Part shown: in pieces, positions 1 through 64,000 of the stretch
Layout: each line of letters starts with the position of its first letter
Position numbering within the stretch: the stretch's first letter is position 1
NCBI GenBank assembly: GCA_002347155.1
Contig: DDXO01000120.1
Location: 17,709-81,708 of the forward strand
DNA: 64,000 nucleotides
From: a candidate division WOR-3 bacterium UBA2258
GTDB taxonomy: Bacteria > Hydrothermota > Tepidihabitantia > Tepidihabitantales > Tepidihabitantaceae
Reading direction: 5' to 3'
Notes under the pieces: model-generated
The model's input: the letters and a program-made list of their open reading frames with translations, nothing else
What the model was told of the DNA's origin: nothing
Database searches by the model: none
Position numbers and translations under genes: made by a program

Positions 1-979
1 GGGTCGGGCAACTTGACAGCGAGATTGGCCTGTTTCATCTCAACTGCGTAATCGTCTTTGCCATCGAAGTCAGCAAATACGTTTCTGGCAAAGTTCACCT
101 CTGCGGGCGTAGCTCTCTTCTCCAAGGCCTCGAAGAAAGCCTCGGCGGTCAGATTGAACCGCGCAGCTGAACGGCCGCCGGCGTGCTCGGTCTGAGCGGC
201 GGCCACATCACAGCGGATGCTGCCCCCAACGCCTTCAGTCTTGACCGTAATCACGGTACGCGGGATTTCCTTGGTCCTTGCGACCCGACGGGGAATGACT
301 AGGTGCAGCTCTTCCTGTCCAATCACAGTGCGGAAGAGCTGGAGCTCCATAAGTGCCCAAGTGAAGCGTAGCAATGGCGCCTTGGAGAGGAAGTCGTCGA
401 CCATCCGCTCCACGTTCTCTCGGATGCCATCGCCAACAACCAGGAGCATGAATCTGCCTTCCCGCAAATTGCGGCCAACCGTGTCCACGAGGGACGACTC
501 GTCCAGTCCCTCTATGGGTCTTCCCCCTCTCTTCGAAAGCGTGGCAAGCACACCGTCATCACAACGCTCGTACTTTCTGTTGTATCCCCGCACGATACCG
601 TCCAGGTCATCGAACGACCAACCACTGATCTCCTTGGCGTAGTCCATAATCTGAGCTACCACTTCCCGGAGTGCCTGCGGATTACGCCACAGCTTGGTTT
701 CTACTATCGTGAGATACCCGCTTGGGCTGAGCAGTAGATTGTCTATGCTGCCGGAGGCTATTGCGACTTCACGGCCCACTGAGATTGGGGGGCCGAACAC
801 TGCATCGACCTCTTCGACGGGGAGAATGCGTGGATTGGCCCTGATGAAGTCCTGTAGCCACGCCTCCTTCTTGTTGTCGCTCGATCGCAGAATCACCCGC
901 TCGAGTCGCGGAACGACAAGAGATCCATCTGCCCTTATGAGGGACGGACCTCCTTGTGAACGCTCATTCTGACTAGGCA
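1..979 (-). CDS. hypothetical protein, 5'-partial in window (runs off the left edge); possible PD-(D/E)xK-type nuclease fold
   Basis: I translated the minus strand from ATG at 979 to position 1 with no stop (MPSQNERSQGG...IDNLLLSPSGYLTIVETKLWRNPQALREVVAQIMDY...). It is absent from the ORF track because it is truncated by the window edge. The D...E-x-K spacing (IDN..IVETKL) resembles a PD-(D/E)xK core. The two plus-strand ORFs listed here (217-642, 694-972) are S/R/P-rich low-complexity antisense artefacts. Confidence 0.45.
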
Positions 980-1588
980 TCACGCCTTCCTTTCACTGAA
1001 ATTGCCTGGCTGGATCACGCCAGCCCTCCGTAGGAGCTGCAAGGTACGGCCGAGTTCCGAACTGGCCGGTGTGCTTGTTATGACTGGGAGCATCTCAGCC
1101 ACCATCTCGCCTAGCGTAATGAGCCGCAGGGGATTACCGCGCAGCGCCTTGCGGAACCGCGGGTTGTTCTCCCAGTCCGAGCGGTCGCCGGACAGCCAGG
1201 TCACTGCTGTGACATACGTGAACTTGCGAGACCCCGTGAGTCGCGACACTTCGTCCCGGAACGCCGCGCTCCACTTCGGCACCATGAGCTCTCTGAAGCC
1301 CTGCAGAGACTCTCGGCCCGAGTGGATCTTGTTTTCTTTCAAGCCAGTGAGCTGATAGCCGACGCGGAATCCTCCCTGCCAGCTCTTACAGCTCACGGCC
1401 CAGACCCGATCGCTACCTCGTAGGCGCGGATTCACTCCGACAACGTCGATGTCGCTGGCGACGCAGTCGGCCTTGGTTTCGTAGTCGCGGTGACGCTTGC
1501 TGGGACGAAACTTCACGTTGTGCCGCGTGAAGTACCCTTTTGACTGCAGATAGTCGTCGACTACCTGCTCGAGGACGTCCTCCTTCAT
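980..1588 (-). CDS. hypothetical protein, possible PD-(D/E)xK nuclease-like (SDIDVVGV...AVSCKSW)
   Basis: A 202 aa ORF with coding-like composition. Its stop abuts the start of the downstream minus-strand gene at 979 (operon-like). A D-x-D...S-C-K arrangement suggests a restriction-endonuclease-like fold; this is inference only. Confidence 0.4.
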   Translation of the reverse strand: MKEDVLEQVVDDYLQSKGYFTRHNVKFRPSKRHRDYETKADCVASDIDVVGVNPRLRGSDRVWAVSCKSWQGGFRVGYQLTGLKENKIHSGRESLQGFRELMVPKWSAAFRDEVSRLTGSRKFTYVTAVTWLSGDRSDWENNPRFRKALRGNPLRLITLGEMVAEMLPVITSTPASSELGRTLQLLRRAGVIQPGNFSERKA

Positions 1589-1698
1589 CTTGGTGGGCGA
1601 ACTTCTCGTCGCATGATGCGAGACCCGTATGTGGTGAGGTTAGTCACGGCCGGATTCTAGGCCGCGCGGGCGGTCGTGTCAAATGGGCGGGAAAGCGG

Positions 1699-1935
1699 TC
1701 AGAACCCCAGACTCCCGTCCTCGATTCCGAGCGCGAGGGAAATCGCCAGCGCGTTGCGAAGCATGAACGACCCGTAGCCCTTCGCCAGTTGCGCCAGATG
1801 CTCGGCGGCCAGCGGGGTCCACTCAGCATCATCGGTCAGTATCTGTTCTAGCGATTCGGTCTTGCCGCAGTCCACGTTGTCGAAGAGCGTACGGTACTCG
1901 TTGACGAGCCCGCTCACATCTGCTTGAGCCGGCAT
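1699..1935 (-). CDS. hypothetical small protein (78 aa), first gene of a 3-gene minus-strand operon
   Basis: ORF with a balanced amino-acid composition, co-directional and closely spaced with 980-1588. Confidence 0.3.
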   Translation of the reverse strand: MPAQADVSGLVNEYRTLFDNVDCGKTESLEQILTDDAEWTPLAAEHLAQLAKGYGSFMLRNALAISLALGIEDGSLGF

Positions 1936-2050
1936 ATTGCCTCCTAAGTGAACTCATTTCGGTCGAGAAGAACGCCGTTGCGTGTCACCCCAGATTCTTG
2001 TATCAGAGATACGGTATGTAAAGCCCGTGGACATAAACCCATCAGCGCGG

Positions 2051-2275
2051 ATGATGTTGTATATGGCTAACGTCCGGGCCCGGTTCGGCCGCAGGTTGCG
2101 CGAGCTACGAATCAAGCGCAAGCTGTCGCAGGAAGCTCTGTCGTTCGAGGCCGACCTCGACCGGTCATACATCGGGCAGGTCGAGCGTGGCGAGTGCAAC
2201 ATCTCGCTTCAGAACATGGGGAAACTGGCACGGGCCCTCAAGGTCCGTCTGTCCGACCTTCTACGCGGGGTCTGA
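2051..2275 (+). CDS. XRE-family helix-turn-helix transcriptional regulator
   Basis: MANVRARFGRRLRELRIKRKLSQEALSFEADLDRSYIGQVERGECNISLQNMGKLARALKVRLSDLL is a canonical Cro/C1 HTH (LSQEAL...SYI..ERG). The track ORF starts at GTG 1982; the ATGs at 2051-2063 are more likely starts. Confidence 0.8.
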   Translation: MMLYMANVRARFGRRLRELRIKRKLSQEALSFEADLDRSYIGQVERGECNISLQNMGKLARALKVRLSDLLRGV

Positions 2276-2324
2276 GGTGCCGGCGCTACCATACAAGCCG
2301 GGCGACATCATCAAGTATGTCGAG

Positions 2325-2984
2325 ATGAACATGGCAGAGGGTGGGAGTTTCCAGAAGGGCATGAACTTCCGTCCGCGTGGAGGAACCAGCCTGTTTCTCA
2401 TGAGCACGCGTCGCGGTGCTCCGTACAACGACCGCGTGGAGAAGCAGGGCAGAGTGCTCATCTATGAGGGCCACAACGCCAAGCGGAGTCGGGGCGGTCC
2501 GGACCCGGCTATGATCGACCAGCCAGCCGTCACTCCGAGTGGACGATTTACGGAGAACGGGAGATTCGCGATCGCCGCCCGTGCGTTCAAGCAGAAGCGG
2601 GCTCCGGCCGAACCCATACGCGTCTATGACAAAGTCCACGAGGGTATCTGGGTATACAACGGCCTGTTCAACCTCGTTGACGCATGGCAAGAGGAATCTG
2701 GCCAGCGTAAGGTCTACAAGTTCAAGCTCGTGCTGGCAGAGGACCAAACTACTAGCCCTGCTCGTGCGGCGTTGGAGATCGAGCATACGCGAGTGATTCC
2801 GACACCTGTGAAGCAGGAAGTCTGGCTCCGCGACAAAGGCCGCTGTGTCATTTGCGGTGGTGACAAGAACCTCCATTTTGACCACATCATCCCATGGTCA
2901 AAGGGCGGCTCATCGTTGGTCGCGGAGAACATACAGCTTCTCTGCGCCAAGCACAACCTCGCAAAGCATGACCGGATAGAGTAG
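2325..2984 (+). CDS. HNH endonuclease with SRA/SAD-like N-terminal domain (putative modification-dependent Type IV restriction enzyme)
   Basis: C-terminal HNH motif: CVICGGDKNLHFDHIIPWSKGGSSLVAENIQLLCAKHN. The N-terminal region has SRA-like strings (LIYEGHNAKRSRGG; PIRVYDKVHEGIWVYNGLFNL). Start refined to ATG 2325, just after the XRE gene. Confidence 0.7.
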   Translation: MNMAEGGSFQKGMNFRPRGGTSLFLMSTRRGAPYNDRVEKQGRVLIYEGHNAKRSRGGPDPAMIDQPAVTPSGRFTENGRFAIAARAFKQKRAPAEPIRVYDKVHEGIWVYNGLFNLVDAWQEESGQRKVYKFKLVLAEDQTTSPARAALEIEHTRVIPTPVKQEVWLRDKGRCVICGGDKNLHFDHIIPWSKGGSSLVAENIQLLCAKHNLAKHDRIE

Positions 2985-3116
2985 GACCCCGTCCCACCCG
3001 GTCGACGTAGGTGCGTGGAGGCCGGCTTCTCCGGCCAGCTTTTCCTGGGACCAGCCTCGCTTCTCGCGAAGCCTTCGTATGTTGTGTCCGGCTATCTTCT
3101 TGATGTCTTCTGCCAC
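2910..3116 (-). pseudogene. frameshifted remnant of a second XRE-family HTH regulator
   Basis: MAEDIKKIAGHNIRRLREKRGWSQEKLAGEAGLH is an HTH first half. The expected continuation RTYVDRVGRG is found in the other minus frame (ORF 2887-3123), so there is a frameshift. The fragment overlaps the 3' end of the HNH gene. Confidence 0.4.
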
Positions 3117-3149
3117 GGGTCAATTATCCCGTCAGCGCCCTTACGGGCA

Positions 3150-3177
3150 ACGCCCTAAAGGGCGCAGGGCGTTTTTC
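3150..3177 (+). terminator. putative rho-independent terminator
   Basis: acgccct-aaagggcgc-agggcgt followed by ttttt. Confidence 0.4.
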
Positions 3178-3304
3178 GGCCTCGGCGGGCGGTTGCGGGT
3201 GAAGGACGCTTGTATCCGATAGACGCCTATCGGTCTACAGCCTATCGGTCGCAGCCAGGGAAAGTGCCCCAGAGGTCAAGTGGTCTAGTGGAGGACGGGG
3301 ACAA

Positions 3305-3492
3305 TTCAGAATTCAGAAACCAGAGACCAGAATTCAGAATTCCAGGGTTCCGGGCTGCCGATGTCGCGCGGCTAATCGGGGTGAACGGGCAGGGTCCGAG
3401 GATTCGAGGATTCCAGGAGTCGAGTGGCGGAACGGACGTATCCGGTCTCGGATAAATCAGAACTCAGAAACCAGATGTCAGAATGCAGAACG
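3305..3492. repeat. cluster of short degenerate tandem repeats (CAGAAYTCAGAAACCAGA x2; GAGGATTC; GTGGTCTAGTGG)
   Basis: Near-identical strings at 3305-3349 and 3452-3492. ccgaggattcgaggattccaggagtcgag at 3396-3424 recurs in altered form at 4840-4866. Confidence 0.6.
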
Positions 3493-3550
3493 TCGGAGAC
3501 TCACGACTTGATGTTCCTTCGACTTCGCTCAGGACAAGCCTTGGCGACCA

Positions 3551-3647
3551 TGGCGGTCACCCCATTTTCGATTGCCGGATCGACATCTGTGTCCATCAGT
3601 GTGCCTCCGTGTTGGCTCTCTTCGGGATTCCAGTGGCGTTCTTGGCG
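3551..3647. repeat. direct repeat 'B', copy 1 (~97 bp)
   Basis: tggcggtcaccccattttcgattgccggatcgacatctgtgtccatcagtgtgcctccgtgttggctctcttcgggattccagtggcgttcttggcg is ~93% identical to 4713-4836, which has a 21-bp internal duplication. Confidence 0.75.
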
Positions 3648-3726
3648 ACCTTGGCGGTTGGCGGTTAGCGGAGAACGGTTAGCGGAAGTGGGGCCGCCGA
3701 GGCAGGCGCAGAATTGCTGTGAGGGG

Positions 3727-4059
3727 CTAGAGCGACTTGCAGACCTGACGAAGAGTCAGGACAACGCGAGACCAGTCGCCGGGCGTGAGCCGGCCCAGCT
3801 TCCTGTCAACCAGGCTTCGTTGCAGCGCAGCGACTTTGTGAAGCCGCACGACCGATGGAAGCAGCAGTCCGGCCTGCTGCCATTCGTTCAGCGTAACGTC
3901 TTGCGGAGTTGCCGAGAGCTGACCGGTGACACGCGCTACAACGATGTCGTCATCGCCCGTATCAAGCAGAAGCAACGCCGGTCGTCGCTTTGATCCGGAC
4001 GCATCAGTGAAGGGAAACTTGAGCAGGACGATGTCGCCGGCCGCGTACGAAGCCAACAT
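3727..4059 (-). CDS. mazF: type II toxin, MazF/PemK family endoribonuclease
   Basis: GDIVLLKFPFTDASGSKRRPALLLL...IVVARVTGQ matches the PemK/MazF signature. Its start overlaps the upstream antitoxin stop at 4059. Confidence 0.85.
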   Translation of the reverse strand: MLASYAAGDIVLLKFPFTDASGSKRRPALLLLDTGDDDIVVARVTGQLSATPQDVTLNEWQQAGLLLPSVVRLHKVAALQRSLVDRKLGRLTPGDWSRVVLTLRQVCKSL

Positions 4060-4277
4060 CAGGGCCGGTCGTATGCGGCGTCGGCGGCGGCGTAGCCGGA
4101 CAGGAACTGGTCGGTAGTCAGGCTATCCCAGGCGGACTGCTCGTCCGCGTCAGACGGGTCGGGGACCAGGACGATCACTCGCGCAGTCTTGCCGGCGGGC
4201 AGTGTTCGACGCAGTCGCTCAGGGATCTCCAGGTTGCCTTCGGCAGTTATCTTCGCCGGCGACTCGTAGGCTTTCAT
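4059..4277 (-). CDS. type II antitoxin, AbrB/MazE (SpoVT-AbrB) family
   Basis: KITAEGNLEIPERLRRTLPAGKTARVIVL is a swapped-hairpin AbrB-like motif. Sits immediately upstream of mazF in the same operon. Confidence 0.7.
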   Translation of the reverse strand: MKAYESPAKITAEGNLEIPERLRRTLPAGKTARVIVLVPDPSDADEQSAWDSLTTDQFLSGYAAADAAYDRP

Positions 4278-4280
4278 GCG

Positions 4281-4499
4281 TCAGATGCCCTGCAGGCGGC
4301 CGCTACGCTTGGCGTCCTTCGCCTCGCGTACAAGGAAGTCCAGTTTGCCTGAGGCGGAATCGGTTTCGATCTCTCGGTCCCATGCCTGCCAGTCCCTTTC
4401 GAGGAACCAGCGGCGGAACTTGTCGTAGTCCGGTTCGGGCAATTGCTCGACCGCGGTCTCAAGCTCGGTCAATCGGCCGCCCATTTTCACAGGTGACAT
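4281..4499 (-). CDS. hypothetical small protein, first gene of the TA operon (possible accessory antitoxin-like component)
   Basis: ORF 4281-4535. The likely start is an internal Met (MSPVKMGGRLTELETAVEQLPEPDYDKFRRWFLE...), with a 3-nt gap to the antitoxin gene. I could not assign a family. Confidence 0.3.
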   Translation of the reverse strand: MSPVKMGGRLTELETAVEQLPEPDYDKFRRWFLERDWQAWDREIETDSASGKLDFLVREAKDAKRSGRLQGI

Positions 4500-4656
4500 A
4501 TGAGGTAGTGTAGCTGTATGGAGAACCGGAGTCAAGACGCGGGCGGGAGGGCGAGGTAGGATGTCAGATGCTGGACGTAAGAGGTCAGAAGTGCAGGAGG
4601 AAAGGGATCGAGGGATAGAGAGATCGAGGGATCGAGTGCGAGGAGTAGGGTTCTGG

Positions 4657-4709
4657 GGTTCGGGTCGAGAATCTGTGGAATCTGCGTAATCTGTGGATGT
4701 CCTCTCCGA
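4657..4709. repeat. direct repeat 'A', copy 1 (52-53 bp)
   Basis: ggttcgggtcgagaatctgtggaatctgcgtaatctgtggatgtcctctccga is identical to 4864-4915. It contains an internal AATCTGTGGA x2. Confidence 0.8.
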
Positions 4710-4712
4710 CCT

Positions 4713-4836
4713 TGGCGGTCACCCCATTTTCGAGTCTAGATTGCCGATTTTCGATTGCCGGATCGACATCTGTGTCCATCAGTGTGCATCCGTGGTTGGC
4801 TCTCTTCGGAATTCCGGTGGCGGTCTTGGCGGTTCT
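4713..4836. repeat. direct repeat 'B', copy 2
   Basis: See copy 1 at 3551-3647. Copies A-B-A sit upstream of the TA operon and copy B1 sits downstream of it. Confidence 0.75.
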
Positions 4837-4863
4837 CAAGGACTCGGGTTCCAGGATTCCGAG

Positions 4864-4915
4864 GTTCGGGTCGAGAATCTGTGGAATCTGCGTAATCTGT
4901 GGATGTCCTCTCCGA
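4864..4915. repeat. direct repeat 'A', copy 2
   Basis: Identical 52-mer to 4657-4709. Confidence 0.8.
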
Positions 4916-4950
4916 AGGGACGGAAGGGGTCAGATCGGCTAAATCCGTGG

Positions 4951-5007
4951 TAAACGGTTGTTTACATACCCTCTCAGGACCAGGTTGAGGTTAAGGTTGA
5001 GGTTAGG
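4951..5007. promoter_or_regulatory. inverted repeat GTAAAC-GGTT-GTTTAC followed by a (GGTTGA/GGTTAA)n hexamer tract, ~150 bp upstream of the ECF sigma gene
   Basis: gtaaacggttgtttac at 4951-4966 and ggttgaggttaaggttgaggttagg at 4982-5007. Possible operator site; the hexamer tract belongs to a recurring family in this window. Confidence 0.3.
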
Positions 5008-5161
5008 CATCTATCTGACAATCTAGTAATCACTTAGGAGAATTCTGGAACTGCGTTTTTCGGCTTGATTCCGGTGACGGGTTGGGTAATGTGTGACGTA
5101 GTTAATGCGGGGCTGGGCAGGATGTTTCCCGATGTGCCCGGCGCCGAAATGAGGAGTAACC

Positions 5162-5902
5162 ATGTGTAATAAGTCTGCAGGAAACAAGGCGTTACTGGTG
5201 AAGGAATCGGTGGCGCGGGTGCTGGCCGGCGATGTGGGGGCCTACTCGGCTATCTACAAGGTCTGCGATGGGCCGCTTCGTTCTTTCATCTGGTCGCGCC
5301 ACGGGCAGTTGGGCAGGGATTTCGTCTCCGAGGTCGCAATCCGCACTCACGAGTACGCGTTCTCGCACTTGAACAACTATCGCTCGGACCGGGGCGCATC
5401 GTTCCAGACGTGGCTGAACTGGCTGTCGCGGAACTTCGCCGGTCACGTCAGGCGGGAGTGGTACAACCAGAGGTTCGTGCGGTACGACCAGGCGCTGCAC
5501 GAGGCCTGGACGGTGACGGAGACCGGGCCGGCCGATGAGTATGAGGAGACGCGGCTCAGTCGCGTCCTGCACGAGGAGACCGAATCGCTGCCCGAGGCTG
5601 AACGGCAGGTCATCGTGCTGCACGACATCGAGGGCCTGCCGCATCCCGCGTGTGCAAGAGCAACGGGACTGACCTATGAGCAGGTACGTCATAGACGCAG
5701 GCTGGCCCTGGCCGCGCTGAGGCGGCGGTTGGAGCTGCGCGGCGTCAGTCCGGTGCCCGTAGACTCGACGCCCGCGCCCATCTGGTACGGCGAGGACAGG
5801 ACCGACCGGAATGACGGTTTGACGGCGCCGGAAACCGCCCTTCTGCCGGATGGTCCAGATGTGCTGGTTGGCGCAGCAGCCAAGGAGGAGGATGAAGAGT
5901 GA
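5162..5902 (+). CDS. RNA polymerase sigma-70 factor, ECF subfamily
   Basis: Region 2-like FQTWLNWLSRNFAGHVRRE and region 4 HTH LPEAERQVIVLHDIEGLPHPACARATGLTYEQVRHRRRLALAALRRRL. RBS GAGGAG sits 6 nt before ATG 5162. Confidence 0.8.
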   Translation: MCNKSAGNKALLVKESVARVLAGDVGAYSAIYKVCDGPLRSFIWSRHGQLGRDFVSEVAIRTHEYAFSHLNNYRSDRGASFQTWLNWLSRNFAGHVRREWYNQRFVRYDQALHEAWTVTETGPADEYEETRLSRVLHEETESLPEAERQVIVLHDIEGLPHPACARATGLTYEQVRHRRRLALAALRRRLELRGVSPVPVDSTPAPIWYGEDRTDRNDGLTAPETALLPDGPDVLVGAAAKEEDEE

Positions 5903-6175
5903 GGGAGGAAGGATAGACAGGAGAAGCCAGAGGCTGAGGCCCTGCCGCAAAGGCACAGAGACACTTAGAGATCCCGGAGTCCGGACCTTGGTGACTTGGT
6001 GTCCTGGTGGTTGAATCCGTTCTGCTGAGCTGCCGAATTCACGGCAGCTCTCTTTTCACAGGTAGGGGGTTGGCGTGAGTATAACATAGTGAAGGGGCAG
6101 AAGGCACAGTGGTCCAGGGATCAAGTGACCGAAGAAGCCCAAGTTCCGAAAAGAACCCAACAGGAAGGAGGGTCT

Positions 6176-6547
6176 GTGATAGACCCGACGAAGAGGATCG
6201 CCAACTGGAACGTGAAGTTCAACACCGAACGTATCAAGGCGACTCTCGATGAGAAGCGGCCGGCGATGCTGGCCAACGTCACCGCGGTGTACCCGATGAT
6301 CACGGCCATGGAGCTGCAGGTCAAGCAGGTCTGTGATGGCGCCGGAGTGGCGACCATCCAGTATCCGTTCTACCTCAACTTCGGCCGGGAGATGTGGGCG
6401 CTCTCCCGGAAGGAAATCTCCGGTGAGTCGCTCGCGCTGGAAGCCGCAATCCTGATCGCGAAGTGGAAGGCCCGCGGCCTGACCGAGGCCGTGCTGCAGG
6501 CCATCCGCACCGACGTCTTCAACGTCAGCGCGCCCATCGCGCCGTAA
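6176..6547 (+). CDS. hypothetical protein (~124 aa)
   Basis: Coding-like composition. Start refined to GTG 6176, which is preceded by AGGAGGG at a 5-nt spacing. The longer ORF from 6089 has no RBS. Confidence 0.4.
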   Translation: MIDPTKRIANWNVKFNTERIKATLDEKRPAMLANVTAVYPMITAMELQVKQVCDGAGVATIQYPFYLNFGREMWALSRKEISGESLALEAAILIAKWKARGLTEAVLQAIRTDVFNVSAPIAP

Positions 6548-6591
6548 GCGAAGGGTCAACCGCCAGGACGCCAGGCGGTTGGGAAGGAGAA

Positions 6592-6628
6592 GCCGGCGGG
6601 CCGTCGTGGCCCGCCGGCCTTGGTTTCG
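6592..6628. terminator. bidirectional intrinsic terminator between convergent genes
   Basis: Perfect 11-bp stem gccggcgggcc-gtcgt-ggcccgccggc followed by cttggtttcgg. Lies between the plus-strand gene ending at 6547 and the minus-strand serpin ending at 6658. Confidence 0.55.
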
Positions 6629-6657
6629 GTTGTGCCGAGCCTGCGGCTTGCCGCCTC

Positions 6658-7845
6658 CTACTGCTTGGGGTCGTAGATGGCGCCGAGGAAGAGGACCGAG
6701 CCGGTGACGTCGTCGCGGATGGCGCAGAGGAAGGGATGGTCGCAGACAAAGGAGAACTTGTCCTCAGGCCTCGGCACCGCGGTCATCATCATCTTGACCC
6801 CGGTCACCGCCGCCGCCTCGGTTCCTTCTTCGTTCACCTCGACGAACGTCTTGTGCAGGACGTCGCTGATTGCCGCGGTGGCAGGCGGCACGACCATCTT
6901 CGAGAAGTCGGCGCCGGGAGTGAACGCCAGCCCCATGCCGAGGACCTGGAGCGTCTTGACCAGGTTCTGCTCGAACTCGATCTTGAACCGTGGCAGCACG
7001 ACCGTGCCCTTCTTCTCGGCGAAGCCACTGAAGAGAGAGGAGGGAGAGGAGAGGAGGGAGGAGATCAGCTTCGCGAGGCCGTCCTTCGCGCGCGGCAGGA
7101 AGACGTACATGTTGAGCCGTTCGTCGCCGTAGGGCAGAACCACGGCCTGCATCGCGTCATCTTCCTTGTAGCGGAACTCGTCTTCCCGGTTCATCATCTG
7201 GCGCTGCGCCGCGCCCGCGGCGAGGTGGAACTCGCGCGCCGACGTGAGCTTGGGGTCGAACGCCTCGGTCCAGGTTCCTTTAAAGTAGATGGCGTTGACG
7301 AGGACAAGAAACTCATCGGGCGTCAGCTCGCTGACGATCTCCTTGATGCGGCCGCCCGTGTTCTTCGCCACCCAGTCATTTATGGTAGTGACGGCACTGG
7401 GCCGGCCGAAGTCAAGCGTGGTCACCGACGCCCGGTAGTAGCTGCCGCAGTCGTCGGCGAACTGCTTCCGCAGCATCACGCCTTTGCGCAGCCAGAGCGA
7501 GTTGGCGATGTCGAGCCGCACCCGCTTGTCCGCGCTGACGAGTTCCTCGCGCAGCTTCAGGTTGCCGGCCGCGACCTCGGCCCGGGAGAGCCCGGACACC
7601 TTCATCGCGCCGGCCATTGCCTCCCACGTTGCGCCGGCCGCTCCGTGCGCGGTCATCTGGAGCGCAAGCGCGATGCTCAGGGGCGAAATAAAGACGTTCT
7701 CCCCCGGTCTGGCGTCGGTCACGTAGCTGAAGACCTCGATCCCGAACTTGTTGTCGGCCTCGACCAGTTCCGCGGAACGGATTGCCGCCGGCTGGGCGCC
7801 GGATGCGGCCGCGCAGAAGAGGATGGCTGCGAGCAGTAGACTCAT
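6658..7845 (-). CDS. serpin (serine protease inhibitor) family protein, secreted
   Basis: FISPLSIALALQM, NAIYFKGTW, hinge/RCL EVNEEGTEAAAVTG, FVCDHPFLCAI. A signal-peptide-like N-terminus (MSLLLAAILFCAAASGA) begins at ATG 7845, which is preceded by GGAGG. It contains a GA-microsatellite-encoded insert (SSLLSSPSSLFS). Confidence 0.9.
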   Translation of the reverse strand: MSLLLAAILFCAAASGAQPAAIRSAELVEADNKFGIEVFSYVTDARPGENVFISPLSIALALQMTAHGAAGATWEAMAGAMKVSGLSRAEVAAGNLKLREELVSADKRVRLDIANSLWLRKGVMLRKQFADDCGSYYRASVTTLDFGRPSAVTTINDWVAKNTGGRIKEIVSELTPDEFLVLVNAIYFKGTWTEAFDPKLTSAREFHLAAGAAQRQMMNREDEFRYKEDDAMQAVVLPYGDERLNMYVFLPRAKDGLAKLISSLLSSPSSLFSGFAEKKGTVVLPRFKIEFEQNLVKTLQVLGMGLAFTPGADFSKMVVPPATAAISDVLHKTFVEVNEEGTEAAAVTGVKMMMTAVPRPEDKFSFVCDHPFLCAIRDDVTGSVLFLGAIYDPKQ

Positions 7846-8097
7846 GGTTCCTCCGATTATTCTCAAACAGGCTAGCCGGCTCGTCATTGCTTGTCAAAGA
7901 CAATCTACCTGCGGGCTCGGGAGGGTATTCCGGGAGGGAGGCCGGTGCTCAGGTGACAAGAGGGAAGTGCTCCAGTGCTCCTCACCCCAACCCTCTCCTC
8001 TGAGAGGAGAGGGAGAGCGAAGCGAGGGTGAGAAGGGGACGCAGGAAGAGACCGGAAGCCAGGGGTAGGATGGGCTGGTCAAGCGGTCGGAAAGGGA

Positions 8098-8133
8098 AGT
8101 GGTCGAGTAGCCTAGTGGTCCAGTGGTCCAGTG
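8098..8133. repeat. (AGTGGTC)n-type repeat tract at the 3' flank of tatC
   Basis: aagtggtcgagtagcctagtggtccagtggtccagtg. A related tract at 8817-8853 flanks the 5' side (tctagtggtcaggtggtctagcggtccagtgg), and another sits at 3281-3298. Confidence 0.6.
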
Positions 8134-8810
8134 CGCGGGCGGGCAAGCAGGGAGGCGAGGACGCCCAGCTCGAAGAGAAGAAGCAGCGGGACCGCCATCA
8201 GGGTCTGGCTGAACACGTCGGGCGGGCTCAGGACAGCCGCGACGACGAAAACGAGCACGACGGCAATCCGCTGGTTCTTCATCAGCAGCCGGGGGGTGAC
8301 CACACTCAGCTTGGTGAGGAAGAACATGATTACCGGTAGCTGGAAGATAACGCCGCAGGCGAGCAGGAACGCGCCCACCGTGCCGACGTACTCGCCGATG
8401 GAGAGCATTGCCTGGAGCTTCGGGCTCTGGAAGCTCAGAAGGAACTTCATCGCGACCGGTACGACCACCAGGTAGGAGAATGCGACCCCGGCGACGAACA
8501 GCACCGATGAGACGACCACCGCCGCCGCGATGTACTTGACCTCATGCTTGTACAGCGCGGGCCGGACGAACCGCCAGAACTGATAGAAAATCACCGGCGA
8601 AGCGATGAAAAGACCCGTGACCAGGGCAACTTTGAGCTGGACGACAAAGGCCTCGGCCGGGGCGAGATACACGAGCTTCGGCACCGGACGGGTCAGCAGG
8701 TCGAGCACCCGCTGCGAGACGAAGAACCCCGCGACCGCCGCTACGCCCACGGCGATCAGCGCGTAGAAGATACGTTTGCGGAGCTCTTCGAGATGGTCGA
8801 GGAAGGTCAC
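8112..8810 (-). CDS. tatC: twin-arginine translocase subunit TatC
   Basis: LEELRKR, PAEAFVVQLK, and six TM-like segments typical of TatC. Located downstream of tatA. Confidence 0.9.
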   Translation of the reverse strand: MTFLDHLEELRKRIFYALIAVGVAAVAGFFVSQRVLDLLTRPVPKLVYLAPAEAFVVQLKVALVTGLFIASPVIFYQFWRFVRPALYKHEVKYIAAAVVVSSVLFVAGVAFSYLVVVPVAMKFLLSFQSPKLQAMLSIGEYVGTVGAFLLACGVIFQLPVIMFFLTKLSVVTPRLLMKNQRIAVVLVFVVAAVLSPPDVFSQTLMAVPLLLLFELGVLASLLARPRTGPLDH

Positions 8811-8816
8811 TTGGAT

Positions 8817-8853
8817 AGTGATCTAGTGGTCAGGTGGTCTAGCGGTCCAGTGG
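8817..8853. repeat. (AGTGGTC)n-type repeat tract between tatA and tatC
   Basis: See 8098-8133. Confidence 0.6.
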
Positions 8854-8953
8854 CAGGAGGGAAGTCCTGCGGCTTGGCCATTACGGATTGAGACTACGCG
8901 GAGAACCACTCTGTTCGTGCACTTGTGCACTGGAGCACTAGAGCACTATCGGC

Positions 8954-9148
8954 TCAGTCCGCCTTCGGCCCTTCGTCTTCCTTGTGGTTCTTCTCGGGTT
9001 CGTTCGTGTCGATGTCCTTCATGCCCTGTTTCAGCTCGCGCACGCCCCGACCGATGGAGCGCATCACCTCGGGTATCCGCTTGGCCCCGAACAGCAGCAG
9101 GACGATGAGGACGATGAGCAGTATTTCCTGCCAGCCTACTCCAAACAT
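8954..9148 (-). CDS. tatA: twin-arginine translocase TatA/E family subunit
   Basis: MFGVGWQEILLIVLIVLLLFGAKRIPEVMRSIGRGVRELKQ is the canonical TatA N-terminal TM plus amphipathic helix. Confidence 0.85.
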   Translation of the reverse strand: MFGVGWQEILLIVLIVLLLFGAKRIPEVMRSIGRGVRELKQGMKDIDTNEPEKNHKEDEGPKAD

Positions 9149-9445
9149 GGGTGGTTACCTCCGGGCAGTTCGAGTTCTTTCACGTCCAGACTATAGGTTC
9201 ATGGCTGCCGCAGGTCAAGCGACTACCGCCCCGGAACCGACATTGCGGCCACGAAAGAAAGACACGAAACCGATGGGTGCAGAATACCCCGATTCCGTTT
9301 CACTCAGTCTTCGTGGCTGTCAATATCGGAATCAGGGTACCGGACAGCGCTTGACCGGGCTGCAAGGCTGCGGGATAATCACAGTGATTGTGAGTGCCGC
9401 ATATCCGCCGGCGTTGTCCAACCTGTCCGGAACCACGGAGGAACA

Positions 9446-10765
9446 TTGAAGGAAGTATCAAGGCGTGATTTTCTGAAGTACGTCGGGGCCGGCGCGCTCG
9501 GGCTCGCCGTCAAACCCGGGCTTTTGTCCGCGCTCGACCGGCGGTTCCCGCCCGCGCTGCTCGCGAGCGACGTGGTCCAGTGCTTCCACGACGACGCGAC
9601 CAGCGGCAGTACCATCAACGAGGCCGTTGTACAGATGATGGTGGACGAGTCGATAATGGCGCTCGCCGGTATCCGCAACGTCGGCGAGGCATGGGAGACT
9701 ATCTTCCCCGGTATCACCGAGACCTCTGTCATCGGCATCAAGGTCAACTGCATCAACTCGCAGCTTCCCACCCACCCGGCAGTCGTGCGCTGCATCTGCA
9801 GCGGACTGGCCCGGATGGACGTCGGCGGCTCCTCGTTCAAGAAGAACAACATCATCATCTGGGACCGGACCAACAGCGAGCTGACCGGCTCGGGCTACAC
9901 GAAGTACACCGGCAGCGACCCGGACACAGTCCGCTGCTTCGGCACCAACGAGTCCGGCGTCGGCTACGACAACGACGTTACCTTCGACGTCTACGGCTCT
10001 ACCCAGCACCCCAGCAAGATTCTGTCCCAGATGGTGGACTACCTGATTGACGCCGCCGTGCTCAAGACCCACAGCCAGGGTGTAATCACCCTGAACATGA
10101 AGAACCACTACGGCTCGGTCAACAGCCCCGGCAGCCTCCAGCACTCAAGCGGCTGCAGCCCGGCGGTTCCGTCGTTGAACCAGCAAATCCGTGACGTCAT
10201 CACGCCGAACAACATTCAGAAGCTCTTCTTCACCGACGGCCTGTTCGGTCTCTACTCCGGCGGGCCGGGCGGCCCGCCCAATTTCAACCCCAAGCTGCTG
10301 CTGATGAGCAGGGACCCGGTCGCCTGCGACAAGCAGGGCCAGAACGTCATCAATGTCGAGCGCGCGAAGCACAGCCTGCCCGCACTGAACGCACCCATGA
10401 TAACAACCGCAGCCGAGCCGCCCTACAGCCTCGGCTCGCTCGACATCAATCTCATCGAACTGAACAACGTTGCCGTCGGCGACTCGGGCCGTCCGGTTCC
10501 CGCTGACGGCGTGTTTGCGGTCTCGCCGGAACCGGTACGGGACCGGGCCACCGTCACGTTCGCGGTGTCACGTCCGGGACCGGTGTCGCTCGATCTCGTT
10601 GACGCCGCGGGCCGAACCAGGGCGCGCCTGTTCGCCGGCACGCTCAGCAAGGGGCGGCACAACGTGGACTGGCATGCCGGCCGGAGCCTGGCCGGCGGGG
10701 CCTACTTCCTCCGGCTGAACAGTGCCGGCGCCGTCAGGGTCCGCAAAGTCCAGGTAGTAAACTAG
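9446..10765 (+). CDS. DUF362 domain protein with Tat signal peptide and C-terminal T9SS (Por) sorting domain
   Basis: N-terminus MKEVSRRDFLKYVGAGALGLA has a twin-arginine motif. There is a DUF362-like core. The C-terminal ~80 aa (...ATVTFAVSRPGPVSLDLVDAAGRTRARLFAGTLSKGRHNVDWHAGRSLAGGAYFLRLNSAGAVRVRKVQVV) matches the T9SS type-A CTD pattern. Start is TTG, with a GGAGGA RBS. Confidence 0.75.
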   Translation: MKEVSRRDFLKYVGAGALGLAVKPGLLSALDRRFPPALLASDVVQCFHDDATSGSTINEAVVQMMVDESIMALAGIRNVGEAWETIFPGITETSVIGIKVNCINSQLPTHPAVVRCICSGLARMDVGGSSFKKNNIIIWDRTNSELTGSGYTKYTGSDPDTVRCFGTNESGVGYDNDVTFDVYGSTQHPSKILSQMVDYLIDAAVLKTHSQGVITLNMKNHYGSVNSPGSLQHSSGCSPAVPSLNQQIRDVITPNNIQKLFFTDGLFGLYSGGPGGPPNFNPKLLLMSRDPVACDKQGQNVINVERAKHSLPALNAPMITTAAEPPYSLGSLDINLIELNNVAVGDSGRPVPADGVFAVSPEPVRDRATVTFAVSRPGPVSLDLVDAAGRTRARLFAGTLSKGRHNVDWHAGRSLAGGAYFLRLNSAGAVRVRKVQVVN

Positions 10766-10776
10766 GAGCAGCAGCC

Positions 10777-11310
10777 ATGAAGCGACTGATGACTTTCTGT
10801 ATCGCCCTGCTCTGCCTTTCCTGCACCGGGCCGACGAACAGGCCGGTCGACGTAGTCACGCTCGTGCCCGGAGACAACGAAATCAGCGGCTGGACCAGAA
10901 GCTCGCCCATGCAGGTGGCCGAGACCGGAACCCAGCTCGAGGCAATGATCGACGGCGAGGCCGTACCCTATGAGGACAATCACTTCGTCAAGTGCGCGTT
11001 CCAGAACTTCTCCGGCGGCATCGGCGGCAGCGCGGTCGAACTCGCCCTCCGTATCTTCGACATGGGCGACACTACCAACGCGAAGAACGTCTACGCTGCG
11101 GTCGCGGCCGGCACCGAGGTGCCGTGGTCCGGCGATAACCCCGGCGTCGAGGCGCGTACCGACGAGAGCTTCCTGTTCGCCTACCGGGTTGAGTTCCGCG
11201 ACGGACGGTTCTATTTCCGCGCCGATATCATGGACAAGTCGACCGCTGCCCAGGATATTGCCAAGCTCTTTGCCCGGAACGTCTCGTCGGCAATCCGGGA
11301 TACCATCTAG
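10777..11310 (+). CDS. hypothetical lipoprotein
   Basis: MKRLMTFCIALLCLSCTG is a signal peptide with a lipobox-like LSC. RBS AGGAGCA. Confidence 0.5.
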   Translation: MKRLMTFCIALLCLSCTGPTNRPVDVVTLVPGDNEISGWTRSSPMQVAETGTQLEAMIDGEAVPYEDNHFVKCAFQNFSGGIGGSAVELALRIFDMGDTTNAKNVYAAVAAGTEVPWSGDNPGVEARTDESFLFAYRVEFRDGRFYFRADIMDKSTAAQDIAKLFARNVSSAIRDTI

Positions 11311-11322
11311 CGGGAGGCGAAG

Positions 11323-12234
11323 GTGAATCGACGCGACTTCATCAAGACCGGTCTCGGGATCGCCGCTGCCGCAATGCTCCCCCGGCGGCTGTTTGGCGCC
11401 GAGCCGAAGCAGCCCGCCGGCTCGGCAGTCGCCGTTGCGCGCGGCGCGCGCACCAAGCTCGCCAAAGGAGCGGTCGACCAGCTCGGCGGAATGGGCAGGT
11501 TTGTACGGCCCGGGGACAAGGTCTGCATCAAACCCAACATCTCGTTCGCCGCGAACAGCGAGTGTGGCGCGACCACGAGCGCGGATGTAGCCAGGCAGGT
11601 TGTGCAGCTCTGCCTCGATGCCGGCGCGGCCCGCGTGGTGCTGTTCGACCACACTATCCAGGAGGCGGCTCTCTGCGTGGAGCGGAGCGGCATCAAGACG
11701 GCAATCGTGGACGAGACCAAGGTCAGCCTGCTTACGCTCACGAAGGAGCGCCAGTTCGCCGACACACCCATTCCTAACGGCAAGGAGCTGAAGTCGGTCA
11801 AGCTCGCCAAGGTCCTGCTCGAGTCCGACAAGTTCATCAATCTGCCCACCGCCAAGTCCCATTCGGCGACCGGCGTGAGCCTCGGCATGAAAGGGCTGCT
11901 GGGGGCCATCTGGGACCGGGGAGCGCTCCACAAGGTCAACCTGCATCAGGCCATCGCCGACCTGGCCTCGGTCGTTCGGCCGGACCTGACCATCATCGAC
12001 GCAACCCGGGCCCTGACCAGCGGCGGACCGGGCGGGCCGGGCAAGACCGTCGGCCTGAACATGGTCATCGCCGGCGCCGACCCGGTCGCGGTCGACTCGT
12101 ACACAGTCGGCATCACCCAGTGGTACAACAAATCGTTCACCGGCAAGGGCGTCAAACACATCGTCGCGGCCGCCGAAATGGGCCTGGGCGAAATCGACAC
12201 CGCGAAGATGAGCATCAAGCAGGTCACAGTCTGA
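11323..12234 (+). CDS. DUF362 domain protein with Tat signal
   Basis: MNRRDFIKTGLGIAAAAMLP (RRxFIK). GDKVCIKPNISF is DUF362-like. GTG start preceded by GGGAGG. Confidence 0.75.
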   Translation: MNRRDFIKTGLGIAAAAMLPRRLFGAEPKQPAGSAVAVARGARTKLAKGAVDQLGGMGRFVRPGDKVCIKPNISFAANSECGATTSADVARQVVQLCLDAGAARVVLFDHTIQEAALCVERSGIKTAIVDETKVSLLTLTKERQFADTPIPNGKELKSVKLAKVLLESDKFINLPTAKSHSATGVSLGMKGLLGAIWDRGALHKVNLHQAIADLASVVRPDLTIIDATRALTSGGPGGPGKTVGLNMVIAGADPVAVDSYTVGITQWYNKSFTGKGVKHIVAAAEMGLGEIDTAKMSIKQVTV

Positions 12235-12262
12235 TTGGCGGCTGCCGCGTGACGATTGCCGC

Positions 12263-13804
12263 ATGAAGACGGACGCGGAAGCCGCACCGCGCCGAGTGAA
12301 GCCCGGCAACGGCCTCCGCCTGCTCCGCCGGCTGATACAACTGGCGTTCCTCCTTATCTTCGTCGTGCTCTTCGCTCGTATCCGCTACGGCCTGTCGCCT
12401 GCCTTCTCCGACGTTTTCTTCCGCCTCGACCCGCTGGTCTTCGTCGTCACCTCGATCGCAACCCGCACGCTCCTCTTGACCGGCCTGCTCTCGCTCGTAG
12501 TCGTCGTCGCTACGCTCCTCTTCGGCCGGTTCTTCTGCGGCTTCGTCTGTCCGCTCGGCACGACCATTGACCTGGCCGGCGCGGTACTCAAACGCCGGAG
12601 CTCTCGGGCAACAGGCTGGCGCCGGGGCAAGTTCTTCACGCTCATCCTGCTTATCGTCGCGGCCGCTGCCGGTGCTTCATTCCTCGGGTTCCTCGACCCG
12701 CTGGCCATCCTTTCGCGCTCGCTCGCGCTCGTCTTCTATCCGGTCACATCGCACTTCGCCGGACTGGTCTCGATCGTGCGGCCGGCGGTCTTCACTGAGA
12801 CTATCCTCGCCCTCGCAACGCTGCTCGTCATCCTCGGGCTCGGCTGCGCTGCCCCGCGCTTCTGGTGCCGGAACCTCTGCCCCCTCGGCGGGCTGCTCGG
12901 GTTCCTGGCCAAGTTCTCTATTCTCAAGTTCTCGTTCCGCGGTGACTGCCGGACTTGCGGGCTGTGCGAAAGAGCCTGCCCGACCGGCGCGATTGACTCC
13001 GCGCACCGGAAGGTCGATGCGGCCGAGTGCATCGGCTGTCTGGCCTGCCTGCACGCCTGTCCGGATCGCGTCATCGCGTACGCGGCAAGTCCCGCGCCGC
13101 AGCCCGTGGACGTCGGCCGCCGCGAGGCACTCGTGGCGCTCGGCTCAGGCCTGGTTGCGGCGCCGCTGGCAAGGTCCGTCGTCCACGCCCGACTGCAGGG
13201 CCGGCTGCTGCGGCCGCCGGGCGCGATTCCGGAACCCGATTTCCTGAACGCCTGCATCCGCTGCGGCCGTTGCATGAAGGCCTGCCCGACCAATGGGCTT
13301 CAGCCGGCCGTCCTGGAATCCGGGTTCGACGGGCTCTGGACGCCGCGCCTGGTACCGCGCATCGGCGCGTGCGAGAAGAACTGCAATCTCTGCGGTCAGG
13401 TCTGCCCGACCGGGGCCATCCGCAACCTGCCGCTCGAGGAGAAGACCTATGCGCGCATCGGCACCGCGGTCGTGGACCGGTCGCGCTGCCTTGCCTGGGA
13501 GCAGAACCGGGCCTGCCTGGTCTGCGACGAAGCCTGCCCCTACAACGCCATCGACTCGCGCAACGAGACGACACTGGGCACAACGCTCGGCCGGCCGTTC
13601 GTAAACGAGGAGGCCTGCGTCGGCTGCGGCCTCTGCGAGTCGCGCTGCCCGGTCGACGGCCCGGCCGCGATCCAGGTCTTCGCGATGGCCGCGGACCGGA
13701 AGAGAACCGGCTGGTACAAGACGCCGGGGAAGGAACGACTCCGCTCCTGCGGTGAAGAACCGCAGGAGGACATCCCCTCCGGCTTCATCCAGGAAGAAAG
13801 CTGA
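12263..13804 (+). CDS. membrane-bound 4Fe-4S polyferredoxin (NapH/MauN/NosR-type 4Fe-4S binding protein)
   Basis: N-terminal TM helices with FFCGFVCPLGT. Multiple CxxCxxCxxxCP motifs: CRTCGLCERACP, CIGCLACLHACP, CIRCGRCMKACP, CNLCGQVCP, CLVCDEACP, CVGCGLCESRCP. Confidence 0.8.
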   Translation: MKTDAEAAPRRVKPGNGLRLLRRLIQLAFLLIFVVLFARIRYGLSPAFSDVFFRLDPLVFVVTSIATRTLLLTGLLSLVVVVATLLFGRFFCGFVCPLGTTIDLAGAVLKRRSSRATGWRRGKFFTLILLIVAAAAGASFLGFLDPLAILSRSLALVFYPVTSHFAGLVSIVRPAVFTETILALATLLVILGLGCAAPRFWCRNLCPLGGLLGFLAKFSILKFSFRGDCRTCGLCERACPTGAIDSAHRKVDAAECIGCLACLHACPDRVIAYAASPAPQPVDVGRREALVALGSGLVAAPLARSVVHARLQGRLLRPPGAIPEPDFLNACIRCGRCMKACPTNGLQPAVLESGFDGLWTPRLVPRIGACEKNCNLCGQVCPTGAIRNLPLEEKTYARIGTAVVDRSRCLAWEQNRACLVCDEACPYNAIDSRNETTLGTTLGRPFVNEEACVGCGLCESRCPVDGPAAIQVFAMAADRKRTGWYKTPGKERLRSCGEEPQEDIPSGFIQEES

Positions 13805-14034
13805 CCGCGCTCCTCCTCAGCCTTGTCGCGGCGACCGCACAGGGCACGGCCGGCCGGCCGATAGTCCTCGACGGAGTCACCGATGCGTTTGCCTCCGAGT
13901 TCGTCTTCTTCGCGACCGAATACGGCATCTACACCTTCAACCGGACCTCGGCGACCTGGAGCCGTATCACCACGGCCAGCGGCCTGCCCTCGAACCGTGC
14001 ACTCGCGCTCGGGCTCGACGAGGGCGTACTCTGG

Positions 14035-17000
14035 GTGGCGACCGATTCCGGCCTTGCCTCGGCCGACGTAAGGGTCAACGACTGGCAGACCTACGACCTG
14101 CGCGGTACCGTGCGCGCGCTCGCGTTCGATGACCGCTATGTCTGGGCCGGCGGCGACTCCGGCCTCGCGCGGTTCGACAAGTTCTCGGAGACCTGGCAGC
14201 AGCGCTCGGAGGCACCGGTTCTCGCCCTGCTGGCTGCGGCGGAACGCGTCTGGATTGCCACCGCTACCGGCGTGCTCAGCTACGACCAGAAGTTCGACCG
14301 AATCGACGCGACGCCGGCGCCGGCCGACTCCTATACCCGCATAGTCGATACGCGGAATTCAATCTGGTTTGCAGGCCGGGTGCGGCTCGCCGGCTACCGG
14401 AAGGCCACGGCTTCGTGGACCGAATACAGCGCGATCCCCGCCGCCGACTTCTCGGTGCTCGGCGATTCCATCCTCTTCGCTGAAGACGGCGGACCGCTGG
14501 TCTATGATCCCGGCTCGGACCGCTGGGGTAAGCCGCAGCTCATCGGAATGCCCGACGTCGTGACCGATGCTTTCCTCTCGTCGTCGGAGATGCTCTTCGC
14601 GTCCGACCAGGGGCTCGTCATCATCGACACCAGAGAGAACACCCGGCAGGTCTGGACCAGGAGCAATGGCCTCGCTGATGACAGGCTCGTGCGGGTCTAC
14701 TGCGACCAGCGGTTCATCTACGCCCTGACCGCAGGCGGAATTCAGTACTTCGACCGCCAGCAGAAGCTCTGGAAACAGGAGGGTTTTGTACTGCCGCAGG
14801 CCCGCAGGAGGCAGCTTGCCTGGCTCGACGACGCGGGCGCCCACCTGGGTATCGTCCCCGACACCGACATCCGTCTGTCCGGCCGCGCCTACTACTCCCA
14901 GTCGCGGGTGTTCTCTGGCAGCAGCGGCACAACCAGCGACTTCGAGAACATCGGCCTGAACCTTCTGGCCCGGCATCGGTCCGGCCGCGCCCTCTCGCTC
15001 TTCTACGACGACTCGGACCGCGACCTCGTCGCCTATGGCCTCGGGTACCGCGGAGTGGGTCCCGACGTGCTCCACCGTGCGAATGCGGGGAAGCTCAAGT
15101 CCGAGTACTCGGAATTTGATCTCATACCGCCGTTCTCGACCCTCGGCGCGAATGCGCGTCTCATTCTTCCCCAATCCCCGGCCGCTAACCCCCGGGCCCT
15201 TTCGCTTGACCTGCAGGGCGGCCGCATCGAGTCGGCCCTGCGCAGCGACTTCTTCACGGGACGCTCGGTCGACAAGGAAGTCAGGCGGCCCGACATCGAC
15301 TACGCCCGCGGCGTCTTATACCGCCTGCCTTCACCAGCCGCCTCGCAGTGGGACACGGTGTTCGCCGACGACCGCATCCCGACAACGAACACCCCGAAGA
15401 CTCGCGTCGGTTGGACGGTCGGCGACGTCACCGGCGACTTCGACCCGCTCCTGCGCGGCTCCGACTACTTCGTTGACCGGGCCGGTAGCGTCATCTATTT
15501 CGTCGGCGCGCGCAAGCCCGGTGACATACTCGTGTTTGTCGGCAACGCGGGTGCACAGGTTCTCCAGTCCGAGTCCGTAGCCGGGAATGCGCTCCGGAAC
15601 ACGTACTTCTTCGGCCCGGACATCACGCCCGGGTCGTTCGAACTCCAAATCACCGATACCACGGGCGCGGTCCACGCCCTTTCCGGATTCGGCATCGACG
15701 ACGACAACGACGGCCGCGTGGACCCGGCCCATCTGGACCACGACCTCGGCTTTCTCTCTTTCCCTTCGCCCCTGGTCGCTGACTCGCTGGCCCCTTCCGT
15801 CTACTCGCTCCGCGCCACCTACCGCTCGCAATCGACCTTCTACAGCCTGACTCACAAGCCGGTGGTCAAGAACAGCGAAACCGTCGTCGTTGACGGTGCG
15901 GTGATGGCCCGCGGCTCCGACTATGTGCTGGACTACACCTCGGGCATCCTGCTGTTCCTGAAGAAAGACGTGGTCACCGACTACAGCCAGATTGACTTGC
16001 GCTACTCCACGGTCGAGCGGCCCGATTCGTGGACGACCAGGGACCTGCTCTTCTCCGCCCAGCCCGGCTTCACCCTTCTCGACTCGTCGTTCTCGGCTCA
16101 GCTTGCTCCCGGCTTCACGCGAGTGGCGGGCGAGAACATCGTCCACCTCTCCGGCCGGGCCGAGGCCGGAGCCGGCACGGACAAGAGCATCAGGTTTGTG
16201 CCCCAGTTCGCGGTCCGCTGTCCGACCGGGGCCGCTGCGGCCAACAGCGACAAGGCGCTGGCCCAGGACTACTCGTTGAGCGGCAACTTCGGCGTGTTCA
16301 GCGCCGCGGCGCAGTACCGCGGGTTCGGCCCGGGTTTCGAGGAGTTCGGGGCCGGAGAACGGCGCTACGGCGTGCTCCGCCATGCGGCCGCGTTCTCGGC
16401 CGGGGCCGAACCCTTGTCGCATCTCCGCGTCGACGGCACGGCTAGGCGTGACTACGTCGCCGACCCGCTTGCGCCGGACGCGGCGCTGCTGACTGCCGAC
16501 TACTTGTCCGGCAAACTCAGCTACGTCAACCCGAAGTACCCGAGCGGATTCGTGCTCTGCGCCAACGACCGCCTGCCGGACGGGAACCGGCTCCGGGCCA
16601 AAGCGAACGCCGGCTACGAGTTCACACTCCTCAAATCCAGGCTCAAGCTCAACGGCATCGTCCAGAACAGCTCACTTGAGCACTTGAGCACTAGTGCACT
16701 AGAGCACTCTCTTGAGTACATCGCCGAGGCGACCTTCGCCCTGCCCTTCCCGGTCCAGGGCAGCATCCGTTATCGAAACAACGGCCTCTCAAGCGACGGT
16801 ACGCAAACCCGCCGCGAGGACGAACTCCGCGGCCAGCTCAACATCGACGTCGTCCCGGGGTTATACTACACCGGATCCTACAACCTCCTGACCGGGATGA
16901 GTTCGCTCGGCGCCACCCGGGACCTTGAACTTGAGGGCTACCTGTACAACAACCTGCAGGTCGCACCCGGCCGCTGGTGGTCGAAGCTGTCGGTCGTCAA

Positions 17001-17742
17001 TCTCTCGGTCGGAACCGGCTCCAACTTCGACGAGTACGTCCGGAACCTCGTCTCCAACTTCATCCCGCCGCTGCTTCTCATCCGGCCGCTGGACAACCGT
17101 AGTTCATCATTCGACGTTTCCTCCGCGAGTGACCTGCGGACGCTGTACGGTAACGTCCAACTGCAGCCCGCTGCCGGTCTGACTCTCCACGCCAAACGGA
17201 CGATGAGCAACACCGGTACGGCCTACTACGGCCTGCCCGAGCTGAAGCCCTCTACCGATGACGAACTGAAGGCGGAGTATGAGCCGGGCCGGCTCGGACT
17301 CTTCACCGCGCAGTTCAATTCGCGGGCTGCGCCCGGCCTGCCGAAGACGACGCGCAGGAACGCCTATTTCGAGTGGAACATGCCCTGGTCGCAACTCCTC
17401 CGCACGCGGCTCACCGCCACCTACGGATTCGACGACGAGTACTACGGGCCGACGCTGACCCTGCGCCCGCGGAGTGTCGCGCCGAACGTCGAGGCCCTTT
17501 TCCAGTTCAGCGCCCGCTCTTACGCAACCCTTGGCTTGGGAGCAGGCTGGGAACAACGCACCTTCTCTGCCGCGGGCTCAGGCTGGATTGCCGACCCCTG
17601 GAAGGTCTCGCTCCGCCCGGCCGCAGGATTGAACCTGAACCTGCTCCGCTTCCTCTACGTCCAGCTCACCTACCAGTCCGGCCTGGTGCTGTCCGGAACG
17701 TCTACGCACACTCTGTCCGGCCGCCTTACTGCTCAGTTCTAG
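14035..17742 (+). CDS. large secreted/outer-membrane protein: N-terminal beta-propeller-like repeats, C-terminal beta-barrel-like region ending in Phe
   Basis: A 1235 aa ORF from GTG 14035. The in-frame coding-like sequence with a signal-peptide-like stretch (LTALLLSLVAATAQG...) extends upstream to 13801 with no canonical start (see findings). The protein has repeated G..W..T..GL..FD motifs. The C-terminus ...LTAQF is OMP-like. Confidence 0.65.
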   Translation: MATDSGLASADVRVNDWQTYDLRGTVRALAFDDRYVWAGGDSGLARFDKFSETWQQRSEAPVLALLAAAERVWIATATGVLSYDQKFDRIDATPAPADSYTRIVDTRNSIWFAGRVRLAGYRKATASWTEYSAIPAADFSVLGDSILFAEDGGPLVYDPGSDRWGKPQLIGMPDVVTDAFLSSSEMLFASDQGLVIIDTRENTRQVWTRSNGLADDRLVRVYCDQRFIYALTAGGIQYFDRQQKLWKQEGFVLPQARRRQLAWLDDAGAHLGIVPDTDIRLSGRAYYSQSRVFSGSSGTTSDFENIGLNLLARHRSGRALSLFYDDSDRDLVAYGLGYRGVGPDVLHRANAGKLKSEYSEFDLIPPFSTLGANARLILPQSPAANPRALSLDLQGGRIESALRSDFFTGRSVDKEVRRPDIDYARGVLYRLPSPAASQWDTVFADDRIPTTNTPKTRVGWTVGDVTGDFDPLLRGSDYFVDRAGSVIYFVGARKPGDILVFVGNAGAQVLQSESVAGNALRNTYFFGPDITPGSFELQITDTTGAVHALSGFGIDDDNDGRVDPAHLDHDLGFLSFPSPLVADSLAPSVYSLRATYRSQSTFYSLTHKPVVKNSETVVVDGAVMARGSDYVLDYTSGILLFLKKDVVTDYSQIDLRYSTVERPDSWTTRDLLFSAQPGFTLLDSSFSAQLAPGFTRVAGENIVHLSGRAEAGAGTDKSIRFVPQFAVRCPTGAAAANSDKALAQDYSLSGNFGVFSAAAQYRGFGPGFEEFGAGERRYGVLRHAAAFSAGAEPLSHLRVDGTARRDYVADPLAPDAALLTADYLSGKLSYVNPKYPSGFVLCANDRLPDGNRLRAKANAGYEFTLLKSRLKLNGIVQNSSLEHLSTSALEHSLEYIAEATFALPFPVQGSIRYRNNGLSSDGTQTRREDELRGQLNIDVVPGLYYTGSYNLLTGMSSLGATRDLELEGYLYNNLQVAPGRWWSKLSVVNLSVGTGSNFDEYVRNLVSNFIPPLLLIRPLDNRSSSFDVSSASDLRTLYGNVQLQPAAGLTLHAKRTMSNTGTAYYGLPELKPSTDDELKAEYEPGRLGLFTAQFNSRAAPGLPKTTRRNAYFEWNMPWSQLLRTRLTATYGFDDEYYGPTLTLRPRSVAPNVEALFQFSARSYATLGLGAGWEQRTFSAAGSGWIADPWKVSLRPAAGLNLNLLRFLYVQLTYQSGLVLSGTSTHTLSGRLTAQF

Positions 17743-17869
17743 CGTCCCGCCCCGGCCTCCCGTCCATCGCTCAGGACAAGCCGCGCCGGCACGCTGAGCG
17801 GCTTCAGCACTTGACAACACGTCTGTGGAGGTGATACTGTCTCTTATCCTCGCTGGCTGGCGTGCTGAT

Positions 17870-19639
17870 ATGCTGTTCCAGATGACCGAACGACAGAAAC
17901 GAACAGCGTTGTGCGTGGCTTTGGTCGCACTGCTCAACGCCACCGGGTTTGCCATCGGTCCGGTCCGGCCGGGCGCGAGCGGCCGACTCGACTCGCTCGG
18001 CCGCGCGGCCTTTCGGGCCCTCTGGGAGTTCCACCCCGTGGATGCCACCCGCTGCGGATTCCACGAGTTCGACGGCCGGCTCGGCAACTATTCGCCGGCG
18101 CGCACCGCAGCCTTGAAGACCGCCGTCAACCACCTCCTCGCGCAGCTCGATGTCCTCGACACGCTCTCGCTCTCGCTCGACGACCGTATCGACCGCGAGT
18201 TGCTCGTCTCCAACCTGAAGATGGAGCTTTTCTGGCTCGACCAGTTCAAGCTGCTCGAGCGCGACCCGCACTATTACTCGGATGAGTGCATCGGCGGCAT
18301 CTACTACGTGCTGCTGCGTGACTTCGCGCCGCTGCCCGTGCGGGCGCTGCGCGCGTGCGAGCGCCTGGAGGATGTGCCGCGCTTCATCAAGCAGGCCCGC
18401 GCCAACTGTCTGACAGGGAGCGCTGCGCTCAACGTGAAGAACCCGCCCCGCCTCTACGCCGAGGCGGCCATCGAGGGACTCGCGGACGCCGAGGGCTTCT
18501 TCAAGGAAAGCGCGGCCGAGCTGGGCAGGCAGGTTCCGGAGCTGGCCGCGCGGCTCGCCGCTGCCGCGGACAAGGCATCGAACTCGGCCCGTGCCTGGCG
18601 GGCCGGGCTCGAACTCGACCTGCCAAGGCTCAAGGACAGTTTTGCCCTGGGCAAAGAGAAGTTCGACTACCTGCTCGCGACCGACAAGTTCCTCGATTTC
18701 GATTCCGACTCGCTGCTGCGGATGGGCGAGAGCCTGTTTGCGCTCACCGACTCCGCGATGAAGGTTCTGCGCGCACAGGAAGCCGAGATGCTGAAGCGCC
18801 AACCGCGGGTGCCACAGGAGGACGACCCGGCGCCGGCCGGGTTCTCGAAGCAAAACGTACTCGCCGACGAGGAAGCTGAGGTAGACTCGATGCGGGCGTG
18901 GGTGGGGTGCAGCAACTTCGCCATAGTGCCGGAGTGGATCGGCCCACTGAAGGTAGTCGAGACACCGGCACTTCTCCGCCGCGTCATCCCCGGCATCGCC
19001 ATGGAGGGCGCAACACCGCTCGACAAAGACCAGACCGGCTACATGTATATCCCGCCGCTCCCGGACGACTTTGACACGGCGCTGGCCCGCCGATACTACA
19101 ACACCGGCCGCCGGCACGGCTATCGCGGCGGCATCGTCCACGAAGGTATTCCCGGCCACCACTTCCAGATCTCCATCGCCAACCACAACCCGTCCTTCAT
19201 CCGTCGGCTCCAGTTCAACACCTGCCTGATCGAAGGCTGGGCACTCTACTGTGAGCAGGAGGTGGTCGAGCAGGGACTCTATCCTCCCGACTCGTTTCCG
19301 GCCCTGCGCTGGCTCGGCGGCGTCCGGTTCCGCGCCGCCCGTATCATTGTCGACGCGAAGCTGCACACGGGAGCATTCAGTTATGACGACGCGTGGAGGT
19401 TCATGGTCGACAAGTGCTGGCCCGACACCGCCTTCTTCAAGGCCGAGGTGCGACGTTACTGCCTGTCGCCGAGCCAGCCGATGAGCTACCTCGTCGGCAA
19501 GACCCAGATTCTCGCGCTGCGCGACGAGTATCGCCGGAAGATGGGGGACCGGTTTTCGTTAGAGGACTTCCACGACCGGCTGCTGACCCAAGGGTCGATA
19601 CCGGTCAGCCTGATTCGCCGGAAGCTGCTGGCCGAATAA
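17870..19639 (+). CDS. DUF885 family protein (secreted)
   Basis: ~590 aa with the HEGIPGHHFQ motif characteristic of DUF885. N-terminus MTERQKRTALCVALVALLNATGFA is signal-like. Track start GTG 17825; ATG 17870/17882 are more likely. Confidence 0.65.
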   Translation: MLFQMTERQKRTALCVALVALLNATGFAIGPVRPGASGRLDSLGRAAFRALWEFHPVDATRCGFHEFDGRLGNYSPARTAALKTAVNHLLAQLDVLDTLSLSLDDRIDRELLVSNLKMELFWLDQFKLLERDPHYYSDECIGGIYYVLLRDFAPLPVRALRACERLEDVPRFIKQARANCLTGSAALNVKNPPRLYAEAAIEGLADAEGFFKESAAELGRQVPELAARLAAAADKASNSARAWRAGLELDLPRLKDSFALGKEKFDYLLATDKFLDFDSDSLLRMGESLFALTDSAMKVLRAQEAEMLKRQPRVPQEDDPAPAGFSKQNVLADEEAEVDSMRAWVGCSNFAIVPEWIGPLKVVETPALLRRVIPGIAMEGATPLDKDQTGYMYIPPLPDDFDTALARRYYNTGRRHGYRGGIVHEGIPGHHFQISIANHNPSFIRRLQFNTCLIEGWALYCEQEVVEQGLYPPDSFPALRWLGGVRFRAARIIVDAKLHTGAFSYDDAWRFMVDKCWPDTAFFKAEVRRYCLSPSQPMSYLVGKTQILALRDEYRRKMGDRFSLEDFHDRLLTQGSIPVSLIRRKLLAE

Positions 19640-19644
19640 GAAAA

Positions 19645-19752
19645 TGGGGACTGTACCGCGACGAGCAGGCGCCGGGGACACATCCGCGACGCGGTCCTCG
19701 CGTCGCTCCGTGGACGTGTCCCTCAAAGGACTGTCCCCATTTTCGGTCCGGC
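19645..19752. terminator. long imperfect inverted repeat between convergent genes (putative bidirectional terminator)
   Basis: aaaatggggactgt...(80 nt)...actgtccccatttt with an inner gggacacatcc/ggacgtgtccc pairing. Confidence 0.4.
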
Positions 19753-19776
19753 TCTGTGGGTGCGGAGGAGCTTGCC

Positions 19777-20622
19777 CTACTGCCGGTCCAGCTCGACAAA
19801 CTGCCACGACAATGAGTCGTGGGCGAACGTGAAGAGCAGGTAGCCGGGCTCGCCGTAGTCGAGCTGCTGCGCCATCGCGCCGCAGGTGAAGTGGTTGACC
19901 GAGTCAACCTGCATGTGCCGCCAGCCGTGGATGTGCCCGGCGCACCAGGCGAAGGCGCCGTACCGTACCAGCATACTCTGGACCTTCACTCGCTCCGCGC
20001 CGCTTGCCAGGCGCCACATCATCGGCTTCTCGCCGTCATAGACCGGGAAGTGTGTGCAGACAATCCTGGTGTACGCGCTGTCCTGCAGCTCCGATTCGAA
20101 CCAGTCGAACTGGGTGGGGCCGAGGGTGCCGTCCGCGGTGTCGAGGAATATCAACTTGATGCGGTCGGCAATGACAACCCGATAGCAGCTCGGCCCGTAG
20201 TTCTCCTTGAACCGTTCCCACCCGTCCCCCTGGTACAGGTCGTGGTTGCCGATGGTGGCATAGTAGGGTACGCCGACCCGTTCAAGCTGCAGCTTGATGC
20301 TGTCGACCTCATCGGGTGTCGCGTCATCGGTCAGGTCTCCGAGTACGCAGAAGAAGTCGATGTCGCGCCCGGCGACTTCCTGCCGGAAACGGTCGAGCCT
20401 GCTCCTGTAGTCACGGCCGATCTGCGGGTCGCCGAAGACGGCGAAACTGAATGAAGCCGGGTTGACGGCGACCGGGCCGGGTGTGGTCAACGAACCGCTC
20501 AGGCTTTCTTTGACCCGGTCTTCGACGGTCGGCCGGGTCGCGATTCCCCAGAGGTCCCAGTCGCAGGCGCAGAGCGCGAGCAGGACCGCGCTGCCGAGCA
20601 GGAGAATACGCCTAGAATTCAT
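19777..20622 (-). CDS. metallophosphoesterase (calcineurin-like), secreted
   Basis: FAVFGDPQIG, VLGDLTDD, GNHD, GHIHGW motifs, plus an N-terminal signal peptide. Confidence 0.85.
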   Translation of the reverse strand: MNSRRILLLGSAVLLALCACDWDLWGIATRPTVEDRVKESLSGSLTTPGPVAVNPASFSFAVFGDPQIGRDYRSRLDRFRQEVAGRDIDFFCVLGDLTDDATPDEVDSIKLQLERVGVPYYATIGNHDLYQGDGWERFKENYGPSCYRVVIADRIKLIFLDTADGTLGPTQFDWFESELQDSAYTRIVCTHFPVYDGEKPMMWRLASGAERVKVQSMLVRYGAFAWCAGHIHGWRHMQVDSVNHFTCGAMAQQLDYGEPGYLLFTFAHDSLSWQFVELDRQ

Positions 20623-21310
20623 ATCTCACCCCGGCGCTCAGCTCGACCTCGTGGAATGTCACGATCCCGCCCGAGAGGCCAACGATGGCCGTGCCGGCTC
20701 GGGCAAGCAGTTCGAGGTCTTCTTTCACCCGGTATGCCCCGTCGGCCTCAAGCGGGACCTGCTGCGGATTGTGGGCCGTGAACCGGTCATAGCTGGAAAA
20801 CCCGGCCCTGACCCACCAGTTCTCCCGTTGGACGAACTTCCACCGCAACCGGTACAGGTAGTTCCACTCGGATGCGCCGCCGCTCCAGACCAACGGCGAC
20901 CAATACCGGTCGCCGAAGACCGGGACGCGGTGCACCAGGCCCAGGCCGGCATCGAGTCCGTACACCGGGCCGGCTTCGAGCGTCGCAAGCACGCGGTTCT
21001 CGCCTGCCTGCCAGTCGTTCCACTGCTGGTGCTGGACGGCAAGCCGGAGCGCCAGCCCGAGGCGGTCGTGCGCCACTGCGCCGACGCCGAGCGCAGCCGC
21101 ACCGAGGCCGTTGTTCTGGAACAGGTTGAATGAGAACCCGGCATCAAGCCTCACATAGGGGAGCGGGGTGACATCGGCCTGCGCGGCGGCGAACATCTTC
21201 GATTCCACACCCGGCTCGCCCCGATAGCCGAGCGTGAAGGACGGCAAGATTGCCGCGCGACCGGCCGCGGCGAGCAGAATCAGCAGGAGTGCCTGGGCTT
21301 TCAGCGGCAA
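20612..21310 (-). CDS. putative outer-membrane beta-barrel protein
   Basis: Signal peptide MPLKAQALLLILLAAAGRA, alternating hydrophobic pattern, C-terminal ...GVRYEF (terminal Phe). Confidence 0.5.
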   Translation of the reverse strand: MPLKAQALLLILLAAAGRAAILPSFTLGYRGEPGVESKMFAAAQADVTPLPYVRLDAGFSFNLFQNNGLGAAALGVGAVAHDRLGLALRLAVQHQQWNDWQAGENRVLATLEAGPVYGLDAGLGLVHRVPVFGDRYWSPLVWSGGASEWNYLYRLRWKFVQRENWWVRAGFSSYDRFTAHNPQQVPLEADGAYRVKEDLELLARAGTAIVGLSGGIVTFHEVELSAGVRYEF

Positions 21311-21355
21311 CGGGAAAAGATACGCGAACGAGCGGGCGAAATCAACGAATCCAAC

Positions 21356-21889
21356 TCAGACCTGTCCCTCGCCGATGTCAAGCAGGACGGAGAGCGTCAC
21401 TCCGCGCCGGGCGAGGTCGGCCTCCCAGACGACCTTGAGACGGTAGCCGCGAGCGGCCGCAAGGAGCTTCTTATCGACGTCGTGCAACCGGTTCCGGCGC
21501 TGGTTCGGTGTGAGGACCCGACCCTCGTAGACGCGCGGGTCGGCGTGCCAGTAAGTCCCGTGGACTTCCACAAGCAGCCGGTCGGGAAGAAGGAAGTCGT
21601 ACGCGTACGGCCCCAGCGGGAACTGCCAGCGATACTCGACCCCGGCCGCATCGAGCAGCTTCGCGAACTTCGCCTCGAGCTTGTTGTAGGAACGGCACGG
21701 GTAGCCCGTAGCCGCCTGCGCAGCGGCCGTCCGGCGATGGCGCCACCAGGCCGCGGCCTGTTCGACGCGCCGCCGCCGTTCACGCCGCTGCCGCGCGATG
21801 TCGTCCGAGTCAGGGGAAGGAGAGGTCAAAGAAGCGGGGTCAGGGAGCGGGGGCCGGGGATCCGGCTTCCAGTCCGAACTCCCGGCCAT
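21356..21889 (-). CDS. DUF559 (Vsr-like) endonuclease domain protein
   Basis: ...YAYDFLLPDRLLVEVHGTYWH...RGYRLKVVWEADL matches the DUF559/very-short-patch-repair-like signature. The N-terminus is Arg-rich. Confidence 0.7.
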   Translation of the reverse strand: MAGSSDWKPDPRPPLPDPASLTSPSPDSDDIARQRRERRRRVEQAAAWWRHRRTAAAQAATGYPCRSYNKLEAKFAKLLDAAGVEYRWQFPLGPYAYDFLLPDRLLVEVHGTYWHADPRVYEGRVLTPNQRRNRLHDVDKKLLAAARGYRLKVVWEADLARRGVTLSVLLDIGEGQV

Positions 21890-21939
21890 GGGATTCTGGT
21901 GTCTGGATTCTGAACTCTGACTTCTGGTCTATCCGGCTC

Positions 21940-22701
21940 CTACCAGACGACCTTGCCCCAGTTCTGCTGCTTCAGGCTTTCGGCAGCGGCCTCCGAGATC
22001 GCAATCTTCTCGTGCTTCATCAGGTCATCGGAGACCAGGTTCTCGAAGTTGGCAGGGTCGCGAAGCGGGGCGTTGGGCAGCGTGTCTTTGAAATACCGAA
22101 ACACGGTTTCCATGTTGGCGGCGGTTCGCTGGTGCGGACTGTGGTGCAGCGCATCCATGACGGCCAGCTCGAGGCAGAAGGAGGGCAGGCGCAGGTTACG
22201 CAGATTGCGCCAGATCTTCGTCAGCCGGATTTCATCGATGAAGCCCGATTCCTGCACCACCCGCAGGTGGGTATCGAAATTGGTGCGCGTCACCCGCTGG
22301 TGCTCGGTCTCAAAGATCCTGTGGTCGTTCGTTCCACCCAACTCCTGGCGGGCGGGTATCAAATGGACTTCGAGGCCGTGATACTGCAGGCCGATTGAGA
22401 CATTCAGGCGGGTCGGCTTGTAGCCCTTCTTCTTCAGGAAGTCGAAGAACCGGTCGTAGAGCTTGTCTGCGTCCAAGGGCGTGCGGGGCCCGAGCGACAC
22501 CAGGACGTCGATGTCGGTCGCGCCCCTGACTCGAGTCCCCTTCGCATACGACCCGCAGTGACTGGCTCCCTGCAGGAATCGCCCGCCCCATTCGATGAGC
22601 GGGCTCCTCAGTTCTGCGGCGGCGATCTCGGCCGGTGAACCTTCGCCGCCCGGCAGGTCGTACCTCGTCAGAATCGAACGGACATACTCATCCGGAACCA
22701 T
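21940..22701 (-). CDS. nucleotidyltransferase (Pol-beta superfamily; GS-x9-DxD) with C-terminal helical domain
   Basis: GSYAKGTRVRGATDIDVLV is the classic NTase fold motif. It is 253 aa, larger than minimal MNT-type NTases. Confidence 0.65.
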   Translation of the reverse strand: MVPDEYVRSILTRYDLPGGEGSPAEIAAAELRSPLIEWGGRFLQGASHCGSYAKGTRVRGATDIDVLVSLGPRTPLDADKLYDRFFDFLKKKGYKPTRLNVSIGLQYHGLEVHLIPARQELGGTNDHRIFETEHQRVTRTNFDTHLRVVQESGFIDEIRLTKIWRNLRNLRLPSFCLELAVMDALHHSPHQRTAANMETVFRYFKDTLPNAPLRDPANFENLVSDDLMKHEKIAISEAAAESLKQQNWGKVVW

Positions 22702-23129
22702 CGTACCTCCTCCGGCGCCGCCCGCGGCGGGAAAGCTACAAAACTACCCTACTGCCCCCCGGTCTAGCTGCCTCTACGGGGGTAGCAAAGGATATGCCGC
22801 CTCGGCCGGCTGTCAACAAAGTCGCAGCGCGGAATAGCGCGGAATCCGACCGCGCGGTTACGGTACCGATACTGGAGCCACAAGAGCACATCGTTGATGA
22901 AGCACGAATTCCGAAGTCCGCACTGCCCGACCGGGGCCACTGAGGTCAAGCTCGAATGCACCACGATCCCGAATTGCGCCTCGGGCTTCGGGCTTGAATC
23001 GTCACTCTGGTTTCGGACTTCGAGCTTGAACCTCGCTCCACTCGTGGCCGTCTACGTCGGATTCATGGCGGCCACGTTCCTTTGACTTCGCCAATCTTCA
23101 ACCTACAATCTGCAATCTGGAATGGCTCG

Positions 23130-23202
23130 GGCCGTTAGCTCAGTTGGAAGAGCACCTGATTTTTAATCCGGTGGCCGCAGGTTCGAATCCTGCACGGCCC
23201 AT
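23130..23202 (+). tRNA. tRNA-Lys (anticodon UUU)
   Basis: I folded it by hand. Acceptor GGGCCGT/ACGGCCC. D-arm GCTC-AGTTGGAA-GAGC. Anticodon arm CCTGA-TTTTTAA-TCCGG (one U.C mismatch), anticodon TTT. T-arm GCAGG-TTCGAAT-CCTGC. Discriminator A, no encoded CCA. Confidence 0.8.
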
Positions 23203-23280
23203 TCACGTGAAACAATAGGTCCAGGATTCGTGCGGCCCCTCGCGGGGCCGATAGCGCCTCCTGCACGGCCCGGTTCGCGA

Positions 23281-24552
23281 CTATGGCGTACGGGATTCGT
23301 GCGGGTGGGGTCGGGAACGCTCGCGCCTGTCGGCAGCTCGCCGGTCCGAAGCCGCCCTGAGTTGTGCGTTTTTCGTCGCCACGGTAGGCCGAACCCCGAC
23401 GCGCAGCCGGTCGAATCTGGAATACCGAACCTGTGGTGCAAAACCTCTCTGTCGCGGAGTTGCTCTGCCTTCGTCACCTGTGCGCTGATCGCGTGTTTCG
23501 TCTGGCTGGGCAATCCGCGCGCGCGCTTCCTGAGTCCTCACCACGGTCAGGTGTCCCAGACAGACAAGTAGTTGGAGGATGACGATGGCAGTCCTGCCGG
23601 CCGGGCCGACACGCAGATAGAATAGCGCCAGCGCCAACGAAACAAGGCCCAGACCGACATAAAAAAGCGTGACCCGCAGGTGGCTCCAGCCAGCCTGCAG
23701 GAGTCTCTCGTAGAGGTGTGTGCGGTGAGCCTGCCAGAACTTCTCGCCACGGAAGATGCGTCGCAGCAGCGTGTAGCTTGTATCGAACAGGAAGCTGCTG
23801 TAGAGAATGATGAAAAACACCATCGGTACCGACTGCCTGCCGGGCGCGGCCAGCCGGATTGCCAGCACCGACAGCACAAACCCTATTGTGAGACTGCCGA
23901 CGCCACCCATGAACACCTGGGCCGGAGGGAAGTTGTACCACAGGAACCCGAGGCAGGCCGCGGTAACGGCCACTGCAATCACGCCCTCGTACGGATGACC
24001 CGTGGCAAAGGCCGCCGCAGCGACGCCTGCGGAGTACACGACAGCCAGACTGTTCGCCAGCCCATCAGCGCCGTCGATGAAGTTGAAGAAATTCACCAGA
24101 CCCGTAATCCAGAGCACTGTCAGAGGAACTGCGGCCCACAGAAGCACGACACCGGACCCCCAAGGCAGTGAGAACTCCTGCAACACCATGCCTGCGCCAA
24201 CGACCAGCATGGCGGCTCCGGCCTGTAGGAGCAGTCGCAAGTAGGTGGGCGGGTTGCGGAAGTCGTCCCAAAGACCGACGGCTGCGACAAGCGCCGTGGC
24301 GACGGCGAAGAGGATGAGAGCCCCGCGTGGCTCCCCCTGGCTGCGCGCGCCAAGCATCAGAAGCAGGGCCAGGAAGAGCGATAGCGCAAGCCCGACACCG
24401 CCAGACGTCGCCGTTGGAATGTCGTGAGAACTGCGGCAATTGGGAACATCTATCGGTGCACCTCTGCCTACTCTCCCCAGAACAAGACGCGCACCTACGG
24501 TAGACACCGCAAGCGAAAACAAGCTCAGAACCAGTACTTTCAGTTCAAACAC
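23281..24552 (-). CDS. polyprenyl-phosphate sugar-1-phosphate transferase (glycosyltransferase family 4; WecA/MraY-like)
   Basis: Multi-TM protein with NFFNFIDGADGL (MraY/WecA signature). Confidence 0.85.
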   Translation of the reverse strand: MFELKVLVLSLFSLAVSTVGARLVLGRVGRGAPIDVPNCRSSHDIPTATSGGVGLALSLFLALLLMLGARSQGEPRGALILFAVATALVAAVGLWDDFRNPPTYLRLLLQAGAAMLVVGAGMVLQEFSLPWGSGVVLLWAAVPLTVLWITGLVNFFNFIDGADGLANSLAVVYSAGVAAAAFATGHPYEGVIAVAVTAACLGFLWYNFPPAQVFMGGVGSLTIGFVLSVLAIRLAAPGRQSVPMVFFIILYSSFLFDTSYTLLRRIFRGEKFWQAHRTHLYERLLQAGWSHLRVTLFYVGLGLVSLALALFYLRVGPAGRTAIVILQLLVCLGHLTVVRTQEARARIAQPDETRDQRTGDEGRATPRQRGFAPQVRYSRFDRLRVGVRPTVATKNAQLRAASDRRAADRRERSRPHPHESRTP

Positions 24553-25928
24553 TGCGTAACTGTCTCAATCCAGATCGGTTCCTGCACACGCGCCTCCCTT
24601 TCAGGGAGTCGAGCGCGACGCGGCAGACCGAACTCGGTGATCTGCTGGTGGCCTCCATATTTGATTTCCTAAGTGCCACGCCGAGCATGCCCTCGCCCGG
24701 CTGCTTCGACGTGACCCGAGAGCGCCCCGGATCAGCTTTCCCCTCCCTCGTCAAATTGATGCAGGGAGAAAAAGAAAAGACCCCGGCGGTTAGATACGTG
24801 CACATTCCGTTCCACAGACGGTGTTGGAGGGCGTCGATGTATCACCCCCAGGCTATGTGAGTTGCCCGACACGAGCGTGCCGCCGCCGCCGTTGGAATCA
24901 CAGCCGCCACCTCGCTTTGCCGCGATTCACGGCAGCGGCTGCCGCAGACTGCGAAGGCAGCGCGTGGCGAGAACAGCGGGTGGCACCCAGCGCCAACCGA
25001 GCTGTGACGTCTCCCTGCTTCTGCTGCTGGCCGTCGGGATGGCTGCGCCGCGCCATGGGTTGCTTTGAAGACTTAGCACTCCCGTAGGCAGAGAGCCCGC
25101 CTTAAGGCGAGGACACCGAATGACAGGCTCCGCTTGGGTAGCGCAATTCGAATGCAGACAGTCCTCGAGACACACCGATGCGCACCCACGCGTCGGCGCT
25201 GCCGCTCGTGCGTTGCAGGACCGGCGCGATGCAAACGCCCACTGGCGCCACTGTACCCCGTGCCTGCGCGAAGCAGTGCGCCTGACGGACACGGGACGGA
25301 CCGTAACCACGGGTCGAGGCGACGCGGTCTTGGCGGTTCTTCAGCGCACGCTCCTGCCACGTCCAGCATCGCAGGACCCATGGTCTGATTATGCAGGAAC
25401 TGAGCGAAGGATGAGAACGAGGGGGTGCTCCGCTCTCGTCTCCCCTGCTCATGGCAGCGGCGCCTTTGCGCTTCCCCCCGAGAGGCGGTGTTTTTCCTTG
25501 CCTGAGCCACTCTCGTCCGGTATATTCCAAGGGACTTGGAGTCTATCGTCGTCGGTTGGTGCTGGAATCGCGGACACGGGACGCTGCCTGTCCCGAGGCC
25601 GGCAGTGCTGCTTTCTAGAGAAGGACAGGTGCAGACCGCTGCCAGAATCTGCGGCAACAGCGCCGGGAAAACCGGCTGCTATCCCTTCCGTCCGGTTCTC
25701 TCCGAGGCCAAGTCACATAGCCACAACATGATACGACAACCAGGGCCCCTCAAAGATGGAACGGAAGGTGCACACTATGATAGCTTATGGCTGTGCGCAC
25801 TTCCTCCGCCTCGCTGCCTGTCGGGCAACTGGTTGGAGTCGTATTTGGACGCCCGCCCGCAGCTTGTGCGGCCCGAGGTCGGCACGCGACCGACACCGGA
25901 CGGCTCGACGCTGGCTGCCTGACACGAC

Positions 25929-26231
25929 ATGACTCTACCTGACATACCGATACCCAATCCTGCGGCAGTTCAGGAAGTGGGGGCTGACGGCTGGACCCTG
26001 CTGGTGAACCCGGACACCACCGGTGCGATGGCCGTGAACCAGACCGGGGCCCTTGTCTGGAAGCTGGTAGATGGCCGGCGTACGGCCGATGAGATTATTG
26101 CCGCGGTCCGAAGCCGCTTTCCGGATGCGCCGGACAACGTGGCTGAAGACGTGCGGGCACTTCTGACCAAGCTGGCCGACGAAGGGTTCGTCGGCCGGGA
26201 GATACCGCTTAAGGGGACACCTCATGAGTGA
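25929..26231 (+). CDS. PqqD-family peptide chaperone (RRE), type A, copy 1
   Basis: ...GWTLLVNPDTTGAMAVNQTGALVWKLVDGRRTADEIIAAVRSRFPDAPDNVAEDVRALLTKLADEGFV is the PqqD/RRE pattern. ~70% identical to 26498-26827. Confidence 0.8.
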   Translation: MTLPDIPIPNPAAVQEVGADGWTLLVNPDTTGAMAVNQTGALVWKLVDGRRTADEIIAAVRSRFPDAPDNVAEDVRALLTKLADEGFVGREIPLKGTPHE

Positions 26232-26508
26232 GAAGACCTATCGAGCAAACGAAGTCGTTTCTTGCGTTGACGAGGGCGAAGATGGGGCCATGCTCTATAA
26301 CCCGGACAAGGACGACACGGTCATCCTGAATCCCTCCGGCCGCAGCATCTGGGCCCTGCTGTCCGCCCCCCGAACTATTGACGAGATTGCAGGTCATCTC
26401 GTATCCGCCTATCCGAGCATCACGCGAGAGCAGGCACGGAAGGACGCGGAGCAGTTCCTAGAGTCTCTTGTCCCCGATTTCGCAACTCCCTCAACCGATG
26501 AGCACTGA
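26224..26508 (+). CDS. PqqD-family peptide chaperone, type B, copy 1
   Basis: ...AMLYNPDKDDTVILNPSGRSIWALLSAPRTIDEIAGHLVSAYPSITREQARKDAEQFLESL. Paralogue of 27060-27353. Overlaps its neighbours by 8 and 11 nt. Confidence 0.75.
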   Translation: MSEKTYRANEVVSCVDEGEDGAMLYNPDKDDTVILNPSGRSIWALLSAPRTIDEIAGHLVSAYPSITREQARKDAEQFLESLVPDFATPSTDEH

Positions 26509-26827
26509 GCCACTGCCAATCCCCGACCTGACCCTGCCCGACCCGCCGATGCCGAATCCATCCGCCGTCCGCGACGACGGGGAAGACGGCTGGACGCTCC
26601 TGGTGAATCCCGACACCGCCGGTGCAATGGCTGTGAATGCGACCGGCGTGCTCGTCTGGAGCCTCGTAGACGGCAAGCGTACTATCGAACAGATTGTTAC
26701 CGCGGTGAAGGACCGGTTTCCGGATGCGCCGGACACGGTGAGAGACGACGTGCTCGCATACCTGACGAAACTGACCGAGGAAGGCTTCATTGGTCAGGAA
26801 ATACCATTTCTAGACACGAATCGCTAG
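26498..26827 (+). CDS. PqqD-family peptide chaperone, type A, copy 2
   Basis: ATG 26498 overlaps the upstream stop (ATGAGCACTGA). GWTLLVNPDTAGAMAVNATGVLVWSLVDGKRTIEQIVTAVKDRFPDAPDTV... Confidence 0.8.
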   Translation: MSTEPLPIPDLTLPDPPMPNPSAVRDDGEDGWTLLVNPDTAGAMAVNATGVLVWSLVDGKRTIEQIVTAVKDRFPDAPDTVRDDVLAYLTKLTEEGFIGQEIPFLDTNR

Positions 26828-27059
26828 GAGCGCCGGGAGGCCATGGGAAGAGGGAAGAGGTGACATTGAGACCTTCCGCTGTCGGCGTACTCCGTGGTTT
26901 ACTAATGAGAGCAGGAAATGTTTGTCATTCTGAGGCGTTCGACGCCGAAGAATCTGACAACAAGCGAAGGGCTCAGGGTGACAGGGTATAGGGATACTGA
27001 GAGTGACATCAAGAACTGTCCAGTGTTTCATGCTCTCCGTAATATAAGGAGCTAGACCA

Positions 27060-27353
27060 ATGAACAAGACTACATATCGAGTGAACGAAGTCGTGTCCTG
27101 CGCCGACGAGGACGAAGACGGAGCGATGCTCTACAATCCGGACAAGGATGAAACGGTGTTGCTGAATCCCACCGGCCGCAGCATCTGGGCTCTGCTTGGT
27201 GCCCCTCGGACCCTCGACGAGGTCGCCGACCACCTGACGGCTACCTATCCGGGCGTGACAAGTGAACAGGCTCTGCAGGATGCCGACAAGTTCATCCAAT
27301 CGCTGCTGCCGGATTTCGTACTATCCGAAGGTGGGGACGCTGATGCCCGCTAA
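27060..27353 (+). CDS. PqqD-family peptide chaperone, type B, copy 2
   Basis: MNKTTYRVNEVVSCADEDEDGAMLYNPDKDETVLLNPTGRSIWALLGAPRTLDEVADHLTATYPGVT... RBS AAGGAG. Confidence 0.75.
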   Translation: MNKTTYRVNEVVSCADEDEDGAMLYNPDKDETVLLNPTGRSIWALLGAPRTLDEVADHLTATYPGVTSEQALQDADKFIQSLLPDFVLSEGGDADAR

Positions 27354-28521
27354 GAAAGCGCGAAAGGCGAAGGTAAACCCGGCACCTCAGCCGATGCCGG
27401 ACATGACCGTGCCGCCGCCGGGTCTCATGCGATTTCCCAAGTCGGTTGACCTTTCGCTCACTGGACGCTGCAACCTCAAGTGCCGCTACTGCTTCTACGC
27501 CGACGAGATGACCGCGCTCAATGACATGCCGGCGGAGCGCTGGCACGCCTTGTTCGAAGAACTCAGCAGGCTTGGTGTTCACAATGTCTGCCTCTCGGGC
27601 GGTGAGGTCTTCACCCGCCCCGACCTGTTTGAGCTGATCGATGGTGTAATCGCGAACAAAATGCGCTACAACATACTCACCAACGGCACGCTCATCACCG
27701 AGGACACGCTGGAGGAATTCGCGAAGGGCAAGCGCCGTCTGAGGCTGAGTTCAGTCCAGGTTTCAATAGATGGGTCCTGCGCCGAGATTCATGACAAGAG
27801 CCGGCCCCCGAAGAGCTTCGACCGGGCCCTGCGCGGCCTCCGTCTGCTCAAGCAGGCCAAGTTCCCGGTGACCGTGCGCGTGACCGTCAACCGGGCTAAC
27901 GTGAACGACCTGCCCAACATCGCCCGACTGCTGCTCGAGGATGTGGGTCTTGGCGCGTTCAGCACGAACGAGGCTGACCAGATGGGTTCTGCCCGGTGCT
28001 ATGGCGACAGCACAGTCCTCACTCGCTCCGAGCGAAAGCAGGCGATGGAGACTCTGGCGAGGCTGAACAAGCAATACGGAGGCAGAATCAGCGCCACTGC
28101 CGGACCACTTGCCACGGCTACAAACTTCGCCCAGATTGAGGAGGCAATCGCGCAGGGGAAGACCGGCATGCCAGGCCGGGGTACCCTGTGTTCCTGCGGC
28201 GGGGTTTTCCAGAAACTGGCTGTACTCCACGACGGAACAATCGTCCCCTGCAATATGCTGCCCAAGCTCGTCATGGGCGTCTACGGTCACCAGTCACTCG
28301 CCGAGGTCTGGCGCAACAGCCCTGCGGTCAATGTCGTTCGCTACCGGCGCCAGATACCAATACTGTCGTTGCCCGAGTGCAAGGACTGCTCGTACGCCGG
28401 TTTCTGCACTGGCGGCTGCCCGGCCTCGGTCATGGCCAAGTTCGACAGGTTGAACGCCCGTGACCCTCTAGTCTGCTACCGCATCTTCAAAGGAGAGGAG
28501 AAACAAAGTGTCGATATGTGA
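27343..28521 (+). CDS. radical SAM / SPASM-domain peptide-modifying enzyme 1
   Basis: CNLKCRYC (CxxxCxxC) rSAM cluster. C-terminal SPASM cysteines CSCGG...PCN...CKDCSYAGFCTGGCP. Start ATG 27343 overlaps the upstream stop. Confidence 0.9.
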   Translation: MPAKKARKAKVNPAPQPMPDMTVPPPGLMRFPKSVDLSLTGRCNLKCRYCFYADEMTALNDMPAERWHALFEELSRLGVHNVCLSGGEVFTRPDLFELIDGVIANKMRYNILTNGTLITEDTLEEFAKGKRRLRLSSVQVSIDGSCAEIHDKSRPPKSFDRALRGLRLLKQAKFPVTVRVTVNRANVNDLPNIARLLLEDVGLGAFSTNEADQMGSARCYGDSTVLTRSERKQAMETLARLNKQYGGRISATAGPLATATNFAQIEEAIAQGKTGMPGRGTLCSCGGVFQKLAVLHDGTIVPCNMLPKLVMGVYGHQSLAEVWRNSPAVNVVRYRRQIPILSLPECKDCSYAGFCTGGCPASVMAKFDRLNARDPLVCYRIFKGEEKQSVDM

Positions 28522-29686
28522 GCCGGTCCCCAGTCCCCAGTCCCCAGTCCCCAGTCCCTTAGACCTACCTGAGGGTGTACCGGCTTTGCGGGCGTTCTAT
28601 CTCTACATGTCCAATACCTGCAACCTCCGTTGTCGCCACTGCTGGATAACGCCGGGATTCGGCGACGGCAAGGAGACGCCAGGCGATTTTGTGGACCCCG
28701 AGGCGCTGCGTCAAGCCGTGGTCGAAGCCAAACCGCTCGGGCTTTGCTCGGTGAAGCTGACCGGTGGCGAACCGATGCTCCATCCCCGTTTCATGGAAAT
28801 CGCGGACCTGTTGACGGCGGAGGGGATGCACATGGACATGGAGACCAATGGCACCCTCATGACCGCTGAGAAGGCGCGTCATCTGAAAGAAAAGACGAGT
28901 GTCACATTCATCTCGGTCAGCCTGGATGCACCTGACGCCCGCTCGCACGACAGCTTCCGTGGAGTACCCGGCGCGTTCGACGCAGCCGTGCGCGGGCTCG
29001 ATTGCCTGGTGAACGCCGGGTACAGAAACTGCCAGGTTATCATGAGCGTTCACAAGGGCAATCGCCACCAGGTCGAGGAAGTTGTCGCTCTTGCCGCAGC
29101 CCATGGTGCAAATTCGGTGAAGTTCAACCCGGTCACCAGGACCGGCCGGGGCGCGGCAATGGAGGAAAGCGGCGAGGTAATGGACTACGACGAGCATCTC
29201 GCCTTTGCGCGGTATGTGTCAACCGAGCTACGTCCGAAAGCCCGGGTTGGAGTCATCCTCAATATGCCCCCGGCCTTGTCATCGATGCGCGACCTCTTGC
29301 GTACCCACGGCCGGACCGGTGACTGCGGTGTTTTGCGCATCCTTGGGGTATTGGGGAATGGCGACATCGCCCTGTGTGGCATCGGCCGGACAGTCCCGGA
29401 ACTGGTCTACGGGAAACTCGGCCGCGACAGCATTCGCGACATCTGGTTCTCCAACCCGACGATCCTCGGTCTGCGCCGAGCCCTGACGGACGTTGATGCG
29501 CTGCCGCTCCCCTGCGCCAAGTGTCTGTTCGTGAGGACATGTCGCACCGGGTGCGTGGCGAACAACTACACGGAAAGCGGGTCGTTGATTGCGCCGACCT
29601 GGCTGTGCGCGGAGGCTGAACGCCGCGGCGTCTTCCCGGGCAAGCGAGCGCAGAGAAGGACGTCTGGGGGCGAAAGAAAGGGATAG
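28508..29686 (+). CDS. radical SAM / SPASM-domain peptide-modifying enzyme 2
   Basis: CNLRCRHC; SPASM CGIGRT...CAKCLFVRTCRTGCV. GTG start overlaps rSAM-1 by 14 nt. The N-terminus contains the (CCCCAGT)4-encoded PVPSPQSPVPSP. Confidence 0.9.
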   Translation: MSICEPVPSPQSPVPSPLDLPEGVPALRAFYLYMSNTCNLRCRHCWITPGFGDGKETPGDFVDPEALRQAVVEAKPLGLCSVKLTGGEPMLHPRFMEIADLLTAEGMHMDMETNGTLMTAEKARHLKEKTSVTFISVSLDAPDARSHDSFRGVPGAFDAAVRGLDCLVNAGYRNCQVIMSVHKGNRHQVEEVVALAAAHGANSVKFNPVTRTGRGAAMEESGEVMDYDEHLAFARYVSTELRPKARVGVILNMPPALSSMRDLLRTHGRTGDCGVLRILGVLGNGDIALCGIGRTVPELVYGKLGRDSIRDIWFSNPTILGLRRALTDVDALPLPCAKCLFVRTCRTGCVANNYTESGSLIAPTWLCAEAERRGVFPGKRAQRRTSGGERKG

Positions 29687-29840
29687 ATGGATTCCGCGCC
29701 AGTGGAACACGAAAACGGAATGAAACGTGGACATGTGGAATCCGTCACGCATTCATTTAGTGCCCCTGGCCTCGGCTGCCCCTGTCCGACAGTGCGTGCT
29801 TTCGTGGCTCCAGTGTCGGATTCAGGAGAACGGGTTTTGC

Positions 29841-29870
29841 TTGACATGGAGGGCAGGGGGGGTGTAGAAT
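29841..29870 (+). promoter_or_regulatory. sigma70-like promoter upstream of precursor A (TTGACA-N18-TAGAAT)
   Basis: ttgacatggagggcagggggggtgtagaat, ~60 nt upstream of the precursor A start codon. This is the only consensus-like -35/-10 pair I saw in the cluster. Confidence 0.4.
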
Positions 29871-29929
29871 GATGTCGCCTACCAACCAGAGAGGGCTACA
29901 GGTCCGATAAAGTACTTAGGAGGTTAGTG

Positions 29930-30190
29930 ATGCCAGAAAAAGACGAGTCCAAGTATGACGCTCCGAGAGCAGTGCGGCTTGTTGATGCTGCGAGCGCACG
30001 GGGCAGTTGTTATTCCGGGGACACTCCCGGTGAAAGCTGCTACGACGGTAGCAACGACGTGTCGTGCAATACAGGTACCGGTGCACAGGCTTACTGCGTC
30101 AACAATGGCAGTAATGCCGCCGGCTGTGACGTAGGCAACTCTCCTGCGGTGAAGGGCTGCGAAGCAGGCCTCGGAGTCCACGCGCTGTAG
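29930..30190 (+). CDS. RiPP precursor peptide A (86 aa; leader about 1-23, core with 6 regularly spaced Cys)
   Basis: MPEKDESKYDAPRAVRLVDAASA|RGSCYSGDTPGESCYDGSNDVSCNTGTGAQAYCVNNGSNAAGCDVGNSPAVKGCEAGLGVHAL. AGGAGG RBS is 6 nt upstream. Shares the leader motif YDAPRAxRLxDxAxA-RG with 32214-32498. Confidence 0.7.
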   Translation: MPEKDESKYDAPRAVRLVDAASARGSCYSGDTPGESCYDGSNDVSCNTGTGAQAYCVNNGSNAAGCDVGNSPAVKGCEAGLGVHAL

Positions 30191-30198
30191 CAGAAGCC

Positions 30199-30265
30199 AA
30201 GGTCCTGTCGTCCGAAGCGGCAGACAGAGAACCTGCCTGGGTGTCCATGTAGGATGACAGGACCT
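30199..30265 (+). other. stem-loop downstream of precursor A (aaggtcctgtcgtcc ... ggatgacaggacct)
   Basis: 10-14 bp stem, no U-tract; possible transcript-stabilising or attenuating hairpin. Confidence 0.3.
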
Positions 30266-30396
30266 CGGACGGACGGAGCCTCGCAGTCTTGGCGCGGAAC
30301 GGAAACGAAGAACGCTGTTGTCTCTCGTTCATTTCGTGATGTGGGCTTGGCTGTGCAAGCTGAGGCACACGCAGCGGGCGGCTAGAAGGAAAACGC

Positions 30397-32202
30397 TTGG
30401 TGTCCAGAACTGAGCAATCCCAGGTTTCGCAGCGCCCTTTGAGACTAGAACTGGCTGACGGCAGTCGGTGGACGATTATCGGTGCGGACGAGCCGTCAGT
30501 CCTCGTAGTGTCAGAACTGGGCAAAACCATGCGCCTTATGCCCGGCGCTGTGGGTCGCGAGCTGTACGCAGTCGTGTCTTGTGACAGACATCACGACCCG
30601 CAGAAGCCGAGCCGGAACGGCGCGGCTGTGTGCTGGCTTTCCCCGTTGCTCGATCGAAGCCTGCAGATCATCCAGATGGAGAGAATCGCGAAGTTGATTG
30701 CGTTGGAGTCTCTATCGCAGGGCGGTTTGCTTCTCCACTGTGCACTGGCCGAGTACAAGGGAGCTGGCTACGTGATGGCCGGACCCAGCGGAGTCGGCAA
30801 GAGCACCGCCAGCAATCGACTTCCGCTGCCCCATCGTTCGCTATGCGACGACCGGACCCTCGTCGTGCGAGACTCCACCGGCCAGTACTGGGCGCATCCC
30901 TGGCCGACTTGGAGCCAGTTGCACGACGGGAGAGACTCTTCGTGGCCGGTCGAAAACGCCGTCCCACTGCGGGGAATGTTCTTTCTCGGCCAATCCGCGT
31001 CTGTGCGACTCCAGCCGACAGGCCGGACGCAAACGACTGCTCTGATAATGGAATCGGCATTCGACCTTATCCTGGCGATCGCGAGGCTGTCCGAAGTCAG
31101 CGCTTCCACGAAACTCTGGGAAAACCACCTTGGTGCGGCCAAGGCTCTGGCTGCCGCAGTGCCGGCCTATTCACTTGAGATGAGCCTTGACGGCGAATTC
31201 TGGAATGAGATAGAGCAGGTACTGACCGTTATCGGCGATGACGGGGCCAGACAACCGCCTCCCGGCAAGCAGCAGTCCTCGCTCGACTTTCTCCGTGCCG
31301 GTGCACACAACTCCGAGGCGTTCCCGTCAGAAACGGGCGACGGCAGGCTGCGCGCCGTCTGTCTGGGAAGCGCCATGAACCTGACGCTGGCGGAAGCTGA
31401 CATACTCGAAGTCGAACCCTACGGCCGGCGCCGGGTTCGTCCGGGAGACGTCGTCTGCTTCATGTCTCCCGAGAATGCTGAGACGTGTGTGCGGCGTGTC
31501 GTGTCAGTCGAGGGTCGAGGGACGAGGGACGAAGGACTGCGGGACGCAATCCTGACGCGCGGTGACAACAACCCAAACAATGACCCGTGGCTCTTACGGA
31601 GCGAGGACATTGTCGGACGGGTTGTCGCCGCGCGACGCGGCTCTCGCCGGCGACCGATAGACGGAGGTCTGAGGGGACGGATGACAGCCGTACTGCTGCG
31701 CGGCCTGTGGTCGTTACGAGCATTCGGCCAAAGGGTACCTCTTCGTTTGCGGGAGGTTGCCATTAGAGTTGGCTCGCTCGAAGGCGCGCTTCCTCAGTAC
31801 CTCAGGCCCCGGCTGGTGAAGTTCAACGGACGCCACTGGGTGAAACTCAAGCTGCTGCTCGCCGAACGAGAGATCGGACGTTACGACTGCTATGCTCAGG
31901 CGTGGCGTGTTCGGCAGCCGTTTCGTATGTTGCTGGACCTGAGCAAGTTACCGGGGCGATCGATATGGAGCCGTGCCAACTTAGCGGGGGCGCGTCTGCG
32001 ACCCGCACGAAGGCACGAGGAGAACGGTCTGCTGACGGCGTCCAGGACGGCCTTTGCGGCCGGACGCGGTGATTCAGCGAAAAGAGATCCAACAGAATCG
32101 TCGGGCAGTGCCCGGCGACAGAGAAGTGCCAACCGCGCCGCCTCGACCATCGTCGAGGCGGCGGTCGAATTCGTGACCAGTGAACCGGAGAACATACCTT
32201 AA
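30397..32202 (+). CDS. HprK-related kinase (P-loop GPSGVGKST) fused to a catalytically inactive S26/signal-peptidase-like domain
   Basis: N-terminal half ...LHCALAEYKGAGYVMAGPSGVGKSTASN resembles the HPr kinase C-terminal domain. The C-terminal half aligns with the S26 peptidase at 34891-35685 (ILEVEPYGRRRVRPGDVVCFMSPE, TRGDNNPNNDPW), but it has GSAMNLTL where the paralogue has GPSMNPTL and RRV where the paralogue has HRV. Confidence 0.75.
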   Translation: MVSRTEQSQVSQRPLRLELADGSRWTIIGADEPSVLVVSELGKTMRLMPGAVGRELYAVVSCDRHHDPQKPSRNGAAVCWLSPLLDRSLQIIQMERIAKLIALESLSQGGLLLHCALAEYKGAGYVMAGPSGVGKSTASNRLPLPHRSLCDDRTLVVRDSTGQYWAHPWPTWSQLHDGRDSSWPVENAVPLRGMFFLGQSASVRLQPTGRTQTTALIMESAFDLILAIARLSEVSASTKLWENHLGAAKALAAAVPAYSLEMSLDGEFWNEIEQVLTVIGDDGARQPPPGKQQSSLDFLRAGAHNSEAFPSETGDGRLRAVCLGSAMNLTLAEADILEVEPYGRRRVRPGDVVCFMSPENAETCVRRVVSVEGRGTRDEGLRDAILTRGDNNPNNDPWLLRSEDIVGRVVAARRGSRRRPIDGGLRGRMTAVLLRGLWSLRAFGQRVPLRLREVAIRVGSLEGALPQYLRPRLVKFNGRHWVKLKLLLAEREIGRYDCYAQAWRVRQPFRMLLDLSKLPGRSIWSRANLAGARLRPARRHEENGLLTASRTAFAAGRGDSAKRDPTESSGSARRQRSANRAASTIVEAAVEFVTSEPENIP

Positions 32203-32213
32203 GGAGGTACGAC

Positions 32214-32498
32214 ATGGATAATCAGAAGAGCCCGGAGCCGAACGAGCGCGTTCGCTCTGGATATGATGCACCACGTGCCCAGAGACTGAGCGACGTGGCA
32301 CCGGCACGCGGCGATGACTGCGGTCCAGGCAACGCCGCAGATCCTGGGCAATGCAGTGGCAACGGCAGTGCTGCTCAGAATACCTGCACCAATGGCGGCC
32401 AGGCGGTTGCCTGCAAGGACAACGGCAACATAGCGACTCTCTCGTGTTATGGCGGGAGTGGCGCAACCGAGTGCGGTAACGGAAACTCAGCCATATAG
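32214..32498 (+). CDS. RiPP precursor peptide B (94 aa; leader about 1-31, core with 6 regularly spaced Cys)
   Basis: MDNQKSPEPNERVRSGYDAPRAQRLSDVAPA|RGDDCGPGNAADPGQCSGNGSAAQNTCTNGGQAVACKDNGNIATLSCYGGSGATECGNGNSAI. AAGGAGG RBS overlaps the kinase stop codon. Confidence 0.7.
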   Translation: MDNQKSPEPNERVRSGYDAPRAQRLSDVAPARGDDCGPGNAADPGQCSGNGSAAQNTCTNGGQAVACKDNGNIATLSCYGGSGATECGNGNSAI

Positions 32499-32647
32499 GC
32501 ATCGGATAAGGCAGAGAGTCGAAACCAAGACTGACTGCTGTCGGGTTGGCTGACCCTTCGCGGGGAGCAGGCCGGCGTAGGCAACCGGGACGCACGCGGG
32601 GAGGCGTCTGCTAAACGTCCCCTTCCTGCAGCACTTGGTAAGATAGA

Positions 32648-32694
32648 CCGGGCCGGAGTCCCGCAATCCGGCCCGGTTGGTTCTTGTTGCTTGC
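32648..32694 (+). terminator. rho-independent terminator after precursor B
   Basis: accgggccgga-gtcccgcaa-tccggcccggt followed by tggttcttgttgcttg. Confidence 0.6.
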
Positions 32695-32982
32695 GAAGTA
32701 CCCTGCTGCAGGCCTTGGCCGGAATGGCTGTACGCCCGCGTGGTGGCAAAGGGGCCAGTGGTGACCAAAAGAGGTGAACCGCTGAGTCCCCGCCACGGAG
32801 TGGGACTTCAGACGCAAGATCCGGAGCGCCTGCTGTCTGACAGTAATCGCATCGGCCAATCAACATTGAACCCCTGGTTCCCCCACTCCGTCCCTTTGCT
32901 GCATTCGAGCTAGATAATGTCGGTTCTGGGGTACTGAGATGACTTGCCCGGTATATCTGCTTTGGTAGACTGCTGACGGCCG

Positions 32983-34845
32983 ATGGATTCACAACCAGCA
33001 GAAGACTCGCGACCCGGGATGGTCGAGACCCTGAAACAGGGTCTGCATCTGGGTCGCGCGCTTCGTCTCGTCTGGTCCATCGCTCCGGGCTGGGCGGTGA
33101 TGAACCTTGTCCTGGTTTTCGTGCAGGGATTCATGCCTCTGCTTGCACCCTACTTCATGAAGCGCACCATCGATGCCCTGCAGGCCGCCATGGCGATGCA
33201 GACCGGCCTTACCGCCTTTCGCCCGGTCCTATTCTGGGTCATTCTTGCCGCCGCGGCAGCGTTACTGTCAGCGCTGCTTAACTCATTCTCCGGGCTGGCC
33301 GGCCAGTACCAGTCCATGGTTTTTTCCGACAAGGTGACCGACATTGTGCACAGCCAGTCGGTCGCGGTTGACCTTGAGTACTACGAAAATCCCAGCTACT
33401 ACAACACCATGCAGCGAGCTCAGGTCGAGGCACATTCCCGGCCCATCGGTGTTGTCAACCGCCTCGTCACCATCGGCAGGAGCATGGTTTCGCTCGTCGG
33501 GGTCGCCGGCTTGCTCCTCGCTTTCAATCCGCTGGTCGCACTGGCCCTCTTCTGTGTGGCCTTGCCCGGAGCGCTTGTGCAGTCGGTCTTTGCGCGCCGC
33601 CAGTACCGCCTTGAACTGGCGCAGACCGAGAAAGAACGCCAGGCGTCATACTATCACTTCATGCTGACCGGTTCGTGGTTTGCCAAGGAACTGCGGTTGT
33701 TCAACCTGGGGTCTTTGTTTCGGACCCGGTTCCAAGGCCTGCGTCAGCAACTACGCGGAACGAGACTGGCCTTGTCCCGGCGGCGCACCGTTGCCGGTCT
33801 GCTGGCCGGGTCCCTGACCTCAGGGGCTATCTTCGGCTCCCTGGCCTTCGTTGCCTATCAGGCCTACCTGGGGAAAACCACGCTCGGCAGTCTCGTGATG
33901 TACTACTCCATTTTCCAGCTCGCAGTCGGCTCATTCTCGAGCGTACTGAGCGGAGTGGCCGGACTCTACGAAGACAACCTCTTCCTCACCAATTTCTACA
34001 AATTCATGGACCTGAAGCCGCGGGTCATGGTGCCGGCGAGTCCGGCCCCGACTCCGACCCGAATCAGTCAGGGCGTCGCGTTCCATGACGTGCACTTCGC
34101 GTACCCGAGCGACTCCCGGACGGTGCTGGATGGGGTCAACCTGAATATCGCTCCGGGCCAGGTTGTTGCGCTGGTTGGCGCAAACGGCTCTGGCAAGACC
34201 ACGCTGGTTAAGCTCCTGTGCCGGCTCTACGACCCGGACTCGGGCACTATCACTGTTGACGGCACCGACCTCCGACGTCTGGACCCGGTGGGATGGCGCC
34301 GGAAAGTCAGCGTCATCTTGCAGGACTATGTTCAGTATGGCATGACAGCCTGGGAGAACATCTGGATGGGCGACGCGGAAAGAGAGCCGGACCGGAGCCG
34401 AATCACCCGGGCGGCCGAACTCTCCGGCGCTGACTCGGCAATCAGGAAACTGCCCCAGGGGTATGACACTCCGCTGGGCTTTCAGTTCAAGCGCGGCCGG
34501 GAGCTGAGCATCGGCGAGTGGCAGAAAGTGGCTCTGGCTCGTGCGTTCCTCCGCGATTCGGAACTGGTCGTCCTGGACGAGCCCACCAGCTCACTCGACC
34601 CTTTGGCCGAGGCCGAGGTATTCGACCACTTCCGACGAGCTATACGGGGCAGAAGCGCGGTGCTCATCAGCCATCGCTTCTCCACCGTGAAGATGGCCGA
34701 CTACATCTATGTCCTCGACCACGGTCGGGTCGCGGAGTCCGGCACCCACCAGGAACTCTTCGACCGGGGCGGCCTCTATGCCCATCTCTACTCAGTCCAG
34801 GCCGCCCGGTATCAGGCCCAGCCAACAGACCAGCGTGCAGGCTGA
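32983..34845 (+). CDS. ABC exporter, fused permease/ATP-binding protein
   Basis: N-terminal 6-TM domain. Walker A GANGSGKTT, signature LSIGEWQKVALARAF, Walker B LVVLDEPTSSLD. Confidence 0.9.
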   Translation: MDSQPAEDSRPGMVETLKQGLHLGRALRLVWSIAPGWAVMNLVLVFVQGFMPLLAPYFMKRTIDALQAAMAMQTGLTAFRPVLFWVILAAAAALLSALLNSFSGLAGQYQSMVFSDKVTDIVHSQSVAVDLEYYENPSYYNTMQRAQVEAHSRPIGVVNRLVTIGRSMVSLVGVAGLLLAFNPLVALALFCVALPGALVQSVFARRQYRLELAQTEKERQASYYHFMLTGSWFAKELRLFNLGSLFRTRFQGLRQQLRGTRLALSRRRTVAGLLAGSLTSGAIFGSLAFVAYQAYLGKTTLGSLVMYYSIFQLAVGSFSSVLSGVAGLYEDNLFLTNFYKFMDLKPRVMVPASPAPTPTRISQGVAFHDVHFAYPSDSRTVLDGVNLNIAPGQVVALVGANGSGKTTLVKLLCRLYDPDSGTITVDGTDLRRLDPVGWRRKVSVILQDYVQYGMTAWENIWMGDAEREPDRSRITRAAELSGADSAIRKLPQGYDTPLGFQFKRGRELSIGEWQKVALARAFLRDSELVVLDEPTSSLDPLAEAEVFDHFRRAIRGRSAVLISHRFSTVKMADYIYVLDHGRVAESGTHQELFDRGGLYAHLYSVQAARYQAQPTDQRAG

Positions 34846-34890
34846 AGGAAAGGTGAAGGTCCAGGTAGAGGTAGAGGCAAAGGCAGAGGA
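34846..34890. repeat. intergenic spacer made entirely of purine-rich hexamer repeats
   Basis: gaaggaaaggtgaaggtccaggtagaggtagaggcaaaggcagagga lies between the ABC stop and the S26 start. Confidence 0.6.
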
Positions 34891-35685
34891 ATGACTGAGG
34901 GACAGCAGCGGACGGCAGGCCCCGGGAAGGGAGAACCAGATGCGCTTGCTTCGAACAGGCCGGGCTGGACGGCCGACTTCCCTTCGGTTGAGTCAATCGT
35001 AGTCGACGGTCGGCGGCGCGTCGTCTATACCGGGCCCAGCATGAATCCGACCCTGCGCGTGCCGGACATCCTGTGGGTAGAACCATATGGGAAAAGGCCT
35101 GTACGAGCCGGAGATGTCGTCTGCTTCGCGTCGCCTGAGCTTGACACCAACATCGTACACCGCGTCATCTCCGTCCGTCCTTCGTCCCCAGTCCCTGGTC
35201 CCTCGTCTCCCGTCTCCGGTCTCCGGTCTTCCGTCCTCGGTCTTCCGTCTCCGGTCGCCATCCGGACGCAGGGCGACAATAACCCATTGGCCGACACCCG
35301 GGTTCTTGCGCCTGCTGACCTATTGGGGCGGGTAGTGGCGGCGCAGCGCGGCACGCGGCTCCGTTCCATCCATGGTGGCCACGCCGGCCTGATGGTCGCT
35401 TGGAGTGTAAAGCTGGGAAAGGCGATCTGGGGGGTCGTTGCCGGCGTCGCGAGCGCCGTCTACCAGAGCCTCATCCAGGGAAGTCGGTTTGGCTTCCTGC
35501 TGCCCGGCGGCCTGAGACCCAGACTGGTCTCCTTCAAAGGACGTGACGCACCGATCTTCAGGGTGCTTATGGGCGGTCGGACGGTCGGACACTATGACTA
35601 TCGCTACCATCAGTGGCACATCCGGCGACCATTCCGCTTGTTCGTGGACGAACGTACCCTACCCGACCCGAAGTCCAAGGACTAG
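34891..35685 (+). CDS. signal peptidase I-like S26 peptidase, SipW/Sec11 (Ser/His) type, probably the leader peptidase
   Basis: GPSMNPTL (box B Ser) and IVHRVISV (box D His) both intact; RTQGDNNPLAD box. In-frame insert of CCGTCT-family repeats (PSSPVPGPSSPVSGLRSSVLGLPSPV) at 35170-35258. Confidence 0.75.
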   Translation: MTEGQQRTAGPGKGEPDALASNRPGWTADFPSVESIVVDGRRRVVYTGPSMNPTLRVPDILWVEPYGKRPVRAGDVVCFASPELDTNIVHRVISVRPSSPVPGPSSPVSGLRSSVLGLPSPVAIRTQGDNNPLADTRVLAPADLLGRVVAAQRGTRLRSIHGGHAGLMVAWSVKLGKAIWGVVAGVASAVYQSLIQGSRFGFLLPGGLRPRLVSFKGRDAPIFRVLMGGRTVGHYDYRYHQWHIRRPFRLFVDERTLPDPKSKD

Positions 35686-35732
35686 TTTATGGTTGCAGGT
35701 TCTAAGTTCCTGGTTTCCGGCTCGGAATCGAA

Positions 35733-37055
35733 ATGACTAGCGCGGTTGAGACACTGTTCCAGTACCTCTGTCCTAAGTCCCCCGTCCCTCGTCCCCCGTC
35801 CGACCAGGAACCTGAAACCAGTGACTTGGTACTTCATCCGTCCAACCAGGAACCTGAAACCAGTGACTTGGTACTTCATCCGTCCAACCAGAAACCTGAA
35901 ACTAGTAACCAAGAACTTTTGGGCGTTGACTGGAACGCCGTCATCGACACGGCTGCCCACAACAGCCTCGAGCCGCTGCTGTTCAAGCGTCTCAAAGAGA
36001 GCGGCACGCGGGCCTATGTCCCAGCAGGCTCCTGGGAAAGGCTGCGACAGGCCTACTTCAGCAGCGCCCAGAAAAACCTGCACCTCTATCGAGAACTCCG
36101 GCCGGTACTTCGCCGCCTGCGCGACTCCGGCATCCCGGTGATTGTCCTGAAGGGGGCCTTTCTGGCCGAGGCGGTTTACGGCGACGTCGCACTCCGGCCG
36201 ATGTGCGACGTCGACCTCATGGTACCGAAAGCAGAGCTGCCGAAAGCCCAGACAATCCTGCTCGACATGGGCGGCGTTCAGAAGGACCCCACAGGAAACG
36301 AGGCGTTCTGGAGGGAACACCACCACCCTCCGCCGACCTACCTCCGCGACCTCTCCATTGAGCTTCACTGGACCATCGCCGACCCCACCGGGCCCGTCAA
36401 AATAGACCCTGCCGGGCTCTGGTACAGGGCGCAACGAGCTACGATAGCGGGCGTCGAACTGCTGGCGTTATCCCCTGAAGACCTGTTGGTCCACCTCTGT
36501 GTGCACTTCGGCGGTGAACACCATCTCAACGGATTGCGCTCCTTCTGCGACATCACTGAGACTATTCGCCTCCGCGGCGGAGACATGGACTGGCAGCAGG
36601 TCGTAGACTCGACTCGCGAGTGGCTTGCTGCAAGATACGTAGGCCTGACACTCCATCTCGCCCGACGCCTGGTGGGCGCGGGCGTACCGGATGATGTGCT
36701 TGAACGGTTAGTCCCCGGTGGCATTGACGAGCACGTACTGGAATTGGCGAGGCAGCTCGTACTTGCCGACACCGGTTATGCCCCGTGGTCACCGGTTTCC
36801 GGCCTCGTAGGCGCCAGGTCATTCAATGACAAGACAAAGCTGCTGTGGCAGCGGGTCTTCCTTTCACGTGACGAAATGGCCAGGGTCTATCCCGGCTCTC
36901 GCGAATCGCGCTTTCTCTGCCGCTACTACGCGCTGCGGGTCAGGGATGTCATACGGAATCGTGGGGCGACCGTAGTGAAGCTGGCCAGGAGTCCTGACTT
37001 CGCAGAGAGCACTACGGAGAGTGCGGTCGTGGCCAACTGGCTGAGATCCGGGTAG
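35733..37055 (+). CDS. nucleotidyltransferase family protein (NTP_transf_5-like, as found in lasso/sactipeptide clusters)
   Basis: ...GIPVIVLKGAFLAEAVYGDVALRPMCDVDLMVP... The ORF N-terminus is encoded by a 45-bp tandem repeat (EPETSDLVLHPSNQ x2.5); the true start may be downstream of the repeat. Confidence 0.7.
   Translation: MTSAVETLFQYLCPKSPVPRPPSDQEPETSDLVLHPSNQEPETSDLVLHPSNQKPETSNQELLGVDWNAVIDTAAHNSLEPLLFKRLKESGTRAYVPAGSWERLRQAYFSSAQKNLHLYRELRPVLRRLRDSGIPVIVLKGAFLAEAVYGDVALRPMCDVDLMVPKAELPKAQTILLDMGGVQKDPTGNEAFWREHHHPPPTYLRDLSIELHWTIADPTGPVKIDPAGLWYRAQRATIAGVELLALSPEDLLVHLCVHFGGEHHLNGLRSFCDITETIRLRGGDMDWQQVVDSTREWLAARYVGLTLHLARRLVGAGVPDDVLERLVPGGIDEHVLELARQLVLADTGYAPWSPVSGLVGARSFNDKTKLLWQRVFLSRDEMARVYPGSRESRFLCRYYALRVRDVIRNRGATVVKLARSPDFAESTTESAVVANWLRSG
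35805..35905. repeat. 45-bp tandem direct repeat, ~2.5 copies
   Basis: ccaggaacctgaaaccagtgacttggtacttcatccgtccaac x2, then a degenerate partial copy. Confidence 0.75.
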
Positions 37056-37223
37056 CGCATCTGTCGCACGCGCTGCTGGGTCTGGGGCCAGCGCCGTGGC
37101 CCCAGCTTCCGTCGATTCTGAGTCCCCTAACCTCTCGCCTCCGACTGCCGACCCGGGCCAGGCCAAGGCTCGCGGATTCTCTGACTTGCCTGGAGCCGGG
37201 CAGTTGTCGCGGCGCTTCTCAGG

Positions 37224-38213
37224 TCACAGCTTCGGGTCGCCATCACCTGACACCGGTTCCCGGCGTGACTTATGTTGGCTGCGGCGGATATCCTCAAGCA
37301 TCAGTACAGCGCGGGCGGCAGCTACGCCAGGCACGCGTGGTAGCCGTGCGAGCAGTCCGCGCAGCGGGTATGCAAGCGCCACAGCCAGAGCTGCCTGTGG
37401 CCGGTAGGCGATGCCTAGCTGGCAGTGGATCAGCCGGAACCCGAGTCTCTGCAGGACATCGTTGTAGCTGGTGTCGTGTAGAACCGTACGAGTACCGTTC
37501 AGGAGCTTCATACCGCGCTTCAAGACGTACTCCTCCTGAAGAGTGCGCGTGAGCGCGAACACGACACGATTTCGGAGATGGTGAGGATGATAATACAAGT
37601 ATGACTGATGCACCCACTCGCCGCCGATGATTCTCTCGCAAAAGGCCGCCAGTTCACCCGCGACCAGTACAGCCCAGTGTTCAAAGGGACCGTCGGCCTT
37701 GTTGAGCATATACTCGGACCACGCCCATTCATGCCCCGGCCGCAGCCCCCGGCTCGACATGGCGGCGACGTAGCACGAGTAGCCTCGCTCGGCCAGCCAG
37801 CCGGGCTCGGCTCTTTGTACGGAACATCGCTCATACCCGATGTGGACGTGACGCCGGTCTCTCTTGCCAAGAGCCTCCAAGTCCGGGACGCTGTCGCACA
37901 CTACGTAATACCAGCCTGTTGGCTCCTGCGAAATGTGACCGGCGTAGCGCAGCAGCCACGCACGTGACTCGCGGAGTAGCCGGACGGCCTCATCGTTCTG
38001 TAGGACCACCGGGACCGGTACGTCGTCCACGGGCAGAAGTACATGTCTGTTGACGCACCATACGATTCCGCCGCCCGAATAGAGGCGTATGCCGCGTGCA
38101 CGCAGGTAATCTACCCGACTGGGCCGGTTTGCTGCTCCCGCGCTTCCTGGAACTCCGCCCGCACTACCCAACTGCAGACCTCCCTGGCGTGTGTGTGAAC
38201 GCAAACCGTACAC
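37224..38213 (-). CDS. hypothetical protein (possibly FemAB/GNAT-like), last gene of the polysaccharide locus
   Basis: Coding-like. No family assigned. Confidence 0.3.
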   Translation of the reverse strand: MYGLRSHTRQGGLQLGSAGGVPGSAGAANRPSRVDYLRARGIRLYSGGGIVWCVNRHVLLPVDDVPVPVVLQNDEAVRLLRESRAWLLRYAGHISQEPTGWYYVVCDSVPDLEALGKRDRRHVHIGYERCSVQRAEPGWLAERGYSCYVAAMSSRGLRPGHEWAWSEYMLNKADGPFEHWAVLVAGELAAFCERIIGGEWVHQSYLYYHPHHLRNRVVFALTRTLQEEYVLKRGMKLLNGTRTVLHDTSYNDVLQRLGFRLIHCQLGIAYRPQAALAVALAYPLRGLLARLPRVPGVAAARAVLMLEDIRRSQHKSRREPVSGDGDPKL

Positions 38214-38285
38214 TCGCCGCTCGAAAGCGGACGTGCCCCGCTTCCAGCCACAGCTCGCGGGGTCTGTGCTGTCGGGCCGGCACCA

Positions 38286-39560
38286 CTAGTGGACTACCCT
38301 CCGGTCGAGCGTAGCGGCGACGTGTTCAATGTGCCTGACCATGGCTCCGTACACCTTGTCGGGATGGAGCTCAGTTTCATAAAGCCGAATCGCCTGTCTC
38401 CGCATCTCCGCGAGCCGCGACGCGTCCGCAGCGAGGTCCGAGATAGTGCGGGCGAGAACCTCCGGGGCACGATTGGGGTAGGTGACCCCGCAGCCAGAGC
38501 GCCGCAGCAATTGCTCAAGCGAGCCCTCCACGCTCGACAGAATAGGCAATCCCGCAGACAAGTACTCAATCACCTTGATTGGATAGCTTCTGACCAAAGA
38601 ATATGTGCTTGCGTACGGAACAAGCCCGACGGATGCCAGGCGCAGGAGGGCCCAAATCTTCGCCCGGTCCACCCAGCCGGGCAGCATCACATTCTGGCAT
38701 TCGCGAGCCAGATTGCGGTAGTACTCAAGACTGTCGCCGGTCCCGCAGAGCACGAACCTGCATTTGGGGCAACTCTCTCTCAACTGCCGGGCGGCCAGAA
38801 TAACTGCATCGAGGTCAAGCAGCCGGCGCGTTCCCAGGCTGCCGGCCAAGCACAGCACGAAGTCCGATTCGCGCAGACCACGGGAGTGCCAGTATCCTCG
38901 GGCCTCGGTGAGCTGGGCATCGGTGGGAGTCCACGTATCGTTGGCCAGCGGGAAGCTCCCATCCAGTTCCGACACGTCCCTGCCGGCGCAGGACGCGCCC
39001 CATTCAACAAATGCCGGCGTAATCCCCAGCAGCCCGGTGGCCTTCCGACATGCCTGGGCTGCCATCCTGAAGTAGGGAGTCAGGGCAACCCTGCCGATGC
39101 CCCTGAGCCAATCCGGGACAACGTCCAACATGACTCTTGGCCACAGGTCCCTTATGTCCAATACAACCGGCACGTCCCTCTCTCTCCCGTACCGCGTCGC
39201 CTCATAGCTCATGTCGAGGGTCGGGAACGAACAGACGATGACATCAGGCCTGGCCTCGGTCCGGGCGTACCTGCGAAACTTGCGGCCGATAAGCCAGTGG
39301 TTCACAACTCGCGCGACCGAGACATTCTTGCTGTACGATGTCGCGTGCAGCAGCCGGTAGGCAAGCTGCGGGCTCACGTCAACTCGCGAGTCCCTGTCGG
39401 CCTCGTGCCGCTTTCGCGCGTGGTCGAAGGTCGAACCCCACCAGAGCACGTGATGACCGGCTTCCATCAGGTGGTCGGCGATGTTGCCCGCACGGAACCT
39501 CCGATCTTCCGGATGGAAGTAGGGAAGGGGATCGCCGATGTCGATCAGCCAGACGCGCAT
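38286..39560 (-). CDS. glycosyltransferase family 4
   Basis: MRVWLIDIGDPLPYF...; C-terminal E-x7-E-like region ...YPIKVIEYLSAGLPILSS. Confidence 0.85.
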   Translation of the reverse strand: MRVWLIDIGDPLPYFHPEDRRFRAGNIADHLMEAGHHVLWWGSTFDHARKRHEADRDSRVDVSPQLAYRLLHATSYSKNVSVARVVNHWLIGRKFRRYARTEARPDVIVCSFPTLDMSYEATRYGRERDVPVVLDIRDLWPRVMLDVVPDWLRGIGRVALTPYFRMAAQACRKATGLLGITPAFVEWGASCAGRDVSELDGSFPLANDTWTPTDAQLTEARGYWHSRGLRESDFVLCLAGSLGTRRLLDLDAVILAARQLRESCPKCRFVLCGTGDSLEYYRNLARECQNVMLPGWVDRAKIWALLRLASVGLVPYASTYSLVRSYPIKVIEYLSAGLPILSSVEGSLEQLLRRSGCGVTYPNRAPEVLARTISDLAADASRLAEMRRQAIRLYETELHPDKVYGAMVRHIEHVAATLDRRVVH

Positions 39561-39785
39561 GACCCTAGTTCACTTCCCTGGAACCGAGACTGAAACCGCG
39601 AACGAGAGACACGAAGCGACAAGAAGTCATCCACTGATTACGCAGATTACACCGATGGTCTCAAGCCCGAGTCTGCGGAATCCGTGGCATCTGTGGATAT
39701 CCGCTCTGGCTCCCATTCCGTGTCTCAACTGCGACGGCAAGACCGGGCGCCCGCCGAATCTGCCGGACGAAACCTCCACGTAGTC

Positions 39786-40511
39786 CTACGGTTGGTTGGG
39801 GGCCATTTCCTCAACTGTAGAGGCCTTGGCTGCGTCGTTGAGGACACGGCGCGACTCCGGCCCGCAGTTGAAGAGCAGGTCTATGGCTGCGAGATTCGGG
39901 ATGAACGGTTCGCCCTGCTGGGCGTAAACCGGGTGAGCCAGCCGCACAAACCGGTGGTGAAGGCCCTGCCTCCGGAACTCCTCCACATCTACGTAGGACT
40001 TCCCACCCCAGCCTGAGACGTAGGTGTCGCATCCTGCCTTTCGGCACATGTCGATGAGCATCGCCGTCTTCTCACCAGTGACATTGCACTGCGAGCTACT
40101 CAGAACCTCCTTCTCTATGCCGAAGCACTTCATCAGGTAGTGCGTTATGGCGAGGCTGAGGTCAACGAGACGCGGCGAGGCCTTCGTATAGACCTCCTCG
40201 AAGAAACCGCGGTGGTCCTCGAAGAAAGGCGCATTGTGGTAGTTGAGGGATATAGTCCGCCAGTGCTTCCGCGCCCAGGGCAGGGAGTTATCTATGAGTA
40301 CTTCGTCCGTCCTCTGGTAGAACCTGCCTTTGGTCAGCACGGGGACGGTCAGGAGAATCCGGTCGGTGCGGCCGCGAACGTAGTTCCGATTCTGGAACAG
40401 CTTCTTTTCAAACTGCGCGTGGTCCACGAACATGAACTTGTCGCACTGGGTCATCTTATAGAAAACGCCGAGATAGGGCAGGTACGCGGGTTGGTGGCCG
40501 GCGAGTTTCAA
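39786..40511 (-). CDS. WbqC-family protein
   Basis: MKLAGHQPAYLPYLGVFYKM... is the WbqC N-terminal signature (cf. 57015-57770). Confidence 0.7.
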   Translation of the reverse strand: MKLAGHQPAYLPYLGVFYKMTQCDKFMFVDHAQFEKKLFQNRNYVRGRTDRILLTVPVLTKGRFYQRTDEVLIDNSLPWARKHWRTISLNYHNAPFFEDHRGFFEEVYTKASPRLVDLSLAITHYLMKCFGIEKEVLSSSQCNVTGEKTAMLIDMCRKAGCDTYVSGWGGKSYVDVEEFRRQGLHHRFVRLAHPVYAQQGEPFIPNLAAIDLLFNCGPESRRVLNDAAKASTVEEMAPNQP

Positions 40512-40514
40512 GAC

Positions 40515-41258
40515 TCAAGCTCCCGCATCCCGGACGCCCGAGTTGCCGTCCTGCGGCTGCGCCGGCCCGTGCCGGTCGGATTGACCCGGGCGTCCACTGG
40601 TCCTGAATACCAGCCGGGACACCTCAAAGCACTCGGCGTACTCGGCCCCGATCTGCACGCCACGGGTACGTGCCAGCGAGCGGATGAACTGCTCGTCGAC
40701 ATACTCCCGCCCCAACTGCGACACGTAGCACCGGAGCGCCCGCAGCTTGGCGTCCATGTGCCGGGCCTCAAGGAAGAAGAAAGCGTTCGTGCTGAACGAG
40801 AGGTTGTTCCAGGGCACTTCGTAGCCGAGGATGGTTGTCTTCTTGAATGCCCGGAAGCCCTCCTGGGCTACAACCTGGTGGTCCTGGTGCGTGTCGGTGG
40901 AGCTGGGGAGGAACACCAAGTCCGGCTCGATCCTCCGGTTCAATTCCACCAGCCGTTCAAGTATCTGCTGTCGGAATTCCGGGAAGCGCCGCACCGGGAA
41001 GCGTTCGACCACGAGGTGCCTTTCGTCAAGAGCAAGCTCGCGCGTTGCCTTTACGACTTCGTCTGCGAGCACGTCGCGCGGCAGCCCGGCCGGCACCGAA
41101 TCCTCGGCTATCGACAAGGCCGCGTAGTGCACATCCGAGCCGTCCTCAATCAGCCGCGCAATCGTCCCGCCGCATCCGAACTCTCCGTCGTCAGTATGGG
41201 GCGCGAGAACAAGCACTCGGTCTGCAAACATGGTTTCAGACCTCCTTTCCTGTAACAT
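40515..41258 (-). CDS. PIG-L/LmbE family deacetylase
   Basis: VLVLAPHTDDGEFGCGGT and HQDH motifs. Confidence 0.8.
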   Translation of the reverse strand: MLQERRSETMFADRVLVLAPHTDDGEFGCGGTIARLIEDGSDVHYAALSIAEDSVPAGLPRDVLADEVVKATRELALDERHLVVERFPVRRFPEFRQQILERLVELNRRIEPDLVFLPSSTDTHQDHQVVAQEGFRAFKKTTILGYEVPWNNLSFSTNAFFFLEARHMDAKLRALRCYVSQLGREYVDEQFIRSLARTRGVQIGAEYAECFEVSRLVFRTSGRPGQSDRHGPAQPQDGNSGVRDAGA

Positions 41259-42150
41259 ATGTGCCGTTTCTCATCCGTCCTGCCGTATCATCCTGCTCTC
41301 CTCGGACCGGCCCGACTTCGCGGGCGGCACCATTCAACTCCTCAAGCGCGCGCCGGTAGCTGCAGAGCTGATAGCCCGCGGTCTTGAGGAACTCGACCAG
41401 CCACACGTACCATTCCCTGTAGTCACGGTAGTAATCACTGAAATGACCGTCGTGAAAGAGGAGCGAGAAGTGGCTTACGCCTCGGGCGGCGGCGTCCCTC
41501 AAGCGCGTCATCGTGGACTCCTTTGTCTGTTCCGGAGTCTGGTTCTTCCAGGGCCGGCCGACCTGAAAGATGTGGCCGTCCATGAGGTGGATGGGAAATT
41601 CCCAGAACGTATCAGATGACCACGGGCCGGTATCGCTGAAGGTCGTTGAGCTGAACGAGTAGCCGGCCAGCTTGAGATTCATGACATCCGAACCGGAAAG
41701 CTGGACGGATGACGGCGAGAAGCCGATGTTGTGGAACCTGACGCCGACCAGGTCCTGGCCCGCGATCTCCCTGAACGTCGTGAGCTCATCCCGGGCCTTG
41801 TCGGCGGACTCGTACTCAATACCATGAACGCCCACGTCAAAACCCCGGTTCCGGATTCGCGCAATCCACTTCCGGGCGTCCGCGAGTGAATAGCAGAGCT
41901 TCCGGCCGTTCGCCACCGCGACGAAGAACGTAGAGGGAACCCCGTGAGCTTCGTCGAAGTCCATGAGTTCCTCAATATGCTGCCAGGGGCCGTTCCAAAG
42001 GGATTGAACGGCCCGTCTGACTTCGCGCCATCTCGTGTAGCCCAGGAACCACTCGATTCCGAACCGGACTGCGAACTTCGGGACGATCAGGTCTCGCACG
42101 TGCTCCCGCGCCCGGATGTGGTCCACATCGTGCGATATGATCACCTTCAC
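41236..42150 (-). CDS. polysaccharide deacetylase-like protein
   Basis: MKVIISHDVDHIRA... N-terminus (NodB/DUF-type). Family call is tentative. Confidence 0.45.
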   Translation of the reverse strand: MKVIISHDVDHIRAREHVRDLIVPKFAVRFGIEWFLGYTRWREVRRAVQSLWNGPWQHIEELMDFDEAHGVPSTFFVAVANGRKLCYSLADARKWIARIRNRGFDVGVHGIEYESADKARDELTTFREIAGQDLVGVRFHNIGFSPSSVQLSGSDVMNLKLAGYSFSSTTFSDTGPWSSDTFWEFPIHLMDGHIFQVGRPWKNQTPEQTKESTMTRLRDAAARGVSHFSLLFHDGHFSDYYRDYREWYVWLVEFLKTAGYQLCSYRRALEELNGAAREVGPVRGEQDDTAGRMRNGTYVTGKEV

Positions 42151-43131
42151 CTAGAACATGCTCCTCTTGAACAACTTGAGGGCCATCTCCAGCGGAAGCC
42201 ATGCCTTGTTCACTCGCAGGTAAGGCGTCAGTCTCCCTCCGAACCCACGGAAGTATCTCTCGATTGCCGGGACCATCGAACCCTCGAAGTCGAAAGTCTT
42301 CAGCCCCAGTTCCCGGGCATGGCGGATCGCCTCGAACATGGCCAACGCCCCTGCGCCGTGGTGCTTGCCTTCCGTGTCATACCCTCCAAGCAGATAGTAT
42401 GCTGTCCTGGCGTCGTGAACGACGAAGGCACCGGAAATCGTAACCCCGTTCGAGCGGACCACAAAGGCATAGCTGTTCTCCGGACGTGCGAAGGAGAAGA
42501 GTATCCGCTTCACGTACTCGCGCCTCACGTCCTTTCCCTGCCGCGCGAACGTCGCATCAACTAGAGTGGCGATGGCCGAGTAGTCGTCAGTCAGCTCTGC
42601 CTGCAGCCCGTCTCTGCGTGCCTTGCTGATGTTACGCCTGCGGGCCTCGGCCATATCGGCAAGAATGACCTCGTCCGTCTGGTCGAGTGAAAGCAGATAG
42701 GTGTACTGAGGTACTACCTTGTAGTCTCGCCAGAAGAAAGGCAGACAATCAGTGACCCATTGCGCCAGGCCGACCGAAGCCACGGCCGGACGCAGACGCT
42801 CCAGCAGTTCGGCAAGAGCAGCGAGCACATCGCGCCGCTCCTCCAGTTGCGCCACCGGATGCCGGGCTCGAGACTCGAAGAATGGCCCGATAGAGGGCGT
42901 GACCGGAGGATTCGTCAGCACGGTCAGCCCCAACCGGTTCTCCCGGAACAGACAGAAACCGCCTCTCAGAGCACCTCCTGCATCGTAGATTCCGTAGCGC
43001 GTGAGCGCGTCGCCGAAAAGGTCGGTCCAAGGCACAGTGTTGAACACGCTGCCGTGCTCTCGCGCCAGACGATCATACCGGCCGAGGTCGGCATCCGGGA
43101 GCAACCGCGCTTCGAATCCCTGCCCGCTCAT
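42151..43131 (-). CDS. GNAT / FemAB-like (Acetyltransf_6) protein
   Basis: Size and C-terminal half typical of the BioF2/FemAB-like acyltransferases seen in EPS loci. Tentative. Confidence 0.5.
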   Translation of the reverse strand: MSGQGFEARLLPDADLGRYDRLAREHGSVFNTVPWTDLFGDALTRYGIYDAGGALRGGFCLFRENRLGLTVLTNPPVTPSIGPFFESRARHPVAQLEERRDVLAALAELLERLRPAVASVGLAQWVTDCLPFFWRDYKVVPQYTYLLSLDQTDEVILADMAEARRRNISKARRDGLQAELTDDYSAIATLVDATFARQGKDVRREYVKRILFSFARPENSYAFVVRSNGVTISGAFVVHDARTAYYLLGGYDTEGKHHGAGALAMFEAIRHARELGLKTFDFEGSMVPAIERYFRGFGGRLTPYLRVNKAWLPLEMALKLFKRSMF

Positions 43132-44342
43132 GACTCGCCTGACGGCACGCTGCGTGTCTGCCCTCGTCCCGCTCGCGCGCGACCTTGCCTGACCCGGGCC
43201 TCCAGTTCATCATAGGCTGCGAACAGCCGCTCCTCCATCTTGTCCCAATTCCACTTCTCCTGCACCGCCCTGCGGCCATTCTCTCCCATACGCCTCAGGC
43301 CATCCTCGTCGGAGAGCATCCTCAGCACTCCAGCGGCAAGTGGATCGGAACTCGTGGAGTCATACAGCAGACCGGCCATCGACTGTTCCACGTATGGTCG
43401 AATCGACGGCAAGTCCGCTGCCAGTACCGGCAGTCCGCAGGCCATGTACTCAAACAGCTTGATGGGGATATTCCGTTTGTACTTCTGCTCCGGTTGCAGC
43501 GGAACCAGGCCGACTTTGGAACGCCCCAGGTAGCGATGAAGCTCCGCGTGAGGTACCCAGGGAACGATGGCGACTGCTTCTCTCACGCCGAGTTCGTCGG
43601 CAAGAGACAGCGCTCGACGGCGCAGCTCGGCATCCCTGAGACCTATCAGCAGCAGCCGGCAGTCGGGCCGGCCCGCGAGGATGCCGGGCATCGCTCGAAT
43701 CATGTGGAACAGGCCCCGGTCAGCGGACATGGAGCCCTGGTAAGTGATGACTGAATGATGGGAAAAAAGCTCCCGATTCTCGTCGGGGTCGGTATCTTCG
43801 CTCGGGAACAGGCTTAGTCTCGGGTAGTTGAACAGCACGCGGACCGGTACGCCCGACTCCGAGAGGTACTCCGCGGTCGGCGTGTCCGCAGTGATGATCA
43901 AATCACAGCAGCGCGCAAATGTGACCTCGAACAGCCTGACCAGCCTCGCGATAGCCGGTCGGAGCACCTTCGGGAACCGCTCCGACATCAAGGCTGCTGC
44001 CGGGTAGTCCTCGTGGGCATCGTAGACCAGACGGCATCGGAGCAGATACCTCATGGCCGGGGCAACCAAGAGGATGTCGTAGTCGTGAAAGTGCACGATG
44101 TCGGGTCCTATCCTCCAGACTGCTCGCGTCGCCGCCAGCAGCTTCAGGAGTCTGCCTGGAATTCCGTCCCTTTGTCTCAACGTGAGGCATCGAATCCTGC
44201 GTTCGGTGACCTTTCCCTGGTCGCCGTGGTCCGGGGCGACAAGCATGACATCGCTGAACTTGCGCAGCAGACTCAGGGTTTCCTTATAGAAGATTCGGTC
44301 GTCGTTGGGAGCGTGCAGGGTCGTAAGAACGAGGATTTTCAT
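43128..44342 (-). CDS. glycosyltransferase family 4
   Basis: MKILVLTTLHAPNDDRIF...; EYMACGLPVLAADLPSIRPYV. Start refined to ATG 44342, abutting the upstream stop. The ORF track starts at 44432. Confidence 0.8.
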   Translation of the reverse strand: MKILVLTTLHAPNDDRIFYKETLSLLRKFSDVMLVAPDHGDQGKVTERRIRCLTLRQRDGIPGRLLKLLAATRAVWRIGPDIVHFHDYDILLVAPAMRYLLRCRLVYDAHEDYPAAALMSERFPKVLRPAIARLVRLFEVTFARCCDLIITADTPTAEYLSESGVPVRVLFNYPRLSLFPSEDTDPDENRELFSHHSVITYQGSMSADRGLFHMIRAMPGILAGRPDCRLLLIGLRDAELRRRALSLADELGVREAVAIVPWVPHAELHRYLGRSKVGLVPLQPEQKYKRNIPIKLFEYMACGLPVLAADLPSIRPYVEQSMAGLLYDSTSSDPLAAGVLRMLSDEDGLRRMGENGRRAVQEKWNWDKMEERLFAAYDELEARVRQGRARAGRGQTRSVPSGES

Positions 44343-45496
44343 CGTCGATTGCTGCTCGCCAGTTCTTCCAGCCAGGCCGTCACTCTCCTCGCTCGCAGGT
44401 TGATGTCGAACTGCTTCGACTTCTCGAGACATGCCTGAGATATGCTCTTCCGTCGGGCCGGGTCATTCTTCAACGCCACGATAGCGTCTCGGATGGCTCG
44501 GACATCCATCGGGTCCACGCGAACCGCAACATCCCCGTCTACGATGTCATCCATGTAGCGCCCTTTGGACGTCACAATCGGCAGGCCACACGCCATTGCC
44601 TCAAGAACGGAGTTGCACGAACCCTCGACCTGCGTCGGGAGCACGAAAGCATCCGCTGCGGACAACGCAACCGGGACTTCTTCGTGTGGCAGCGTTCCTT
44701 TGAAGACGACCGGGCAACCATCAGTGCTGGCGTGGCCGGAACCTACCAGTAGCAGGGCAATCCCGGGTAGTCCCCGCACGCCATCCAGCAGGAACTCCAG
44801 ACCTTTCTTCCGGTCAAAATGGCCGACGAATGCGATGACGAACCGGTCATCGCTGATGCCGAACCGTCTCCGCGCCTCAGTACCGTTGCCCGGCCTGAAC
44901 CGGGCCAGGTCAACTCCATTGGGGAACACTCGTATCTTCGCCTCGGGAATCGCCAGATCCCGGACCAGCCCCTCTCTGACAAACGAAGAAACGGCAAGGA
45001 GCCCACTCGCGTTCTCAAAATCCCTGGTCGCCCGGTCGAAACCGAACGGCTGAACCGACCAGAACTCACCTTCACCAACCGATACGACGGACGGCTTACC
45101 GATAAGGGTACCCAGTCGTACGGCTGCATACCCTGCAGCATAAAGGAAGTGACCATAGACCAAGTCAGGTGACCAGCCGCTCCGCCGCAGTGTGCGGATC
45201 GCGCAGTTGGTGAAACTCCGTAGTGTCAGCAAGGCGGTGTTGAACCCGGGCATCTGCTTCGCTGAGAAAGAGACGTACCGAGGCCGCAGGACCCGGATTG
45301 CCGATGAACCGCCATCCTGCTCGCTGGATTCCCTTGCATCTAGCGGCCAGTTGCGGGAGGCAACCACGCTCACAGGTGCCACCACCGTACACTCCACGCC
45401 GGCGCGCGATAGAGCAAGGGCGAACTGCCTAACAAAACTGCCTCCAGCGCGCCCGTTGGCTGAAGGGTAGTTGCCAGTGAGGATCGCTAGTCGCAC
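44339..45496 (-). CDS. glycosyltransferase family 4
   Basis: MRLAILTGNYPSANGRAGG...; LEAMACGLPIVTSKGRYMDDIV. Confidence 0.85.
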   Translation of the reverse strand: MRLAILTGNYPSANGRAGGSFVRQFALALSRAGVECTVVAPVSVVASRNWPLDARESSEQDGGSSAIRVLRPRYVSFSAKQMPGFNTALLTLRSFTNCAIRTLRRSGWSPDLVYGHFLYAAGYAAVRLGTLIGKPSVVSVGEGEFWSVQPFGFDRATRDFENASGLLAVSSFVREGLVRDLAIPEAKIRVFPNGVDLARFRPGNGTEARRRFGISDDRFVIAFVGHFDRKKGLEFLLDGVRGLPGIALLLVGSGHASTDGCPVVFKGTLPHEEVPVALSAADAFVLPTQVEGSCNSVLEAMACGLPIVTSKGRYMDDIVDGDVAVRVDPMDVRAIRDAIVALKNDPARRKSISQACLEKSKQFDINLRARRVTAWLEELASSNRR

Positions 45497-45708
45497 GTAG
45501 GAACGCCCGCCCTATTCGAGACGCACCGTCATTGGCCCAGACGGGAACAATGCCGCAGGCAGTGCTTCCTCGTCTGGCAGAAGGAGCGCAGTGAAAGGGC
45601 AACGTTGCGCATACCGTGACCGAATGCCGTTCAAACCGCGATCGTACGCGGTCTGCCCGCCAAAAAGAGGGCAAGTGTTTTCTATGGGCACGTCTCGGGC
45701 ACGTCCTG

Positions 45709-46794
45709 TCATTGATGGTCCACTTGCTGCGAACCAAGCGATGCGACATCCTCCGTTGCAGCCGTCGGTTCGGAATGCTCAGGAGGCCAACCACTGTGAT
45801 GCAGTCTACCTCGTCTCAGAAGAGCAAAGAGCTTCCCCGGTGGGGTCAGATATTCGTATGCCGGGATGTCGAGCCTTGCGTAGCCAAAACCCTTCTTGAA
45901 GTGATTCAGAGCCGGATCCTGGGTAGCGAAGTCACCGTAGACGATCCTCCGGCATTTCAGAGCATTGAGCCAAGCCTCCGTCGCGGAGTAGACGAGCGCG
46001 TCATTGGGGTGGAATCGCAGGGCCTCTGTAAGGCTCTTCGCAGCGTTGAGCGTCATGACGTCACCAACCAAGTACGCGTGAATGTACGCGATCAGACGCC
46101 CATCCTGGTAGGCTCCCCACCATTCGCGTCCCGGCAGGTCGAACAGGGCAAGCATGTTCCGTTTCCACGTGTTGAAAGACGTCACATAGTACTCCTCGGG
46201 AAGACCGACTCCAGTCCGACGGCGCGTAGCTATGTTGATAGCCTGGAGTTCTTGGATGATGGCCCTCAAGTCGTCGATGCGGCGGATCTCACACTCCTTA
46301 AGGCCTCTGCGGATATGATTTCTCGTATTCCTCGAGGTGAGCTCGCTGATCGTGTACGGCGCTGCGTCTCCTCGACGGTCCAGTGCCATGACTGATCGGG
46401 CAGCATTCGCGTGATGTCCGCCCGGAACGACATGCACATAGCCAGCAAGGGCGCGCCGAGGGGATGGTGTCGCTGAGTCGGGAACCACCTCCTGGAATTC
46501 GTAGGCCGGTCTGTAGTAGAATGGAGCTCTCTCTCGCCACCATACCCCATCATTCCGGTGAATCCTCAACCCAAGGCGGATCTCTTGCTCACAGAATTCT
46601 TCAACTGTCAACGTTGCAGTTCCTCGGACGGGTTCGGTTCTGTCCCACGCAACCTTGCGAGCAACCATGCAAGCCTCAGGTTTGCGCAGGCGTTGCGGTA
46701 GAAGTCCCCCTTCTCGAAACGCCATCCCTTTCCCTCGCGTGACCAACGGCCCATCGCGTCGTTGGGTGGCAGTATCTTGGCGCCGACCAAGCAC
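45709..46794 (-). CDS. GNAT/FemAB-like protein (start uncertain)
   Basis: Coding-like. Overlaps the upstream ATP-grasp ORF by 187 nt, so the start is probably internal. Confidence 0.4.
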   Translation of the reverse strand: MLGRRQDTATQRRDGPLVTRGKGMAFREGGLLPQRLRKPEACMVARKVAWDRTEPVRGTATLTVEEFCEQEIRLGLRIHRNDGVWWRERAPFYYRPAYEFQEVVPDSATPSPRRALAGYVHVVPGGHHANAARSVMALDRRGDAAPYTISELTSRNTRNHIRRGLKECEIRRIDDLRAIIQELQAINIATRRRTGVGLPEEYYVTSFNTWKRNMLALFDLPGREWWGAYQDGRLIAYIHAYLVGDVMTLNAAKSLTEALRFHPNDALVYSATEAWLNALKCRRIVYGDFATQDPALNHFKKGFGYARLDIPAYEYLTPPGKLFALLRRGRLHHSGWPPEHSEPTAATEDVASLGSQQVDHQ

Positions 46795-47708
46795 TGCAAC
46801 TCGTTTACCAGATACCCCTTTTCGCTGATCCCAATGCTATCTTCAAAGACATCGACCGCCATGCACCTGAACCCTCCAATATCGGTCACTTCTTCCACAA
46901 AGTCCAGCAGTCTAGAGGGCGGCACTGCATATTCTATTTCTCCCGAACCGCTTGCGAACTCACCAACCTTCCGCTTCCTTCTGCAGAGGTAGTCGTCTCC
47001 CACCCTGACCACACGCCATTCACACGAGTGGGAAATGTACGTCTGGAATATCACGTACCCTTGCTGCTTCTCTGGCGTCCTCGTGGTGCGCAGCCCCAGC
47101 CCCCTTCCGAACGCCCTGTGCACGACTCGTCGCGCCGCTCGCTTGTTCCTCAATACAAAGACACCACTGGACGCGGCTCCACTGTCAGTCTTGCAGATTA
47201 GTGGATAGCTCGAGCTCGCACAGAACCGTAGCGCGGCAGCCCGGTCGAAGAACACGTGGGTTGGAGCGTGGGGCACACACTTCGCGTCAAGCCAATCGTG
47301 AGTCCGCCTTTTGCTGTACTGCAGCCATATCTCGTGCGCCGCCGGGACGCTGGGCTTGCCGGTGATCTGCGTTAGCAGGCTGATTCTGTCTTCGGTAGCC
47401 GACCTCAAACCGCTGAGGAAAAACGTGGGCCAGACCAGAAATGCAGAACATCCTATTGCCCCGATCCGCTCGGCCCAGTCATCCGCTAGCAGATCAAGCG
47501 TCTCGTAGGGAACTCCCAAGTCCCGGCATGCGAGTACATTGTAGACGTAGAAGTATGCGCGATCCTTGACTATGCACATCCGATACTGTACACCCCGGCC
47601 TACCCCCTCGTCAGGTATGGCCCCTCCGTAGAGTGCCTCAGAGTAGAGGCGGCACTGGGCGAGCCGCCGGTCGATTGTCGCGATGTACGGGCGCAGGAGC
47701 GACTTCAA
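46608..47708 (-). CDS. ATP-grasp domain protein
   Basis: PLICKTDSGAASSGVFVL...EWRVVRVGDDY is ATP-grasp-like. Confidence 0.7.
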   Translation of the reverse strand: MKSLLRPYIATIDRRLAQCRLYSEALYGGAIPDEGVGRGVQYRMCIVKDRAYFYVYNVLACRDLGVPYETLDLLADDWAERIGAIGCSAFLVWPTFFLSGLRSATEDRISLLTQITGKPSVPAAHEIWLQYSKRRTHDWLDAKCVPHAPTHVFFDRAAALRFCASSSYPLICKTDSGAASSGVFVLRNKRAARRVVHRAFGRGLGLRTTRTPEKQQGYVIFQTYISHSCEWRVVRVGDDYLCRRKRKVGEFASGSGEIEYAVPPSRLLDFVEEVTDIGGFRCMAVDVFEDSIGISEKGYLVNELQCLVGAKILPPNDAMGRWSREGKGWRFEKGDFYRNACANLRLAWLLARLRGTEPNPSEELQR

Positions 47709-47733
47709 CGTTGTTGGCAGGAGGTTGCTGACG

Positions 47734-49548
47734 TCAGAGATGAGAAGCCCCCTGAAATACCATGGGTGGATCTGGGACTCGAAGGCCCTCCACGCTGTCG
47801 CTGAACACGTAGAAGAAGTAGGCCAGATACAGAATTCTGTCTCGGTGATTGGGGCTCAGGACCAATCTGTCCCACAAGATGGGCAGTCCAAACTGAACGA
47901 GGAGCTGAATGCTCCAGGCGAGAGCGCTTCTGGTCAGGTCGTCGACGAGGGCAGGACTCTGCAAACGACGCCTGATCGCGAAGTGCATATCGCCGTATGC
48001 GATGCGGAGACGCTCGGGTATAGCCGAGATAGCGCAATCAGCGACCCGCTTGAACATGGGCACCGTGTCAAAGCTATGGCCGTAACAGCTGTTCACTTTG
48101 GCAAGACCGGGGTCGATCTTCCTGATCATTTCAGCCTCAAAACAACCGCCGTAGCCTATGTGTGGATTGGCGCCCAAAGCAGACCGCGACACTTCTGAAT
48201 CGGCGAAGGGCATGAGCGAGAAGGAGATCGCATTCTCAGCGCACAGTTTGGGGCCTGCGCTGTACGGCAGCCAGACATCCCGGTACAATAGCCGTGCGAC
48301 GCTCCGGTCGAAGTGGCGCAACTGACGGGCACTCCGACCCAGCACTGCAGCGTATTTTACCGCGAGGCGGTCTCGTAGCAGGGTCAGGTCACGGGCACCT
48401 GCCAGAGCTGCCACGGAATCCGGAGTCAGCACATAGTACAGCAGCCACTCGCCGAAATCGATCCTTCCGGCCCTGAGATGCTCGCGGTTTCTGTAGAGTT
48501 CGCCCCCGAGTCCGTTGAGACTCAGGCCAGACGAACCGAGCGCCCTGATACGTACCTCTCGAGCGTGCACGTCGTTGAAGCTACCCATCGTCATGTTCGT
48601 CCGGCCGTCCCACAAGTACAGGGCGTCGTTCATGTTGACCCTACGAGCGAGGTAGTCAAGCTCCCGCCAGGCTCGGACAGGCACGTGGACAAGCCCGATG
48701 CCCGCGTGCTTCGCCAGCTCCTCGGCGACCGATGACTCGCGTGCGTGCTTGCTGCTGCTATAGGTGTAGACCGAAACTGACAGCCCTGCGTCTCTGGCCA
48801 GCAGCAGCAGCAGACGACTATCATAGCCTCCGGAGACACCCAGGCTTAAACCCATCTCGCCTGACAGCGCGCGGATACGATGGAAGTACTCGCGGAGCAC
48901 TGTCAACTGTTGCTCCACGCACTCGGTGAAGGTGCTGTGACGCGCCCCGGGGTCGGCAGGCGGCGGACGGATAGCCATGAAATCGGCTATAGGAGACCTG
49001 AATTCCTTCTGCTTCTCCTGTGTCAACAGCACGATGTCCTTGAAGAGCGTGTCAGGGCCGGTGACGCTCCCTGTCAGGAGTTGCTCGGTCAGTGCGTCTC
49101 TGTCAACCGGATGCCTGATGCCATCCGCCACCAGAACCGCTTGGAGCGAGTTCGAGATGACTGTGCCGTCGGCGTTCGAGAAGATGTGATACAGACCAGA
49201 GGAATCAGTCATCAAGGAGACCCTCGACCCATCGAAGAAGAGGAGGCAGTAGAATCCGACCAACTCGTCCCGGAGGACACGCCGCGATTCCCAATCTTTC
49301 AGCAGCTCCGTCATGCCCTGGGCATAGCCTAGGCCCTTGTAGACAGGCGTGCCGGTGCAGCACAGCCTGCGGCCTGATTCAGCTTCAAACCAGTTCCGGA
49401 CCGGGTTCAACTGCTTGGGATAGAGCAATAGCCTGGCAGCGCCGAGAGAGCACTCTGCCGGCTCGGAAAACCCCTTACGCCGAAATACAGTGCGCGTCCG
49501 AGCCATATGTGGCGCATGAGACTCATGAAAAAGCACGAAGGCTCCCAT
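47734..49548 (-). CDS. asparagine synthetase (AsnB)-like amidotransferase lacking N-terminal catalytic Cys
   Basis: PP-loop LGVSGGYDSRLLLLL. Start refined to ATG 49548, 2 nt after the upstream stop. No Cys2 (begins MGAFVLFHE...). Confidence 0.75.
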   Translation of the reverse strand: MGAFVLFHESHAPHMARTRTVFRRKGFSEPAECSLGAARLLLYPKQLNPVRNWFEAESGRRLCCTGTPVYKGLGYAQGMTELLKDWESRRVLRDELVGFYCLLFFDGSRVSLMTDSSGLYHIFSNADGTVISNSLQAVLVADGIRHPVDRDALTEQLLTGSVTGPDTLFKDIVLLTQEKQKEFRSPIADFMAIRPPPADPGARHSTFTECVEQQLTVLREYFHRIRALSGEMGLSLGVSGGYDSRLLLLLARDAGLSVSVYTYSSSKHARESSVAEELAKHAGIGLVHVPVRAWRELDYLARRVNMNDALYLWDGRTNMTMGSFNDVHAREVRIRALGSSGLSLNGLGGELYRNREHLRAGRIDFGEWLLYYVLTPDSVAALAGARDLTLLRDRLAVKYAAVLGRSARQLRHFDRSVARLLYRDVWLPYSAGPKLCAENAISFSLMPFADSEVSRSALGANPHIGYGGCFEAEMIRKIDPGLAKVNSCYGHSFDTVPMFKRVADCAISAIPERLRIAYGDMHFAIRRRLQSPALVDDLTRSALAWSIQLLVQFGLPILWDRLVLSPNHRDRILYLAYFFYVFSDSVEGLRVPDPPMVFQGASHL

Positions 49549-49550
49549 GT

Positions 49551-50906
49551 TTAGAATGAAGTCCGGTAGGCACGGGGTACTGAGACCGGTTGTAAGGAAG
49601 CCCCGCCTCTCATCGTCCTGCTTTCGGCAGGACGAAAATCGCGCAGCTCCTGCTCCAGTGCGCATGCGTGCCCCACCAACACACCAATAACATACATATG
49701 GAGCGGATTCAGGAAGTTCGGCGTCCCCAGCCCGAGTACCAGCAGCGAGAGAATCGCTGCCTGGTACAAGCCGGCCATGTAGCGGGACGTCGGGTCCGGG
49801 TGCGACGCCAGCACCCGTCGCAGCCTGCTCCACAGAACGAGGTAGATGGAGAAGTAGAGCAGAAAGCCCACAATACCGGTCGTTGCCAGCACTTCCATCA
49901 AGTCGGAGTGCGCGTACTGGCCGGTCGAGGAGTGAGCCACGAAGTTGCCGAGCCCCACGCCCTGGATGGGCGACTGCACGAACATCTCCCAGCCCTCGGC
50001 GTATAGGTTGTAGCGGACTCTGCTACCGTAGCGGTCGCCGGATGCCTGGCGGAACCTCTCGCCCACCCGCGTACTCTCCACAACGAAGCGACCGGCCACG
50101 TACAGCGCGGCGACCACCGTGAGCAGCAACAGCACTGAGCGTACTCTGGAGTTTTTTGCTCTGCCGTAAGTGAGAAGTGCCCACATCAATGCGAAGACAC
50201 CGACCACCAAGAGGTTCTTTCGCGACCCTGAAGCCACCAGCGAACTGGCGATGAAAGGCAGCGCCAGCAGAGGCCAGAACACGAGTCCCTGCTTCTTGCG
50301 ATTCCACAGAAAGTAAGCCACACTGAATGCCCCGTACAGACAAAGAGTCGCTACTGCGTTCGAGTTTGCCAGGAAGGACGTCATGCGCCAGCTACCACCT
50401 CTGCCGCCTTCCTGCGCGGTGGCCAGTTGCCCGGTGCTGCGGGCATACCAAAACAGGCAGAGGGGCACGACCAGCAGCAGGAGGAAGACGAAGGTCGGCG
50501 TCCCGCGTTCGCGGACGTATTGGGCAAGGGCGAACGCGAGGACCAACTCCTGTGACAGTAGTTTGGCGTAGCCCACAACCAGACTCTGGTTTGTGGCGAG
50601 CAGAAAGCCGGTCAGGGCGCCCCAGGCAACGAATGCGACGTACAGGACGACCTCGGTCGGAATTCGGTCCCCGCGTCGCAGCCAACTGCTGACCGCGAGC
50701 AACCCCAGAACTCCCCCCAGCACGCGGTTGTACGGAGACAGCCACGGGTACAGGTCAATCAACAGCAGACCCGCGAGGAACAACGCCGAGGTGACCTCAA
50801 ACAGCCGGAGCCAGACTCTGGAACCGCGCCTGGCAGCCTGCGCACCGTACGCGAGGGTGGTGGCTGCTCCGGGGAACTCACTGACCGGCCGAACCTGGGC
50901 AATCAC
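49551..50906 (-). CDS. O-antigen ligase/polymerase (Wzy/WaaL-like) family membrane protein
   Basis: ~10 TM segments with a large loop ...HSSTGQYAHSDLMEVLATTGIVGF. Confidence 0.6.
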   Translation of the reverse strand: MIAQVRPVSEFPGAATTLAYGAQAARRGSRVWLRLFEVTSALFLAGLLLIDLYPWLSPYNRVLGGVLGLLAVSSWLRRGDRIPTEVVLYVAFVAWGALTGFLLATNQSLVVGYAKLLSQELVLAFALAQYVRERGTPTFVFLLLLVVPLCLFWYARSTGQLATAQEGGRGGSWRMTSFLANSNAVATLCLYGAFSVAYFLWNRKKQGLVFWPLLALPFIASSLVASGSRKNLLVVGVFALMWALLTYGRAKNSRVRSVLLLLTVVAALYVAGRFVVESTRVGERFRQASGDRYGSRVRYNLYAEGWEMFVQSPIQGVGLGNFVAHSSTGQYAHSDLMEVLATTGIVGFLLYFSIYLVLWSRLRRVLASHPDPTSRYMAGLYQAAILSLLVLGLGTPNFLNPLHMYVIGVLVGHACALEQELRDFRPAESRTMRGGASLQPVSVPRAYRTSF

Positions 50907-50976
50907 AGTCGAGTCCTCACTGATATCCCTGAATCCGATATAGGAGTTGGCCTAAGAAGCCCGCGTCTGACGTTGC

Positions 50977-51003
50977 ACCACAAAGACACAAAGGCACAAA
51001 AAG
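50977..51003. repeat. (ACAAAG)n-type microsatellite in intergenic spacer
   Basis: accacaaagacacaaaggcacaaaaag. Confidence 0.5.
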
Positions 51004-51100
51004 GGTGGGAACCTCAGATGATTCTCTCTGCCTGGTGTCTTGGTGGTTCAGTATCCGTTTAGGCGTAATGTCCTCTCCTGATGCCTGCGAAAGCCCCGTA

Positions 51101-52342
51101 TCATAACTCCGATTCCTTCGGCTCCTCGGTCTTGATCCCCATGACGCTCAGGTAGAAGTCCTTGAGGCGGTGGCAGTAGGACTCAAAGCCAAACAAACGT
51201 GCACGGTCCCGTGCTGCAGCGCTCATCTTCGCATGCAGTGACGGGTCGGCGATGAGCCGCCCGACCGCCCGAGTTGCCTCGCCGACGTCATCCGCCGGAA
51301 CAAGGAAACCGGTCTCTCCTTCCGTGACGACGGCATCGGTTATCCCCGGAAGGTTCGTTGCCACCGTCGGCAGCCCGGCCGCGGCCGCCTCAACCAACAC
51401 ATTGCCGAGACCTTCCATCCGGGTCAGGAATACGAAGATGTCGGCGGCGCTGTAGTAGCCGACAAGCTCTCGCTCGTCGGCGACTAGGCCGGTCCAGATG
51501 ACCCGGTCGGAAATGCGAGCTTCATGTAGCTTCCGTCGCTGCTCCGCTACGTACGAAACGTCGAACCTGGGTGCCGCGGTCTTGTCGTTCGCTCCCACCA
51601 GAAGGAGCCAAGTGCGCGGGTACTGCTGAGCAACCCTGATGTAGCTCTCGACAAGGGTATCAAGACCCTTGCGCCTGGTGGCGGAGCCAGCGAACAGCAG
51701 AACCCGGTCATCTGGAGGAATCCGGTATCGCGCTCTCATGGCGGCCCGCAGGCTCTCGTTCCGGCCTGCCTCCAAGTCGGACATCACCAGGAAGTTCGGG
51801 AGACAAAGGACGTTGGTGATGCCGTGTTCCCGGCAATCATCGGTCAACCCCGGGGACAGGGCGATGACCCCATCGAACCGACGATAGAGGTCCAAACCCA
51901 GCGCGCCTCTGCGTTTGGCAATCTCGCCCGGGTTATCAGATTCGTACAGACTCGTCGTGTAGACTGCCTTCTTCCCGAGTCGGTGAAGAACCACAGGACT
52001 GAGCAACTCGAACCATGAGAGCGTGTGAAAGTGCGCGATGTCGAACTCGTTTCGCCGGAACACGAAACTCGTCAGCCGACGGACCGCTGACCAAAGCAGG
52101 CCGAGGCGGCCTAGTATTCTGCCGCCGGTCCACAGTCTACTTCCCTCCGGGAGTTGATACTTAAGGTTCCCGCTGTTCATGTTCACCGGCTTCAGTTCCG
52201 TCCCCCACAAGCCAAGGGTAACGTCCGGGTCCTGCCAGCCACTAAGCAACGTGTAAAGCCAGCGGGTCTGGCCGCTGAAATGCCGTCCGAACGTGCTACG
52301 CACGACGTGCACAACCCGGATCGGCCGGTTGGCGCCTGCCAT
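51101..52342 (-). CDS. glycosyltransferase family 4
   Basis: MEGLGNVLVEAAAAGLPTVATNLPGITDAVV. Confidence 0.85.
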   Translation of the reverse strand: MAGANRPIRVVHVVRSTFGRHFSGQTRWLYTLLSGWQDPDVTLGLWGTELKPVNMNSGNLKYQLPEGSRLWTGGRILGRLGLLWSAVRRLTSFVFRRNEFDIAHFHTLSWFELLSPVVLHRLGKKAVYTTSLYESDNPGEIAKRRGALGLDLYRRFDGVIALSPGLTDDCREHGITNVLCLPNFLVMSDLEAGRNESLRAAMRARYRIPPDDRVLLFAGSATRRKGLDTLVESYIRVAQQYPRTWLLLVGANDKTAAPRFDVSYVAEQRRKLHEARISDRVIWTGLVADERELVGYYSAADIFVFLTRMEGLGNVLVEAAAAGLPTVATNLPGITDAVVTEGETGFLVPADDVGEATRAVGRLIADPSLHAKMSAAARDRARLFGFESYCHRLKDFYLSVMGIKTEEPKESEL

Positions 52343-52596
52343 CCTCTAGAACATCCCTCGACAGCCGTCCCTGCGCTGTTCGGCAGCGGCAGCCGTGGCC
52401 AAGACGGAGAGCAACGGACTCACGGTTTCCACGTCCATCTCTTTCGTGTCTCCGTGGCTCGGAAACCGGTTCCGGACCCGCCCGGGCACCGACAATCGAG
52501 CGTACTCATAGGCTATACTATAGTATCTGCCTGTGTCCGTGCAACCACTGCCTGCCGGCGAGTTCGAAACCGCGCGCCCGAAACACTCGTACGGGC

Positions 52597-53559
52597 CTAC
52601 TCATGGCACCCGGCCAGGTTCCGCATCGCATGCCTTGCCGCCTTGAGCCGCGCCGGCCAGCCGGGTGGGAGCAGTGTCTGCAGCATCAACCGCCGCCAGC
52701 CCCGTGCATACTTCCGAGTACCGCGGCAGCTCAGCAGGAGCTGACGTGCATAACGCGGGTTTCCTATTCTGATATTCGTGGAGGCAATCTCAGTCTGGAA
52801 GTGCGCGATGAACTCAAACGCATCCTGCCGCTGTTCCGGCGTAACAAGTCCGCTCTTCAGAGCCTCCCGGACGACTCCGACAAAGCAGTACTCGCTCTGT
52901 GGTTGGCCCAGCGCGTTGGTCCGGTTCTCCGCCTCCTTGTGGTAGACGGCTCCGACCTGCGTACTCAGACACATCCGGTACTTCAGCGCGATCCTGGTCC
53001 ACATGTCAATGTCCTCGCCGTGCGCCACTCCCACCGGGAACAACCCCACGTCGTCAAAGACGTACCTCGGTACGGCGACTGCTGAAGCGCAGACCGGATA
53101 TGTAGGTGCAGAACGAAAGTAGTTGGGAATGAGCCCCTCCCAAGGGAACGCCGGAATTCCGTCGCAGACGTGAGTCCAACGCTTGCCCCCGGTCGCCACT
53201 AGATTAACAGCCTGAGCATAGGCACCGCACGCGGGGTATACCGCCGTCAGGCGTGCTATGGTGGCCAGAAAGCCAGGTAACCACTCGTCATCTGCGTCGA
53301 GGAAGGCTATCAGGTCGGACTGCGCCTCGTCAATACCCCGGTTCCGCGCGGCACTCACGCCCTGGTTCTCTTGCCGTATGAGTCTGACTCCTCTCTTGGC
53401 GTAGCCAGCAGCGATGTCGCCGCCCCCATCAGTGGAACCGTCATCAACCACGATAGCCTCGATGGCCGGCACCGTCTGCGCGAGGACGGACTCTAGCGCC
53501 CGAGCCACGTAAGGGGCCTTGTTATAGAGAGGAATGACGGCTGATATCACGAGTCCCAT
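52597..53559 (-). CDS. glycosyltransferase family 2
   Basis: ISAVIPLYNKAPYVARALESVLAQT...VVDDGSTDGG. Confidence 0.85.
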   Translation of the reverse strand: MGLVISAVIPLYNKAPYVARALESVLAQTVPAIEAIVVDDGSTDGGGDIAAGYAKRGVRLIRQENQGVSAARNRGIDEAQSDLIAFLDADDEWLPGFLATIARLTAVYPACGAYAQAVNLVATGGKRWTHVCDGIPAFPWEGLIPNYFRSAPTYPVCASAVAVPRYVFDDVGLFPVGVAHGEDIDMWTRIALKYRMCLSTQVGAVYHKEAENRTNALGQPQSEYCFVGVVREALKSGLVTPEQRQDAFEFIAHFQTEIASTNIRIGNPRYARQLLLSCRGTRKYARGWRRLMLQTLLPPGWPARLKAARHAMRNLAGCHE

Positions 53560-53571
53560 CGGCCTAACAGA

Positions 53572-54672
53572 TCACGTCCTAGACAGAACGCTCTCCAGCG
53601 CCTTGCTGACGCTCTCCAGGATTTTCACAGCCCTGACAACAGCTCCGACCGGACGACGCGTCCCGCGCTTTGACGCCCCAAGCAAGTACAGCTTCTGCTC
53701 GAGCGTAAGACCCCCACTAACCTCCTGCAGTTTCCGCGCTGCCTTGTAGGCAAGTTCAGCATCGCCTACTTTGAAGGCCAATCTGAGCAGATTGACGTTG
53801 CGCGACTGGTGAATCCTCTGAACCACATCGACTGAACAACGGTATTTCCTTGCCAGGTGCAGCGACAGTTTGTAGCCGGAGGTCGCAAAGCGTATCTGCC
53901 TTCCAGCGTCTCTTGAATGGGCAAGCGATTCCGGCAGGATGTTGTGGGTTGCCAGCGATTCGTCGAGAAACCCGACCCTCGCTGCTCTTGCTGCCTCAAG
54001 CCAAGTCTGTGAGTCTGTCATCGGGAACTCATCGGTGTAGTTGTCCGGGCTGTTTTCGCGTATCGCACGATACAGGCTCCGTCTCATGCAGACCGTGCAC
54101 GCATGAGGATGGGGATACCTGTAGGTAAGCATCCTGGTGAAGACATCGTTCTGGTCGCTTTCGGCGGCGGGTTTGGGTCGCCAGCGCAGTCGGCGCCCGG
54201 TCTCGACGTAATATACATCCGCCCCGCTGTGCACGAACCCCACTTCCGGGTGTGCCTCAAGGTAGTCCGTCTGCTTCTGCAGTTTGTGCGGGTGATGCCA
54301 ATAGTCGTCGCCTTCGCAATAGGCAACGTACCTCCCCCGGCAGGCTGCGTCGGTGCGCAGCTCGTTCGCGCTGGGGCCGACGTTGCGCTCGCCCGTGATG
54401 ACACGGATGGTCTCCGGGTACTTTTTCTGAAACTCCAGCGCAATCTCACGCGTCCGGTCGGTTGAGCAGTCCTCGCCGATTACCAGCTCGAACGGGAAGT
54501 CTGTCTGCTGCATCAGCACGCCTTCTATCGCCTGTGCGATGTAGGGCTCATGATTATAGGTAATCATGTGAACGCTGACCAGCGGGTCCTTACTCATGAC
54601 GGCAGGGGCACTGACCTCGATATGGGGAGATATGTCGAGCTTGGGCGATACCGTGCTGGGTTCCGTTCTCAT
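53572..54672 (-). CDS. glycosyltransferase family 2
   Basis: VSVHMITYNHEPYIAQAIEGVLMQQTDFPFELVIGEDCSTD. Confidence 0.85.
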   Translation of the reverse strand: MRTEPSTVSPKLDISPHIEVSAPAVMSKDPLVSVHMITYNHEPYIAQAIEGVLMQQTDFPFELVIGEDCSTDRTREIALEFQKKYPETIRVITGERNVGPSANELRTDAACRGRYVAYCEGDDYWHHPHKLQKQTDYLEAHPEVGFVHSGADVYYVETGRRLRWRPKPAAESDQNDVFTRMLTYRYPHPHACTVCMRRSLYRAIRENSPDNYTDEFPMTDSQTWLEAARAARVGFLDESLATHNILPESLAHSRDAGRQIRFATSGYKLSLHLARKYRCSVDVVQRIHQSRNVNLLRLAFKVGDAELAYKAARKLQEVSGGLTLEQKLYLLGASKRGTRRPVGAVVRAVKILESVSKALESVLSRT

Positions 54673-55691
54673 TTGTGGCTCAACCTCGCAACCAAGTCTC
54701 CCAGGTACGCCCGGGCCATGCGTCGGGCCAAGTTTGACCTGCCGGGGGCTGAACCCTCCGGCCTATCAGCACACATCCGATTGACCATGAACTCCCTATC
54801 CCGGTGGATGCCCTTCGTATCGAAGAACATGCCAACACACGCATGTCTCCTGCGAAGCTCTTGCAGCATATCCCTCGAAACCCCGTCCGCAGAGAAAGGG
54901 AATGCAAATGGGACCTGGGGCGTCCCCGATAGAGGCGCTATCGCTTTGCACGACCCAACTATGTCTCTCTCCACCTCCACATCAGACATCGAACCGAACT
55001 CCTGGTGTCCGAGAGAATGCGCACCAATGGTGAAGCCATCCCGAACAAGGCCAAGTATCTCATCAGCCGACATGTAGGGGCGGCGTTTCGCCAGGTACCC
55101 CGGCACGTCGATATCCAACAACTGGCAGAGGTAATCTACTGCGGAATGGTCACGAGCAGCGACCGATACTGTCCAACGTATCAAGTCCAGCCTACTGCTC
55201 AGCTCCGTGTCAAAATGGTCACTAACAGATTCCACCACGTCCGACAGGACGCTGTCCTCTAAGGACGCAACCGCGTCGACGCACAAGGATGCTTTGTGGT
55301 CGGTGCCCATTTTGCGGTTCCCGATGTAGTCAATTGTAATGAAGAAAGTGCACGGGATGCCGTATCTAAGCAGGAGTGGTCTGGCAACAGAGTAGCATTC
55401 AGCGAGGCCATCGTCAAAGGTCAGGATGGCCGACCTGGGCTTGAGTCGCTGCCCCCGGTTGTGGTGTTCTACCAGTTGCCCGTACGTGATCGGATTGAAA
55501 TTCGCGACAAGGTACTTCAGATCATTCTCGAACATCCTCGCGGACTTGTAGGGATACAGATGACGGATGTGCGGCAGGGGTTCATCCGAGACGACATGGT
55601 AGTAGAAACCCAGCACATCCCGCTTGGTGACCACCCTCCACAGAGACAGAGGCGCACTTGTCGCCATCCTCTCTATGAACCGTCCCAGCAT
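54669..55691 (-). CDS. polysaccharide deacetylase (CE4/NodB)
   Basis: ILTFDDGLAECY...IPCTFFIT. Confidence 0.8.
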   Translation of the reverse strand: MLGRFIERMATSAPLSLWRVVTKRDVLGFYYHVVSDEPLPHIRHLYPYKSARMFENDLKYLVANFNPITYGQLVEHHNRGQRLKPRSAILTFDDGLAECYSVARPLLLRYGIPCTFFITIDYIGNRKMGTDHKASLCVDAVASLEDSVLSDVVESVSDHFDTELSSRLDLIRWTVSVAARDHSAVDYLCQLLDIDVPGYLAKRRPYMSADEILGLVRDGFTIGAHSLGHQEFGSMSDVEVERDIVGSCKAIAPLSGTPQVPFAFPFSADGVSRDMLQELRRRHACVGMFFDTKGIHRDREFMVNRMCADRPEGSAPGRSNLARRMARAYLGDLVARLSHK

Positions 55692-55709
55692 GTCAATGGG
55701 ATACCAGGA

Positions 55710-56975
55710 TCATCCGTACGGGTACTGATCCCAGTCATGGTCACCTCGGCTGAGAAACCAACTGCCCGGCGCGGGTACGGGTACTACCCTGCTCTTGTAT
55801 ACGGGCGTCACTTCAGCCGTCTTTTTGAAGCCCAGCGCCAGCAAAGCGCTCTTGTATGCATCAACTGAACTGGCCGCCACGATCCGCTCCACCTGCTGGT
55901 TCTTCAGGTGCCGGACCGCAAAGGCCAGTAGTGTATGAATGACCGCCCTGTCTCCGGGTGGTGCAAACAAGTCGGCGATTATGCCGGTATTGCTCTCGGG
56001 GCTTCTGGTCTTGCGCAGGATGACATATCCGCACATCCTTCCACTCCTCGAAGCACTGAATAGCTCGTAGTTCATGTGAGGTTGTCTGACGTACTTCCAG
56101 TTCAGGTATGCGCTGCTCCGCTGCACGATGGCGTGGAATTGCGGCGAAACCGCGTCCCATAACCGGTCTGCCGCCTGGTCGAATTCACGCACCTGTCTGA
56201 CATCTACTCCAGAATCCAGGCAGCGGAGGAGACGCTGACCACGCATCGCTCGACCAACATTGATAAGGGCTCCTACAGGCTGGTCCATCCGCAGAAGACA
56301 CAGGAGGCGCAGCAGTGCTCCTGATGCTGCGCCCTGCACTTTCCCCGGCCACCGGCTGTCTAGACGCTTCCGAAAGGCAGCGAAGGCAGATGCCGCGTCG
56401 AATCGTGCCGGCCGACGAAAGACCGTGACGGAATCTACGGCGAAGCCGCCGAGTTTCATCTCCAAGTGTCGGCTGGCTTCTGACATCACCAGGGTCATGA
56501 AGATCTCGTTCCCCTCGTAGTTCGCATTCTGCAGCTCGTGACCGAGCTTCTGCCCCCGATATGCAGGCAGCACGAACATATCTGCACCCCAGCCCAGACG
56601 ATACGTGTCCGACCCTATCTTGAGGGGTTCAATCATGGCGCACGTTTGGCCAACCACGGTGCCTTCATCATCTACTGCAATCCAGACGGGCAGTTCGTCC
56701 TGGTTCCGGAAGGGGTTCTTTTCGAACTGCCACTCCCAGCGTTCCGGGAACTTGTAGCGCGCTCTGTCCGCATAGGCTTTCGACAGAAACCTGAAGATCG
56801 CCTGCTTGTCATCGAGCGTCGCCCGCCGGACCTCGATCACACTATCCCCAACTGACCGCCGTGCTCCATGTCGATGAGTGCTCTCGCGACAACGCTGGCG
56901 CGGATCCTGTGTCTGTGATGGTGCACTCATCCCATGGTCATGCCGATGCTCCGACTGAGGTACGCGTGGCGCCAT
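55710..56975 (-). CDS. GNAT family acetyltransferase-like protein (start uncertain)
   Basis: VIEVRRATLDDKQAIFRFLSKAY... The N-terminal 40 aa of the ORF are low-complexity. Confidence 0.5.
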   Translation of the reverse strand: MAPRVPQSEHRHDHGMSAPSQTQDPRQRCRESTHRHGARRSVGDSVIEVRRATLDDKQAIFRFLSKAYADRARYKFPERWEWQFEKNPFRNQDELPVWIAVDDEGTVVGQTCAMIEPLKIGSDTYRLGWGADMFVLPAYRGQKLGHELQNANYEGNEIFMTLVMSEASRHLEMKLGGFAVDSVTVFRRPARFDAASAFAAFRKRLDSRWPGKVQGAASGALLRLLCLLRMDQPVGALINVGRAMRGQRLLRCLDSGVDVRQVREFDQAADRLWDAVSPQFHAIVQRSSAYLNWKYVRQPHMNYELFSASRSGRMCGYVILRKTRSPESNTGIIADLFAPPGDRAVIHTLLAFAVRHLKNQQVERIVAASSVDAYKSALLALGFKKTAEVTPVYKSRVVPVPAPGSWFLSRGDHDWDQYPYG

Positions 56976-57014
56976 AACAGGGACGAACTCCTCAAGTCTC
57001 AGAAACGGGAGCTC

Positions 57015-57770
57015 TCACTGGCTGTCGGCTCCAATCTGGCTTGGAGGCTGCTGGGTGGACGACCGGCATCCGGCGTGCGCCTCTAAATGACGAAGAAGGG
57101 CAGCGGGTGAGTTCCACATCAGGACGTCTATGATGGATAGCGCCGGCTCGAACGTATACCCGTCACATGGATAGGTCATGTTCTCGAAGCGCTGAATCGT
57201 CAGTGTGACTCCGGCTGCCTCGAACCCGGCCTTGCCAAACAGCGCCTCTCCTCCGGGCGGGTTCACGTACTCGCTCGCCCCGAGTGCTTCGGATATGCGG
57301 AGCGCCCAGTCGCCGGGCCCGCCAACCGAACCCAAGTCGAGCTTCATTTCCGAAAAGAACTCGTATCGAAACGGTATCCGGAGATACCCGCAGACCTTGT
57401 CGAGTATGGCGGCGTTCAAACGCGAGAGCGAAGGCTCGTCATTGTCAAGGCACTCTCGAACCAGACCGGCGGTCGCCTCGTAGTGCGGAGCCCTCTTCTT
57501 GTAGTGTATCAGTTGACCGCACACCCGGTCGCGCCAGTCCCTGCCTTCCTTGACGAGGACATCAGAAATCGGGGTGTCGCGGTGGTGCTGTCGCAACGGA
57601 GCGGCGATGTACTGCCACCCGGAATTCGGGTGCAGAATCCGGTTCCGATTGACCCAGCCGTGCCTGATGTACTGGGCGGTGTCGAACACGACCCAGCGGT
57701 CAGTTCGGTAAATGAGGTCGAAGTACCCGAGGTACGGGAAGAAGTAGGGCTGCATGATGCCGAGTTTCAT
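57015..57770 (-). CDS. WbqC-family protein
   Basis: MKLGIMQPYFFPYLGYFDLI...; ATG 57770 overlaps the DegT stop (ATGA). Confidence 0.8.
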   Translation of the reverse strand: MKLGIMQPYFFPYLGYFDLIYRTDRWVVFDTAQYIRHGWVNRNRILHPNSGWQYIAAPLRQHHRDTPISDVLVKEGRDWRDRVCGQLIHYKKRAPHYEATAGLVRECLDNDEPSLSRLNAAILDKVCGYLRIPFRYEFFSEMKLDLGSVGGPGDWALRISEALGASEYVNPPGGEALFGKAGFEAAGVTLTIQRFENMTYPCDGYTFEPALSIIDVLMWNSPAALLRHLEAHAGCRSSTQQPPSQIGADSQ

Positions 57771-58978
57771 GCTTCTGAAACGGCGGATGCTCGCAACTCG
57801 CCGATGTAGCGACAGATTCTCTCCACTGTCTCTTCCGATATCTCGTGATACGTCGGCAGCGTCAGAATCCTCCCGGCCACTCGCCGCGCCACGACCAGCG
57901 GGTCGCGGGTCCGGATGTTCCGGTAACAAGCGAAGTCCGGCACCAGCGGATAGAAGTACCTCCGCGCGTGGATATTCAGCCTCTTCAACTCCCGATAGAG
58001 ACGGTCCCGGCTCATCCCGAATTCCGTTTCATCAACCTCGACCGGCATATACCCGTAGTTGTAGCGAACTCTGGGCGGCAGCGGCTGCGGGATGCGGATG
58101 CCCGGCACGTCGGCCAGTCTCTCCCGATAAACCTTCTCGGTCGACCGTCCCTCCTCAATCAGTTCATCCAGACACTTCAGCACCAGCATACCCATCAGGG
58201 CCTGCAGCTCGTTCATCTTGGCGTTGGTACCGGGCATCACCACCTTGACCTCGTTCTTGAAACCGAAGTTCCTCAGGTAGTCGAGCTTCTGCTTGAGCCC
58301 GGCGTCCTGGAAGGTCAGCATTCCGCCTTCTATCGAGTGATAGAGCTTGGTCGCGTGGAAGCTGAACATGCTCATATCACCGTAATGGGCGATGGACTTG
58401 CCACCGACCTCGACGCCGAAGGCGTGCGCAGCGTCGTAGATGAGTTTCAGTCTGTGCCGTCTTGCGATGTCGGCCAGTTCCTTCAACCCGCTGGGATAGC
58501 CGAACACGTGGACGGCCAGGATTGCCGAAGTCCGGGGAGTGATTGCGGCTTCGACTTTTTCCGGGTCGAGCGTGTAGTAGTCCGGCTCGATGTCAACAAA
58601 CACCGGCGTGAGCTGGTTCCAGTAGAGCGCATGGGTGGTGGCGACAAAAGTGAACGGGGTAGTAATGACTTCACCCGTTATCCCCATCCCCTGCAGGCCG
58701 AGCTGCAGGGCCAGAGTGCCGTTGTTGAACAGGCAGACATTGTCCGTCCCGAGGCAACGGGACAACTGGCCGGTGAACCGCTGCAACAGCGGCCCGTTGT
58801 TTGTCAGCCAGCGGCTGTCCCATATCTCCTTCAGCCCGGCCGCAAACTCCTCAATCGGAGGCAGAAAGGGGCGAGTTACGTATATCGGCTCATCCAGCCG
58901 GTGCAGCCCGACGCGGACGTCGGGAATGGCGGGGGGAGGTAGAGGTGGAGGTGAAGGTTGAGATTCAGACAGCCTCAT
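57767..58978 (-). CDS. DegT/DnrJ/EryC1/StrS-family PLP-dependent sugar aminotransferase
   Basis: VTRPFLPPIEEF..., FSFHATKLYHSIEGG (PLP Lys). The annotated N-terminus (MRLSESQPSPPPLPPP) is encoded by the hexamer repeat tract; the true start may be internal. Confidence 0.9.
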   Translation of the reverse strand: MRLSESQPSPPPLPPPAIPDVRVGLHRLDEPIYVTRPFLPPIEEFAAGLKEIWDSRWLTNNGPLLQRFTGQLSRCLGTDNVCLFNNGTLALQLGLQGMGITGEVITTPFTFVATTHALYWNQLTPVFVDIEPDYYTLDPEKVEAAITPRTSAILAVHVFGYPSGLKELADIARRHRLKLIYDAAHAFGVEVGGKSIAHYGDMSMFSFHATKLYHSIEGGMLTFQDAGLKQKLDYLRNFGFKNEVKVVMPGTNAKMNELQALMGMLVLKCLDELIEEGRSTEKVYRERLADVPGIRIPQPLPPRVRYNYGYMPVEVDETEFGMSRDRLYRELKRLNIHARRYFYPLVPDFACYRNIRTRDPLVVARRVAGRILTLPTYHEISEETVERICRYIGELRASAVSEA

Positions 58979-59177
58979 GTGTTCACCTTGACCTTAGCCT
59001 TGACCTTAACCTGCCGAGAGGCAGTGGTTGAGGTTGAGGCGGCCGACCAGGCTGAGGTTGAGGTGAAGTCTGAGACCCCGGTCCTCGGTCATCCGTCATC
59101 CGTCTTCCGTCACCGGTCATCGGTCCTCCGTCATCCGTCTTCCGCCCTCCGTCACCGGTCATCCGTCTTCCCATCCT
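58925..59177. repeat. intergenic spacer composed of two hexamer-repeat families (GGTTGA/CCTTAA type then CCGTCA/CCGGTC type)
   Basis: ccttgaccttagccttgaccttaacctg...ggttgaggttgaggcggccgaccaggctgaggttgaggtgaag; then tccgtcatccgtcttccgtcaccggtcatcggtcctccgtcatccgtcttccgccctccgtcaccggtcatccgtcttcc. Confidence 0.8.
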
Positions 59178-60263
59178 TCAGCGCAGCCCCATGCGGCGGA
59201 GCGCCCGCCCTGCGAGCACTCTGGGGTACGTCACCGTGTCTATGGCCGCCCGCCGCGCCGCCAGACTCAGCACCGGCCAGATTCGACCGCGAGGGACCAA
59301 GTCGCTCTCTTTCATCATCCGCCGCAGCTTGAACGCGGCAAAAGGCCCTGAGCCATGAACCACGGCCCATGCTACTTTCTCTTCACCCCTCCGAATCTGA
59401 TTTGCGATTGCGGCTTGGTGCATGGATCCCACCTCGCCGTTGAGCAGCTTCGGGAGCGAATAGTAGAATTGAAGTAACGCGAACCGCTTGTTTAGTCTCG
59501 AAAGCGGCACCCAGTAGCTTGCGGAGTGTATACGGTACACGCCCATCCTCTCGGGAAGGCAGGAACCTCTGCCCTGCGCCAGCAGCAACAGCAGCAACGG
59601 TTCGTCGTGCGCAGGCAACTTGAGTGCGATGTCCATTTTCGGCTGCGGGATGGCACGCAACGCACTGGTCCGGAATACCCAGGAATTCATGTGTGTTGGT
59701 GTGCCTTGAATCGCCTCCCCCACCCCGAACACCTCCGGACAATCCTCACCTGTGAAGACCTGCTGCTCAAGGAGATTGCCCGAATCATCCACGTTGTCGA
59801 CCCAGTGACTGGCGATTGTGAACTCAGGATTCTCTTCGAGGAAGTCCACCTGCCTCTGCAGCTTGTCTGGGTCGGTCCAGTAGTCGTCGCCCTCGCACAA
59901 GGCGATGTACTTTCCTCTTGCCGCCGCCCGGATCCGAAAGGCGTTCTGAGACACCCCGACATTCGCATCGAAGGCTATTACCCTGAAGAGTTCCGGTAAC
60001 CGCTCGGCATAATCCCGCACAATCCGGGGCGTGCCGTCAGTCGAGCAGTCGTCGCCGATGACTATCTCGATGGGGAAGCTCACCTTCTGCATCAGGAAAG
60101 AATCCAGTGCCTGGGCCAGGTACTTCTCGTGGTTATACGTGGCACAGCAGATGCTGGCCACGGGCGTCGCAGACTGGTCCTGTGTCACGAGACCGTCCTT
60201 CGTCTGCCGTCTCCCGTCATTGGCCGACCGCCTCGAGCAGAAAGGCCTCAACCTTGTCCGCAT
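59178..60263 (-). CDS. glycosyltransferase family 2
   Basis: ASICCATYNHEKYLAQALDSFLMQKVSFPIEIVIGDDCSTDGT. Overlaps the upstream gene by 47 nt, so the start is probably a downstream GTG. Confidence 0.8.
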   Translation of the reverse strand: MRTRLRPFCSRRSANDGRRQTKDGLVTQDQSATPVASICCATYNHEKYLAQALDSFLMQKVSFPIEIVIGDDCSTDGTPRIVRDYAERLPELFRVIAFDANVGVSQNAFRIRAAARGKYIALCEGDDYWTDPDKLQRQVDFLEENPEFTIASHWVDNVDDSGNLLEQQVFTGEDCPEVFGVGEAIQGTPTHMNSWVFRTSALRAIPQPKMDIALKLPAHDEPLLLLLLAQGRGSCLPERMGVYRIHSASYWVPLSRLNKRFALLQFYYSLPKLLNGEVGSMHQAAIANQIRRGEEKVAWAVVHGSGPFAAFKLRRMMKESDLVPRGRIWPVLSLAARRAAIDTVTYPRVLAGRALRRMGLR

Positions 60264-61452
60264 ACAGCTCCAGAGAGTACCGGCTGGTGACTACAGCGCG
60301 GGCACTCTGGACAACACTGCGATAGGTAGCCGGACTGGTGATTAGTTCACCTACCCTGTTGGCAGCGGCCTCGAGGTCGCCCTCTGGGACGAGATAGCCT
60401 GTCCGGCCGTCCTCAATAACTTCGGCCGAACCTTCATTCCCGTATGAGACAACTGCGCAGCCACTGGCCATTGCTTCCAAGGGCACTTGCGACAGTCCGG
60501 ACTTGTGGTAGCTCGGGAAAAAGCACACGTCAGCTTGCTGATAAACCGAGGGCATCTGTTCGTGGCCAATCATGGTCGGCATTATCCGTACATGCTCTGT
60601 CAAGTCCAGATCGTTGATCTCTCTCTCCAGTAGATGTAGGTAGGACGGAACTCCGACGTGCCCGAGAAGAGACAGTCGCGCTTTGATGCCTCTTCGATGT
60701 AGCGCCGCCACCACACGTACGGCGTCTCGTTGTCCTTTGGCCGGCTCGAATCTTCCGGGGACGACTATGCTGGGTGGAAGCCTGATCTCCGTTCTGGGTG
60801 CGAATGTGAACAACTCGGTATCCAAACCCTGGCGTATGACTGTACTGCCCTCCGTAGGCATGCCTGACGCCTTCGCGAGCCGGCGGCCGCCCTCGCTGTT
60901 AAAGTAGCCGCGCATGTTCGCCGGCCATGCCCATTGCTTCTTGAGAGCGCCGCCACTGACCGCGCAGCAGGCCGCTACCAGAATCCGCTTCAGGAAGACC
61001 TTGGCGATCGACAGGGGCCTGCCCTCGGCAAAGGGGTACCAAAGACCGTGATGGTTGTATGAGAAGGACATGCCGATTGAGCCCTCGTAGTATGCTACCG
61101 GAATGCCGCAATCCGCGAAGTACGGAACCATGGTCTTGGCGACATCGCAAATGTGTATGACAAAGATGAGATCAGGCCGGTACCCGTCGACCTTCCTCTT
61201 GACGAATATTACATCTTTGATCTCATCCATGATTCCCGCCGCCCAGCCTGCGTGCTCATCATCTCGCGTGAGCCTTCTGAAAACGTCTCCTTCAGGTGCT
61301 AGCCGTCTCCTCTCCCCACGGGGGCGTCTCGTCGTGACCGTAGCTATGCTATGGCCACGTTTCCGGAGTTGGTCCAGGAGTTCCTTCGCGCTAACACCAA
61401 GTCCCCCCCTTTGGTACGGGGGATAGTCATCCGTGATGGCAAGCAATCTCAT
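60217..61452 (-). CDS. glycosyltransferase family 4
   Basis: MRLLAITDDYPPYQRGGLG...; LEAMASGCAVVSYGNEGSAEVIEDGRTGYLV. Confidence 0.85.
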   Translation of the reverse strand: MRLLAITDDYPPYQRGGLGVSAKELLDQLRKRGHSIATVTTRRPRGERRRLAPEGDVFRRLTRDDEHAGWAAGIMDEIKDVIFVKRKVDGYRPDLIFVIHICDVAKTMVPYFADCGIPVAYYEGSIGMSFSYNHHGLWYPFAEGRPLSIAKVFLKRILVAACCAVSGGALKKQWAWPANMRGYFNSEGGRRLAKASGMPTEGSTVIRQGLDTELFTFAPRTEIRLPPSIVVPGRFEPAKGQRDAVRVVAALHRRGIKARLSLLGHVGVPSYLHLLEREINDLDLTEHVRIMPTMIGHEQMPSVYQQADVCFFPSYHKSGLSQVPLEAMASGCAVVSYGNEGSAEVIEDGRTGYLVPEGDLEAAANRVGELITSPATYRSVVQSARAVVTSRYSLELYADKVEAFLLEAVGQ

Positions 61453-61680
61453 CGGTCAAGCGCTGTAAGCGCAGTCACGCAGGAGGTCCATGACATGGTT
61501 GCCGACCGGTGACTGCGCAGACTGTTCGAGGCCACACGGCAGTGAACGAAAGGATAGGCCCAGAACGGCCTTGGGCACCGAGATGGGAGCGTGCTCGCGG
61601 GGCACGACAGGTCCTCCAAGTTGACCGGAATGACTTTGGCGTCGAGAGCCAGAGATACCCGGCTTGGGCCCGTCGCCCAC

Positions 61681-63018
61681 TCACCGACTAGCCGCAGGCT
61701 TGACTCCTTTCGCATGACTCCAGGTGTAGTCACAGAGGAATCCGGAGAACGGCCAGACAACCCCGGTTCCGTAGTAATCGCCTTCCGCCACGTCAAGAAC
61801 CAAGGCAGCGTTGACTCTGTCTGCCAGCACCTTGTTCTGTTCGATGTCGACATTCAGCGAAAAGCGACCTGACTCAAGCGGAAGCCGCTTTATCACGCAG
61901 ACAAACGTCCCGGTCCCCTCAATCCAGTCGATGTTGAACCGAACGACCTCTGACCCGAGATACAACATGGGGGACTGATCGAGTCTCCGCACCCCGATTG
62001 CCACCACGACATTGCGGAGGCCGTTCGTCCCATCGCAGGCATAGTCTACCTCGGCCACGGCATCCTCACCGGTGATCCAGTGGCCGCTCGCGGGATCAGT
62101 ACGAGTGCCGACGCGCATGCCCGTGACCTTGACAACACCACTGCCCTGTCGGTCTCGCCGGTCCGCAAGAAGCGTGGCGTCCCCGCGGTTCAGTATCTCC
62201 CCCAGGTAGTTCCCGATCACGTCAGCGGCAACACCTGACTGTACAAGACGACCGTCTCGTAGGAGAACAGCTCGCTGACAGAGCCCCCTCACAGCAGTCA
62301 TGTTGTGGCTCACGAAGAGAACGGTCCGCCCGCCCGAGGCTACGTCACCCATCTTGCCTAGACACTTCTTCTGGAACGCCGCGTCGCCCACGGCAAGGAC
62401 CTCGTCGACAAGCAGTATCTCCGGGTCCAGGTGAGCCGCGACCGCGAACGCCAGCCGCACGTACATGCCACTGGAGTAACGCTTCACCGGCGTGTCTATG
62501 AACTGCTCGACTTCAGAGAAAGCCACGATCTCATCGAACTTGCGGGCAATCTCCACCTTCTTCATGCCTAGAATGGCCCCGTTGAGGTAGATGTTCTCTC
62601 GCCCGGTCAGTTCCGGGTGAAATCCGGTGCCGACCTCAAGCAGACTCGCCACACGACCTTTGGCTTTGATCTGTCCGCTGGTCGGAGCCGTCACGCCGGT
62701 CATTATCTTGAGCAAGGTGCTCTTGCCTGCGCCGTTCCGACCGATGATGCCCAGAATCTCGCCTTGTTTGACCTCGAAGTTGATGTCCTTGAGGGCCCAG
62801 ATGATCTCGCCGTCGCGGTTATCTGGTTTGTGGTTTTTGGTTCTTGGTTCTTGGTCGTTTCGTCTAAGGTCTTGCTGGCCGATCTTGGCCAGAGGATTGG
62901 GCTTGCCCCTTGCCTTCGCCCACCAGATCTTCAGGTCGTCGACAAGTCTGCCGGTGCCGATCTGGCCGAGTCTGTAGGACTTGGACAGGTGCTCTACCGA
63001 AATGACAGTGCTAGGCAT
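61681..63018 (-). CDS. ABC transporter ATP-binding protein, Wzt/TagH-like (polysaccharide export) with C-terminal extra domain
   Basis: Walker A GIIGRNGAGKSTLL, signature YSSGMYVRLAFAVA, Walker B ILLVDEVLAVGD, plus a ~190 aa C-terminal domain. An in-frame insert (DQEPRTKNHKP) is encoded by a GGTTCTT-type repeat at 62825-62862. Confidence 0.9.
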   Translation of the reverse strand: MPSTVISVEHLSKSYRLGQIGTGRLVDDLKIWWAKARGKPNPLAKIGQQDLRRNDQEPRTKNHKPDNRDGEIIWALKDINFEVKQGEILGIIGRNGAGKSTLLKIMTGVTAPTSGQIKAKGRVASLLEVGTGFHPELTGRENIYLNGAILGMKKVEIARKFDEIVAFSEVEQFIDTPVKRYSSGMYVRLAFAVAAHLDPEILLVDEVLAVGDAAFQKKCLGKMGDVASGGRTVLFVSHNMTAVRGLCQRAVLLRDGRLVQSGVAADVIGNYLGEILNRGDATLLADRRDRQGSGVVKVTGMRVGTRTDPASGHWITGEDAVAEVDYACDGTNGLRNVVVAIGVRRLDQSPMLYLGSEVVRFNIDWIEGTGTFVCVIKRLPLESGRFSLNVDIEQNKVLADRVNAALVLDVAEGDYYGTGVVWPFSGFLCDYTWSHAKGVKPAASR

Positions 63019-63114
63019 GGCAGGTTGAGGTTAAGGTTGAGGTTGAGGCCGAGGAACAGGCTGAGGTTGAGACTAGGGTTGAGAAAGAACAGACCGAGGT
63101 CGAGGCAGAGATGC
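63019..63114. repeat. (GGTTGA/GGTTAA/GGCTGA)n hexamer tract filling the spacer upstream of wzt
   Basis: aggttgaggttaaggttgaggttgaggccgaggaacaggctgaggttgagactagggttgag... Confidence 0.8.
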
Positions 63115-63243
63115 TCACTTAGAGGACCTCCGGAGGGACGAGATCACGCGGTTGAGCTCGGTATGGACTTGGTCGAGTCTGTCGGAGAGCGCCGCAACAT
63201 CGGACGCCGCCAGGTAGCCGACGCGCCCATCAATGAAGGCTGA
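63115..63243 (-). pseudogene. truncated duplicate (C-terminal ~40 aa) of the adjacent four-helix-bundle protein gene
   Basis: DGRVGYLAASDVAALSDRLDQVHTELNRVISSLRRS aligns with GRRVGYIPASVANDLSVKLEFLHTDLNKVISALKKQ of 63354-63773. The rest of the ORF (to 63357) is translation of the hexamer tract. Confidence 0.5.
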
Positions 63244-63353
63244 GGTTGAGGTTAAGGCTGAGAGAGGAAAGAGCAAGGTTGAGGCGGAGGTCGAGGTTGA
63301 GAGGGGATAGGCCGAGGCTAAGGTCAAGGCCGAGGTCAAGGTCAAGGATGGCA
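63244..63353. repeat. hexamer tract (GGTTGA/GGCTAA/GGTCAA family)
   Basis: ggttgaggttaaggctgagagaggaaagagcaaggttgaggcggaggtcgaggttgagaggggataggccgaggctaaggtcaaggccgaggtcaaggtcaagg. Confidence 0.8.
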
Positions 63354-63773
63354 TCACTTGGCTTGCTTCTTGAGCGCAGAGATGACCTTGTTCAAGTCGG
63401 TGTGTAAGAACTCTAGCTTCACGGAAAGGTCATTGGCGACGGACGCTGGTATGTAACCCACTCGCCTGCCGTACTCAAGATGACTCTGCGTTTCGGTCAG
63501 AGAACCTCGAGCAATGTGATAGAAGTTCACTTTGTCGAGAGTGTGGGAGCGGCCAAAGGCCTCCGCGATGTTGGCAGAGATACTAAGAGCCGCTCGGCGG
63601 ATCTGAGAAGTGAAGCCGTAGTCTTCCTTGCGCGGGAGCCCGTCCGTCAGTGCAAACACTCGCTCGGCTACTTCCATTGCCGTCTGCCATACAGGCATTT
63701 CCCTGAAGGAGAGATAGGGAGGTTTAGGTTGAGGCTGAGATGCAGGAGCAGGTCTAGGTTGAGAGGTCTGCAT
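63354..63773 (-). CDS. four-helix-bundle protein (23S rRNA intervening-sequence protein family, TIGR02436-like)
   Basis: MPVWQTAMEVAERVFALTDGLPRKEDYGFTSQIRRAALSISANIAEAFGRSHTLDKVNFYHIARGSLTETQSHLEYG. The first ~25 codons of the ORF are hexamer-tract encoded; a likely start is near ATG 63698. Confidence 0.85.
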   Translation of the reverse strand: MQTSQPRPAPASQPQPKPPYLSFREMPVWQTAMEVAERVFALTDGLPRKEDYGFTSQIRRAALSISANIAEAFGRSHTLDKVNFYHIARGSLTETQSHLEYGRRVGYIPASVANDLSVKLEFLHTDLNKVISALKKQAK

Positions 63774-63900
63774 CTTCTACCTTAACCTCGCCCTTAGCCT
63801 TAACCTCGAACTAGGTTGAGGTCTAGGTTCGGGTTGAGAAAAGGCTATCATCCTTGCTCGGTTCTCCTCTCAGAACTTAACCTTAACCTTAGCCTTAACC
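63715..63900. repeat. hexamer tract in both orientations (GGTTGA... then CCTTAACC...)
   Basis: ggtttaggttgaggctgag...ccttaacctcgcccttagccttaacctcgaactaggttgaggtctaggttcgggttgag...cttaaccttaaccttagccttaacc. Confidence 0.8.
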
Positions 63901-63906
63901 TTGTCA

Positions 63907-64000
63907 TCAGACTGTGTCCACAAACGTCGCCTCTACCCGGTTGAATACCACGATCCCGACTACCAGGATGACGACCATGAAACCGAAGCTGTAGGCGAGT
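63907..64000 (-). CDS. 3' end of a membrane protein gene, possibly ABC-2 (Wzm-like) permease; partial
   Basis: Minus-strand translation ...LAYSFGFMVVILVVGIVVFNRVEATFVDTV* is a TM helix followed by a stop at 63907-63909. The gene continues beyond the window. Confidence 0.3.
   Translation of the reverse strand, partial: LAYSFGFMVVILVVGIVVFNRVEATFVDTV

Follow-up and report, generated by a model that had tools for sequence, protein, structure and literature searches.

A locus for a modified, Cys-rich secreted peptide, assigned by sequence to the SynChlorMet (SCM) cassette family

The locus described here raises the question of which peptide is modified, and how, by a set of genes that combines PqqD-type chaperones with two radical SAM (rSAM) enzymes. 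It occupies positions 25929-37055 of the window (the whole stretch of 64,000 nucleotides that was analysed) and comprises 12 genes, all on the plus strand. An initial annotation had counted 13; every item that it listed was recovered at its coordinates, and the number is 12 because a single ORF (30397/30400-32202) encodes both the kinase-like and the first S26 domain. The genes had also been described as overlapping or tightly coupled: all are co-directional, but overlaps are confined to some junctions (A1/B1, B1/A2, B2/ScmE and ScmE/ScmF), and intergenic gaps of 200-520 nt occur at four places. Of the Pfam models proposed for checking the annotation, PF05402, PF04055, PF13186, PF14907 and PF10502 matched cluster proteins. 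The features of the locus and its flanks are as follows.

23281-24552, minus strand: WecA/MraY-family transferase, upstream of the cluster (cluster context)
25929..26231, plus strand: RRE A1, discrete PqqD-family peptide chaperone, A-type (ScmD-like); PF05402 64.7 bits
26224..26508, plus strand: RRE B1, discrete PqqD-family chaperone, B-type; PF05402 49.4 bits
26498..26827, plus strand: RRE A2, paralogue of A1; PF05402 61.5 bits
27060..27353, plus strand: RRE B2, paralogue of B1, overlapping the ScmE start; PF05402 50.4 bits
27343..28521, plus strand: ScmE-type radical SAM/SPASM enzyme, 392 aa; PF04055 94.7 bits, PF13186 34.5 bits
28508..29686, plus strand: ScmF-type radical SAM/SPASM enzyme, 392 aa; TIGR04251 339.9 bits
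29841..29870, plus strand: putative sigma-70-like promoter TTGACA-18-TAGAAT, upstream of precursor 1; consensus match 11/12
29930..30190, plus strand: precursor 1, 86 aa, six Cys in the core; precursor HMM E 1.9e-18
30400..32202, plus strand: ScmC::pseudo-S26 fusion, 601 aa; TIGR04249 148.2 bits, sigpep_I_arch 40.9 bits
32214..32498, plus strand: precursor 2, 94 aa, six Cys in the core; precursor HMM E 2.4e-21
33019..34845, plus strand: MsbA-like ABC exporter, fused TMD-NBD; PF00005 112 bits, PF00664
34891..35685, plus strand: stand-alone Sec11/SipW-type S26 peptidase; PF10502 24.6 bits, sigpep_I_arch 45.1 bits
35733..37055, plus strand: NTP_transf_5 nucleotidyltransferase-fold protein; PF14907 213.6 bits
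37224..63018, minus strand: large polysaccharide biosynthesis locus (cluster context)

By its sequence, the cluster belongs to the SynChlorMet (SCM) cassette that Haft defined in silico. The initial annotation could not assign it to a described class, whereas NCBIfam names the system (ScmC/D/E/F). The ScmC model (TIGR04249) is matched at 148.2 bits, above its cutoff of 125, and close homologues are annotated as ScmE or ScmC by JGI and NCBI. Three of the four NCBIfam SCM models, however, are matched below their trusted cutoffs (ScmE, TIGR04250, 388.9 bits, and ScmF, TIGR04251, 339.9 bits, both with a cutoff of 400; ScmD, TIGR04248, 59-61 bits for the A-type RREs, with a cutoff of 100), which counts against the explanation favoured here. 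Nor is the combination of genes unusual, as had been thought: two RREs, ScmE, ScmF, a precursor and ScmC::S26, with or without NTP_transf_5 and ABC proteins, form the standard layout in a family whose thousands of members span many phyla. This architecture is shared by 56 related loci from bacteria and methanogens. Among the 24 with good flanks, on which per-gene counts are based, ScmF and RREs are present in 24, precursors and S26 in 21, the ABC protein in 18, ScmC in 16 and NTP5 in 11; ScmE and ScmF are adjacent in every one. The proposal of a RiPP system with genuine precursors is borne out by the 21 precursor-bearing loci, and the locus is a true gene cluster for a modified, Cys-rich secreted peptide. 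As also noted before, no lasso cyclase, B2 protease or lanthipeptide synthetase was found among the 12 cluster ORFs or the scanned flanking ORFs, nor was YcaO. The SCM family is already named in databases and widespread, with its peptide substrate and product hitherto undescribed; at the present locus the substrate genes can be identified, and they belong to a previously unannotated precursor family.

Two Cys-rich precursors with a common leader (YDAPRAxRL..ARG) and six Cys apiece had been reported, and both are confirmed. The leader reads YDAPRAVRL...ARG in precursor 1, a JGI gene call without Pfam match, and YDAPRAQRL...ARG in precursor 2, whose near homologues (P0121-P0128) are each named 'hypothetical'. 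Across the family the leader follows the pattern Y-E-x-P-x-x-x-R-L...[GA]-x-G, and the core contains 3-7 repeats of C-x-x-G-[GST]-x-[AP], spaced 9-12 residues. In 202 distinct precursor sequences, for which the selection pattern itself imposes Y and P, Leu occurs at Y+8 in 84%, G/A at Y+14 in 74% and Gly at Y+16 in 85%; position Y+18 or Y+19 holds the first Cys. The fetched loci yielded 56 distinct cores, in which Cys are spaced by 9-12, Gly is found at +3 in 69%, and 6-9 aa follow the last Cys. Cores are 30-70 aa long, repetitive and hypervariable, Cys and Gly alone being conserved and the C-terminal residues not fixed.

We consider it probable that the SCM cassette is a RiPP cluster of two functional modules, one for cross-linking and one for tailoring of the LPP/paeninodin type. 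In the first module, discrete PqqD-type RREs would bind the leader at its Tyr-x-x-Pro...Leu motif and so deliver the precursor to ScmE and ScmF. The four PqqD proteins do follow the A-B-A-B order given before (PF05402 49-65 bits), with identities of 67% for A1/A2, 70% for B1/B2 and about 30% for A versus B. The tandem A-B/A-B duplication can be seen in the DNA, as 25925-26206 resembles 26524-26805 and 26224-26482 resembles 27060-27318, each at 73% nucleotide identity; in the present lineage, both the pair of RRE genes and the precursor gene have undergone duplication. B1 overlaps A1 by 8 nt, and for A2 we used the ATG overlapping the end of B1 (the longest ORF begins with TTG at 26468; a 109-aa homologue is called in locus L060). 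RRE A1 scores 59.2 bits with the ScmD model TIGR04248 (cutoff 100), the best NCBIfam matches of B1 are ScmD (32 bits) and lasso PqqD (31 bits), and LppB (9x8z) is the best match for both A- and B-type RREs among solved RRE structures.

The two CX3CX2C rSAM enzymes with SPASM arrays (CX2CX5CX3C) were likewise found as described. ScmE carries CNLKCRYC at aa 43 and CKDCSYAGFCTGGC, and its homologues of 64-93% identity bear the name ScmE; ScmF, whose gene overlaps that of ScmE by 14 nt, carries CNLRCRHC at aa 38 and CAKCLFVRTCRTGC, its Cys array being complete even though its SPASM Pfam match is under the cutoff (18.0 vs 21.5). Both have full rSAM and SPASM Cys sets, and neither has an N-terminal RRE. 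The enzymes would act on the C-x-x-G-[GST]-x-[AP] repeats of the core, the most likely reaction being formation of one Cys-derived thioether ring (sactionine/ranthionine-type) per repeat, while the second rSAM enzyme would introduce another kind of radical modification. Since no SCM cassette product is known, thioether formation is proposed by analogy, from the Cys-rich cores and the SPASM enzymes. For regularly spaced Cys in rSAM-RiPP cores, thioether formation has the strongest precedent, and the closest solved structure to ScmE is that of SkfB, a thioether synthase, followed by those of PqqE and SuiB.

With the remaining pathway unchanged, the two enzymes could instead act on the Cys-repeat core by C-C/C-O cross-linking, epimerisation, conversion of Cys to formylglycine or formation of dehydro-residues, or one of them could act on an attached phosphate or sugar. 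SPASM enzymes do varied chemistry; the closest solved relative of ScmF is the sugar decarboxylase BlsE, which counts against the thioether reading, both enzymes also resemble the heme-modifying AhbD/NirJ by NCBIfam scores, and ScmE also matches the C-C bond formers SuiB, WgkB and PqqE. Moreover, two distinct enzymes are present in 24/24 loci, therefore suggesting two chemistries. Even so, we regard chemistry without thioethers as rather unlikely, given that Cys is, besides Gly, the sole residue conserved in every repeat and that the aromatics and Lys required for known C-C cross-links are scarce in the 56 distinct cores (W 0.6%, Y 1.8%, K 1.3%).

Conversion of the peptide to a small redox-active cofactor, as for PQQ or mycofactocin, would agree with the match of the A-type RREs to PqqD proper (E 8.7e-5 by profile; TIGR03859 39-42 bits) and with those of ScmE to PqqE (6.4e-14) and MftC (104 bits, NCBIfam). 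It is nonetheless very improbable in view of the long, hypervariable repeat cores, the 1-3 precursors at each locus and the conserved dedicated exporter and leader peptidase, and a look through the cluster ORFs revealed no partners of the PqqB/C or MftD/E/F type.

The second module of the two-module cassette would be equivalent to the LPP/paeninodin tailoring set. Here the HprK-fold P-loop domain of ScmC would phosphorylate the peptide on Ser or Thr, and the NTP_transf_5 protein, which has a DVD metal motif (aa 159-161) and carries a 42-nt tandem repeat at its N-terminus, would extend or decorate the phosphate. Counting against this last step, no more than 11 of the 24 well-flanked loci have NTP_transf_5, and LppN of the LPP system showed no activity in the heterologous host (PMC13381572). 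In the ScmC fusion, aa 1-290 form an N-terminal domain and the HprK/PEPCK-fold P-loop domain (GPSGVGKS, aa 129-136; DD 151-152), followed by an S26-like domain (aa ~319-420) and a conserved C-terminal domain (aa ~421-530); PF27840 (ScmC) matches P0134, a protein identical to the ScmC of the locus. The similarity to HprK is weak in sequence (E 0.008 by profile), and the HprK-like kinase previously proposed is supported by fold, the AF2 model (pLDDT 87) matching PEPCK (1.8e-7) and HprK/P (3e-6) in Foldseek. H114, GK[ST]TA and DD151-152 are invariant, and mutating the corresponding DD pair inactivates the lasso kinase PsmK (PMC6993621). Counting against the kinase step, the precursor cores contain no invariant Ser or Thr.

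Both S26-type domains of the initial annotation are present, but only one can be catalytic, because the fused domain is missing two triad residues, Ser and His (GSAMNLTL and VRRV where the family has SM and HR). The triad is retained in 66 of 114 ScmC homologue clusters. The stand-alone peptidase has it intact (GPSMNPTL, IVHRV, QGDNN), as well as the family C-terminal domain, and no TM or hydrophobic segment was found in its sequence; the S26 family profile matches SEC11C (E 5.8e-14), and the AF2 model (pLDDT 80.5) has SEC11C/A as its best Foldseek matches (6e-5). A dead fused S26 together with a stand-alone S26 was found on all five contigs with sufficient sequence (the window, L001, L058, L059 and L060), and there the stand-alone protein retains its His and Asp boxes, with the Ser box also intact in every gene call that extends that far. 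Judging from these motifs, the intact stand-alone S26 compensates, in a lineage-specific manner, for the catalytically lost fused one, which is still selected (dN/dS 0.24 for its core versus L001) and is perhaps a scaffold or binding domain; the tail of the fusion (~1.0) appears to evolve neutrally. The stand-alone S26 is predicted to be the leader peptidase, and would remove the leader in the cytoplasm, probably after [GA]-x-Gly, 16 residues past Tyr. By analogy, the leader-peptidase and kinase proposals have direct precedent in the LPP system, where an S26-type leader peptidase and an HprK-like phosphorylating enzyme are experimentally supported (PMC13381572). LppS cleaves after F-E-T and not after small residues (PMC13381572), so the case for the SCM cleavage site made from small residues at -3/-1 is weak.

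The ABC exporter and nucleotidyltransferase calls also held (ABC_tran, ABC_membrane, PF14907). The exporter has MsbA-type NCBIfam matches of 251-258 bits, lacks a C39 peptidase domain and is the only cluster protein with TM segments. It would export the product, whose presumed destination is the cell envelope because a polysaccharide locus surrounds the cluster (GT4 and GT2 glycosyltransferases, Wzy_C, FemAB/GNAT acyltransferases, WbqC, PIG-L and a Wzt-type ABC); similar neighbours flank related SCM cassettes elsewhere. The S26, RRE, HprK-like, NTP-transferase and MsbA set in a polysaccharide context is the very definition of LPP, so that the locus might be an ordinary cluster for a linear phosphorylated peptide, with the rSAM pair belonging to the adjoining polysaccharide pathway. 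We find this more improbable still than a cofactor: the ScmE and ScmF genes overlap one another and RRE genes, they accompany RREs in 24/24 and precursors in 21/24 loci, across phyla and whatever the flanks, an RRE is fused to ScmE in a divergent clade, and the Cys-repeat cores are unlike LppA, the leaders having only YxxP in common with LPP.

The window has a GC content of 60% and contains many spurious ORFs. That the small Cys-rich ORFs are such chance ORFs, lacking Pfam/NCBIfam matches and named 'hypothetical' in all database copies, with the real substrate elsewhere, is the least credible reading, since bacterial and archaeal sequences alike preserve the leader motif, the precursor profile has 869 representative matches among 1.84 billion proteins (143 of the best 148 obey the pattern), and the genes constantly adjoin ScmF or ScmC in related loci. 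These matches and the 21/24 loci also answer the earlier concern that the small ORFs might not be conserved. Finally, dN/dS against locus L001 (84-89% identical) is 0.06-0.34 for each cluster gene, including RRE A1 (0.06), precursor 1 (0.34) and precursor 2 (0.27), so the cluster ORFs are not due to chance and all cluster genes are under purifying selection.

The gene cluster at 25929-37055 was confirmed as a whole by ORF calling, Pfam, motif inspection and conservation, its parts list, motifs and conservation being matters of direct observation. Twelve plus-strand ORFs were counted in this interval. The initial annotation had given thirteen genes, one too many: a single ORF encodes both the kinase-like domain and the first S26 peptidase domain. 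The order of the genes is as follows, where RRE denotes the discrete PqqD-family chaperones and the Scm names are those of the SynChlorMet (SCM) cassette, an in-silico NCBIfam system.

Genes of the cluster in the window
25929-26231, plus strand, RRE A1
26224-26508, plus strand, RRE B1
26498-26827, plus strand, RRE A2
27060-27353, plus strand, RRE B2
27343-28521, plus strand, first radical SAM/SPASM enzyme (ScmE)
28508-29686, plus strand, second radical SAM/SPASM enzyme (ScmF)
29930-30190, plus strand, precursor 1
30397/30400-32202, plus strand, 601-aa protein (ScmC::S26)
32214-32498, plus strand, precursor 2
33019-34845, plus strand, ABC exporter
34891-35685, plus strand, stand-alone S26 peptidase
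35733-37055, plus strand, NTP_transf_5 protein

The Pfam search matched PqqD (four times), Radical_SAM, SPASM, ABC_tran, Peptidase_S26 and NTP_transf_5. The relationships described for the RREs were also right, with 67% identity between A1 and A2, 70% between B1 and B2 and about 30% between the A and B types, and the A-B/A-B arrangement corresponds to a tandem DNA duplication (73% nucleotide identity). Both radical SAM (rSAM) enzymes have the CX3CX2C motif near residue 40, and therefore neither ScmE nor ScmF carries a fused RRE; both carry the SPASM array CX2CX5CX3C with flanking Cys. Precursors 1 and 2 contain six Cys each and have the leader YDAPRAxRL...ARG in common. A homologous locus from another genome, L001, is collinear with the window cluster at 84-89% nucleotide identity. 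Relative to L001, dN/dS is 0.06-0.34 for every cluster gene, both precursors included, and the ORFs are therefore real genes.

The initial interpretation was supported in part, but its statement that the cluster could not be assigned did not hold: NCBIfam scores and public protein names place the cluster in the named SCM family. SCM is modelled by TIGR04248 (ScmD), TIGR04249 (ScmC), TIGR04250 (ScmE) and TIGR04251 (ScmF), together with the Pfam family PF27840 for ScmC. With 148.2 bits, ScmC of the window is above the TIGR04249 cutoff of 125. ScmE reached 388.9 bits with TIGR04250 and ScmF 339.9 bits with TIGR04251 (cutoff 400 in both cases), the next-best families scoring 130 and 134, respectively. 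All RREs stayed under the ScmD cutoff of 100 (59-62 bits for the A type, 31-32 for the B type); ScmD was the top RRE model for A1, A2 and B1, and B2 preferred lasso PqqD (34.2 versus 31.5 bits). The order on one strand is A-B-A-B-ScmE-ScmF-precursor-ScmC, that is, the four modelled proteins stand in the adjacency of the cassette. Furthermore, JGI and NCBI annotation both name homologues of the first rSAM enzyme (64-93% identity) ScmE and homologues of the 601-aa protein ScmC, and PF27840, a new Pfam family called 'ScmC', matches an identical protein (P0134) on a JGI metagenome contig. Since ScmE, ScmF and ScmD are under the trusted cutoffs, the window cluster would represent a divergent WOR-3-type branch of SCM, and judged from sequence the cluster appears to be a somewhat divergent member of the family.

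Literature searches on SynChlorMet, its TIGR accessions, the Scm proteins and PF27840 found no article on SCM, and two overview articles on rSAM RiPPs do not mention the system. Searches combining HprK/HPr kinase with radical SAM and PqqD/precursor RiPPs, and those on PF14907, found nothing relevant. As far as established, the SCM family is named yet uncharacterised. To our knowledge, the NCBIfam model text states that the SCM precursor has not been identified, and we know of no prior description of it. The database definition, purely in silico, consists of four proteins only, whereas the window cluster adds further conserved partners.

A locus scan with one genome per species yielded 56 SCM loci from WOR-3, Chloroflexota/Anaerolineae, many Desulfobacterota, Acidobacteriota, KSB1, Bacteriovoracaceae and others; methanogens (Methanoregula, Methanospirillum, Methanotrichaceae) account for at least nine of the loci. 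Their common order is RRE-A, RRE-B, ScmE, ScmF, a small ORF and ScmC::S26 (about 500-540 aa), after which NTP_transf_5 and an ABC exporter often come next. Upstream sequence of at least 5 kb and downstream sequence of at least 6 kb were available for 24 loci; ScmF and an RRE were found in all 24, a precursor and an S26 domain in 21 each, the ABC protein in 18, ScmC in 16 (at E<1e-5) and NTP_transf_5 in 11. The precursor family, B-type RRE, S26 domain, NTP_transf_5 and ABC pump thus belong to the conserved set of SCM. Compared with SCM in general, the window clade differs by its duplicated RRE pair, two precursors, and a dead fused S26 domain accompanied by a stand-alone S26 peptidase. The cluster is a new member of a known but uncharacterised kind, with clade-specific variations.

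An HMM of the small ORF found one to three precursors per locus in nearly all loci. Leader statistics were taken from 202 distinct sequences preselected to contain YxxP and three or more Cys. In this set, Y+8 is Leu in 84%, Y+14 is Gly or Ala in 74% and Y+16 is Gly in 85%, and the first Cys follows at Y+18 or Y+19, giving the consensus Y-E-x-P-x-[AV]-x-R-L-x-[DE]-x3-[GA]-x-G. The 56 distinct cores from the fetched loci consist of 3-7 repeats of C-x-x-G-[GST]-x-[AP], with a Cys-Cys spacing of 9-12, Gly at +3 in 69%, a tail of 6-9 residues beyond the last Cys, and a composition of mostly G, A, S, C, T, N and P. Exhaustive HMMER searching of 1.84 billion representative proteins with the precursor profile gave 869 matches at E<=1e-3, whereas a word-indexed protein search with the same profile returned 13 only. 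Among the 150 best matches listed, 143 of the 148 newly retrieved proteins have at most 130 aa, YxxP and at least three Cys. None of the retrieved family members has a Pfam domain or a name other than 'hypothetical'. The window and the 56 loci thus provide a conserved precursor family for what has been an orphan system in the protein-family databases, and its defined leader ruler and repeat core make reconstitution of SCM possible.

The representative search also retrieved P0261, a 266-aa protein from outside the window with an SCM-type leader (YEPPRIFDL) and ten KCQPG-type Cys repeats. Its C-terminal domain resembles what we take to be a type IX secretion sorting tail, which would fit a cell-surface destination of SCM peptides. 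Moreover, several genomes carry a second divergent cassette, or an extra pair of ScmC and NTP_transf_5, beside the SCM cassette; in L050 and L053 the neighbouring cassettes have short Cys-containing precursor-like ORFs of their own.

Second cassettes or extra ScmC and NTP_transf_5 pairs in other SCM loci
L004, 888-5577, minus strand
L050, 9497-14822, minus strand
L053, 12633-17958, minus strand
L058, 3251-6090

The part of the cluster other than the rSAM enzymes corresponds to a system described in 2026, the linear polyphosphorylated peptide (LPP) clusters (lppA-K-B-S-D-N) found in Bacillota by Popov et al. (Nat Commun 2026; PMC13381572). Their core set includes the RRE LppB, the HprK-like kinase LppK, the uncharacterised NTP-transferase LppN and the MsbA-like pump LppD; LppK polyphosphorylates Ser3 of the core, leader removal by LppS requires LppB, and LppS is inactivated by S29A, H68A and D93A (PMC13381572). 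In the same study, LPP leaders contain YxxP, capsular polysaccharide loci surround the clusters, LPPs are stated to be restricted to Bacillota and SpI-like peptidases to be previously unseen in RiPP pathways (PMC13381572).

All five LPP functions, i.e. peptidase, kinase, transferase, pump and RRE, are contained in the window cluster. The S26-domain profile of SCM matches SEC11C (E 5.8e-14), and the AF2 model of the stand-alone S26 protein has SEC11C and SEC11A as its top fold matches. The family keeps Ser (SM), His (HR) and Asp (GDN) and is without a membrane segment; in the window, the stand-alone protein has the triad GPSMNPTL / IVHRV / QGDNN in a cluster with four RREs. The N-terminal half of ScmC is modelled by AF2 with pLDDT 87 as a PEPCK/HprK P-loop fold and has the kinase invariants His114, GK[ST]TA and Asp151-Asp152. 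A single-sequence PDB search reached HprK at E 0.087 only, and profile and fold searches were needed. In the lasso kinase PsmK, it was mutation of this acidic DD pair that abolished activity (PMC6993621). A DVD motif is present in the NTP_transf_5 protein, and the ABC protein is MsbA-like and without a peptidase domain in NCBIfam; kinase, NTP-transferase and MsbA-like transporter are thus present together, LppK and LppN being likened to their counterparts by description and not by sequence.

Like the LPP clusters, the window cluster lies inside a polysaccharide locus. Downstream of the cluster, genes for glycosyltransferases, Wzy, FemAB/GNAT, WbqC, PIG-L and Wzt extend over 26 kb, a WecA-like gene lies upstream, and other SCM cassettes adjoin PMT_2, Polysacc_synt_2, dTDP-sugar, Wzz/GNVR and Wza/SLBB genes. 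This recurrent association hints that the product acts in the cell envelope or a biofilm rather than as an antibiotic. In the upstream flank, the WecA-like gene is separated by a tRNA (23129-23201, plus strand; Rfam, 70 bits) from an ORF at 21940-22701 (minus strand) with weak matches to CBASS-cyclase-like nucleotidyltransferases (44 bits, far under the cutoff).

There are also clear differences from LPP clusters. These have a single RRE, no radical SAM enzymes and separate kinase and peptidase genes, whereas in SCM the kinase is fused to S26 and the cassette has two obligatory rSAM/SPASM proteins, a further class-defining kind of enzyme. Of the LPP leader motif YxxPxVLxHQxIxFETxxS, the SCM leader has only YxxP in common and not the remaining xVLxHQxIxFET, and LPP cores are not Cys-rich. 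The distance of the Tyr-type YxxP from the cleavage site is similar, however: the Tyr is at -16 in LPP and, with a cut behind the conserved Gly (Y+16), would be at -17 in SCM. In contrast to the stated restriction of LPP to Bacillota, SCM hosts include WOR-3, Chloroflexota, Desulfobacterota, Acidobacteriota, methanogens and others. Hence the module of S26 peptidase, RRE, HprK-like kinase, NTP-transferase and MsbA-like pump, demonstrated for the first time in 2026 and described as confined to Bacillota, is on this evidence distributed far more widely, archaea included, and in SCM an LPP-type module is coupled to twin rSAM/SPASM chemistry.

The S26 domain fused to ScmC in the window reads GSAMNLTL / VRRV where the family has SM / HR, and has therefore lost the nucleophile Ser and the general-base His. 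Among 114 clusters of ScmC homologues, the Ser/His/Asp triad is kept in 66, the Ala/Arg/Asp state is found in 20, about a dozen show other single triad losses and 13 are without the S26 domain; the closest relatives of the window protein are 19 of the 20 Ala/Arg/Asp clusters and one Ala/Leu/Asp variant. A stand-alone S26 gene follows the ABC gene in every dead-domain contig with enough downstream sequence, namely the window, L001, L058 (Ser/Arg/Asp), L059 and L060. The stand-alone protein has the full triad in four of these five, and the 194-aa gene call of L060 has the His and Asp boxes only. The dead domain is still under purifying selection (dN/dS 0.24), and the last 70 residues of the fusion appear neutral (dN/dS about 1.0), each value coming from one pairwise comparison. 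This is a natural case of a catalytic domain degenerating to a pseudo-enzyme beside a compensating paralogue. Both S26 proteins also have in common a conserved C-terminal region of about 110 aa (window 35380-35685 and 31660-31990), modelled as a long helix and a small beta domain, in which F, G and W residues are invariant. This region had no significant match among solved structures and may be an element for docking the RRE or the leader.

With both RRE profiles, LppB (PDB 9x8z) was the first match among solved RRE structures (34 versus 29 bits), and PqqD proper was matched by the A-type profile only. SCM loci with only one RRE type exist. In a divergent clade, an RRE that scores B-like or ambiguous is fused to ScmE, which hints at a pairing of the B type with ScmE, although the profile comparisons do not discriminate. 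A guess from the lasso-PqqD matches, that B-type RREs serve the S26/kinase module, was unsupported by the fusion data. The four-RRE arrangement also occurs in L001 and L060; it is a feature of the clade, not an assembly artefact. Between A2 and B2, a stretch of about 134 nt (26909-27043) is absent from L001 and single-copy within the window; it bears an imperfect palindrome at 26924-26958, GTCATTCTGAGGCG..CGCCGAAGAATCTGAC.

Other known systems resemble parts of the cluster. Paeninodin/pseudomycoidin lasso tailoring (PsmK/PadeK and PsmN) likewise has an HprK-family kinase with the DD pair, and PsmN, assigned to 'a family of uncharacterized nucleotidyltransferases', attaches hexoses to the lasso peptide once this is phosphorylated (PMC6993621). 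In both systems the kinase is thus accompanied by a PqqD-type RRE and by a nucleotidyltransferase whose family is uncharacterised. Lasso kinases act on a Ser at the C-terminus, whereas the last residues of SCM precursors vary. Neither the Asn-synthetase-like cyclase nor the transglutaminase-like B2 protease of lasso systems was found in the 12 cluster ORFs and the flanking ORFs scanned, as the initial annotation had stated. Its suggested check with TIGR04352/TIGR04353 spoke against an HPr-rel-A system, the kinase scoring 15.2 bits with HprK_rel_A (cutoff 200) and 19.6 with HprK_rel_B, and the chaperones 18-19 bits with PqqD_rel_X (cutoff 35).

Like the sacti- and ranthipeptide systems (SkfB, AlbA, CteB, PapB), SCM combines rSAM/SPASM enzymes with Cys-rich cores on which they would act, and leader recognition would be by an RRE. 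The enzymes of those systems usually have their own N-terminal RRE and act alone, whereas in SCM two enzymes without an RRE and two or more discrete RREs are obligatory. By analogy, thioether formation would most likely be the reaction of ScmE and ScmF. It is favoured because Cys and Gly alone are conserved in each repeat, because the cores contain few aromatic or Lys residues and because the best solved relative of ScmE is the sactisynthase SkfB (7.5e-16). The SCM rSAM proteins also match StsB, AlbA and PapB in NCBIfam, at 80-105 bits against cutoffs of 340-850, i.e. outside these thioether-synthase families. An rSAM chemistry other than thioether formation is considered rather improbable. 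Both enzymes are always present, and two different reactions or two regiochemistries would therefore be expected.

The PQQ (PqqD/PqqE) and mycofactocin (MftB/MftC) systems likewise have a discrete PqqD-type chaperone beside a SPASM rSAM enzyme. A cofactor pathway of this kind is unlikely, since the long SCM cores are repetitive and hypervariable, and since an exporter and a leader peptidase are encoded in the cluster and no downstream cofactor-forming enzymes. The five LPP functions could also be read as an LPP cluster next to unrelated rSAM genes, which is excluded by the 24/24 co-occurrence, the overlapping genes and the RRE-ScmE fusions. That the small Cys-rich ORFs are chance ORFs is excluded by the conservation data.

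For SCM cassettes, the following pathway is the most likely one. By the precedent of LPP, an RRE would bind the YxxP...L leader, and the S26 peptidase would cleave it in an RRE-dependent manner, presumably after the conserved Gly at Y+16. ScmC would phosphorylate the peptide, NTP_transf_5 would then decorate the phosphate, and the ABC pump would export the product. No Ser or Thr is invariant in the SCM precursor cores compared. By analogy only, ScmE and ScmF would modify each Cys-containing repeat.

It is conceivable, though we consider the balance to lie against it, that SCM amounts to an undescribed RiPP class, spread over anaerobic bacteria and methanogenic archaea. Two cooperating SPASM enzymes would install one radical-SAM ring per Cys/Gly tandem repeat, and an LPP-like module would phosphorylate and then glycosylate or nucleotidylate the peptide. 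A cytoplasmic Sec11-type peptidase fused to the kinase would make the cut, with delivery to the envelope or a polysaccharide layer, and either the chemistry of modification or the final conjugate would differ from that of every known sacti- or ranthipeptide. As a lead on an orphan RiPP family, the cluster is solid and testable, but it is not a categorically new system.

About 1.4 kb upstream of RRE A1 (24553-25928) contain no convincing ORF; alignment to L001 is limited to the last ~450 nt (from 25485), and the stretch may be a regulatory region of the cluster. Within the cluster, a near-consensus sigma-70 match (TTGACA-18-TAGAAT, 11/12; 29841-29870), 60 nt upstream of precursor 1, may on sequence grounds give this gene its own transcript. 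In 20-42 kb, the tRNA was the sole Rfam match, with neither a riboswitch nor a leader RNA, and a terminator scan gave 14 candidates against 8.9 +/- 2.6 expected from shuffled background, which is not clearly above it.

A 42-nt unit present 2.6 times (95% matches) at 35796-35906 encodes a repeated PSNQEPETSDLVLH at the N-terminus of the NTP_transf_5 protein, in a segment without alignment to L001. Across the window there are scattered short tandem arrays with units of 7-9 nt, both in the cluster (28526-28558, 31509-31546, 35177-35256 and 35770-35801) and elsewhere (3303-3342, 8098-8133, 16673-16708 and 59088-59171). A heptamer family, GTCCC[CT]N, lies in frame within four cluster genes in both orientations and creates Pro/Ser/Val-rich or Arg/Gly/Asp-rich inserts, two of which occupy the same loop of the two S26 domains. 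A tandem run of GTCCCCA is equivalent to one of CCCCAGT, which we take to be the cyanobacterial STRR1 unit.

Follow-up and report, generated by a model that had tools for sequence, protein, structure and literature searches.

Two types of free PqqD-fold adaptor in a SynChlorMet-type RiPP cluster of a WOR-3 bacterium and their possible division of labour

What job might two distinct types of free PqqD-fold adaptor do in one peptide-maturation cluster, and why would each be present twice? The question is raised by a 64,000-nucleotide stretch of DNA from the candidate division WOR-3 bacterium UBA2258 (contig DDXO01000120.1, positions 17,709 to 81,708; hereafter the window), in which the six genes listed by an earlier note at 25929-29686 were all found as plus-strand open reading frames at the coordinates given there. 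Judged from its genes, the cluster to which they belong (25929-37055) is a SynChlorMet (SCM)-type RiPP cluster, with Cys-rich modified peptides as the predicted product class; in profile searches the best NCBIfam matches of its enzymes are the ScmE, ScmF and ScmC models, and close homologs carry the names ScmE or ScmC at JGI/NCBI. It comprises four PqqD genes, ScmE, ScmF, two Cys-rich precursors with YxxP leaders and a ScmC-S26 fusion, along with an ABC exporter, a second S26 peptidase and a nucleotidyltransferase, and by annotation this set is that of the recently described LPP peptides (linear polyphosphorylated peptides of Bacillota, LppA/B/K/S/D/N; Popov et al. 2026, PMC13381572) plus two radical SAM (rSAM) enzymes. 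The cluster has two copies of the precursor and of each adaptor type, A and B, and one gene each for ScmE, ScmF, ScmC, the exporter and the nucleotidyltransferase.

25929..26231, + strand: PqqD/RRE type A copy 1 (A1), 100 aa; PF05402 64.7 bits
26224..26508, + strand: PqqD/RRE type B copy 1 (B1), 94 aa; PF05402 49.4 bits
26498..26827, + strand: PqqD/RRE type A copy 2 (A2), 109 aa from ATG; PF05402 61.8 bits
26828..27059, no strand: A2-B2 spacer, 232 nt, with a unique insertion of about 144 nt
27060..27353, + strand: PqqD/RRE type B copy 2 (B2), 97 aa; PF05402 50.4 bits
27343..28521, + strand: ScmE-type radical SAM/SPASM enzyme (rSAM-1), 392 aa; TIGR04250 389.2 bits
28508..29686, + strand: ScmF-type radical SAM/SPASM enzyme (rSAM-2), 392 aa, GTG start; TIGR04251 339.9 bits
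29927..30190, + strand: precursor peptide 1, leader YDAPRAVRL, six-Cys core
30397..32202, + strand: ScmC-S26 fusion, 601 aa; TIGR04249 148.2 bits
32214..32498, + strand: precursor peptide 2, leader YDAPRAQRL, six-Cys core
32983..34845, + strand: MsbA-like ABC exporter; ABC_tran 112 bits, MsbA-related models also match
34891..35685, + strand: stand-alone S26 (archaeal/SipW-type) peptidase; PF10502 24.6 bits (cut-off 22.9)
35733..37055, + strand: NTP_transf_5 nucleotidyltransferase; PF14907 213.6 bits

The four small proteins all match the Pfam PqqD family (PF05402, 49-65 bits against a cut-off of 23.4) and fall into two types. Local identities are 67% for A1/A2, 70% for B1/B2 and 30-35% between types, which agrees with the earlier estimate of an A pair about 70% identical, a paralogous B pair and only distant likeness between A and B. 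A1 scores 156 bits with the A-type HMM versus 48 with the B-type, B1 scores 146 with the B-type versus 33 with the A-type, and each type has invariant residues of its own; neither reaches the ScmD (TIGR04248) cut-off of 100 bits (A 59-62, B 31-32). Purifying selection acts on all four copies in two species, with omega values against the orthologs of sister species L001 of 0.06 (A1), 0.17 (B1), 0.20 (A2) and 0.13 (B2) at per-copy dS of 0.22-0.63, compared with 0.08 for ScmE and 0.18 for ScmF. The possibility that B is a decayed copy can be set aside: it is not degenerate, because it has invariant residues and an omega of 0.13-0.17, and its conservation reaches further than that of A. Both types also look able to bind a leader, as judged from the residues N33, D70, Y60 and M78 with which LppB contacts its leader; these correspond to N37, D74, F64 and L82 in A, where they are invariant or near-invariant, and to N36, D74, Y63 and L82 in B. 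In structural-database searches with the A and B profiles, LppB ranks first or second among true RRE structures; the A profile also matches TbiB1 (2e-8) and PqqD (3e-5), and the B profile TbiB1 (2e-5) and TfuB1 (4e-5).

The comparison covered 80 related loci, drawn from a wide range of bacterial phyla and from methanogenic archaea. In 30 of them by strict HMM thresholds, and in about 35 when the thresholds are relaxed, an A gene and then a B gene immediately precede ScmE-ScmF. These loci belong to WOR-3, Chloroflexota, Desulfobacterota, KSB1, Bacteriovoracaceae and Methanoregula/Methanomicrobiales, a distribution which points to an ancient, conserved two-type arrangement. Two distinct free RRE types, of which the earlier note knew no described example, are thus a conserved feature. 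The cassettes L021, L033 and L078 hold only B. The doubled A-B-A-B order is confined to the window population and the sister species L001. Four stop/start overlaps had been described as ATGA-style; the overlaps are real, but they measure 8 (A1/B1), 11 (B1/A2), 11 (B2/ScmE) and 14 nt (ScmE/ScmF) rather than 4. The 109-residue length of A2 is also that of public gene calls, and the GTG start of ScmF has a Shine-Dalgarno-like AAAGGAGAGGAG upstream. Translational coupling across these junctions, as proposed before, is plausible. In many phyla ScmE again has an in-frame start 11 nt ahead of the B stop, and the A-to-B junctions of the 30 A-B loci are overlaps of 1-11 nt in 13 and gaps of at most 40 nt in 9 more. 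A2 and B2 do not overlap, being separated by the 232-nt spacer, whose insertion (about 26896-27046) is missing from the sister loci L001 and L002, where the corresponding spacer is about 88 nt. A blastn search of the window and of loci L001-L080 found no further copy of the insertion, and the spacer has no Rfam match and a fold z-score of -1.19.

The likely substrates and processing enzymes lie downstream. Precursor 1 probably starts at the ATG at 29930, just after an AGGAGG, and is preceded by a sigma-70-like promoter (29841-29870, 11/12 matches); the six cysteines of its core are spaced by 8-10. Both leaders share the core YDAPRA and the downstream RL-D-ARG residues, and the Gln of YDAPRAQRL is found in no other of 24 precursors compared. 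According to domain HMMs, the ScmC fusion joins in one chain an HPr-kinase-like P-loop protein (TIGR04249 148.2 bits, cut-off 125; PF27840:ScmC as a precomputed match), an S26 part (sigpep_I_arch 40.9 bits) and a conserved C-terminal domain of about 100 aa. The two S26 proteins, once taken for mirrored duplicates, are not equivalent: the fused one has lost its catalytic Ser and His (GSAMN replaces G-x-S-M-x-P-T and VRR replaces VHR), and the stand-alone one keeps intact Ser/His/Asp motifs (GPSMNPTL, VHR, GDN). The latter bears the same C-terminal domain as the fusion and occurs only in the window and L001.

We propose a division of labour, to which we assign an even chance, in which B serves the two rSAM enzymes and A serves the ScmC/peptidase module. 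In this mechanism the YxxP-leader, Cys-repeat precursor would be processed by ScmE and ScmF, two different radical SAM/SPASM enzymes, by the kinase-like ScmC with its fused S26 domain and by the S26 leader peptidase, and finally exported. No enzyme here has a leader-binding domain of its own (window ScmE lacks an N-terminal RRE, its rSAM domain beginning at residue 38), and two free PqqD-fold adaptors, derived from an old duplication and since specialised, would do that job. Type B, as the core ScmD-like lineage translationally coupled to ScmE, would present the leader to the rSAM enzymes, and type A would present the same leader to ScmC and, via ScmC, to the peptidase module; A and B would bind the same YxxP motif in turn, because both keep the residues that grip it.

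Gene fusions suggest this assignment. PqqD-ScmC fusions form 25 protein clusters, and in every one the A-type HMM is the better match to the PqqD domain (A 39-112 bits, B 16-39 bits). Because an AF2 model of one such fusion has a pLDDT of 87.9 and a pTM of 0.88, the adaptor is confidently predicted to dock on the kinase-like domain, which has a PEPCK/HPrK-like fold. In the L089 cassette, A is fused to ScmC and B alone stays free: its order is a discrete B-like PqqD (B 86, A 53), ScmE, ScmF and an A-like PqqD-ScmC (A 41, B 21). This full context is seen only in L089 and in the more complex L074; PqqD-ScmC fusions lacking a nearby rSAM gene also occur, one of them adjoining a precursor. On the B side stand the recurrent ScmE start within the end of the B gene and the B-only cassettes; in addition, an RRE is fused to the N-terminus of ScmE in 20 of the 80 loci, and its scores (hhalign B 129 vs A 108; B 40-70 bits, A 31-62 bits) weakly suggest that it belongs to the B lineage; at these loci a B-like domain lies directly upstream of ScmF. 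Other observations speak against the assignment. In five protein clusters a B/core-like domain is fused to an S26 peptidase and not to an rSAM enzyme. Di-PqqD proteins, in which a divergent N-terminal domain precedes a B-like C-terminal one, make up about 49 of the 150 top-ranking B1 relatives and also occur at loci L022, L029 and L031; they would fit equally well if A and B worked as a single unit. In a crude test, distance correlations with shared phylogeny removed gave a partial r of 0.52 for A-B, 0.09 for A-ScmC and 0.006 for B-ScmE. A correlation of A with B is also expected if both adaptors bind one leader.

For the doubled order itself, it had been suggested that an entire PqqD-A/PqqD-B/rSAM module was duplicated in tandem and then rearranged. 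In favour of this, each gene class stands twice in a row and the A1/A2 and B1/B2 divergences are alike (dS 0.9-1.3). We consider this improbable in the extreme, as the supposed rSAM duplicates are only 26% identical and belong to separate NCBIfam equivalogs: rSAM-1 matches the ScmE model at 389.2 bits (cut-off 400, next-best family 131), rSAM-2 matches the ScmF model at 339.9 bits (cut-off 400), each scores below 100 bits with the other's model, and JGI gives the name ScmE to homologs of the former with 84-93% identity. One ScmE and one ScmF occur in essentially every related cassette with a single A/B pair, so the rSAM genes are ancient, predate the adaptor doubling and lie outside it. In the PqqD phylogeny, moreover, A1/B1 and A2/B2 fall into different clades that each contain other genomes' members: A1 clusters with single A genes of other WOR-3-like genomes, and window A2 groups with L001 A2 and L002 A (bootstrap 100), as B2 does with L001 B2 and L002 B (bootstrap 98). 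We also think it very unlikely that the extra pair is a superfluous copy in decay or was created by misassembly. Three public contigs start and three end inside the A2-B2 spacer, where three public assemblies are broken and where the window-unique insertion lies, but an independent public contig (L084) spans the identical A1-B1-A2-232 nt-B2-ScmE layout, the same four genes occur in L001, and every copy shows the low omega given above. A-B-A-B is best read as two long-diverged adaptor pairs kept in one WOR-3-like lineage with two precursors of different leader; it did not arise by recent tandem duplication of an enzyme module.

Two further explanations concern function. A and B might form an obligate hetero-oligomeric composite adaptor for all enzymes, with stoichiometry set by translational coupling. 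The conserved A-then-B order with its tight junctions, the abundance of single-chain di-PqqD proteins and the strongest residual co-variation being that of A with B all fit such a unit. An AF2 model of one di-PqqD protein contains two confident RRE folds, and its top full-length Foldseek match is the cyanobactin oxidase ThcOx, which has two tandem RRE-like domains in one protein. However, the model's pTM of 0.62 indicates no confident inter-domain packing, the ThcOx match has an rmsd of 15 Å, and the N-terminal di-PqqD domain does not score clearly as type A (A 0-46 bits). Fusions of A-like domains to ScmC occur without a B domain and sometimes without a nearby rSAM gene, B-only cassettes exist, L089 has only B free, sister locus L003 combines an A1-like A and a B2-like B, and both types retain the full leader-contact set, so that neither resembles a mere structural partner. 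We hold this explanation to be rather unlikely. The related suggestion that each rSAM enzyme has two different RREs is not the preferred interpretation either, since it is ScmC, and not an rSAM enzyme, to which A-like domains are repeatedly fused. Somewhat less doubtful, and a tentative possibility, is that A1/B1 and A2/B2 are leader-specific sets, one per precursor, that feed shared enzymes and are insulated at recognition only. The doubling co-occurs with two differing leaders, all four adaptors are under selection in two species, and L005, whose two precursors have near-identical leaders, has a single A/B pair; discrimination by RREs of near-identical YxxP and WxxP leaders is documented (PMC13381572). 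Against it stand its basis in a single lineage, the residues common to both leaders, the mixed pair of L003 and the occurrence of the A2/B2 type alone in L002. The second S26 is likewise no parallel enzyme, being the sole catalytically intact one, and of the two parallel maturation lines envisaged earlier only the doubled precursor, A and B stand, the remaining enzymes and exporter being single and one S26 dead.

To our knowledge, the SCM cassette has had no experimental study, and we know of no precursor identified in its family description. The window shares with SCM two different PqqE-like rSAM/SPASM enzymes, PqqD-family protein(s) and ScmC in one operon. It differs in that ScmC carries a fused S26 domain that is catalytically dead, ScmE and ScmF fall just under the equivalog cut-offs, and a precursor family can be assigned (YxxP leader and CxxG repeats). 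Haft's cassette, defined by comparative genomics in TIGRFAMs/NCBIfam (ScmC TIGR04249, ScmD TIGR04248, ScmE TIGR04250, ScmF TIGR04251), has one PqqD homolog, ScmD, whereas here two conserved types each occur twice. Like LPP clusters, the window cluster is set among polysaccharide genes and combines a discrete RRE that keeps the LppB leader-contact residues, an archaeal-type S26 leader peptidase, an HprK-like protein, an NTP transferase, an MsbA-like exporter and a YxxP leader; LPP clusters, however, are reported in Bacillota only, have one RRE, no rSAM enzyme and cores that are not Cys-repeat peptides, and lack the fusion of the kinase-like protein to an inactive S26 domain. The lasso B1 proteins (TbiB1, TfuB1/FusB1, PbaB1) and PqqD of PQQ biosynthesis share the winged-helix fold and YxxP-type leader logic, but those systems use a single RRE, and Pfam/NCBIfam profile searches found no lasso cyclase, B2 protease or PqqA/B/C in the cluster. 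The di-PqqD relatives of B1 resemble ThcOx in having two RRE folds per chain, though the relative domain orientation does not match; the ThcOx domains are fused to an enzyme, whereas A and B are free proteins from two overlapping genes. Finally, ranthipeptide and sactipeptide maturases such as PapB, AlbA and StsB are also rSAM/SPASM enzymes, and their Cys-rich precursors likewise have cysteines at regular intervals, but they usually have their own N-terminal RRE and act alone, and the window rSAM enzymes match their models weakly, at 83-105 bits.

Six ORFs on the forward strand make up the adaptor and radical SAM part of the cluster, and the coordinates assigned to them in the earlier note were all confirmed. 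Two small cysteine-rich ORFs lie downstream, and glycosyltransferase and polysaccharide genes border the cluster on both sides.

Features of the cluster and its flanks (window positions; aa, amino acids)
25929-26231, + strand, A1 (type A PqqD/RRE adaptor), 100 aa
26224-26508, + strand, B1 (type B PqqD/RRE adaptor), 94 aa
26498-26827, + strand, A2 (type A), 109 aa counted from ATG
27060-27353, + strand, B2 (type B), 97 aa
27343-28521, + strand, rSAM-1 (ScmE-type radical SAM/SPASM protein), 392 aa
28508-29686, + strand, rSAM-2 (ScmF-type radical SAM/SPASM protein), 392 aa, GTG start downstream of AAAGGAGAGGAG
29927-30190, precursor 1, six Cys repeats
32214-32498, precursor 2, six Cys repeats
23129-23201, tRNA-Lys (TTT)
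23281-24552, GT4, flank of the cluster
38286-39560, GT1, flank of the cluster
39786-40511, WbqC, flank of the cluster
40515-41258, PIG-L, flank of the cluster

A1, B1, A2 and B2, which are free leader-binding adaptors, each pass the Pfam PqqD threshold; local identity is 67% for A1/A2, 70% for B1/B2 and 30-35% between A and B. The genes are ordered A1, B1, A2, B2, ScmE, ScmF, precursor 1, ScmC-S26 (a kinase-like protein fused to an S26 domain), precursor 2, an MsbA-like ABC exporter, S26b (a stand-alone S26 peptidase) and NTP_transf_5. The four stop/start overlaps noticed previously are present, with lengths of 8, 11, 11 and 14 nt rather than the ATGA type ascribed to them. Polysaccharide-type genes occur around the cluster at 23129-24552 and 37224-42150, and clusters for the linear polyphosphorylated peptides (LPP) of Bacillota likewise sit within capsular polysaccharide loci (PMC13381572). 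Within the NTP_transf_5 gene, towards its 5' end, is a 42-nt tandem repeat (35796-35906, 2.6 copies, 95% matches).

The locus belongs with the SynChlorMet (SCM) cassettes of TIGRFAMs/NCBIfam: ScmC exceeds its model cut-off, and the two radical SAM proteins match the ScmE and ScmF models best but score just below their cut-offs. rSAM-1 scores 389.2 bits on TIGR04250 (ScmE, cut-off 400; next family 130.8) and rSAM-2 scores 339.9 bits on TIGR04251 (ScmF, cut-off 400; next family 133.6). The 601-aa ScmC-S26 protein exceeds the cut-off of 125 for TIGR04249 (ScmC) with 148.2 bits over residues 88-276, and a protein identical to it carries a precomputed PF27840:ScmC match. The adaptors fall below the cut-off of 100 for TIGR04248 (ScmD; A1 59.2, A2 61.9, B1 32.4 and B2 31.5 bits); for each of them ScmD ranks first or second among the families. 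Close homologs of the window proteins are annotated as ScmE and ScmC by JGI and NCBI, proteins 84-93% identical to the window ScmE are named ScmE by JGI, and the SCM components form one operon, contiguous and on one strand, at 25929-32202. SCM cassettes have a very wide distribution among anaerobic bacteria and methanogens, and the family comprises at least 1937 ScmE clusters at E<=1e-40; no paper was found in the literature under the family name, the TIGR model accessions or ScmE/ScmF. What the earlier note called a duplicated chaperone-enzyme set is duplicated in its chaperones but not in its enzymes, as ScmE and ScmF are only 26% identical and represent different NCBIfam equivalogs, each matching the other's model with less than 100 bits. 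Located 18 nt into the ScmF coding sequence is a perfect GTCCCCA heptanucleotide repeat (28526-28558, 4.7 copies) that encodes PVPSPQSPVPSP; adding or losing a single unit would cause a frameshift. The ScmF of the sister locus L001 lacks this repeat, and the repeat has the same length in three public contigs; imperfect heptamer arrays are present at 35177-35256, within S26b, and at 59079-59171.

The distribution of the two adaptor types was determined in 80 loci that encode a relative of ScmE, with each species represented by one genome; their ORFs were scanned with HMMs derived from A-type and B-type proteins. At strict thresholds A followed by B lies directly upstream of ScmE-ScmF in 30 of the 80 loci, in addition to the window, and the count reaches ~35 once thresholds are relaxed or cases at contig edges are included. 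Represented among these loci are WOR-3, Chloroflexota, Desulfobacterota, KSB1 and Bacteriovoracaceae, as well as the archaea Methanoregula and Methanomicrobiales, and A and B each have their own set of invariant residues. The earlier note had considered that only one type might be conserved or that B might be a degenerate copy; neither is the case, with A and B both conserved and B not degenerate. Among the other architectures, a di-PqqD protein precedes ScmE and ScmF in three loci (L022, L029 and L031), a B-like gene occurs without A in three more (L021, L033 and L078), and in 20 ScmE carries a fused RRE at its N-terminus; 11 of these 20 next encode a ~200-aa protein whose C-terminal half is B-like, just before ScmF. 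Five loci encode a single PqqD protein intermediate between A and B:

Intermediate single-PqqD proteins (positions within each locus)
9669-9980, single PqqD of L052
9671-9976, single PqqD of L056
9603-9962, single PqqD of L076
9654-9962, single PqqD of L080
880-1236, single PqqD of L047

The N-terminal half of the intermediate protein resembles B (NPDVVLREED-DG-LLFNPDT) and its C-terminal half resembles A (F-DVPE-V-V-F-GFIG), and it scores about equally on the two HMMs; judged by these sequence features, it may represent the state ancestral to the A/B split. In profile comparisons (hhalign), B groups with the "core" domains of all these other architectures (scores of 114-201) and A is the outlier (92-119).

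Assembly error does not account for the A-B-A-B layout: an independent public contig (L084) reads A1-B1-A2-232 nt-B2-ScmE, and the sister species represented by L001 (ScmE 93% identical) has the same four adaptor genes. The 232-nt spacer between A2 and B2 contains an insertion of ~144 nt (26896-27046) that is unique relative to the two closest loci, and searches of the spacer for a structured RNA or mobile element were negative (Rfam, 0 matches; fold z-score of -1.19, not significant; no second copy). Three public contigs with identical ScmE begin at positions equivalent to 26803, 26927 and 27016 of the window, all of them inside the spacer or within the final 24 nt of A2, and three others terminate in the spacer, at most ~100 nt past A2, a pattern that points to heterogeneity in the population or to a feature that breaks assemblies here.

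Among the loci compared, the doubled arrangement is restricted to the window population and L001. All four adaptor copies are under purifying selection in both species (omega of 0.06 for A1, 0.17 for B1, 0.20 for A2 and 0.13 for B2, with 0.08 for ScmE and 0.18 for ScmF), and the A1/A2 and B1/B2 copies are old, with a paralogue dS of ~0.9-1.3. The trees join A2 and B2 to the one pair of the sister locus L002 in well-supported clades (bootstrap 100 and 98), and place A1 and B1 with the unduplicated pairs of other WOR-3-like genomes. A third sister locus, L003 (3687-4535), has one A1-like A and one B in the B2 clade (bootstrap 92) separated by a 225-nt spacer, and looks like a B1-A2 deletion out of a four-gene ancestor. 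The doubling is consistent with an older set of four genes, some of which were later lost, or with the merging of two cassettes. A recent tandem copy fits neither the old dS nor the tree groupings, and the radical SAM genes, which the earlier note had included in the duplicated module, took no part.

ORFs akin to the two small ORFs of the window come after ScmF in many loci, and 24 precursors, including relatives from L002-L076, were compared. All 24 contain a YxxP leader, typically of the form (K/R)YEAP(R/K)AVRL, and the tyrosine lies 18-20 residues ahead of the first cysteine in 22. Of 86 intervals between successive cysteines, 83 span 8-11 residues, and glycine occupies position Cys+3 in 75 of 110 cases. 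The family has a YxxP leader followed by 3-7 tandem Cys-x-x-Gly repeats of ~10 residues each; no NCBIfam or Pfam model matches it. A strong sigma-70-like promoter (29841-29870; TTGACA, 18 nt, TAGAAT; 11/12 matches) located ~60 nt upstream of precursor 1 suggests that this gene is transcribed from its own predicted promoter within the cluster. In a further locus (L088, 7390-9293), a 106-aa YxxP/Cys-rich precursor-like ORF lies directly upstream of a PqqD-ScmC fusion; this pair is an orphan, with no radical SAM gene within 8 kb.

The two S26 domains of the window differ in their catalytic residues. The domain fused to ScmC (30397-32202) has alanine in place of the nucleophilic serine (GSAMN) and arginine in place of the catalytic histidine (VRR), as in L001 and L002, whereas S26b (34891-35685) retains serine, histidine and aspartate in the motifs GPSMNPTL, VHR and GDN. 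Since the serine and histidine are lost while S26b is intact, the fused domain looks like a pseudo-peptidase, and the duplicated S26 is not a parallel enzyme. ScmC-S26 fusions from genomes without S26b retain their catalytic residues. The conserved C-terminal domain that follows S26 was considered as a hidden RRE and ruled out (hhalign probability <1%).

Natural fusions and gene order point to different partners for the two adaptors. A search with the PqqD-ScmC fusion of L074 yielded 25 protein clusters of the same architecture, and in all 25 the PqqD domain fits the A-type HMM best (39-112 bits) and the B-type HMM poorly (16-39). The AF2 model of one fusion has a pLDDT of 87.9 and a pTM of 0.88 with a disordered linker; its overall confidence despite this linker implies that the adaptor is docked, in the model, on the kinase-like domain, whose fold resembles that of PEPCK and HPr kinase. 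Some PqqD-ScmC fusions have no radical SAM gene nearby, one of them adjoining a precursor. B or a core relative is invariably found directly 5' of a radical SAM gene with no RRE of its own, and an in-frame ScmE start 11 nt ahead of the B stop recurs in many phyla. The cassette of L089 (free B-like PqqD, ScmE, ScmF, A-like PqqD-ScmC) has the layout expected if A is the adaptor of ScmC and B serves the radical SAM enzymes. The residues that hold the leader tyrosine and proline in LppB, the RRE of the LPP system, are kept in A and B (the β3 Asn, the α3 Asp and a hydrophobic pocket), so both should bind the single YxxP motif. A and B would bind the same leader, presumably in turn, with B docking it to the radical SAM enzymes and A to the ScmC/kinase-peptidase module. 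We consider the chances of this division of labour, A to ScmC and B to the radical SAM enzymes, to be about even. Gene-content correlation of A with ScmC or S26 did not discriminate, because ScmC-like and S26 genes are present in all cassette types. Sorting the adaptors as "lasso/LPP-like" or "rSAM-like" by similarity was dropped as uninformative: in NCBIfam A resembles PqqD and GeoRSP adaptors and B resembles lasso and HPr-rel-A adaptors, but in PDB searches A is no farther from LppB than B is.

An obligate A-B heterodimer, or hetero-oligomeric adaptor, appears unlikely, and is not mutually exclusive with the division of labour. It would agree with the ~49 di-PqqD proteins among the 150 best B1-related representatives (from 1.84 billion proteins), which also include five B-like-S26 fusions and one di-PqqD-HprK-like protein, and with A-B gene overlaps of 1-11 nt in 13 of 30 junctions. 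AF2 models a natural di-PqqD with two good RRE folds, but at a pTM of only 0.62 that leaves the domain packing unsettled. Mirror-tree partial correlations, which are crude, statistically weak and thus suggestive rather than decisive, give A-B the strongest residual value (0.52, compared with 0.09 for A-ScmC and 0.006 for B-ScmE); this is also expected if both adaptors track the same leader. To our knowledge, a heterodimeric RRE is undescribed for free RRE proteins. We tentatively propose, at clearly less than even chances, an adaptor relay (B to the radical SAM enzymes, A to the kinase/peptidase) with a leader-matched second A/B pair, or else a true A-B heterodimeric RRE. Under the relay, the leader-matched second pair could allow one set of enzymes to handle two precursors in insulation from each other in the window lineage.

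Without its radical SAM genes, the window cluster has the core genes of the clusters for LPP peptides, which were described in 2026; there, a discrete RRE offers the YxxP leader to an S26 peptidase of archaeal type, and the core is phosphorylated by an HprK-like kinase (PMC13381572). Every element of the LPP core set is represented: discrete RREs (four PqqD copies), an archaeal-type S26 peptidase (PF10502, 24.6 bits; TIGR02228, 40.9 bits), a putative HprK-like kinase (ScmC, with the P-loop GPSGVGKST and weak HprK_rel_A/B matches), an NTP transferase (PF14907, 213.6 bits, compared with its LPP counterpart at the level of enzyme class) and an MsbA-like pump (matches to MsbA-like ABC models). The YxxPx[V/L]-type LPP leader motif is likewise represented by the YxxP of the precursors. 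In LPP systems, however, phosphorylation is primary, no other enzymes modify the core and there is a single RRE, whereas the window has two radical SAM/SPASM proteins and two RRE types. The locus shares its whole accessory gene set and its leader logic with LPP and paeninodin-type systems. Lasso peptide clusters are defined by a macrolactam synthetase (C) and a B2 cysteine protease, and neither family was matched among the proteins scanned (21940-42150). Nor is this a PQQ biosynthesis cluster (PqqA, PqqB, PqqC with PqqD, PqqE): the NCBIfam scan found no PqqB or PqqC in the cluster, and window proteins score 19-42 bits on the PqqD-proper model (cut-off 46) and 61-98 bits on the PqqE model (cut-off 381). 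With regard to ranthipeptide and sactipeptide systems, in which a radical SAM/SPASM maturase forms thioethers on a Cys-rich core, the window shows a Cys-repeat core and only weak matches to the PapB, AlbA and StsB models (83-105 bits).

Searches of the literature on multiple RREs and on HprK with SPASM returned nothing relevant besides the LPP paper (PMC13381572). Two conserved free RRE types, the fusion-based assignment of A and B to different enzymes, the Cys-repeat precursor family and the doubling specific to this lineage, alongside one dead and one live S26, are not described in the literature searched. For the SCM family, the analysis supplies a precursor (YxxP leader, CxxG repeats), connects the family to the LPP/lasso phosphorylation machinery and yields a putative concrete rule by which four enzymes share one leader through two specialised adaptors. 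If true, the rule would aid partner prediction in multi-enzyme RiPP clusters and pathway engineering by adaptor swaps.

Two related loci have their own RRE for each tailoring enzyme in the cluster. The cassette of L074 (7500-15160) contains five PqqD domains, including one that is joined to ScmC, and in L092 (484-7815) a PqqD-ScmC protein is followed by PqqD-sulfotransferase fusions.

Follow-up and report, generated by a model that had tools for sequence, protein, structure and literature searches.

Haft and Basu are said to have defined the SynChlorMet (SCM) cassette, a peptide-modification locus of the radical SAM (rSAM) type, by computation in 2011. The cassette type is already catalogued, and the reference families used here were TIGR04252 (ScmA), TIGR04249 and PF27840 (ScmC), TIGR04248 (ScmD), TIGR04250 (ScmE) and TIGR04251 (ScmF). 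A literature search found no experimental publication on the SCM cassette, so every chemical step described below is deduced. An rSAM/SPASM enzyme combined with a PqqD partner and a Cys-rich core is the pattern of sactipeptides and ranthipeptides, of which the freyrasin/PapB system, with six repeated Cys-Asp rings, and SCIFF are examples. Peptidases of family S26 normally act at a membrane, and their substrates carry a hydrophobic h-region. In lasso peptide clusters, the YxxPxL leader motif lies at positions -17 to -12 and the residue set H...GxxGxGKST...DD is required in the kinase BsfK (PMC10368454), and there is a precedent for a kinase accompanied by a nucleotidyltransferase (PMC8498205).

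The stretch of DNA analysed here, called the window, covers 64,000 nucleotides from the candidate division WOR-3 bacterium UBA2258 (GCA_002347155.1 DDXO01000120.1:17709-81708). All the features described lie on its + strand, where the gene order is four PqqD/ScmD proteins, ScmE, ScmF, pepA, a ScmC-S26 fusion, pepB, an ABC exporter, a standalone S26 peptidase and an NTP_transf_5 protein. On sequence grounds, this locus is an SCM cassette: like other members it contains PqqD homologues, two PqqE-like rSAM/SPASM enzymes, ScmC and a short Cys-rich precursor, and the order of precursor, PqqD, ScmE, ScmF and ScmC genes agrees with that of 44 complete cassettes found elsewhere, in other genomes. The window's clade differs from other SCM cassettes in having precursors of two types, a PqqD pair present in duplicate and a separate live S26 in addition to the dead S26 domain fused to ScmC.

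The four PqqD-like chaperones are two copies each of types a and b. Type a copy 1 (25929-26231; PF05402 9.5e-18; TIGR04248 3.4e-16, 59 bits) is 67% identical to copy 2 (26498-26827; PF05402 9.7e-17; TIGR04248 6.2e-17), whose ORF is open from 26468 and whose start at ATG 26498 agrees with the 109-aa gene call in the genome L001. Type b copy 1 (26224-26508; PF05402 5.7e-13) scored about equally with the ScmD model and the lasso PqqD model NF033530, and is 70% identical to copy 2 (27060-27353; PF05402 2.9e-13), for which NF033530 was the top NCBIfam match. With 31-62 bits, none reached the ScmD cutoff of 100 bits (TIGR04248), and all were above the Pfam PqqD threshold; they are accordingly classed by sequence as members of the PqqD family and not as ScmD equivalogs. 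The two rSAM/SPASM enzymes are likewise under their equivalog cutoffs. The ScmE-like protein (27343-28521; TIGR04250 1.9e-116), of 392 aa from ATG 27343 in agreement with the L001 gene call, scored 388.9 bits for a cutoff of 400, the next family reaching 130 bits, and also matched Radical_SAM and SPASM; the ScmF-like protein (28508-29686; TIGR04251 2.1e-101) scored 339.9 bits for a cutoff of 400, with the next family at 134 bits. ScmC (30397-32202) consists of an HprK-like P-loop domain (residues ~1-290) and a degenerate S26 domain (~310-520). It obtained 148.2 bits with TIGR04249, over the curated cutoff of 125, and its homologues are annotated as ScmC with PF27840.

The pepA gene (29930-30190) encodes 86 aa from its ATG; an alternative GTG start at 29927 would leave a spacing of only 3 nt to the ribosome binding site. 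The pepB gene (32214-32498) encodes 94 aa. Their leaders contain ...SKYDAPRAVRLVDAASARGSCY... and ...SGYDAPRAQRLSDVAPARGDDC..., respectively, and direct counting on the translations placed Cys at 27, 37, 46, 56, 66 and 77 in pepA and at 36, 47, 58, 67, 78 and 87 in pepB. AGGAGG ribosome binding sites were read 6 nt upstream of both ATG codons (29918-29923 for pepA; 32202-32207 for pepB, where it overlaps the ScmC stop codon), and a sigma-70-like promoter TTGACA-N18-TAGAAT, with 11/12 positions, lies upstream of pepA (29841-29870) and was the top match of a consensus scan within 25400-37300, about 12 kb. The two ORFs, their shared leader motif, the position of the six Cys in each, both AGGAGG sites and the promoter had been noticed in an earlier sequence-only reading and are all present as described. 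Two of its other descriptions were right in part. A small residue precedes each Cys in pepA (S, S, S, Y, G, G) but not throughout pepB (D, Q, T, A, S, E). Similarly, the supposed clean terminator after pepB corresponds to a candidate terminator hairpin (32646-32678; 12-bp GC-rich stem, 9-nt loop; dG -34 kcal/mol, z -4.1) which is about 150 nt downstream of the stop codon and is followed by an interrupted T-tract (TTGGTTCTTGTTGC); a consensus terminator scan retrieved only a 5-bp sub-stem at 32668-32680. Right after the pepA stop codon, the intergenic fold contains an inverted repeat with a 14-bp stem (30200-30265), in which one stem pair is altered on both sides in L001. It is followed by no T-tract, and the fold of the whole intergenic region was not significant (z -0.95).

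The two peptides are related to each other (BLASTP E = 2e-8). Neither matched Pfam or NCBIfam, nor the ScmA model TIGR04252 (49 positions) even at E <= 10. When 1.84 billion proteins were searched with a profile built on pepA/pepB relatives, 66 cluster representatives were retrieved, and profile searches of other genomes, from bacteria and methanogenic archaea, detected a related small ORF beside the enzymes in 43/44 complete cassettes. Of the 91 profile matches near cassettes, 86 share the strand of ScmC and 79 are located upstream at a distance of no more than 5 kb. TIGR04252 was matched by 13/41 members of this precursor family (best E 8e-7), and through the profile pepA and pepB are thus assigned by sequence to the ScmA precursor superfamily as divergent members. 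This family-wide synteny bears out the proposal that they are RiPP precursors for the adjacent rSAM/SPASM enzymes. Loss of the ORFs from homologous loci, or lack of purifying selection on them, would have spoken against that proposal; apart from the relatives beside the enzymes, a related WOR-3 MAG has retained both ORFs, and the dN/dS of the cores compared with L001 was 0.34 for pepA and 0.27 for pepB.

Alignment of 142 family peptides yielded a leader consensus of Y0, P+3, [AVLI]+5, L+8, [G/A]+14 and G+16, in which Pro +3 is imposed by the anchor pattern that served to place the motif, while Y0 is found in 138/142, L+8 in 128/142, G+16 in 126/142 and [G/A]+14 in 125/142. Removal of the leaders at ASA|RG and APA|RG, as first suggested, would follow the (-3,-1) rule of type I signal peptidases. 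In the window's own clade the rule is obeyed at this site and also two residues downstream, after the [G/A]-x-G that ends at +16. Family-wide, however, it is satisfied in 77/142 peptides at the A-x-A site, where position -3 is Ala in 52/142 and Arg/Lys in 30/142 and where the close relatives P0125 (E-R-V) and P0129 (P-P-G) violate it, against 133/142 at [G/A]-x-G. The Tyr and Leu of the leader motif are kept across most of the family, the A-x-A is local to the clade, and cleavage most likely occurs after the conserved [G/A]-x-G, that is ARG|S in pepA and ARG|D in pepB, as judged from the alignment. This would delimit a pepA leader M1-G25 (29930-30004), which aligns to the family consensus with Y9-D-A-P-R-A-V-R-L17 and ends in A23-R-G25, instead of a boundary after A23 (base 29998), and a pepB leader M1-G33 (32214-32312), with Y17-D-A-P-R-A-Q-R-L25 and A31-R-G33 at its end. 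The pepB motif is kept in seven homologues with 56-99% identity. The cores, each with six Cys in modules of 9-11 residues, would then extend over 30005-30190 and 32313-32498, stop codons included. With a cut after [G/A]-x-G the leader Tyr would occupy -17, its position in the lasso YxxPxL leaders, and the leader gave weak matches to the lasso leader model NF033521. As [G/A]+14 coincides with position -4 of the first Cys, this residue could belong to the first core module rather than to a peptidase signal. No hydrophobic h-region was seen in the hydropathy of pepA or pepB.

The cassette conserves an S26 peptidase and has no other protease, which is in line with the attribution of leader removal to the S26 enzyme of the cluster. 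The copy encoded between the two peptide genes, however, is the ScmC-fused domain, in which LGSAMNLTL and VRRVV stand against the SGSMEP and VHRV motifs, so that Ser is replaced by Ala and His by Arg while GDNN is kept. No Pfam S26 match was obtained for this domain, and the loss of Ser and His is common to the close homologues P0008-P0027 wherever the motifs are readable; from its sequence, the fused domain is considered catalytically dead. Outside the window's clade, both S26 motifs are intact in all cassettes in which both could be read. The intact peptidase of the window is the standalone protein (34891-35685), whose TGPSMNPTL and IVHRVI align to the catalytic SGSMEP and VHRV of SEC11A/C, the position of the catalytic Ser in the alignment being marked by an engineered SGAMEP form (9rjb). 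It scored 24.6 bits with PF10502 (cutoff 22.9) and 45.1 with TIGR02228 (cutoff 51.85), and its AF2 model (pLDDT 81.9) had SEC11C, SEC11A, LepB, SipA and SpsB as top PDB folds. A dead fused domain and an intact standalone S26 co-occur in the window, L001, L083 and L084, the standalone gene lying between the ABC and NTP5 genes, and a fifth contig (P0012) has at this position a 262-aa gene with a weak PF10502 match. Because the ScmC-fused copy lacks Ser and His, the leader peptidase is likely to be the standalone S26.

This protein shares with the SEC11/SipW group the SM-x-PT, VHRV and GDNN motifs and, in the model, the S26 fold. It differs from that group by the lack of an N-terminal anchor: no hydrophobic segment precedes the Ser motif, and the maximum KD19 hydropathy, 1.33, is found in helix 163-196, a helix that in the fused paralogues is rich in Arg. 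Further differences are a conserved extra helix and a small C-terminal beta domain with no significant structural match, presumed substrates (pepA and pepB) without the hydrophobic core of a signal peptide, and the fusion of S26 to an HprK-like domain in most cassettes.

The Cys periodicity pointed out at the start proved to be family-wide: 93% of 580 Cys-Cys intervals in the precursor family measure 8-12 residues, and a core contains between 3 and 10 Cys. Modules follow the consensus G(-7)-x-x-A(-4)-x-x-x-C, with G at -7 in 328/550 and A at -4 in 274/550, and the last Cys is followed by a Cys-less half-module, with a tail of 6-9 aa in 116/142 peptides and G at +3/+4 in 139/142. Apart from Cys, the only fixed module positions are Gly (+3/+4) and Ala (+6/+7). 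The family module alignment revealed no acceptor residue conserved at a fixed distance from Cys (e.g. CxxxD, NxxC); the cores show an enrichment of D, N, S and T, but at no conserved positions, and the idea that Cys is joined to Asp, Asn or Thr acceptors thus gains no support. A division of labour with one rSAM per precursor is equally unsupported, since both ScmE and ScmF are kept in 35 complete cassettes with a single precursor. Among characterised enzymes, the relatives of ScmE and ScmF are scattered over AhbD, WgkB, MftC, NirJ, PqqE and StsB, with weak matches of ScmE to the PapB and StsB models, and this homology gives no pointer to thioether formation. What the SCM cassette has in common with ranthipeptide and sactipeptide systems is a maturase of the rSAM/SPASM type, a recognition element of the PqqD type and the regular repetition of Cys in the core. 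It is distinguished from them by the constant presence of two rSAM enzymes, a discrete PqqD, the restriction of fixed residues near Cys to Gly and Ala, and the addition of an HprK-like protein, an S26 peptidase and a PF14907 protein. Thioether chemistry in the pepA and pepB cores is plausible.

The remaining proteins recall lasso peptide clusters (paeninodin, pseudomycoidin and the Bradymonas bsf cluster), with which the locus shares the Y-x-x-P-x-[hydrophobic] leader motif, starting at -17 if cleavage follows GxG, a discrete PqqD, an HprK-like protein with equal catalytic residues, a PF14907 protein and an ABC exporter. The H...GxxGxGKST...DD set is retained in ScmC (invariant H114, G134, K135, S136, T137, D151 and D152). 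No Ser/Thr is conserved at a fixed position in the precursor family as a kinase target; the first C-x-x-G is followed by Asp in pepA and by Asn in pepB. The nucleotidyltransferase-like protein (NTP_transf_5, 35733-37055; PF14907 4.3e-63) and the ABC exporter are encoded in many cassettes. The exporter (32983-34845), an MsbA/HlyB-like fusion of permease and ATPase with ABC_membrane from residue 40 followed by ABC_tran, has no C39 peptidase domain according to the domain search. In contrast to lasso clusters, the cassette encodes two rSAM enzymes and an S26 serine peptidase, the core is a repeat of Cys modules instead of a ring and tail, and no ORF of 25929-37055 matched a lasso cyclase (Asn-synthetase-like) or a B2 transglutaminase-like cysteine protease.

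Several other explanations were weighed. That pepA and pepB could be chance open frames in GC-rich DNA deserves practically no credence: the six frames of the window do contain many spurious ORFs and neither peptide has a Pfam or NCBIfam match, but both carry an ideally spaced AGGAGG, pepA has a near-consensus promoter, and the recurrence of homologues beside the same enzymes across phyla, together with the dN/dS values, refutes this explanation. The pathway as it was literally worded in the sequence-only reading, with S26 cutting at A-x-A, Cys joined to Asp/Asn/Thr or to alpha-carbons and perhaps one rSAM for each precursor, appears unlikely. Its cleavage site draws support from the own clade, where position -3 is A, V or G and position -1 is A or G in nearly all close homologues, in agreement with the type I rule, and where the possession of an own standalone S26 paralogue could mean a specificity different from the rest of the family; the enrichment of D, N, S and T in cores goes in the same direction for the acceptors. 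It conflicts with the family-wide counts at -3 and -1, the violations in P0125 and P0129, the death of the S26 domain encoded between pepA and pepB, the single-precursor cassettes with both rSAMs and the fact that no position in the modules is fixed for an acidic, amide or hydroxyl residue. It is quite improbable, too, that S26 is not the leader peptidase and either cuts between modules to release several units or has another target, the leader being removed by a housekeeping protease. The variable number of Cys is reminiscent of multi-core precursors, and the small residues (G, A, S) of every module could fill the -3/-1 pockets of S26. Yet the best-conserved small-x-small pair keeps a constant distance to the leader motif and does not lie in the modules, where G and A are separated by x-x and not by x. 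Moreover, the cassette has no other protease and its exporter has no C39 domain, and an intact S26 is present in the cassette wherever the fused copy is dead, which shows that the pathway itself depends on this activity.

The chemistry of the cores leaves more room for doubt, and we hold it possible, though not probable, that no thioether is made, and that the rSAM enzymes catalyse epimerisation, C-C links or the conversion of Cys to formylglycine, or that the Cys stay free or in disulfides as metal ligands. The diversity of the nearest ScmE and ScmF relatives and the missing conserved acceptor are compatible with such outcomes, and Gly/Ala-rich modules would also suit epimerisation. Against them, Cys is the sole reactive residue conserved in every module, with a strict spacing of 10-11, the downstream x-x-G half-module is kept for every Cys including the last, as expected if each Cys forms one local ring, and the association of rSAM/SPASM, PqqD and Cys-rich cores is that generally known from sacti- and ranthipeptides.

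The pathway that we prefer would begin with the docking of discrete PqqD-family chaperones on the hydrophilic leader Y-[ED]-x-P-x-[AVLI]-x-[RP]-L-[GSD]-[DE], the two a/b PqqD pairs of the window possibly corresponding to the two precursor types. ScmE and ScmF would both act on the same peptide and modify each 10-11-residue module C-x-x-G-x-x-A-x-x-x, most plausibly by one thioether per Cys, formed with a residue that follows it by a few positions, giving six links per core here. The HprK-like ScmC and the PF14907 protein may be tailoring enzymes which, by analogy with lasso clusters, would phosphorylate the peptide and then transfer a glycosyl group. The leader would be removed by the soluble SEC11/SipW-type S26, here the standalone protein, and the product would be secreted by the C39-less ABC exporter. 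We consider it somewhat better than an even case that pepA and pepB are ScmA-type precursors of a duplicated SCM RiPP cassette that follows this whole route. Beyond the window, the family to which they belong is widespread, adjoining PqqD, ScmE, ScmF and ScmC/S26 genes in bacteria and methanogenic archaea.

The two small cysteine-rich precursor genes pepA (29930-30190, + strand, 86 aa) and pepB (32214-32498, + strand, 94 aa) were both found in the window as the sequence-only reading had described them. Their products share the leader motif YDAPRAxRLxDxAxARG, each core carries six Cys at the positions given in that reading, and an AGGAGG lies 6 nt 5' of each ATG, the one of pepB overlapping the stop codon of the gene upstream. 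The pepA promoter, TTGACA-N18-TAGAAT at 29841-29870, agrees with the consensus at 11/12 positions and is the top promoter match within 12 kb. A GC-rich hairpin is indeed located 3' of pepB (candidate terminator at 32646-32678, 12-bp GC-rich stem, dG -34 kcal/mol, z -4.1), but it is not the clean terminator that had been claimed, being about 150 nt beyond the stop codon and having an interrupted T-tract. The two peptides are related (BLASTP E = 2e-8), and comparison with the locus of a related WOR-3 MAG, L001, gave dN/dS ratios of 0.34 for pepA and 0.27 for pepB, which indicates purifying selection. Both are genuine genes under selection, and they are the natural substrates of a SynChlorMet (SCM) cassette. 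Immediately 3' of the pepA stop codon, an inverted repeat with a 14-bp stem (30200-30265) was observed, in which one stem pair is altered on both sides in L001 (C:G to T:A); it may serve in RNA processing or in attenuation and so tune the precursor-to-enzyme ratio. An intrinsic terminator or attenuator in the pepA-ScmC spacer was rejected: the 14-bp stem is present, but it is not followed by a T-tract, and the spacer as a whole does not fold significantly.

The cassette genes span 25929-37055, every one on the + strand. They code for four PqqD-family proteins (25929-27353), each above the Pfam PqqD threshold, an ScmE-like and an ScmF-like rSAM/SPASM enzyme (TIGR04250, 389 bits vs a cutoff of 400, and TIGR04251, 340 bits vs 400), a 601-aa ScmC fused to an S26-like domain (30397-32202; TIGR04249, 148 bits vs 125), an ABC exporter, a 264-aa standalone S26 peptidase (34891-35685; PF10502, 24.6 bits vs 22.9) and an NTP_transf_5 protein (PF14907, 4.3e-63). 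By its architecture and its ScmC the locus is assigned as an SCM cassette, and its ScmE, ScmF and ScmD components, like its ScmA-like precursors, are considered divergent versions. The PqqD proteins are 67% (a1-a2) and 70% (b1-b2) identical within types and about 32% between a and b. Their four genes represent a tandem duplication of an a/b pair, the same four being found in locus L084, and the duplicated pairs match the presence of two precursor types in the window's clade. With two a/b PqqD pairs, two precursor types and two S26 copies, this clade looks like the site of a partial duplication of the system. Within the NTP_transf_5 gene, a 42-bp tandem repeat (35796-35906, 2.6 copies, 95% matches) encodes PSNQEPETSDLVLH repeats at the protein N-terminus. 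Just past the cassette on the other strand, an ORF of 329 aa (37224-38213, -) matches neither Pfam nor NCBIfam models. Polysaccharide genes lie on both sides of the cassette (23281-24552, 38286-39560 and 39786-40511, all -), with products of the Glycos_transf_4 (MraY/WecA-like), group 1 glycosyltransferase and WbqC-like types; loci L083 and L084 and the contig of the ScmC homologue P0012 likewise adjoin glycosyltransferase or polysaccharide export/synthesis genes.

Neither precursor matches any Pfam or NCBIfam model even at E ≤ 10, including the ScmA model TIGR04252, which was reached solely via other members of the family. A word-indexed homology search returned one close relative for pepA and six for pepB (56-99% identity, in WOR-3-like metagenome bins). 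A profile of these close relatives, run against 1.84 billion proteins, retrieved 66 cluster representatives (E ≤ 1e-3). It took this exhaustive profile search and a locus survey to make the family visible. This survey covered 80 ScmC-encoding loci of species-representative genomes (176 loci encode a relative), and the relatives span WOR-3, Methanothrix, Methanoregula, Desulfobacterota, Acidobacteriota, Lentisphaerota, Chloroflexota and others. Homologous loci do carry these ORFs: after one iteration, at least one profile-matching small ORF was present in 43 of the 44 loci that are complete for PqqD, ScmE, ScmF and ScmC. Of 91 profile matches, 86 share the strand of ScmC, and 79 are located no more than 5 kb upstream of it. 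Because 13/41 members tested match the ScmA model (best E 8e-7), the family is placed in an ScmA superfamily which, on this criterion, is much broader than the current model detects. The central proposal of the sequence-only reading, precursors for rSAM enzymes with involvement of an S26 enzyme, is upheld by this family-wide cassette synteny.

Two kinds of unusual loci were met in the survey. In L081, from a deltaproteobacterial MAG, members at 6734-7219 and 15243-15867 have a long Gly-Thr dipeptide run between leader and Cys modules, and the repetitive DNA reads as 'NWDRDRD' strings in other frames; these runs may be a repeat expansion or an assembly artefact. A second locus type (L046, which comes from the MAG of L001, and also L031, L032, L035, L037, L038 and L051) encodes ScmC-N-domain proteins of about 400 aa with no S26 motifs (P0110-P0119) and its own longer precursors with a KKYVAPEAxRLG leader, some of these loci sharing a genome with an S26-containing cassette.

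The leaders of 142 unique family members were aligned on the motif Tyr, taken as position 0. This residue is Tyr in 138/142 members and is followed by Glu at +1 (87/142), Pro at +3 (set by the anchor pattern), Ala, Val, Leu or Ile at +5 (132/142), Arg (98/142) or Pro (22/142) at +7, Leu at +8 (128/142), Gly, Ser or Asp at +9, an acidic residue, Asp or Glu, at +10 (100/142), Gly (94/142) or Ala (31/142) at +14 and Gly at +16 (126/142), the first Cys being found at +18 or +19. Cleavage had been proposed after an A-x-A at +12/+14, i.e. between ASA and RG in pepA and between APA and RG in pepB. However, +12 is Ala in 52/142 members and Arg or Lys in 30/142, and a -3/-1 rule (-3 in AGSCTVLI, -1 in AGSCT) is satisfied at that site in 77/142 only, vs 133/142 for a cut two residues downstream, after +16; two untrimmed pepA entries are mis-anchored in this count, an error of at most two sequences. 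In the window's own clade, both sites satisfy the rule. If the cut is made after +16, the motif Tyr falls at -17, its Pro at -14 and its hydrophobic residue at -12, the same spacing as in the lasso YxxPxL motif recognised by the lasso PqqD-type B1 protein (PMC10368454). Some family members weakly match the lasso leader model NF033521, and the b-type PqqD proteins of the window score equally with the lasso PqqD model and with ScmD. On account of the rule fit and of the lasso-like Tyr -17 spacing, we prefer a cut between ARG and S in pepA and between ARG and D in pepB, and the exact site first proposed is not upheld. The GxG at +14/+16 could instead belong to the core, since +14 coincides with position -4 of the first Cys, a position usually occupied by Ala in internal modules.

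The cut had been attributed to the S26 peptidase of the cluster, and the window encodes two S26 copies. Alignment with human SEC11A/C places the catalytic Ser at the third residue of SGSMEP, the position marked by the deposited SGAMEP form (9rjb), and the His in VHRV. The standalone copy is intact (TGPSMNPTL, IVHRVI and GDNN), whereas in the ScmC-fused domain (LGSAMNLTL, VRRVV) Ser is replaced by Ala and His by Arg. The latter is thus ruled out as the window's leader peptidase, and to that extent the enzyme assignment is not upheld. The close homologues P0008-P0027 have Ala at the readable Ser motifs and Arg at the readable His motifs, whereas almost all distant ScmC-S26 fusions retain both residues; across the 80 loci, where both motifs are readable, they are intact in all cassettes outside the window's clade, with either domain order. 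All dead-fusion loci with enough downstream sequence have an intact standalone S26 between the ABC exporter and NTP_transf_5, a pairing found in the window, L001/L003, L083 and L084; at the same position, the P0012 contig has a 262-aa gene with a weak PF10502 match. The window copies are 47% identical over about 200 residues, a common C-terminal extension included, and the whole looks like an S26 duplication followed by inactivation of the ScmC-fused copy. That an intact copy accompanies every such dead fusion is an argument for the pathway needing peptidase activity. The ABC exporter was considered too, as carrier of a C39 leader peptidase, but this domain is absent, which leaves S26 as the only leader-peptidase candidate.

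The AF2 model of the standalone S26 (pLDDT 81.9) has SEC11C, SEC11A, LepB, SipA and SpsB as best folds. A membrane-bound enzyme was rejected, as the protein has no N-terminal anchor and its KD19 maximum of 1.33 is below the usual TM threshold. Because the pepA and pepB peptides also have no hydrophobic core (KD19 maximum 0.5), the standalone S26 is predicted to differ from classical signal peptidases in being soluble and in acting on a leader that is hydrophilic. The C-terminal extension, common to all cassette S26 domains (standalone residues 163-250, about 35377-35640), is modelled with confidence as a helix of 34 residues and, after it, a small beta domain; it carries the motif LRPRLVxFxGR...G.YD...W.IRRPFRLxVD. 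No significant structural match to it was found in the PDB; it might bind the peptide or the PqqD partner. A 7/14/21-bp repeat array (35177-35256) encodes a Pro/Ser-rich insert of low pLDDT (residues 100-120 of the standalone S26).

The Cys periodicity noticed in the window is a family-wide trait: of 580 Cys-Cys intervals, 93% measure 8-12 residues, the commonest lengths being 10 (226) and 11 (214), and cores contain 3-10 Cys. Relative to the downstream Cys, Gly is found at -7 in 328/550 intervals and Ala at -4 in 274/550, giving the module consensus C-x-x-G-x-x-A-x-x-x. Cross-linking to side chains had been suggested; Asp, Asn, Ser and Thr are frequent, yet at no fixed position, and conservation does not support such acceptors. 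The tail beyond the last Cys is 6-9 residues long in 116/142 members and has Gly at +3/+4 in 139/142, so every Cys has a downstream half-module. These features fit a scheme in which each Cys forms one local link with a residue close by on its downstream side; the cores here would then carry six links each. The suggestion of one rSAM enzyme per precursor is contradicted by 35 complete cassettes with a single precursor that keep both ScmE and ScmF, from which we infer that the two enzymes act on the same peptide. Their resemblance to characterised enzymes is diffuse (AhbD, WgkB, MftC, NirJ, StsB, PapB) and points to no single chemistry.

The cassette resembles sactipeptide and ranthipeptide systems in enzyme class and Cys periodicity, and lasso clusters in leader logic and tailoring genes. 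A lasso system is excluded, since neither a cyclase nor a B2 protease was found in the cassette. ScmC retains the His, the P-loop GxxGxGKST and the Asp-Asp pair that matter in the lasso kinase BsfK, itself stimulated by a PqqD-type partner (PMC10368454). The combination of an HprK-like kinase with a PF14907-type nucleotidyltransferase is known from lasso clusters, where the two enzymes first phosphorylate the peptide and then glycosylate it (PMC8498205). SCM cassettes repeatedly contain this gene pair, so by analogy one may reasonably guess at comparable tailoring; however, the precursor family keeps no Ser or Thr at any fixed position.

Protein-family models of the SCM cassette have been in place for years, and Haft and Basu 2011 is reportedly its founding computational paper. 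Literature searches by the SynChlorMet name and by the TIGR0425x and PF27840 accessions returned no paper on the cassette, those on ScmC/E/F/D returned unrelated acronyms only, two rSAM-RiPP surveys do not mention it, and in a paper on RiPPs in anaerobes HPr kinase comes up solely in connection with lasso peptides. The window and the 80 loci supply a precursor family much wider than the ScmA model detects, a defined leader motif, a module repeat and a testable cleavage site, together with comparative evidence for S26 activity as part of the pathway. We tentatively propose, as a possibility short of an even chance, that SCM is a hitherto uncharacterised RiPP class of many bacterial phyla and methanogenic archaea, in which a soluble SEC11/SipW-type S26, usually fused to an HprK-like kinase, would be the dedicated leader peptidase and would cut after a conserved [G/A]-x-G, at a distance of exactly 17 residues from the Tyr in a lasso-like YxxP motif. 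Its cores would consist of modules of 10-11 residues, variable in number and each closed by a Cys cross-link of its own. If true, this would add both a new kind of leader peptidase for RiPPs and a new scaffold built from modules. Interest centres on the hypothesis of an S26 leader peptidase and on the modular core. To our knowledge, a cytoplasmic signal-peptidase-type enzyme in this role would, if confirmed, be without precedent, and it would also provide a clear construct from which to start heterologous expression (precursor, PqqD pair, ScmE/F and standalone S26).
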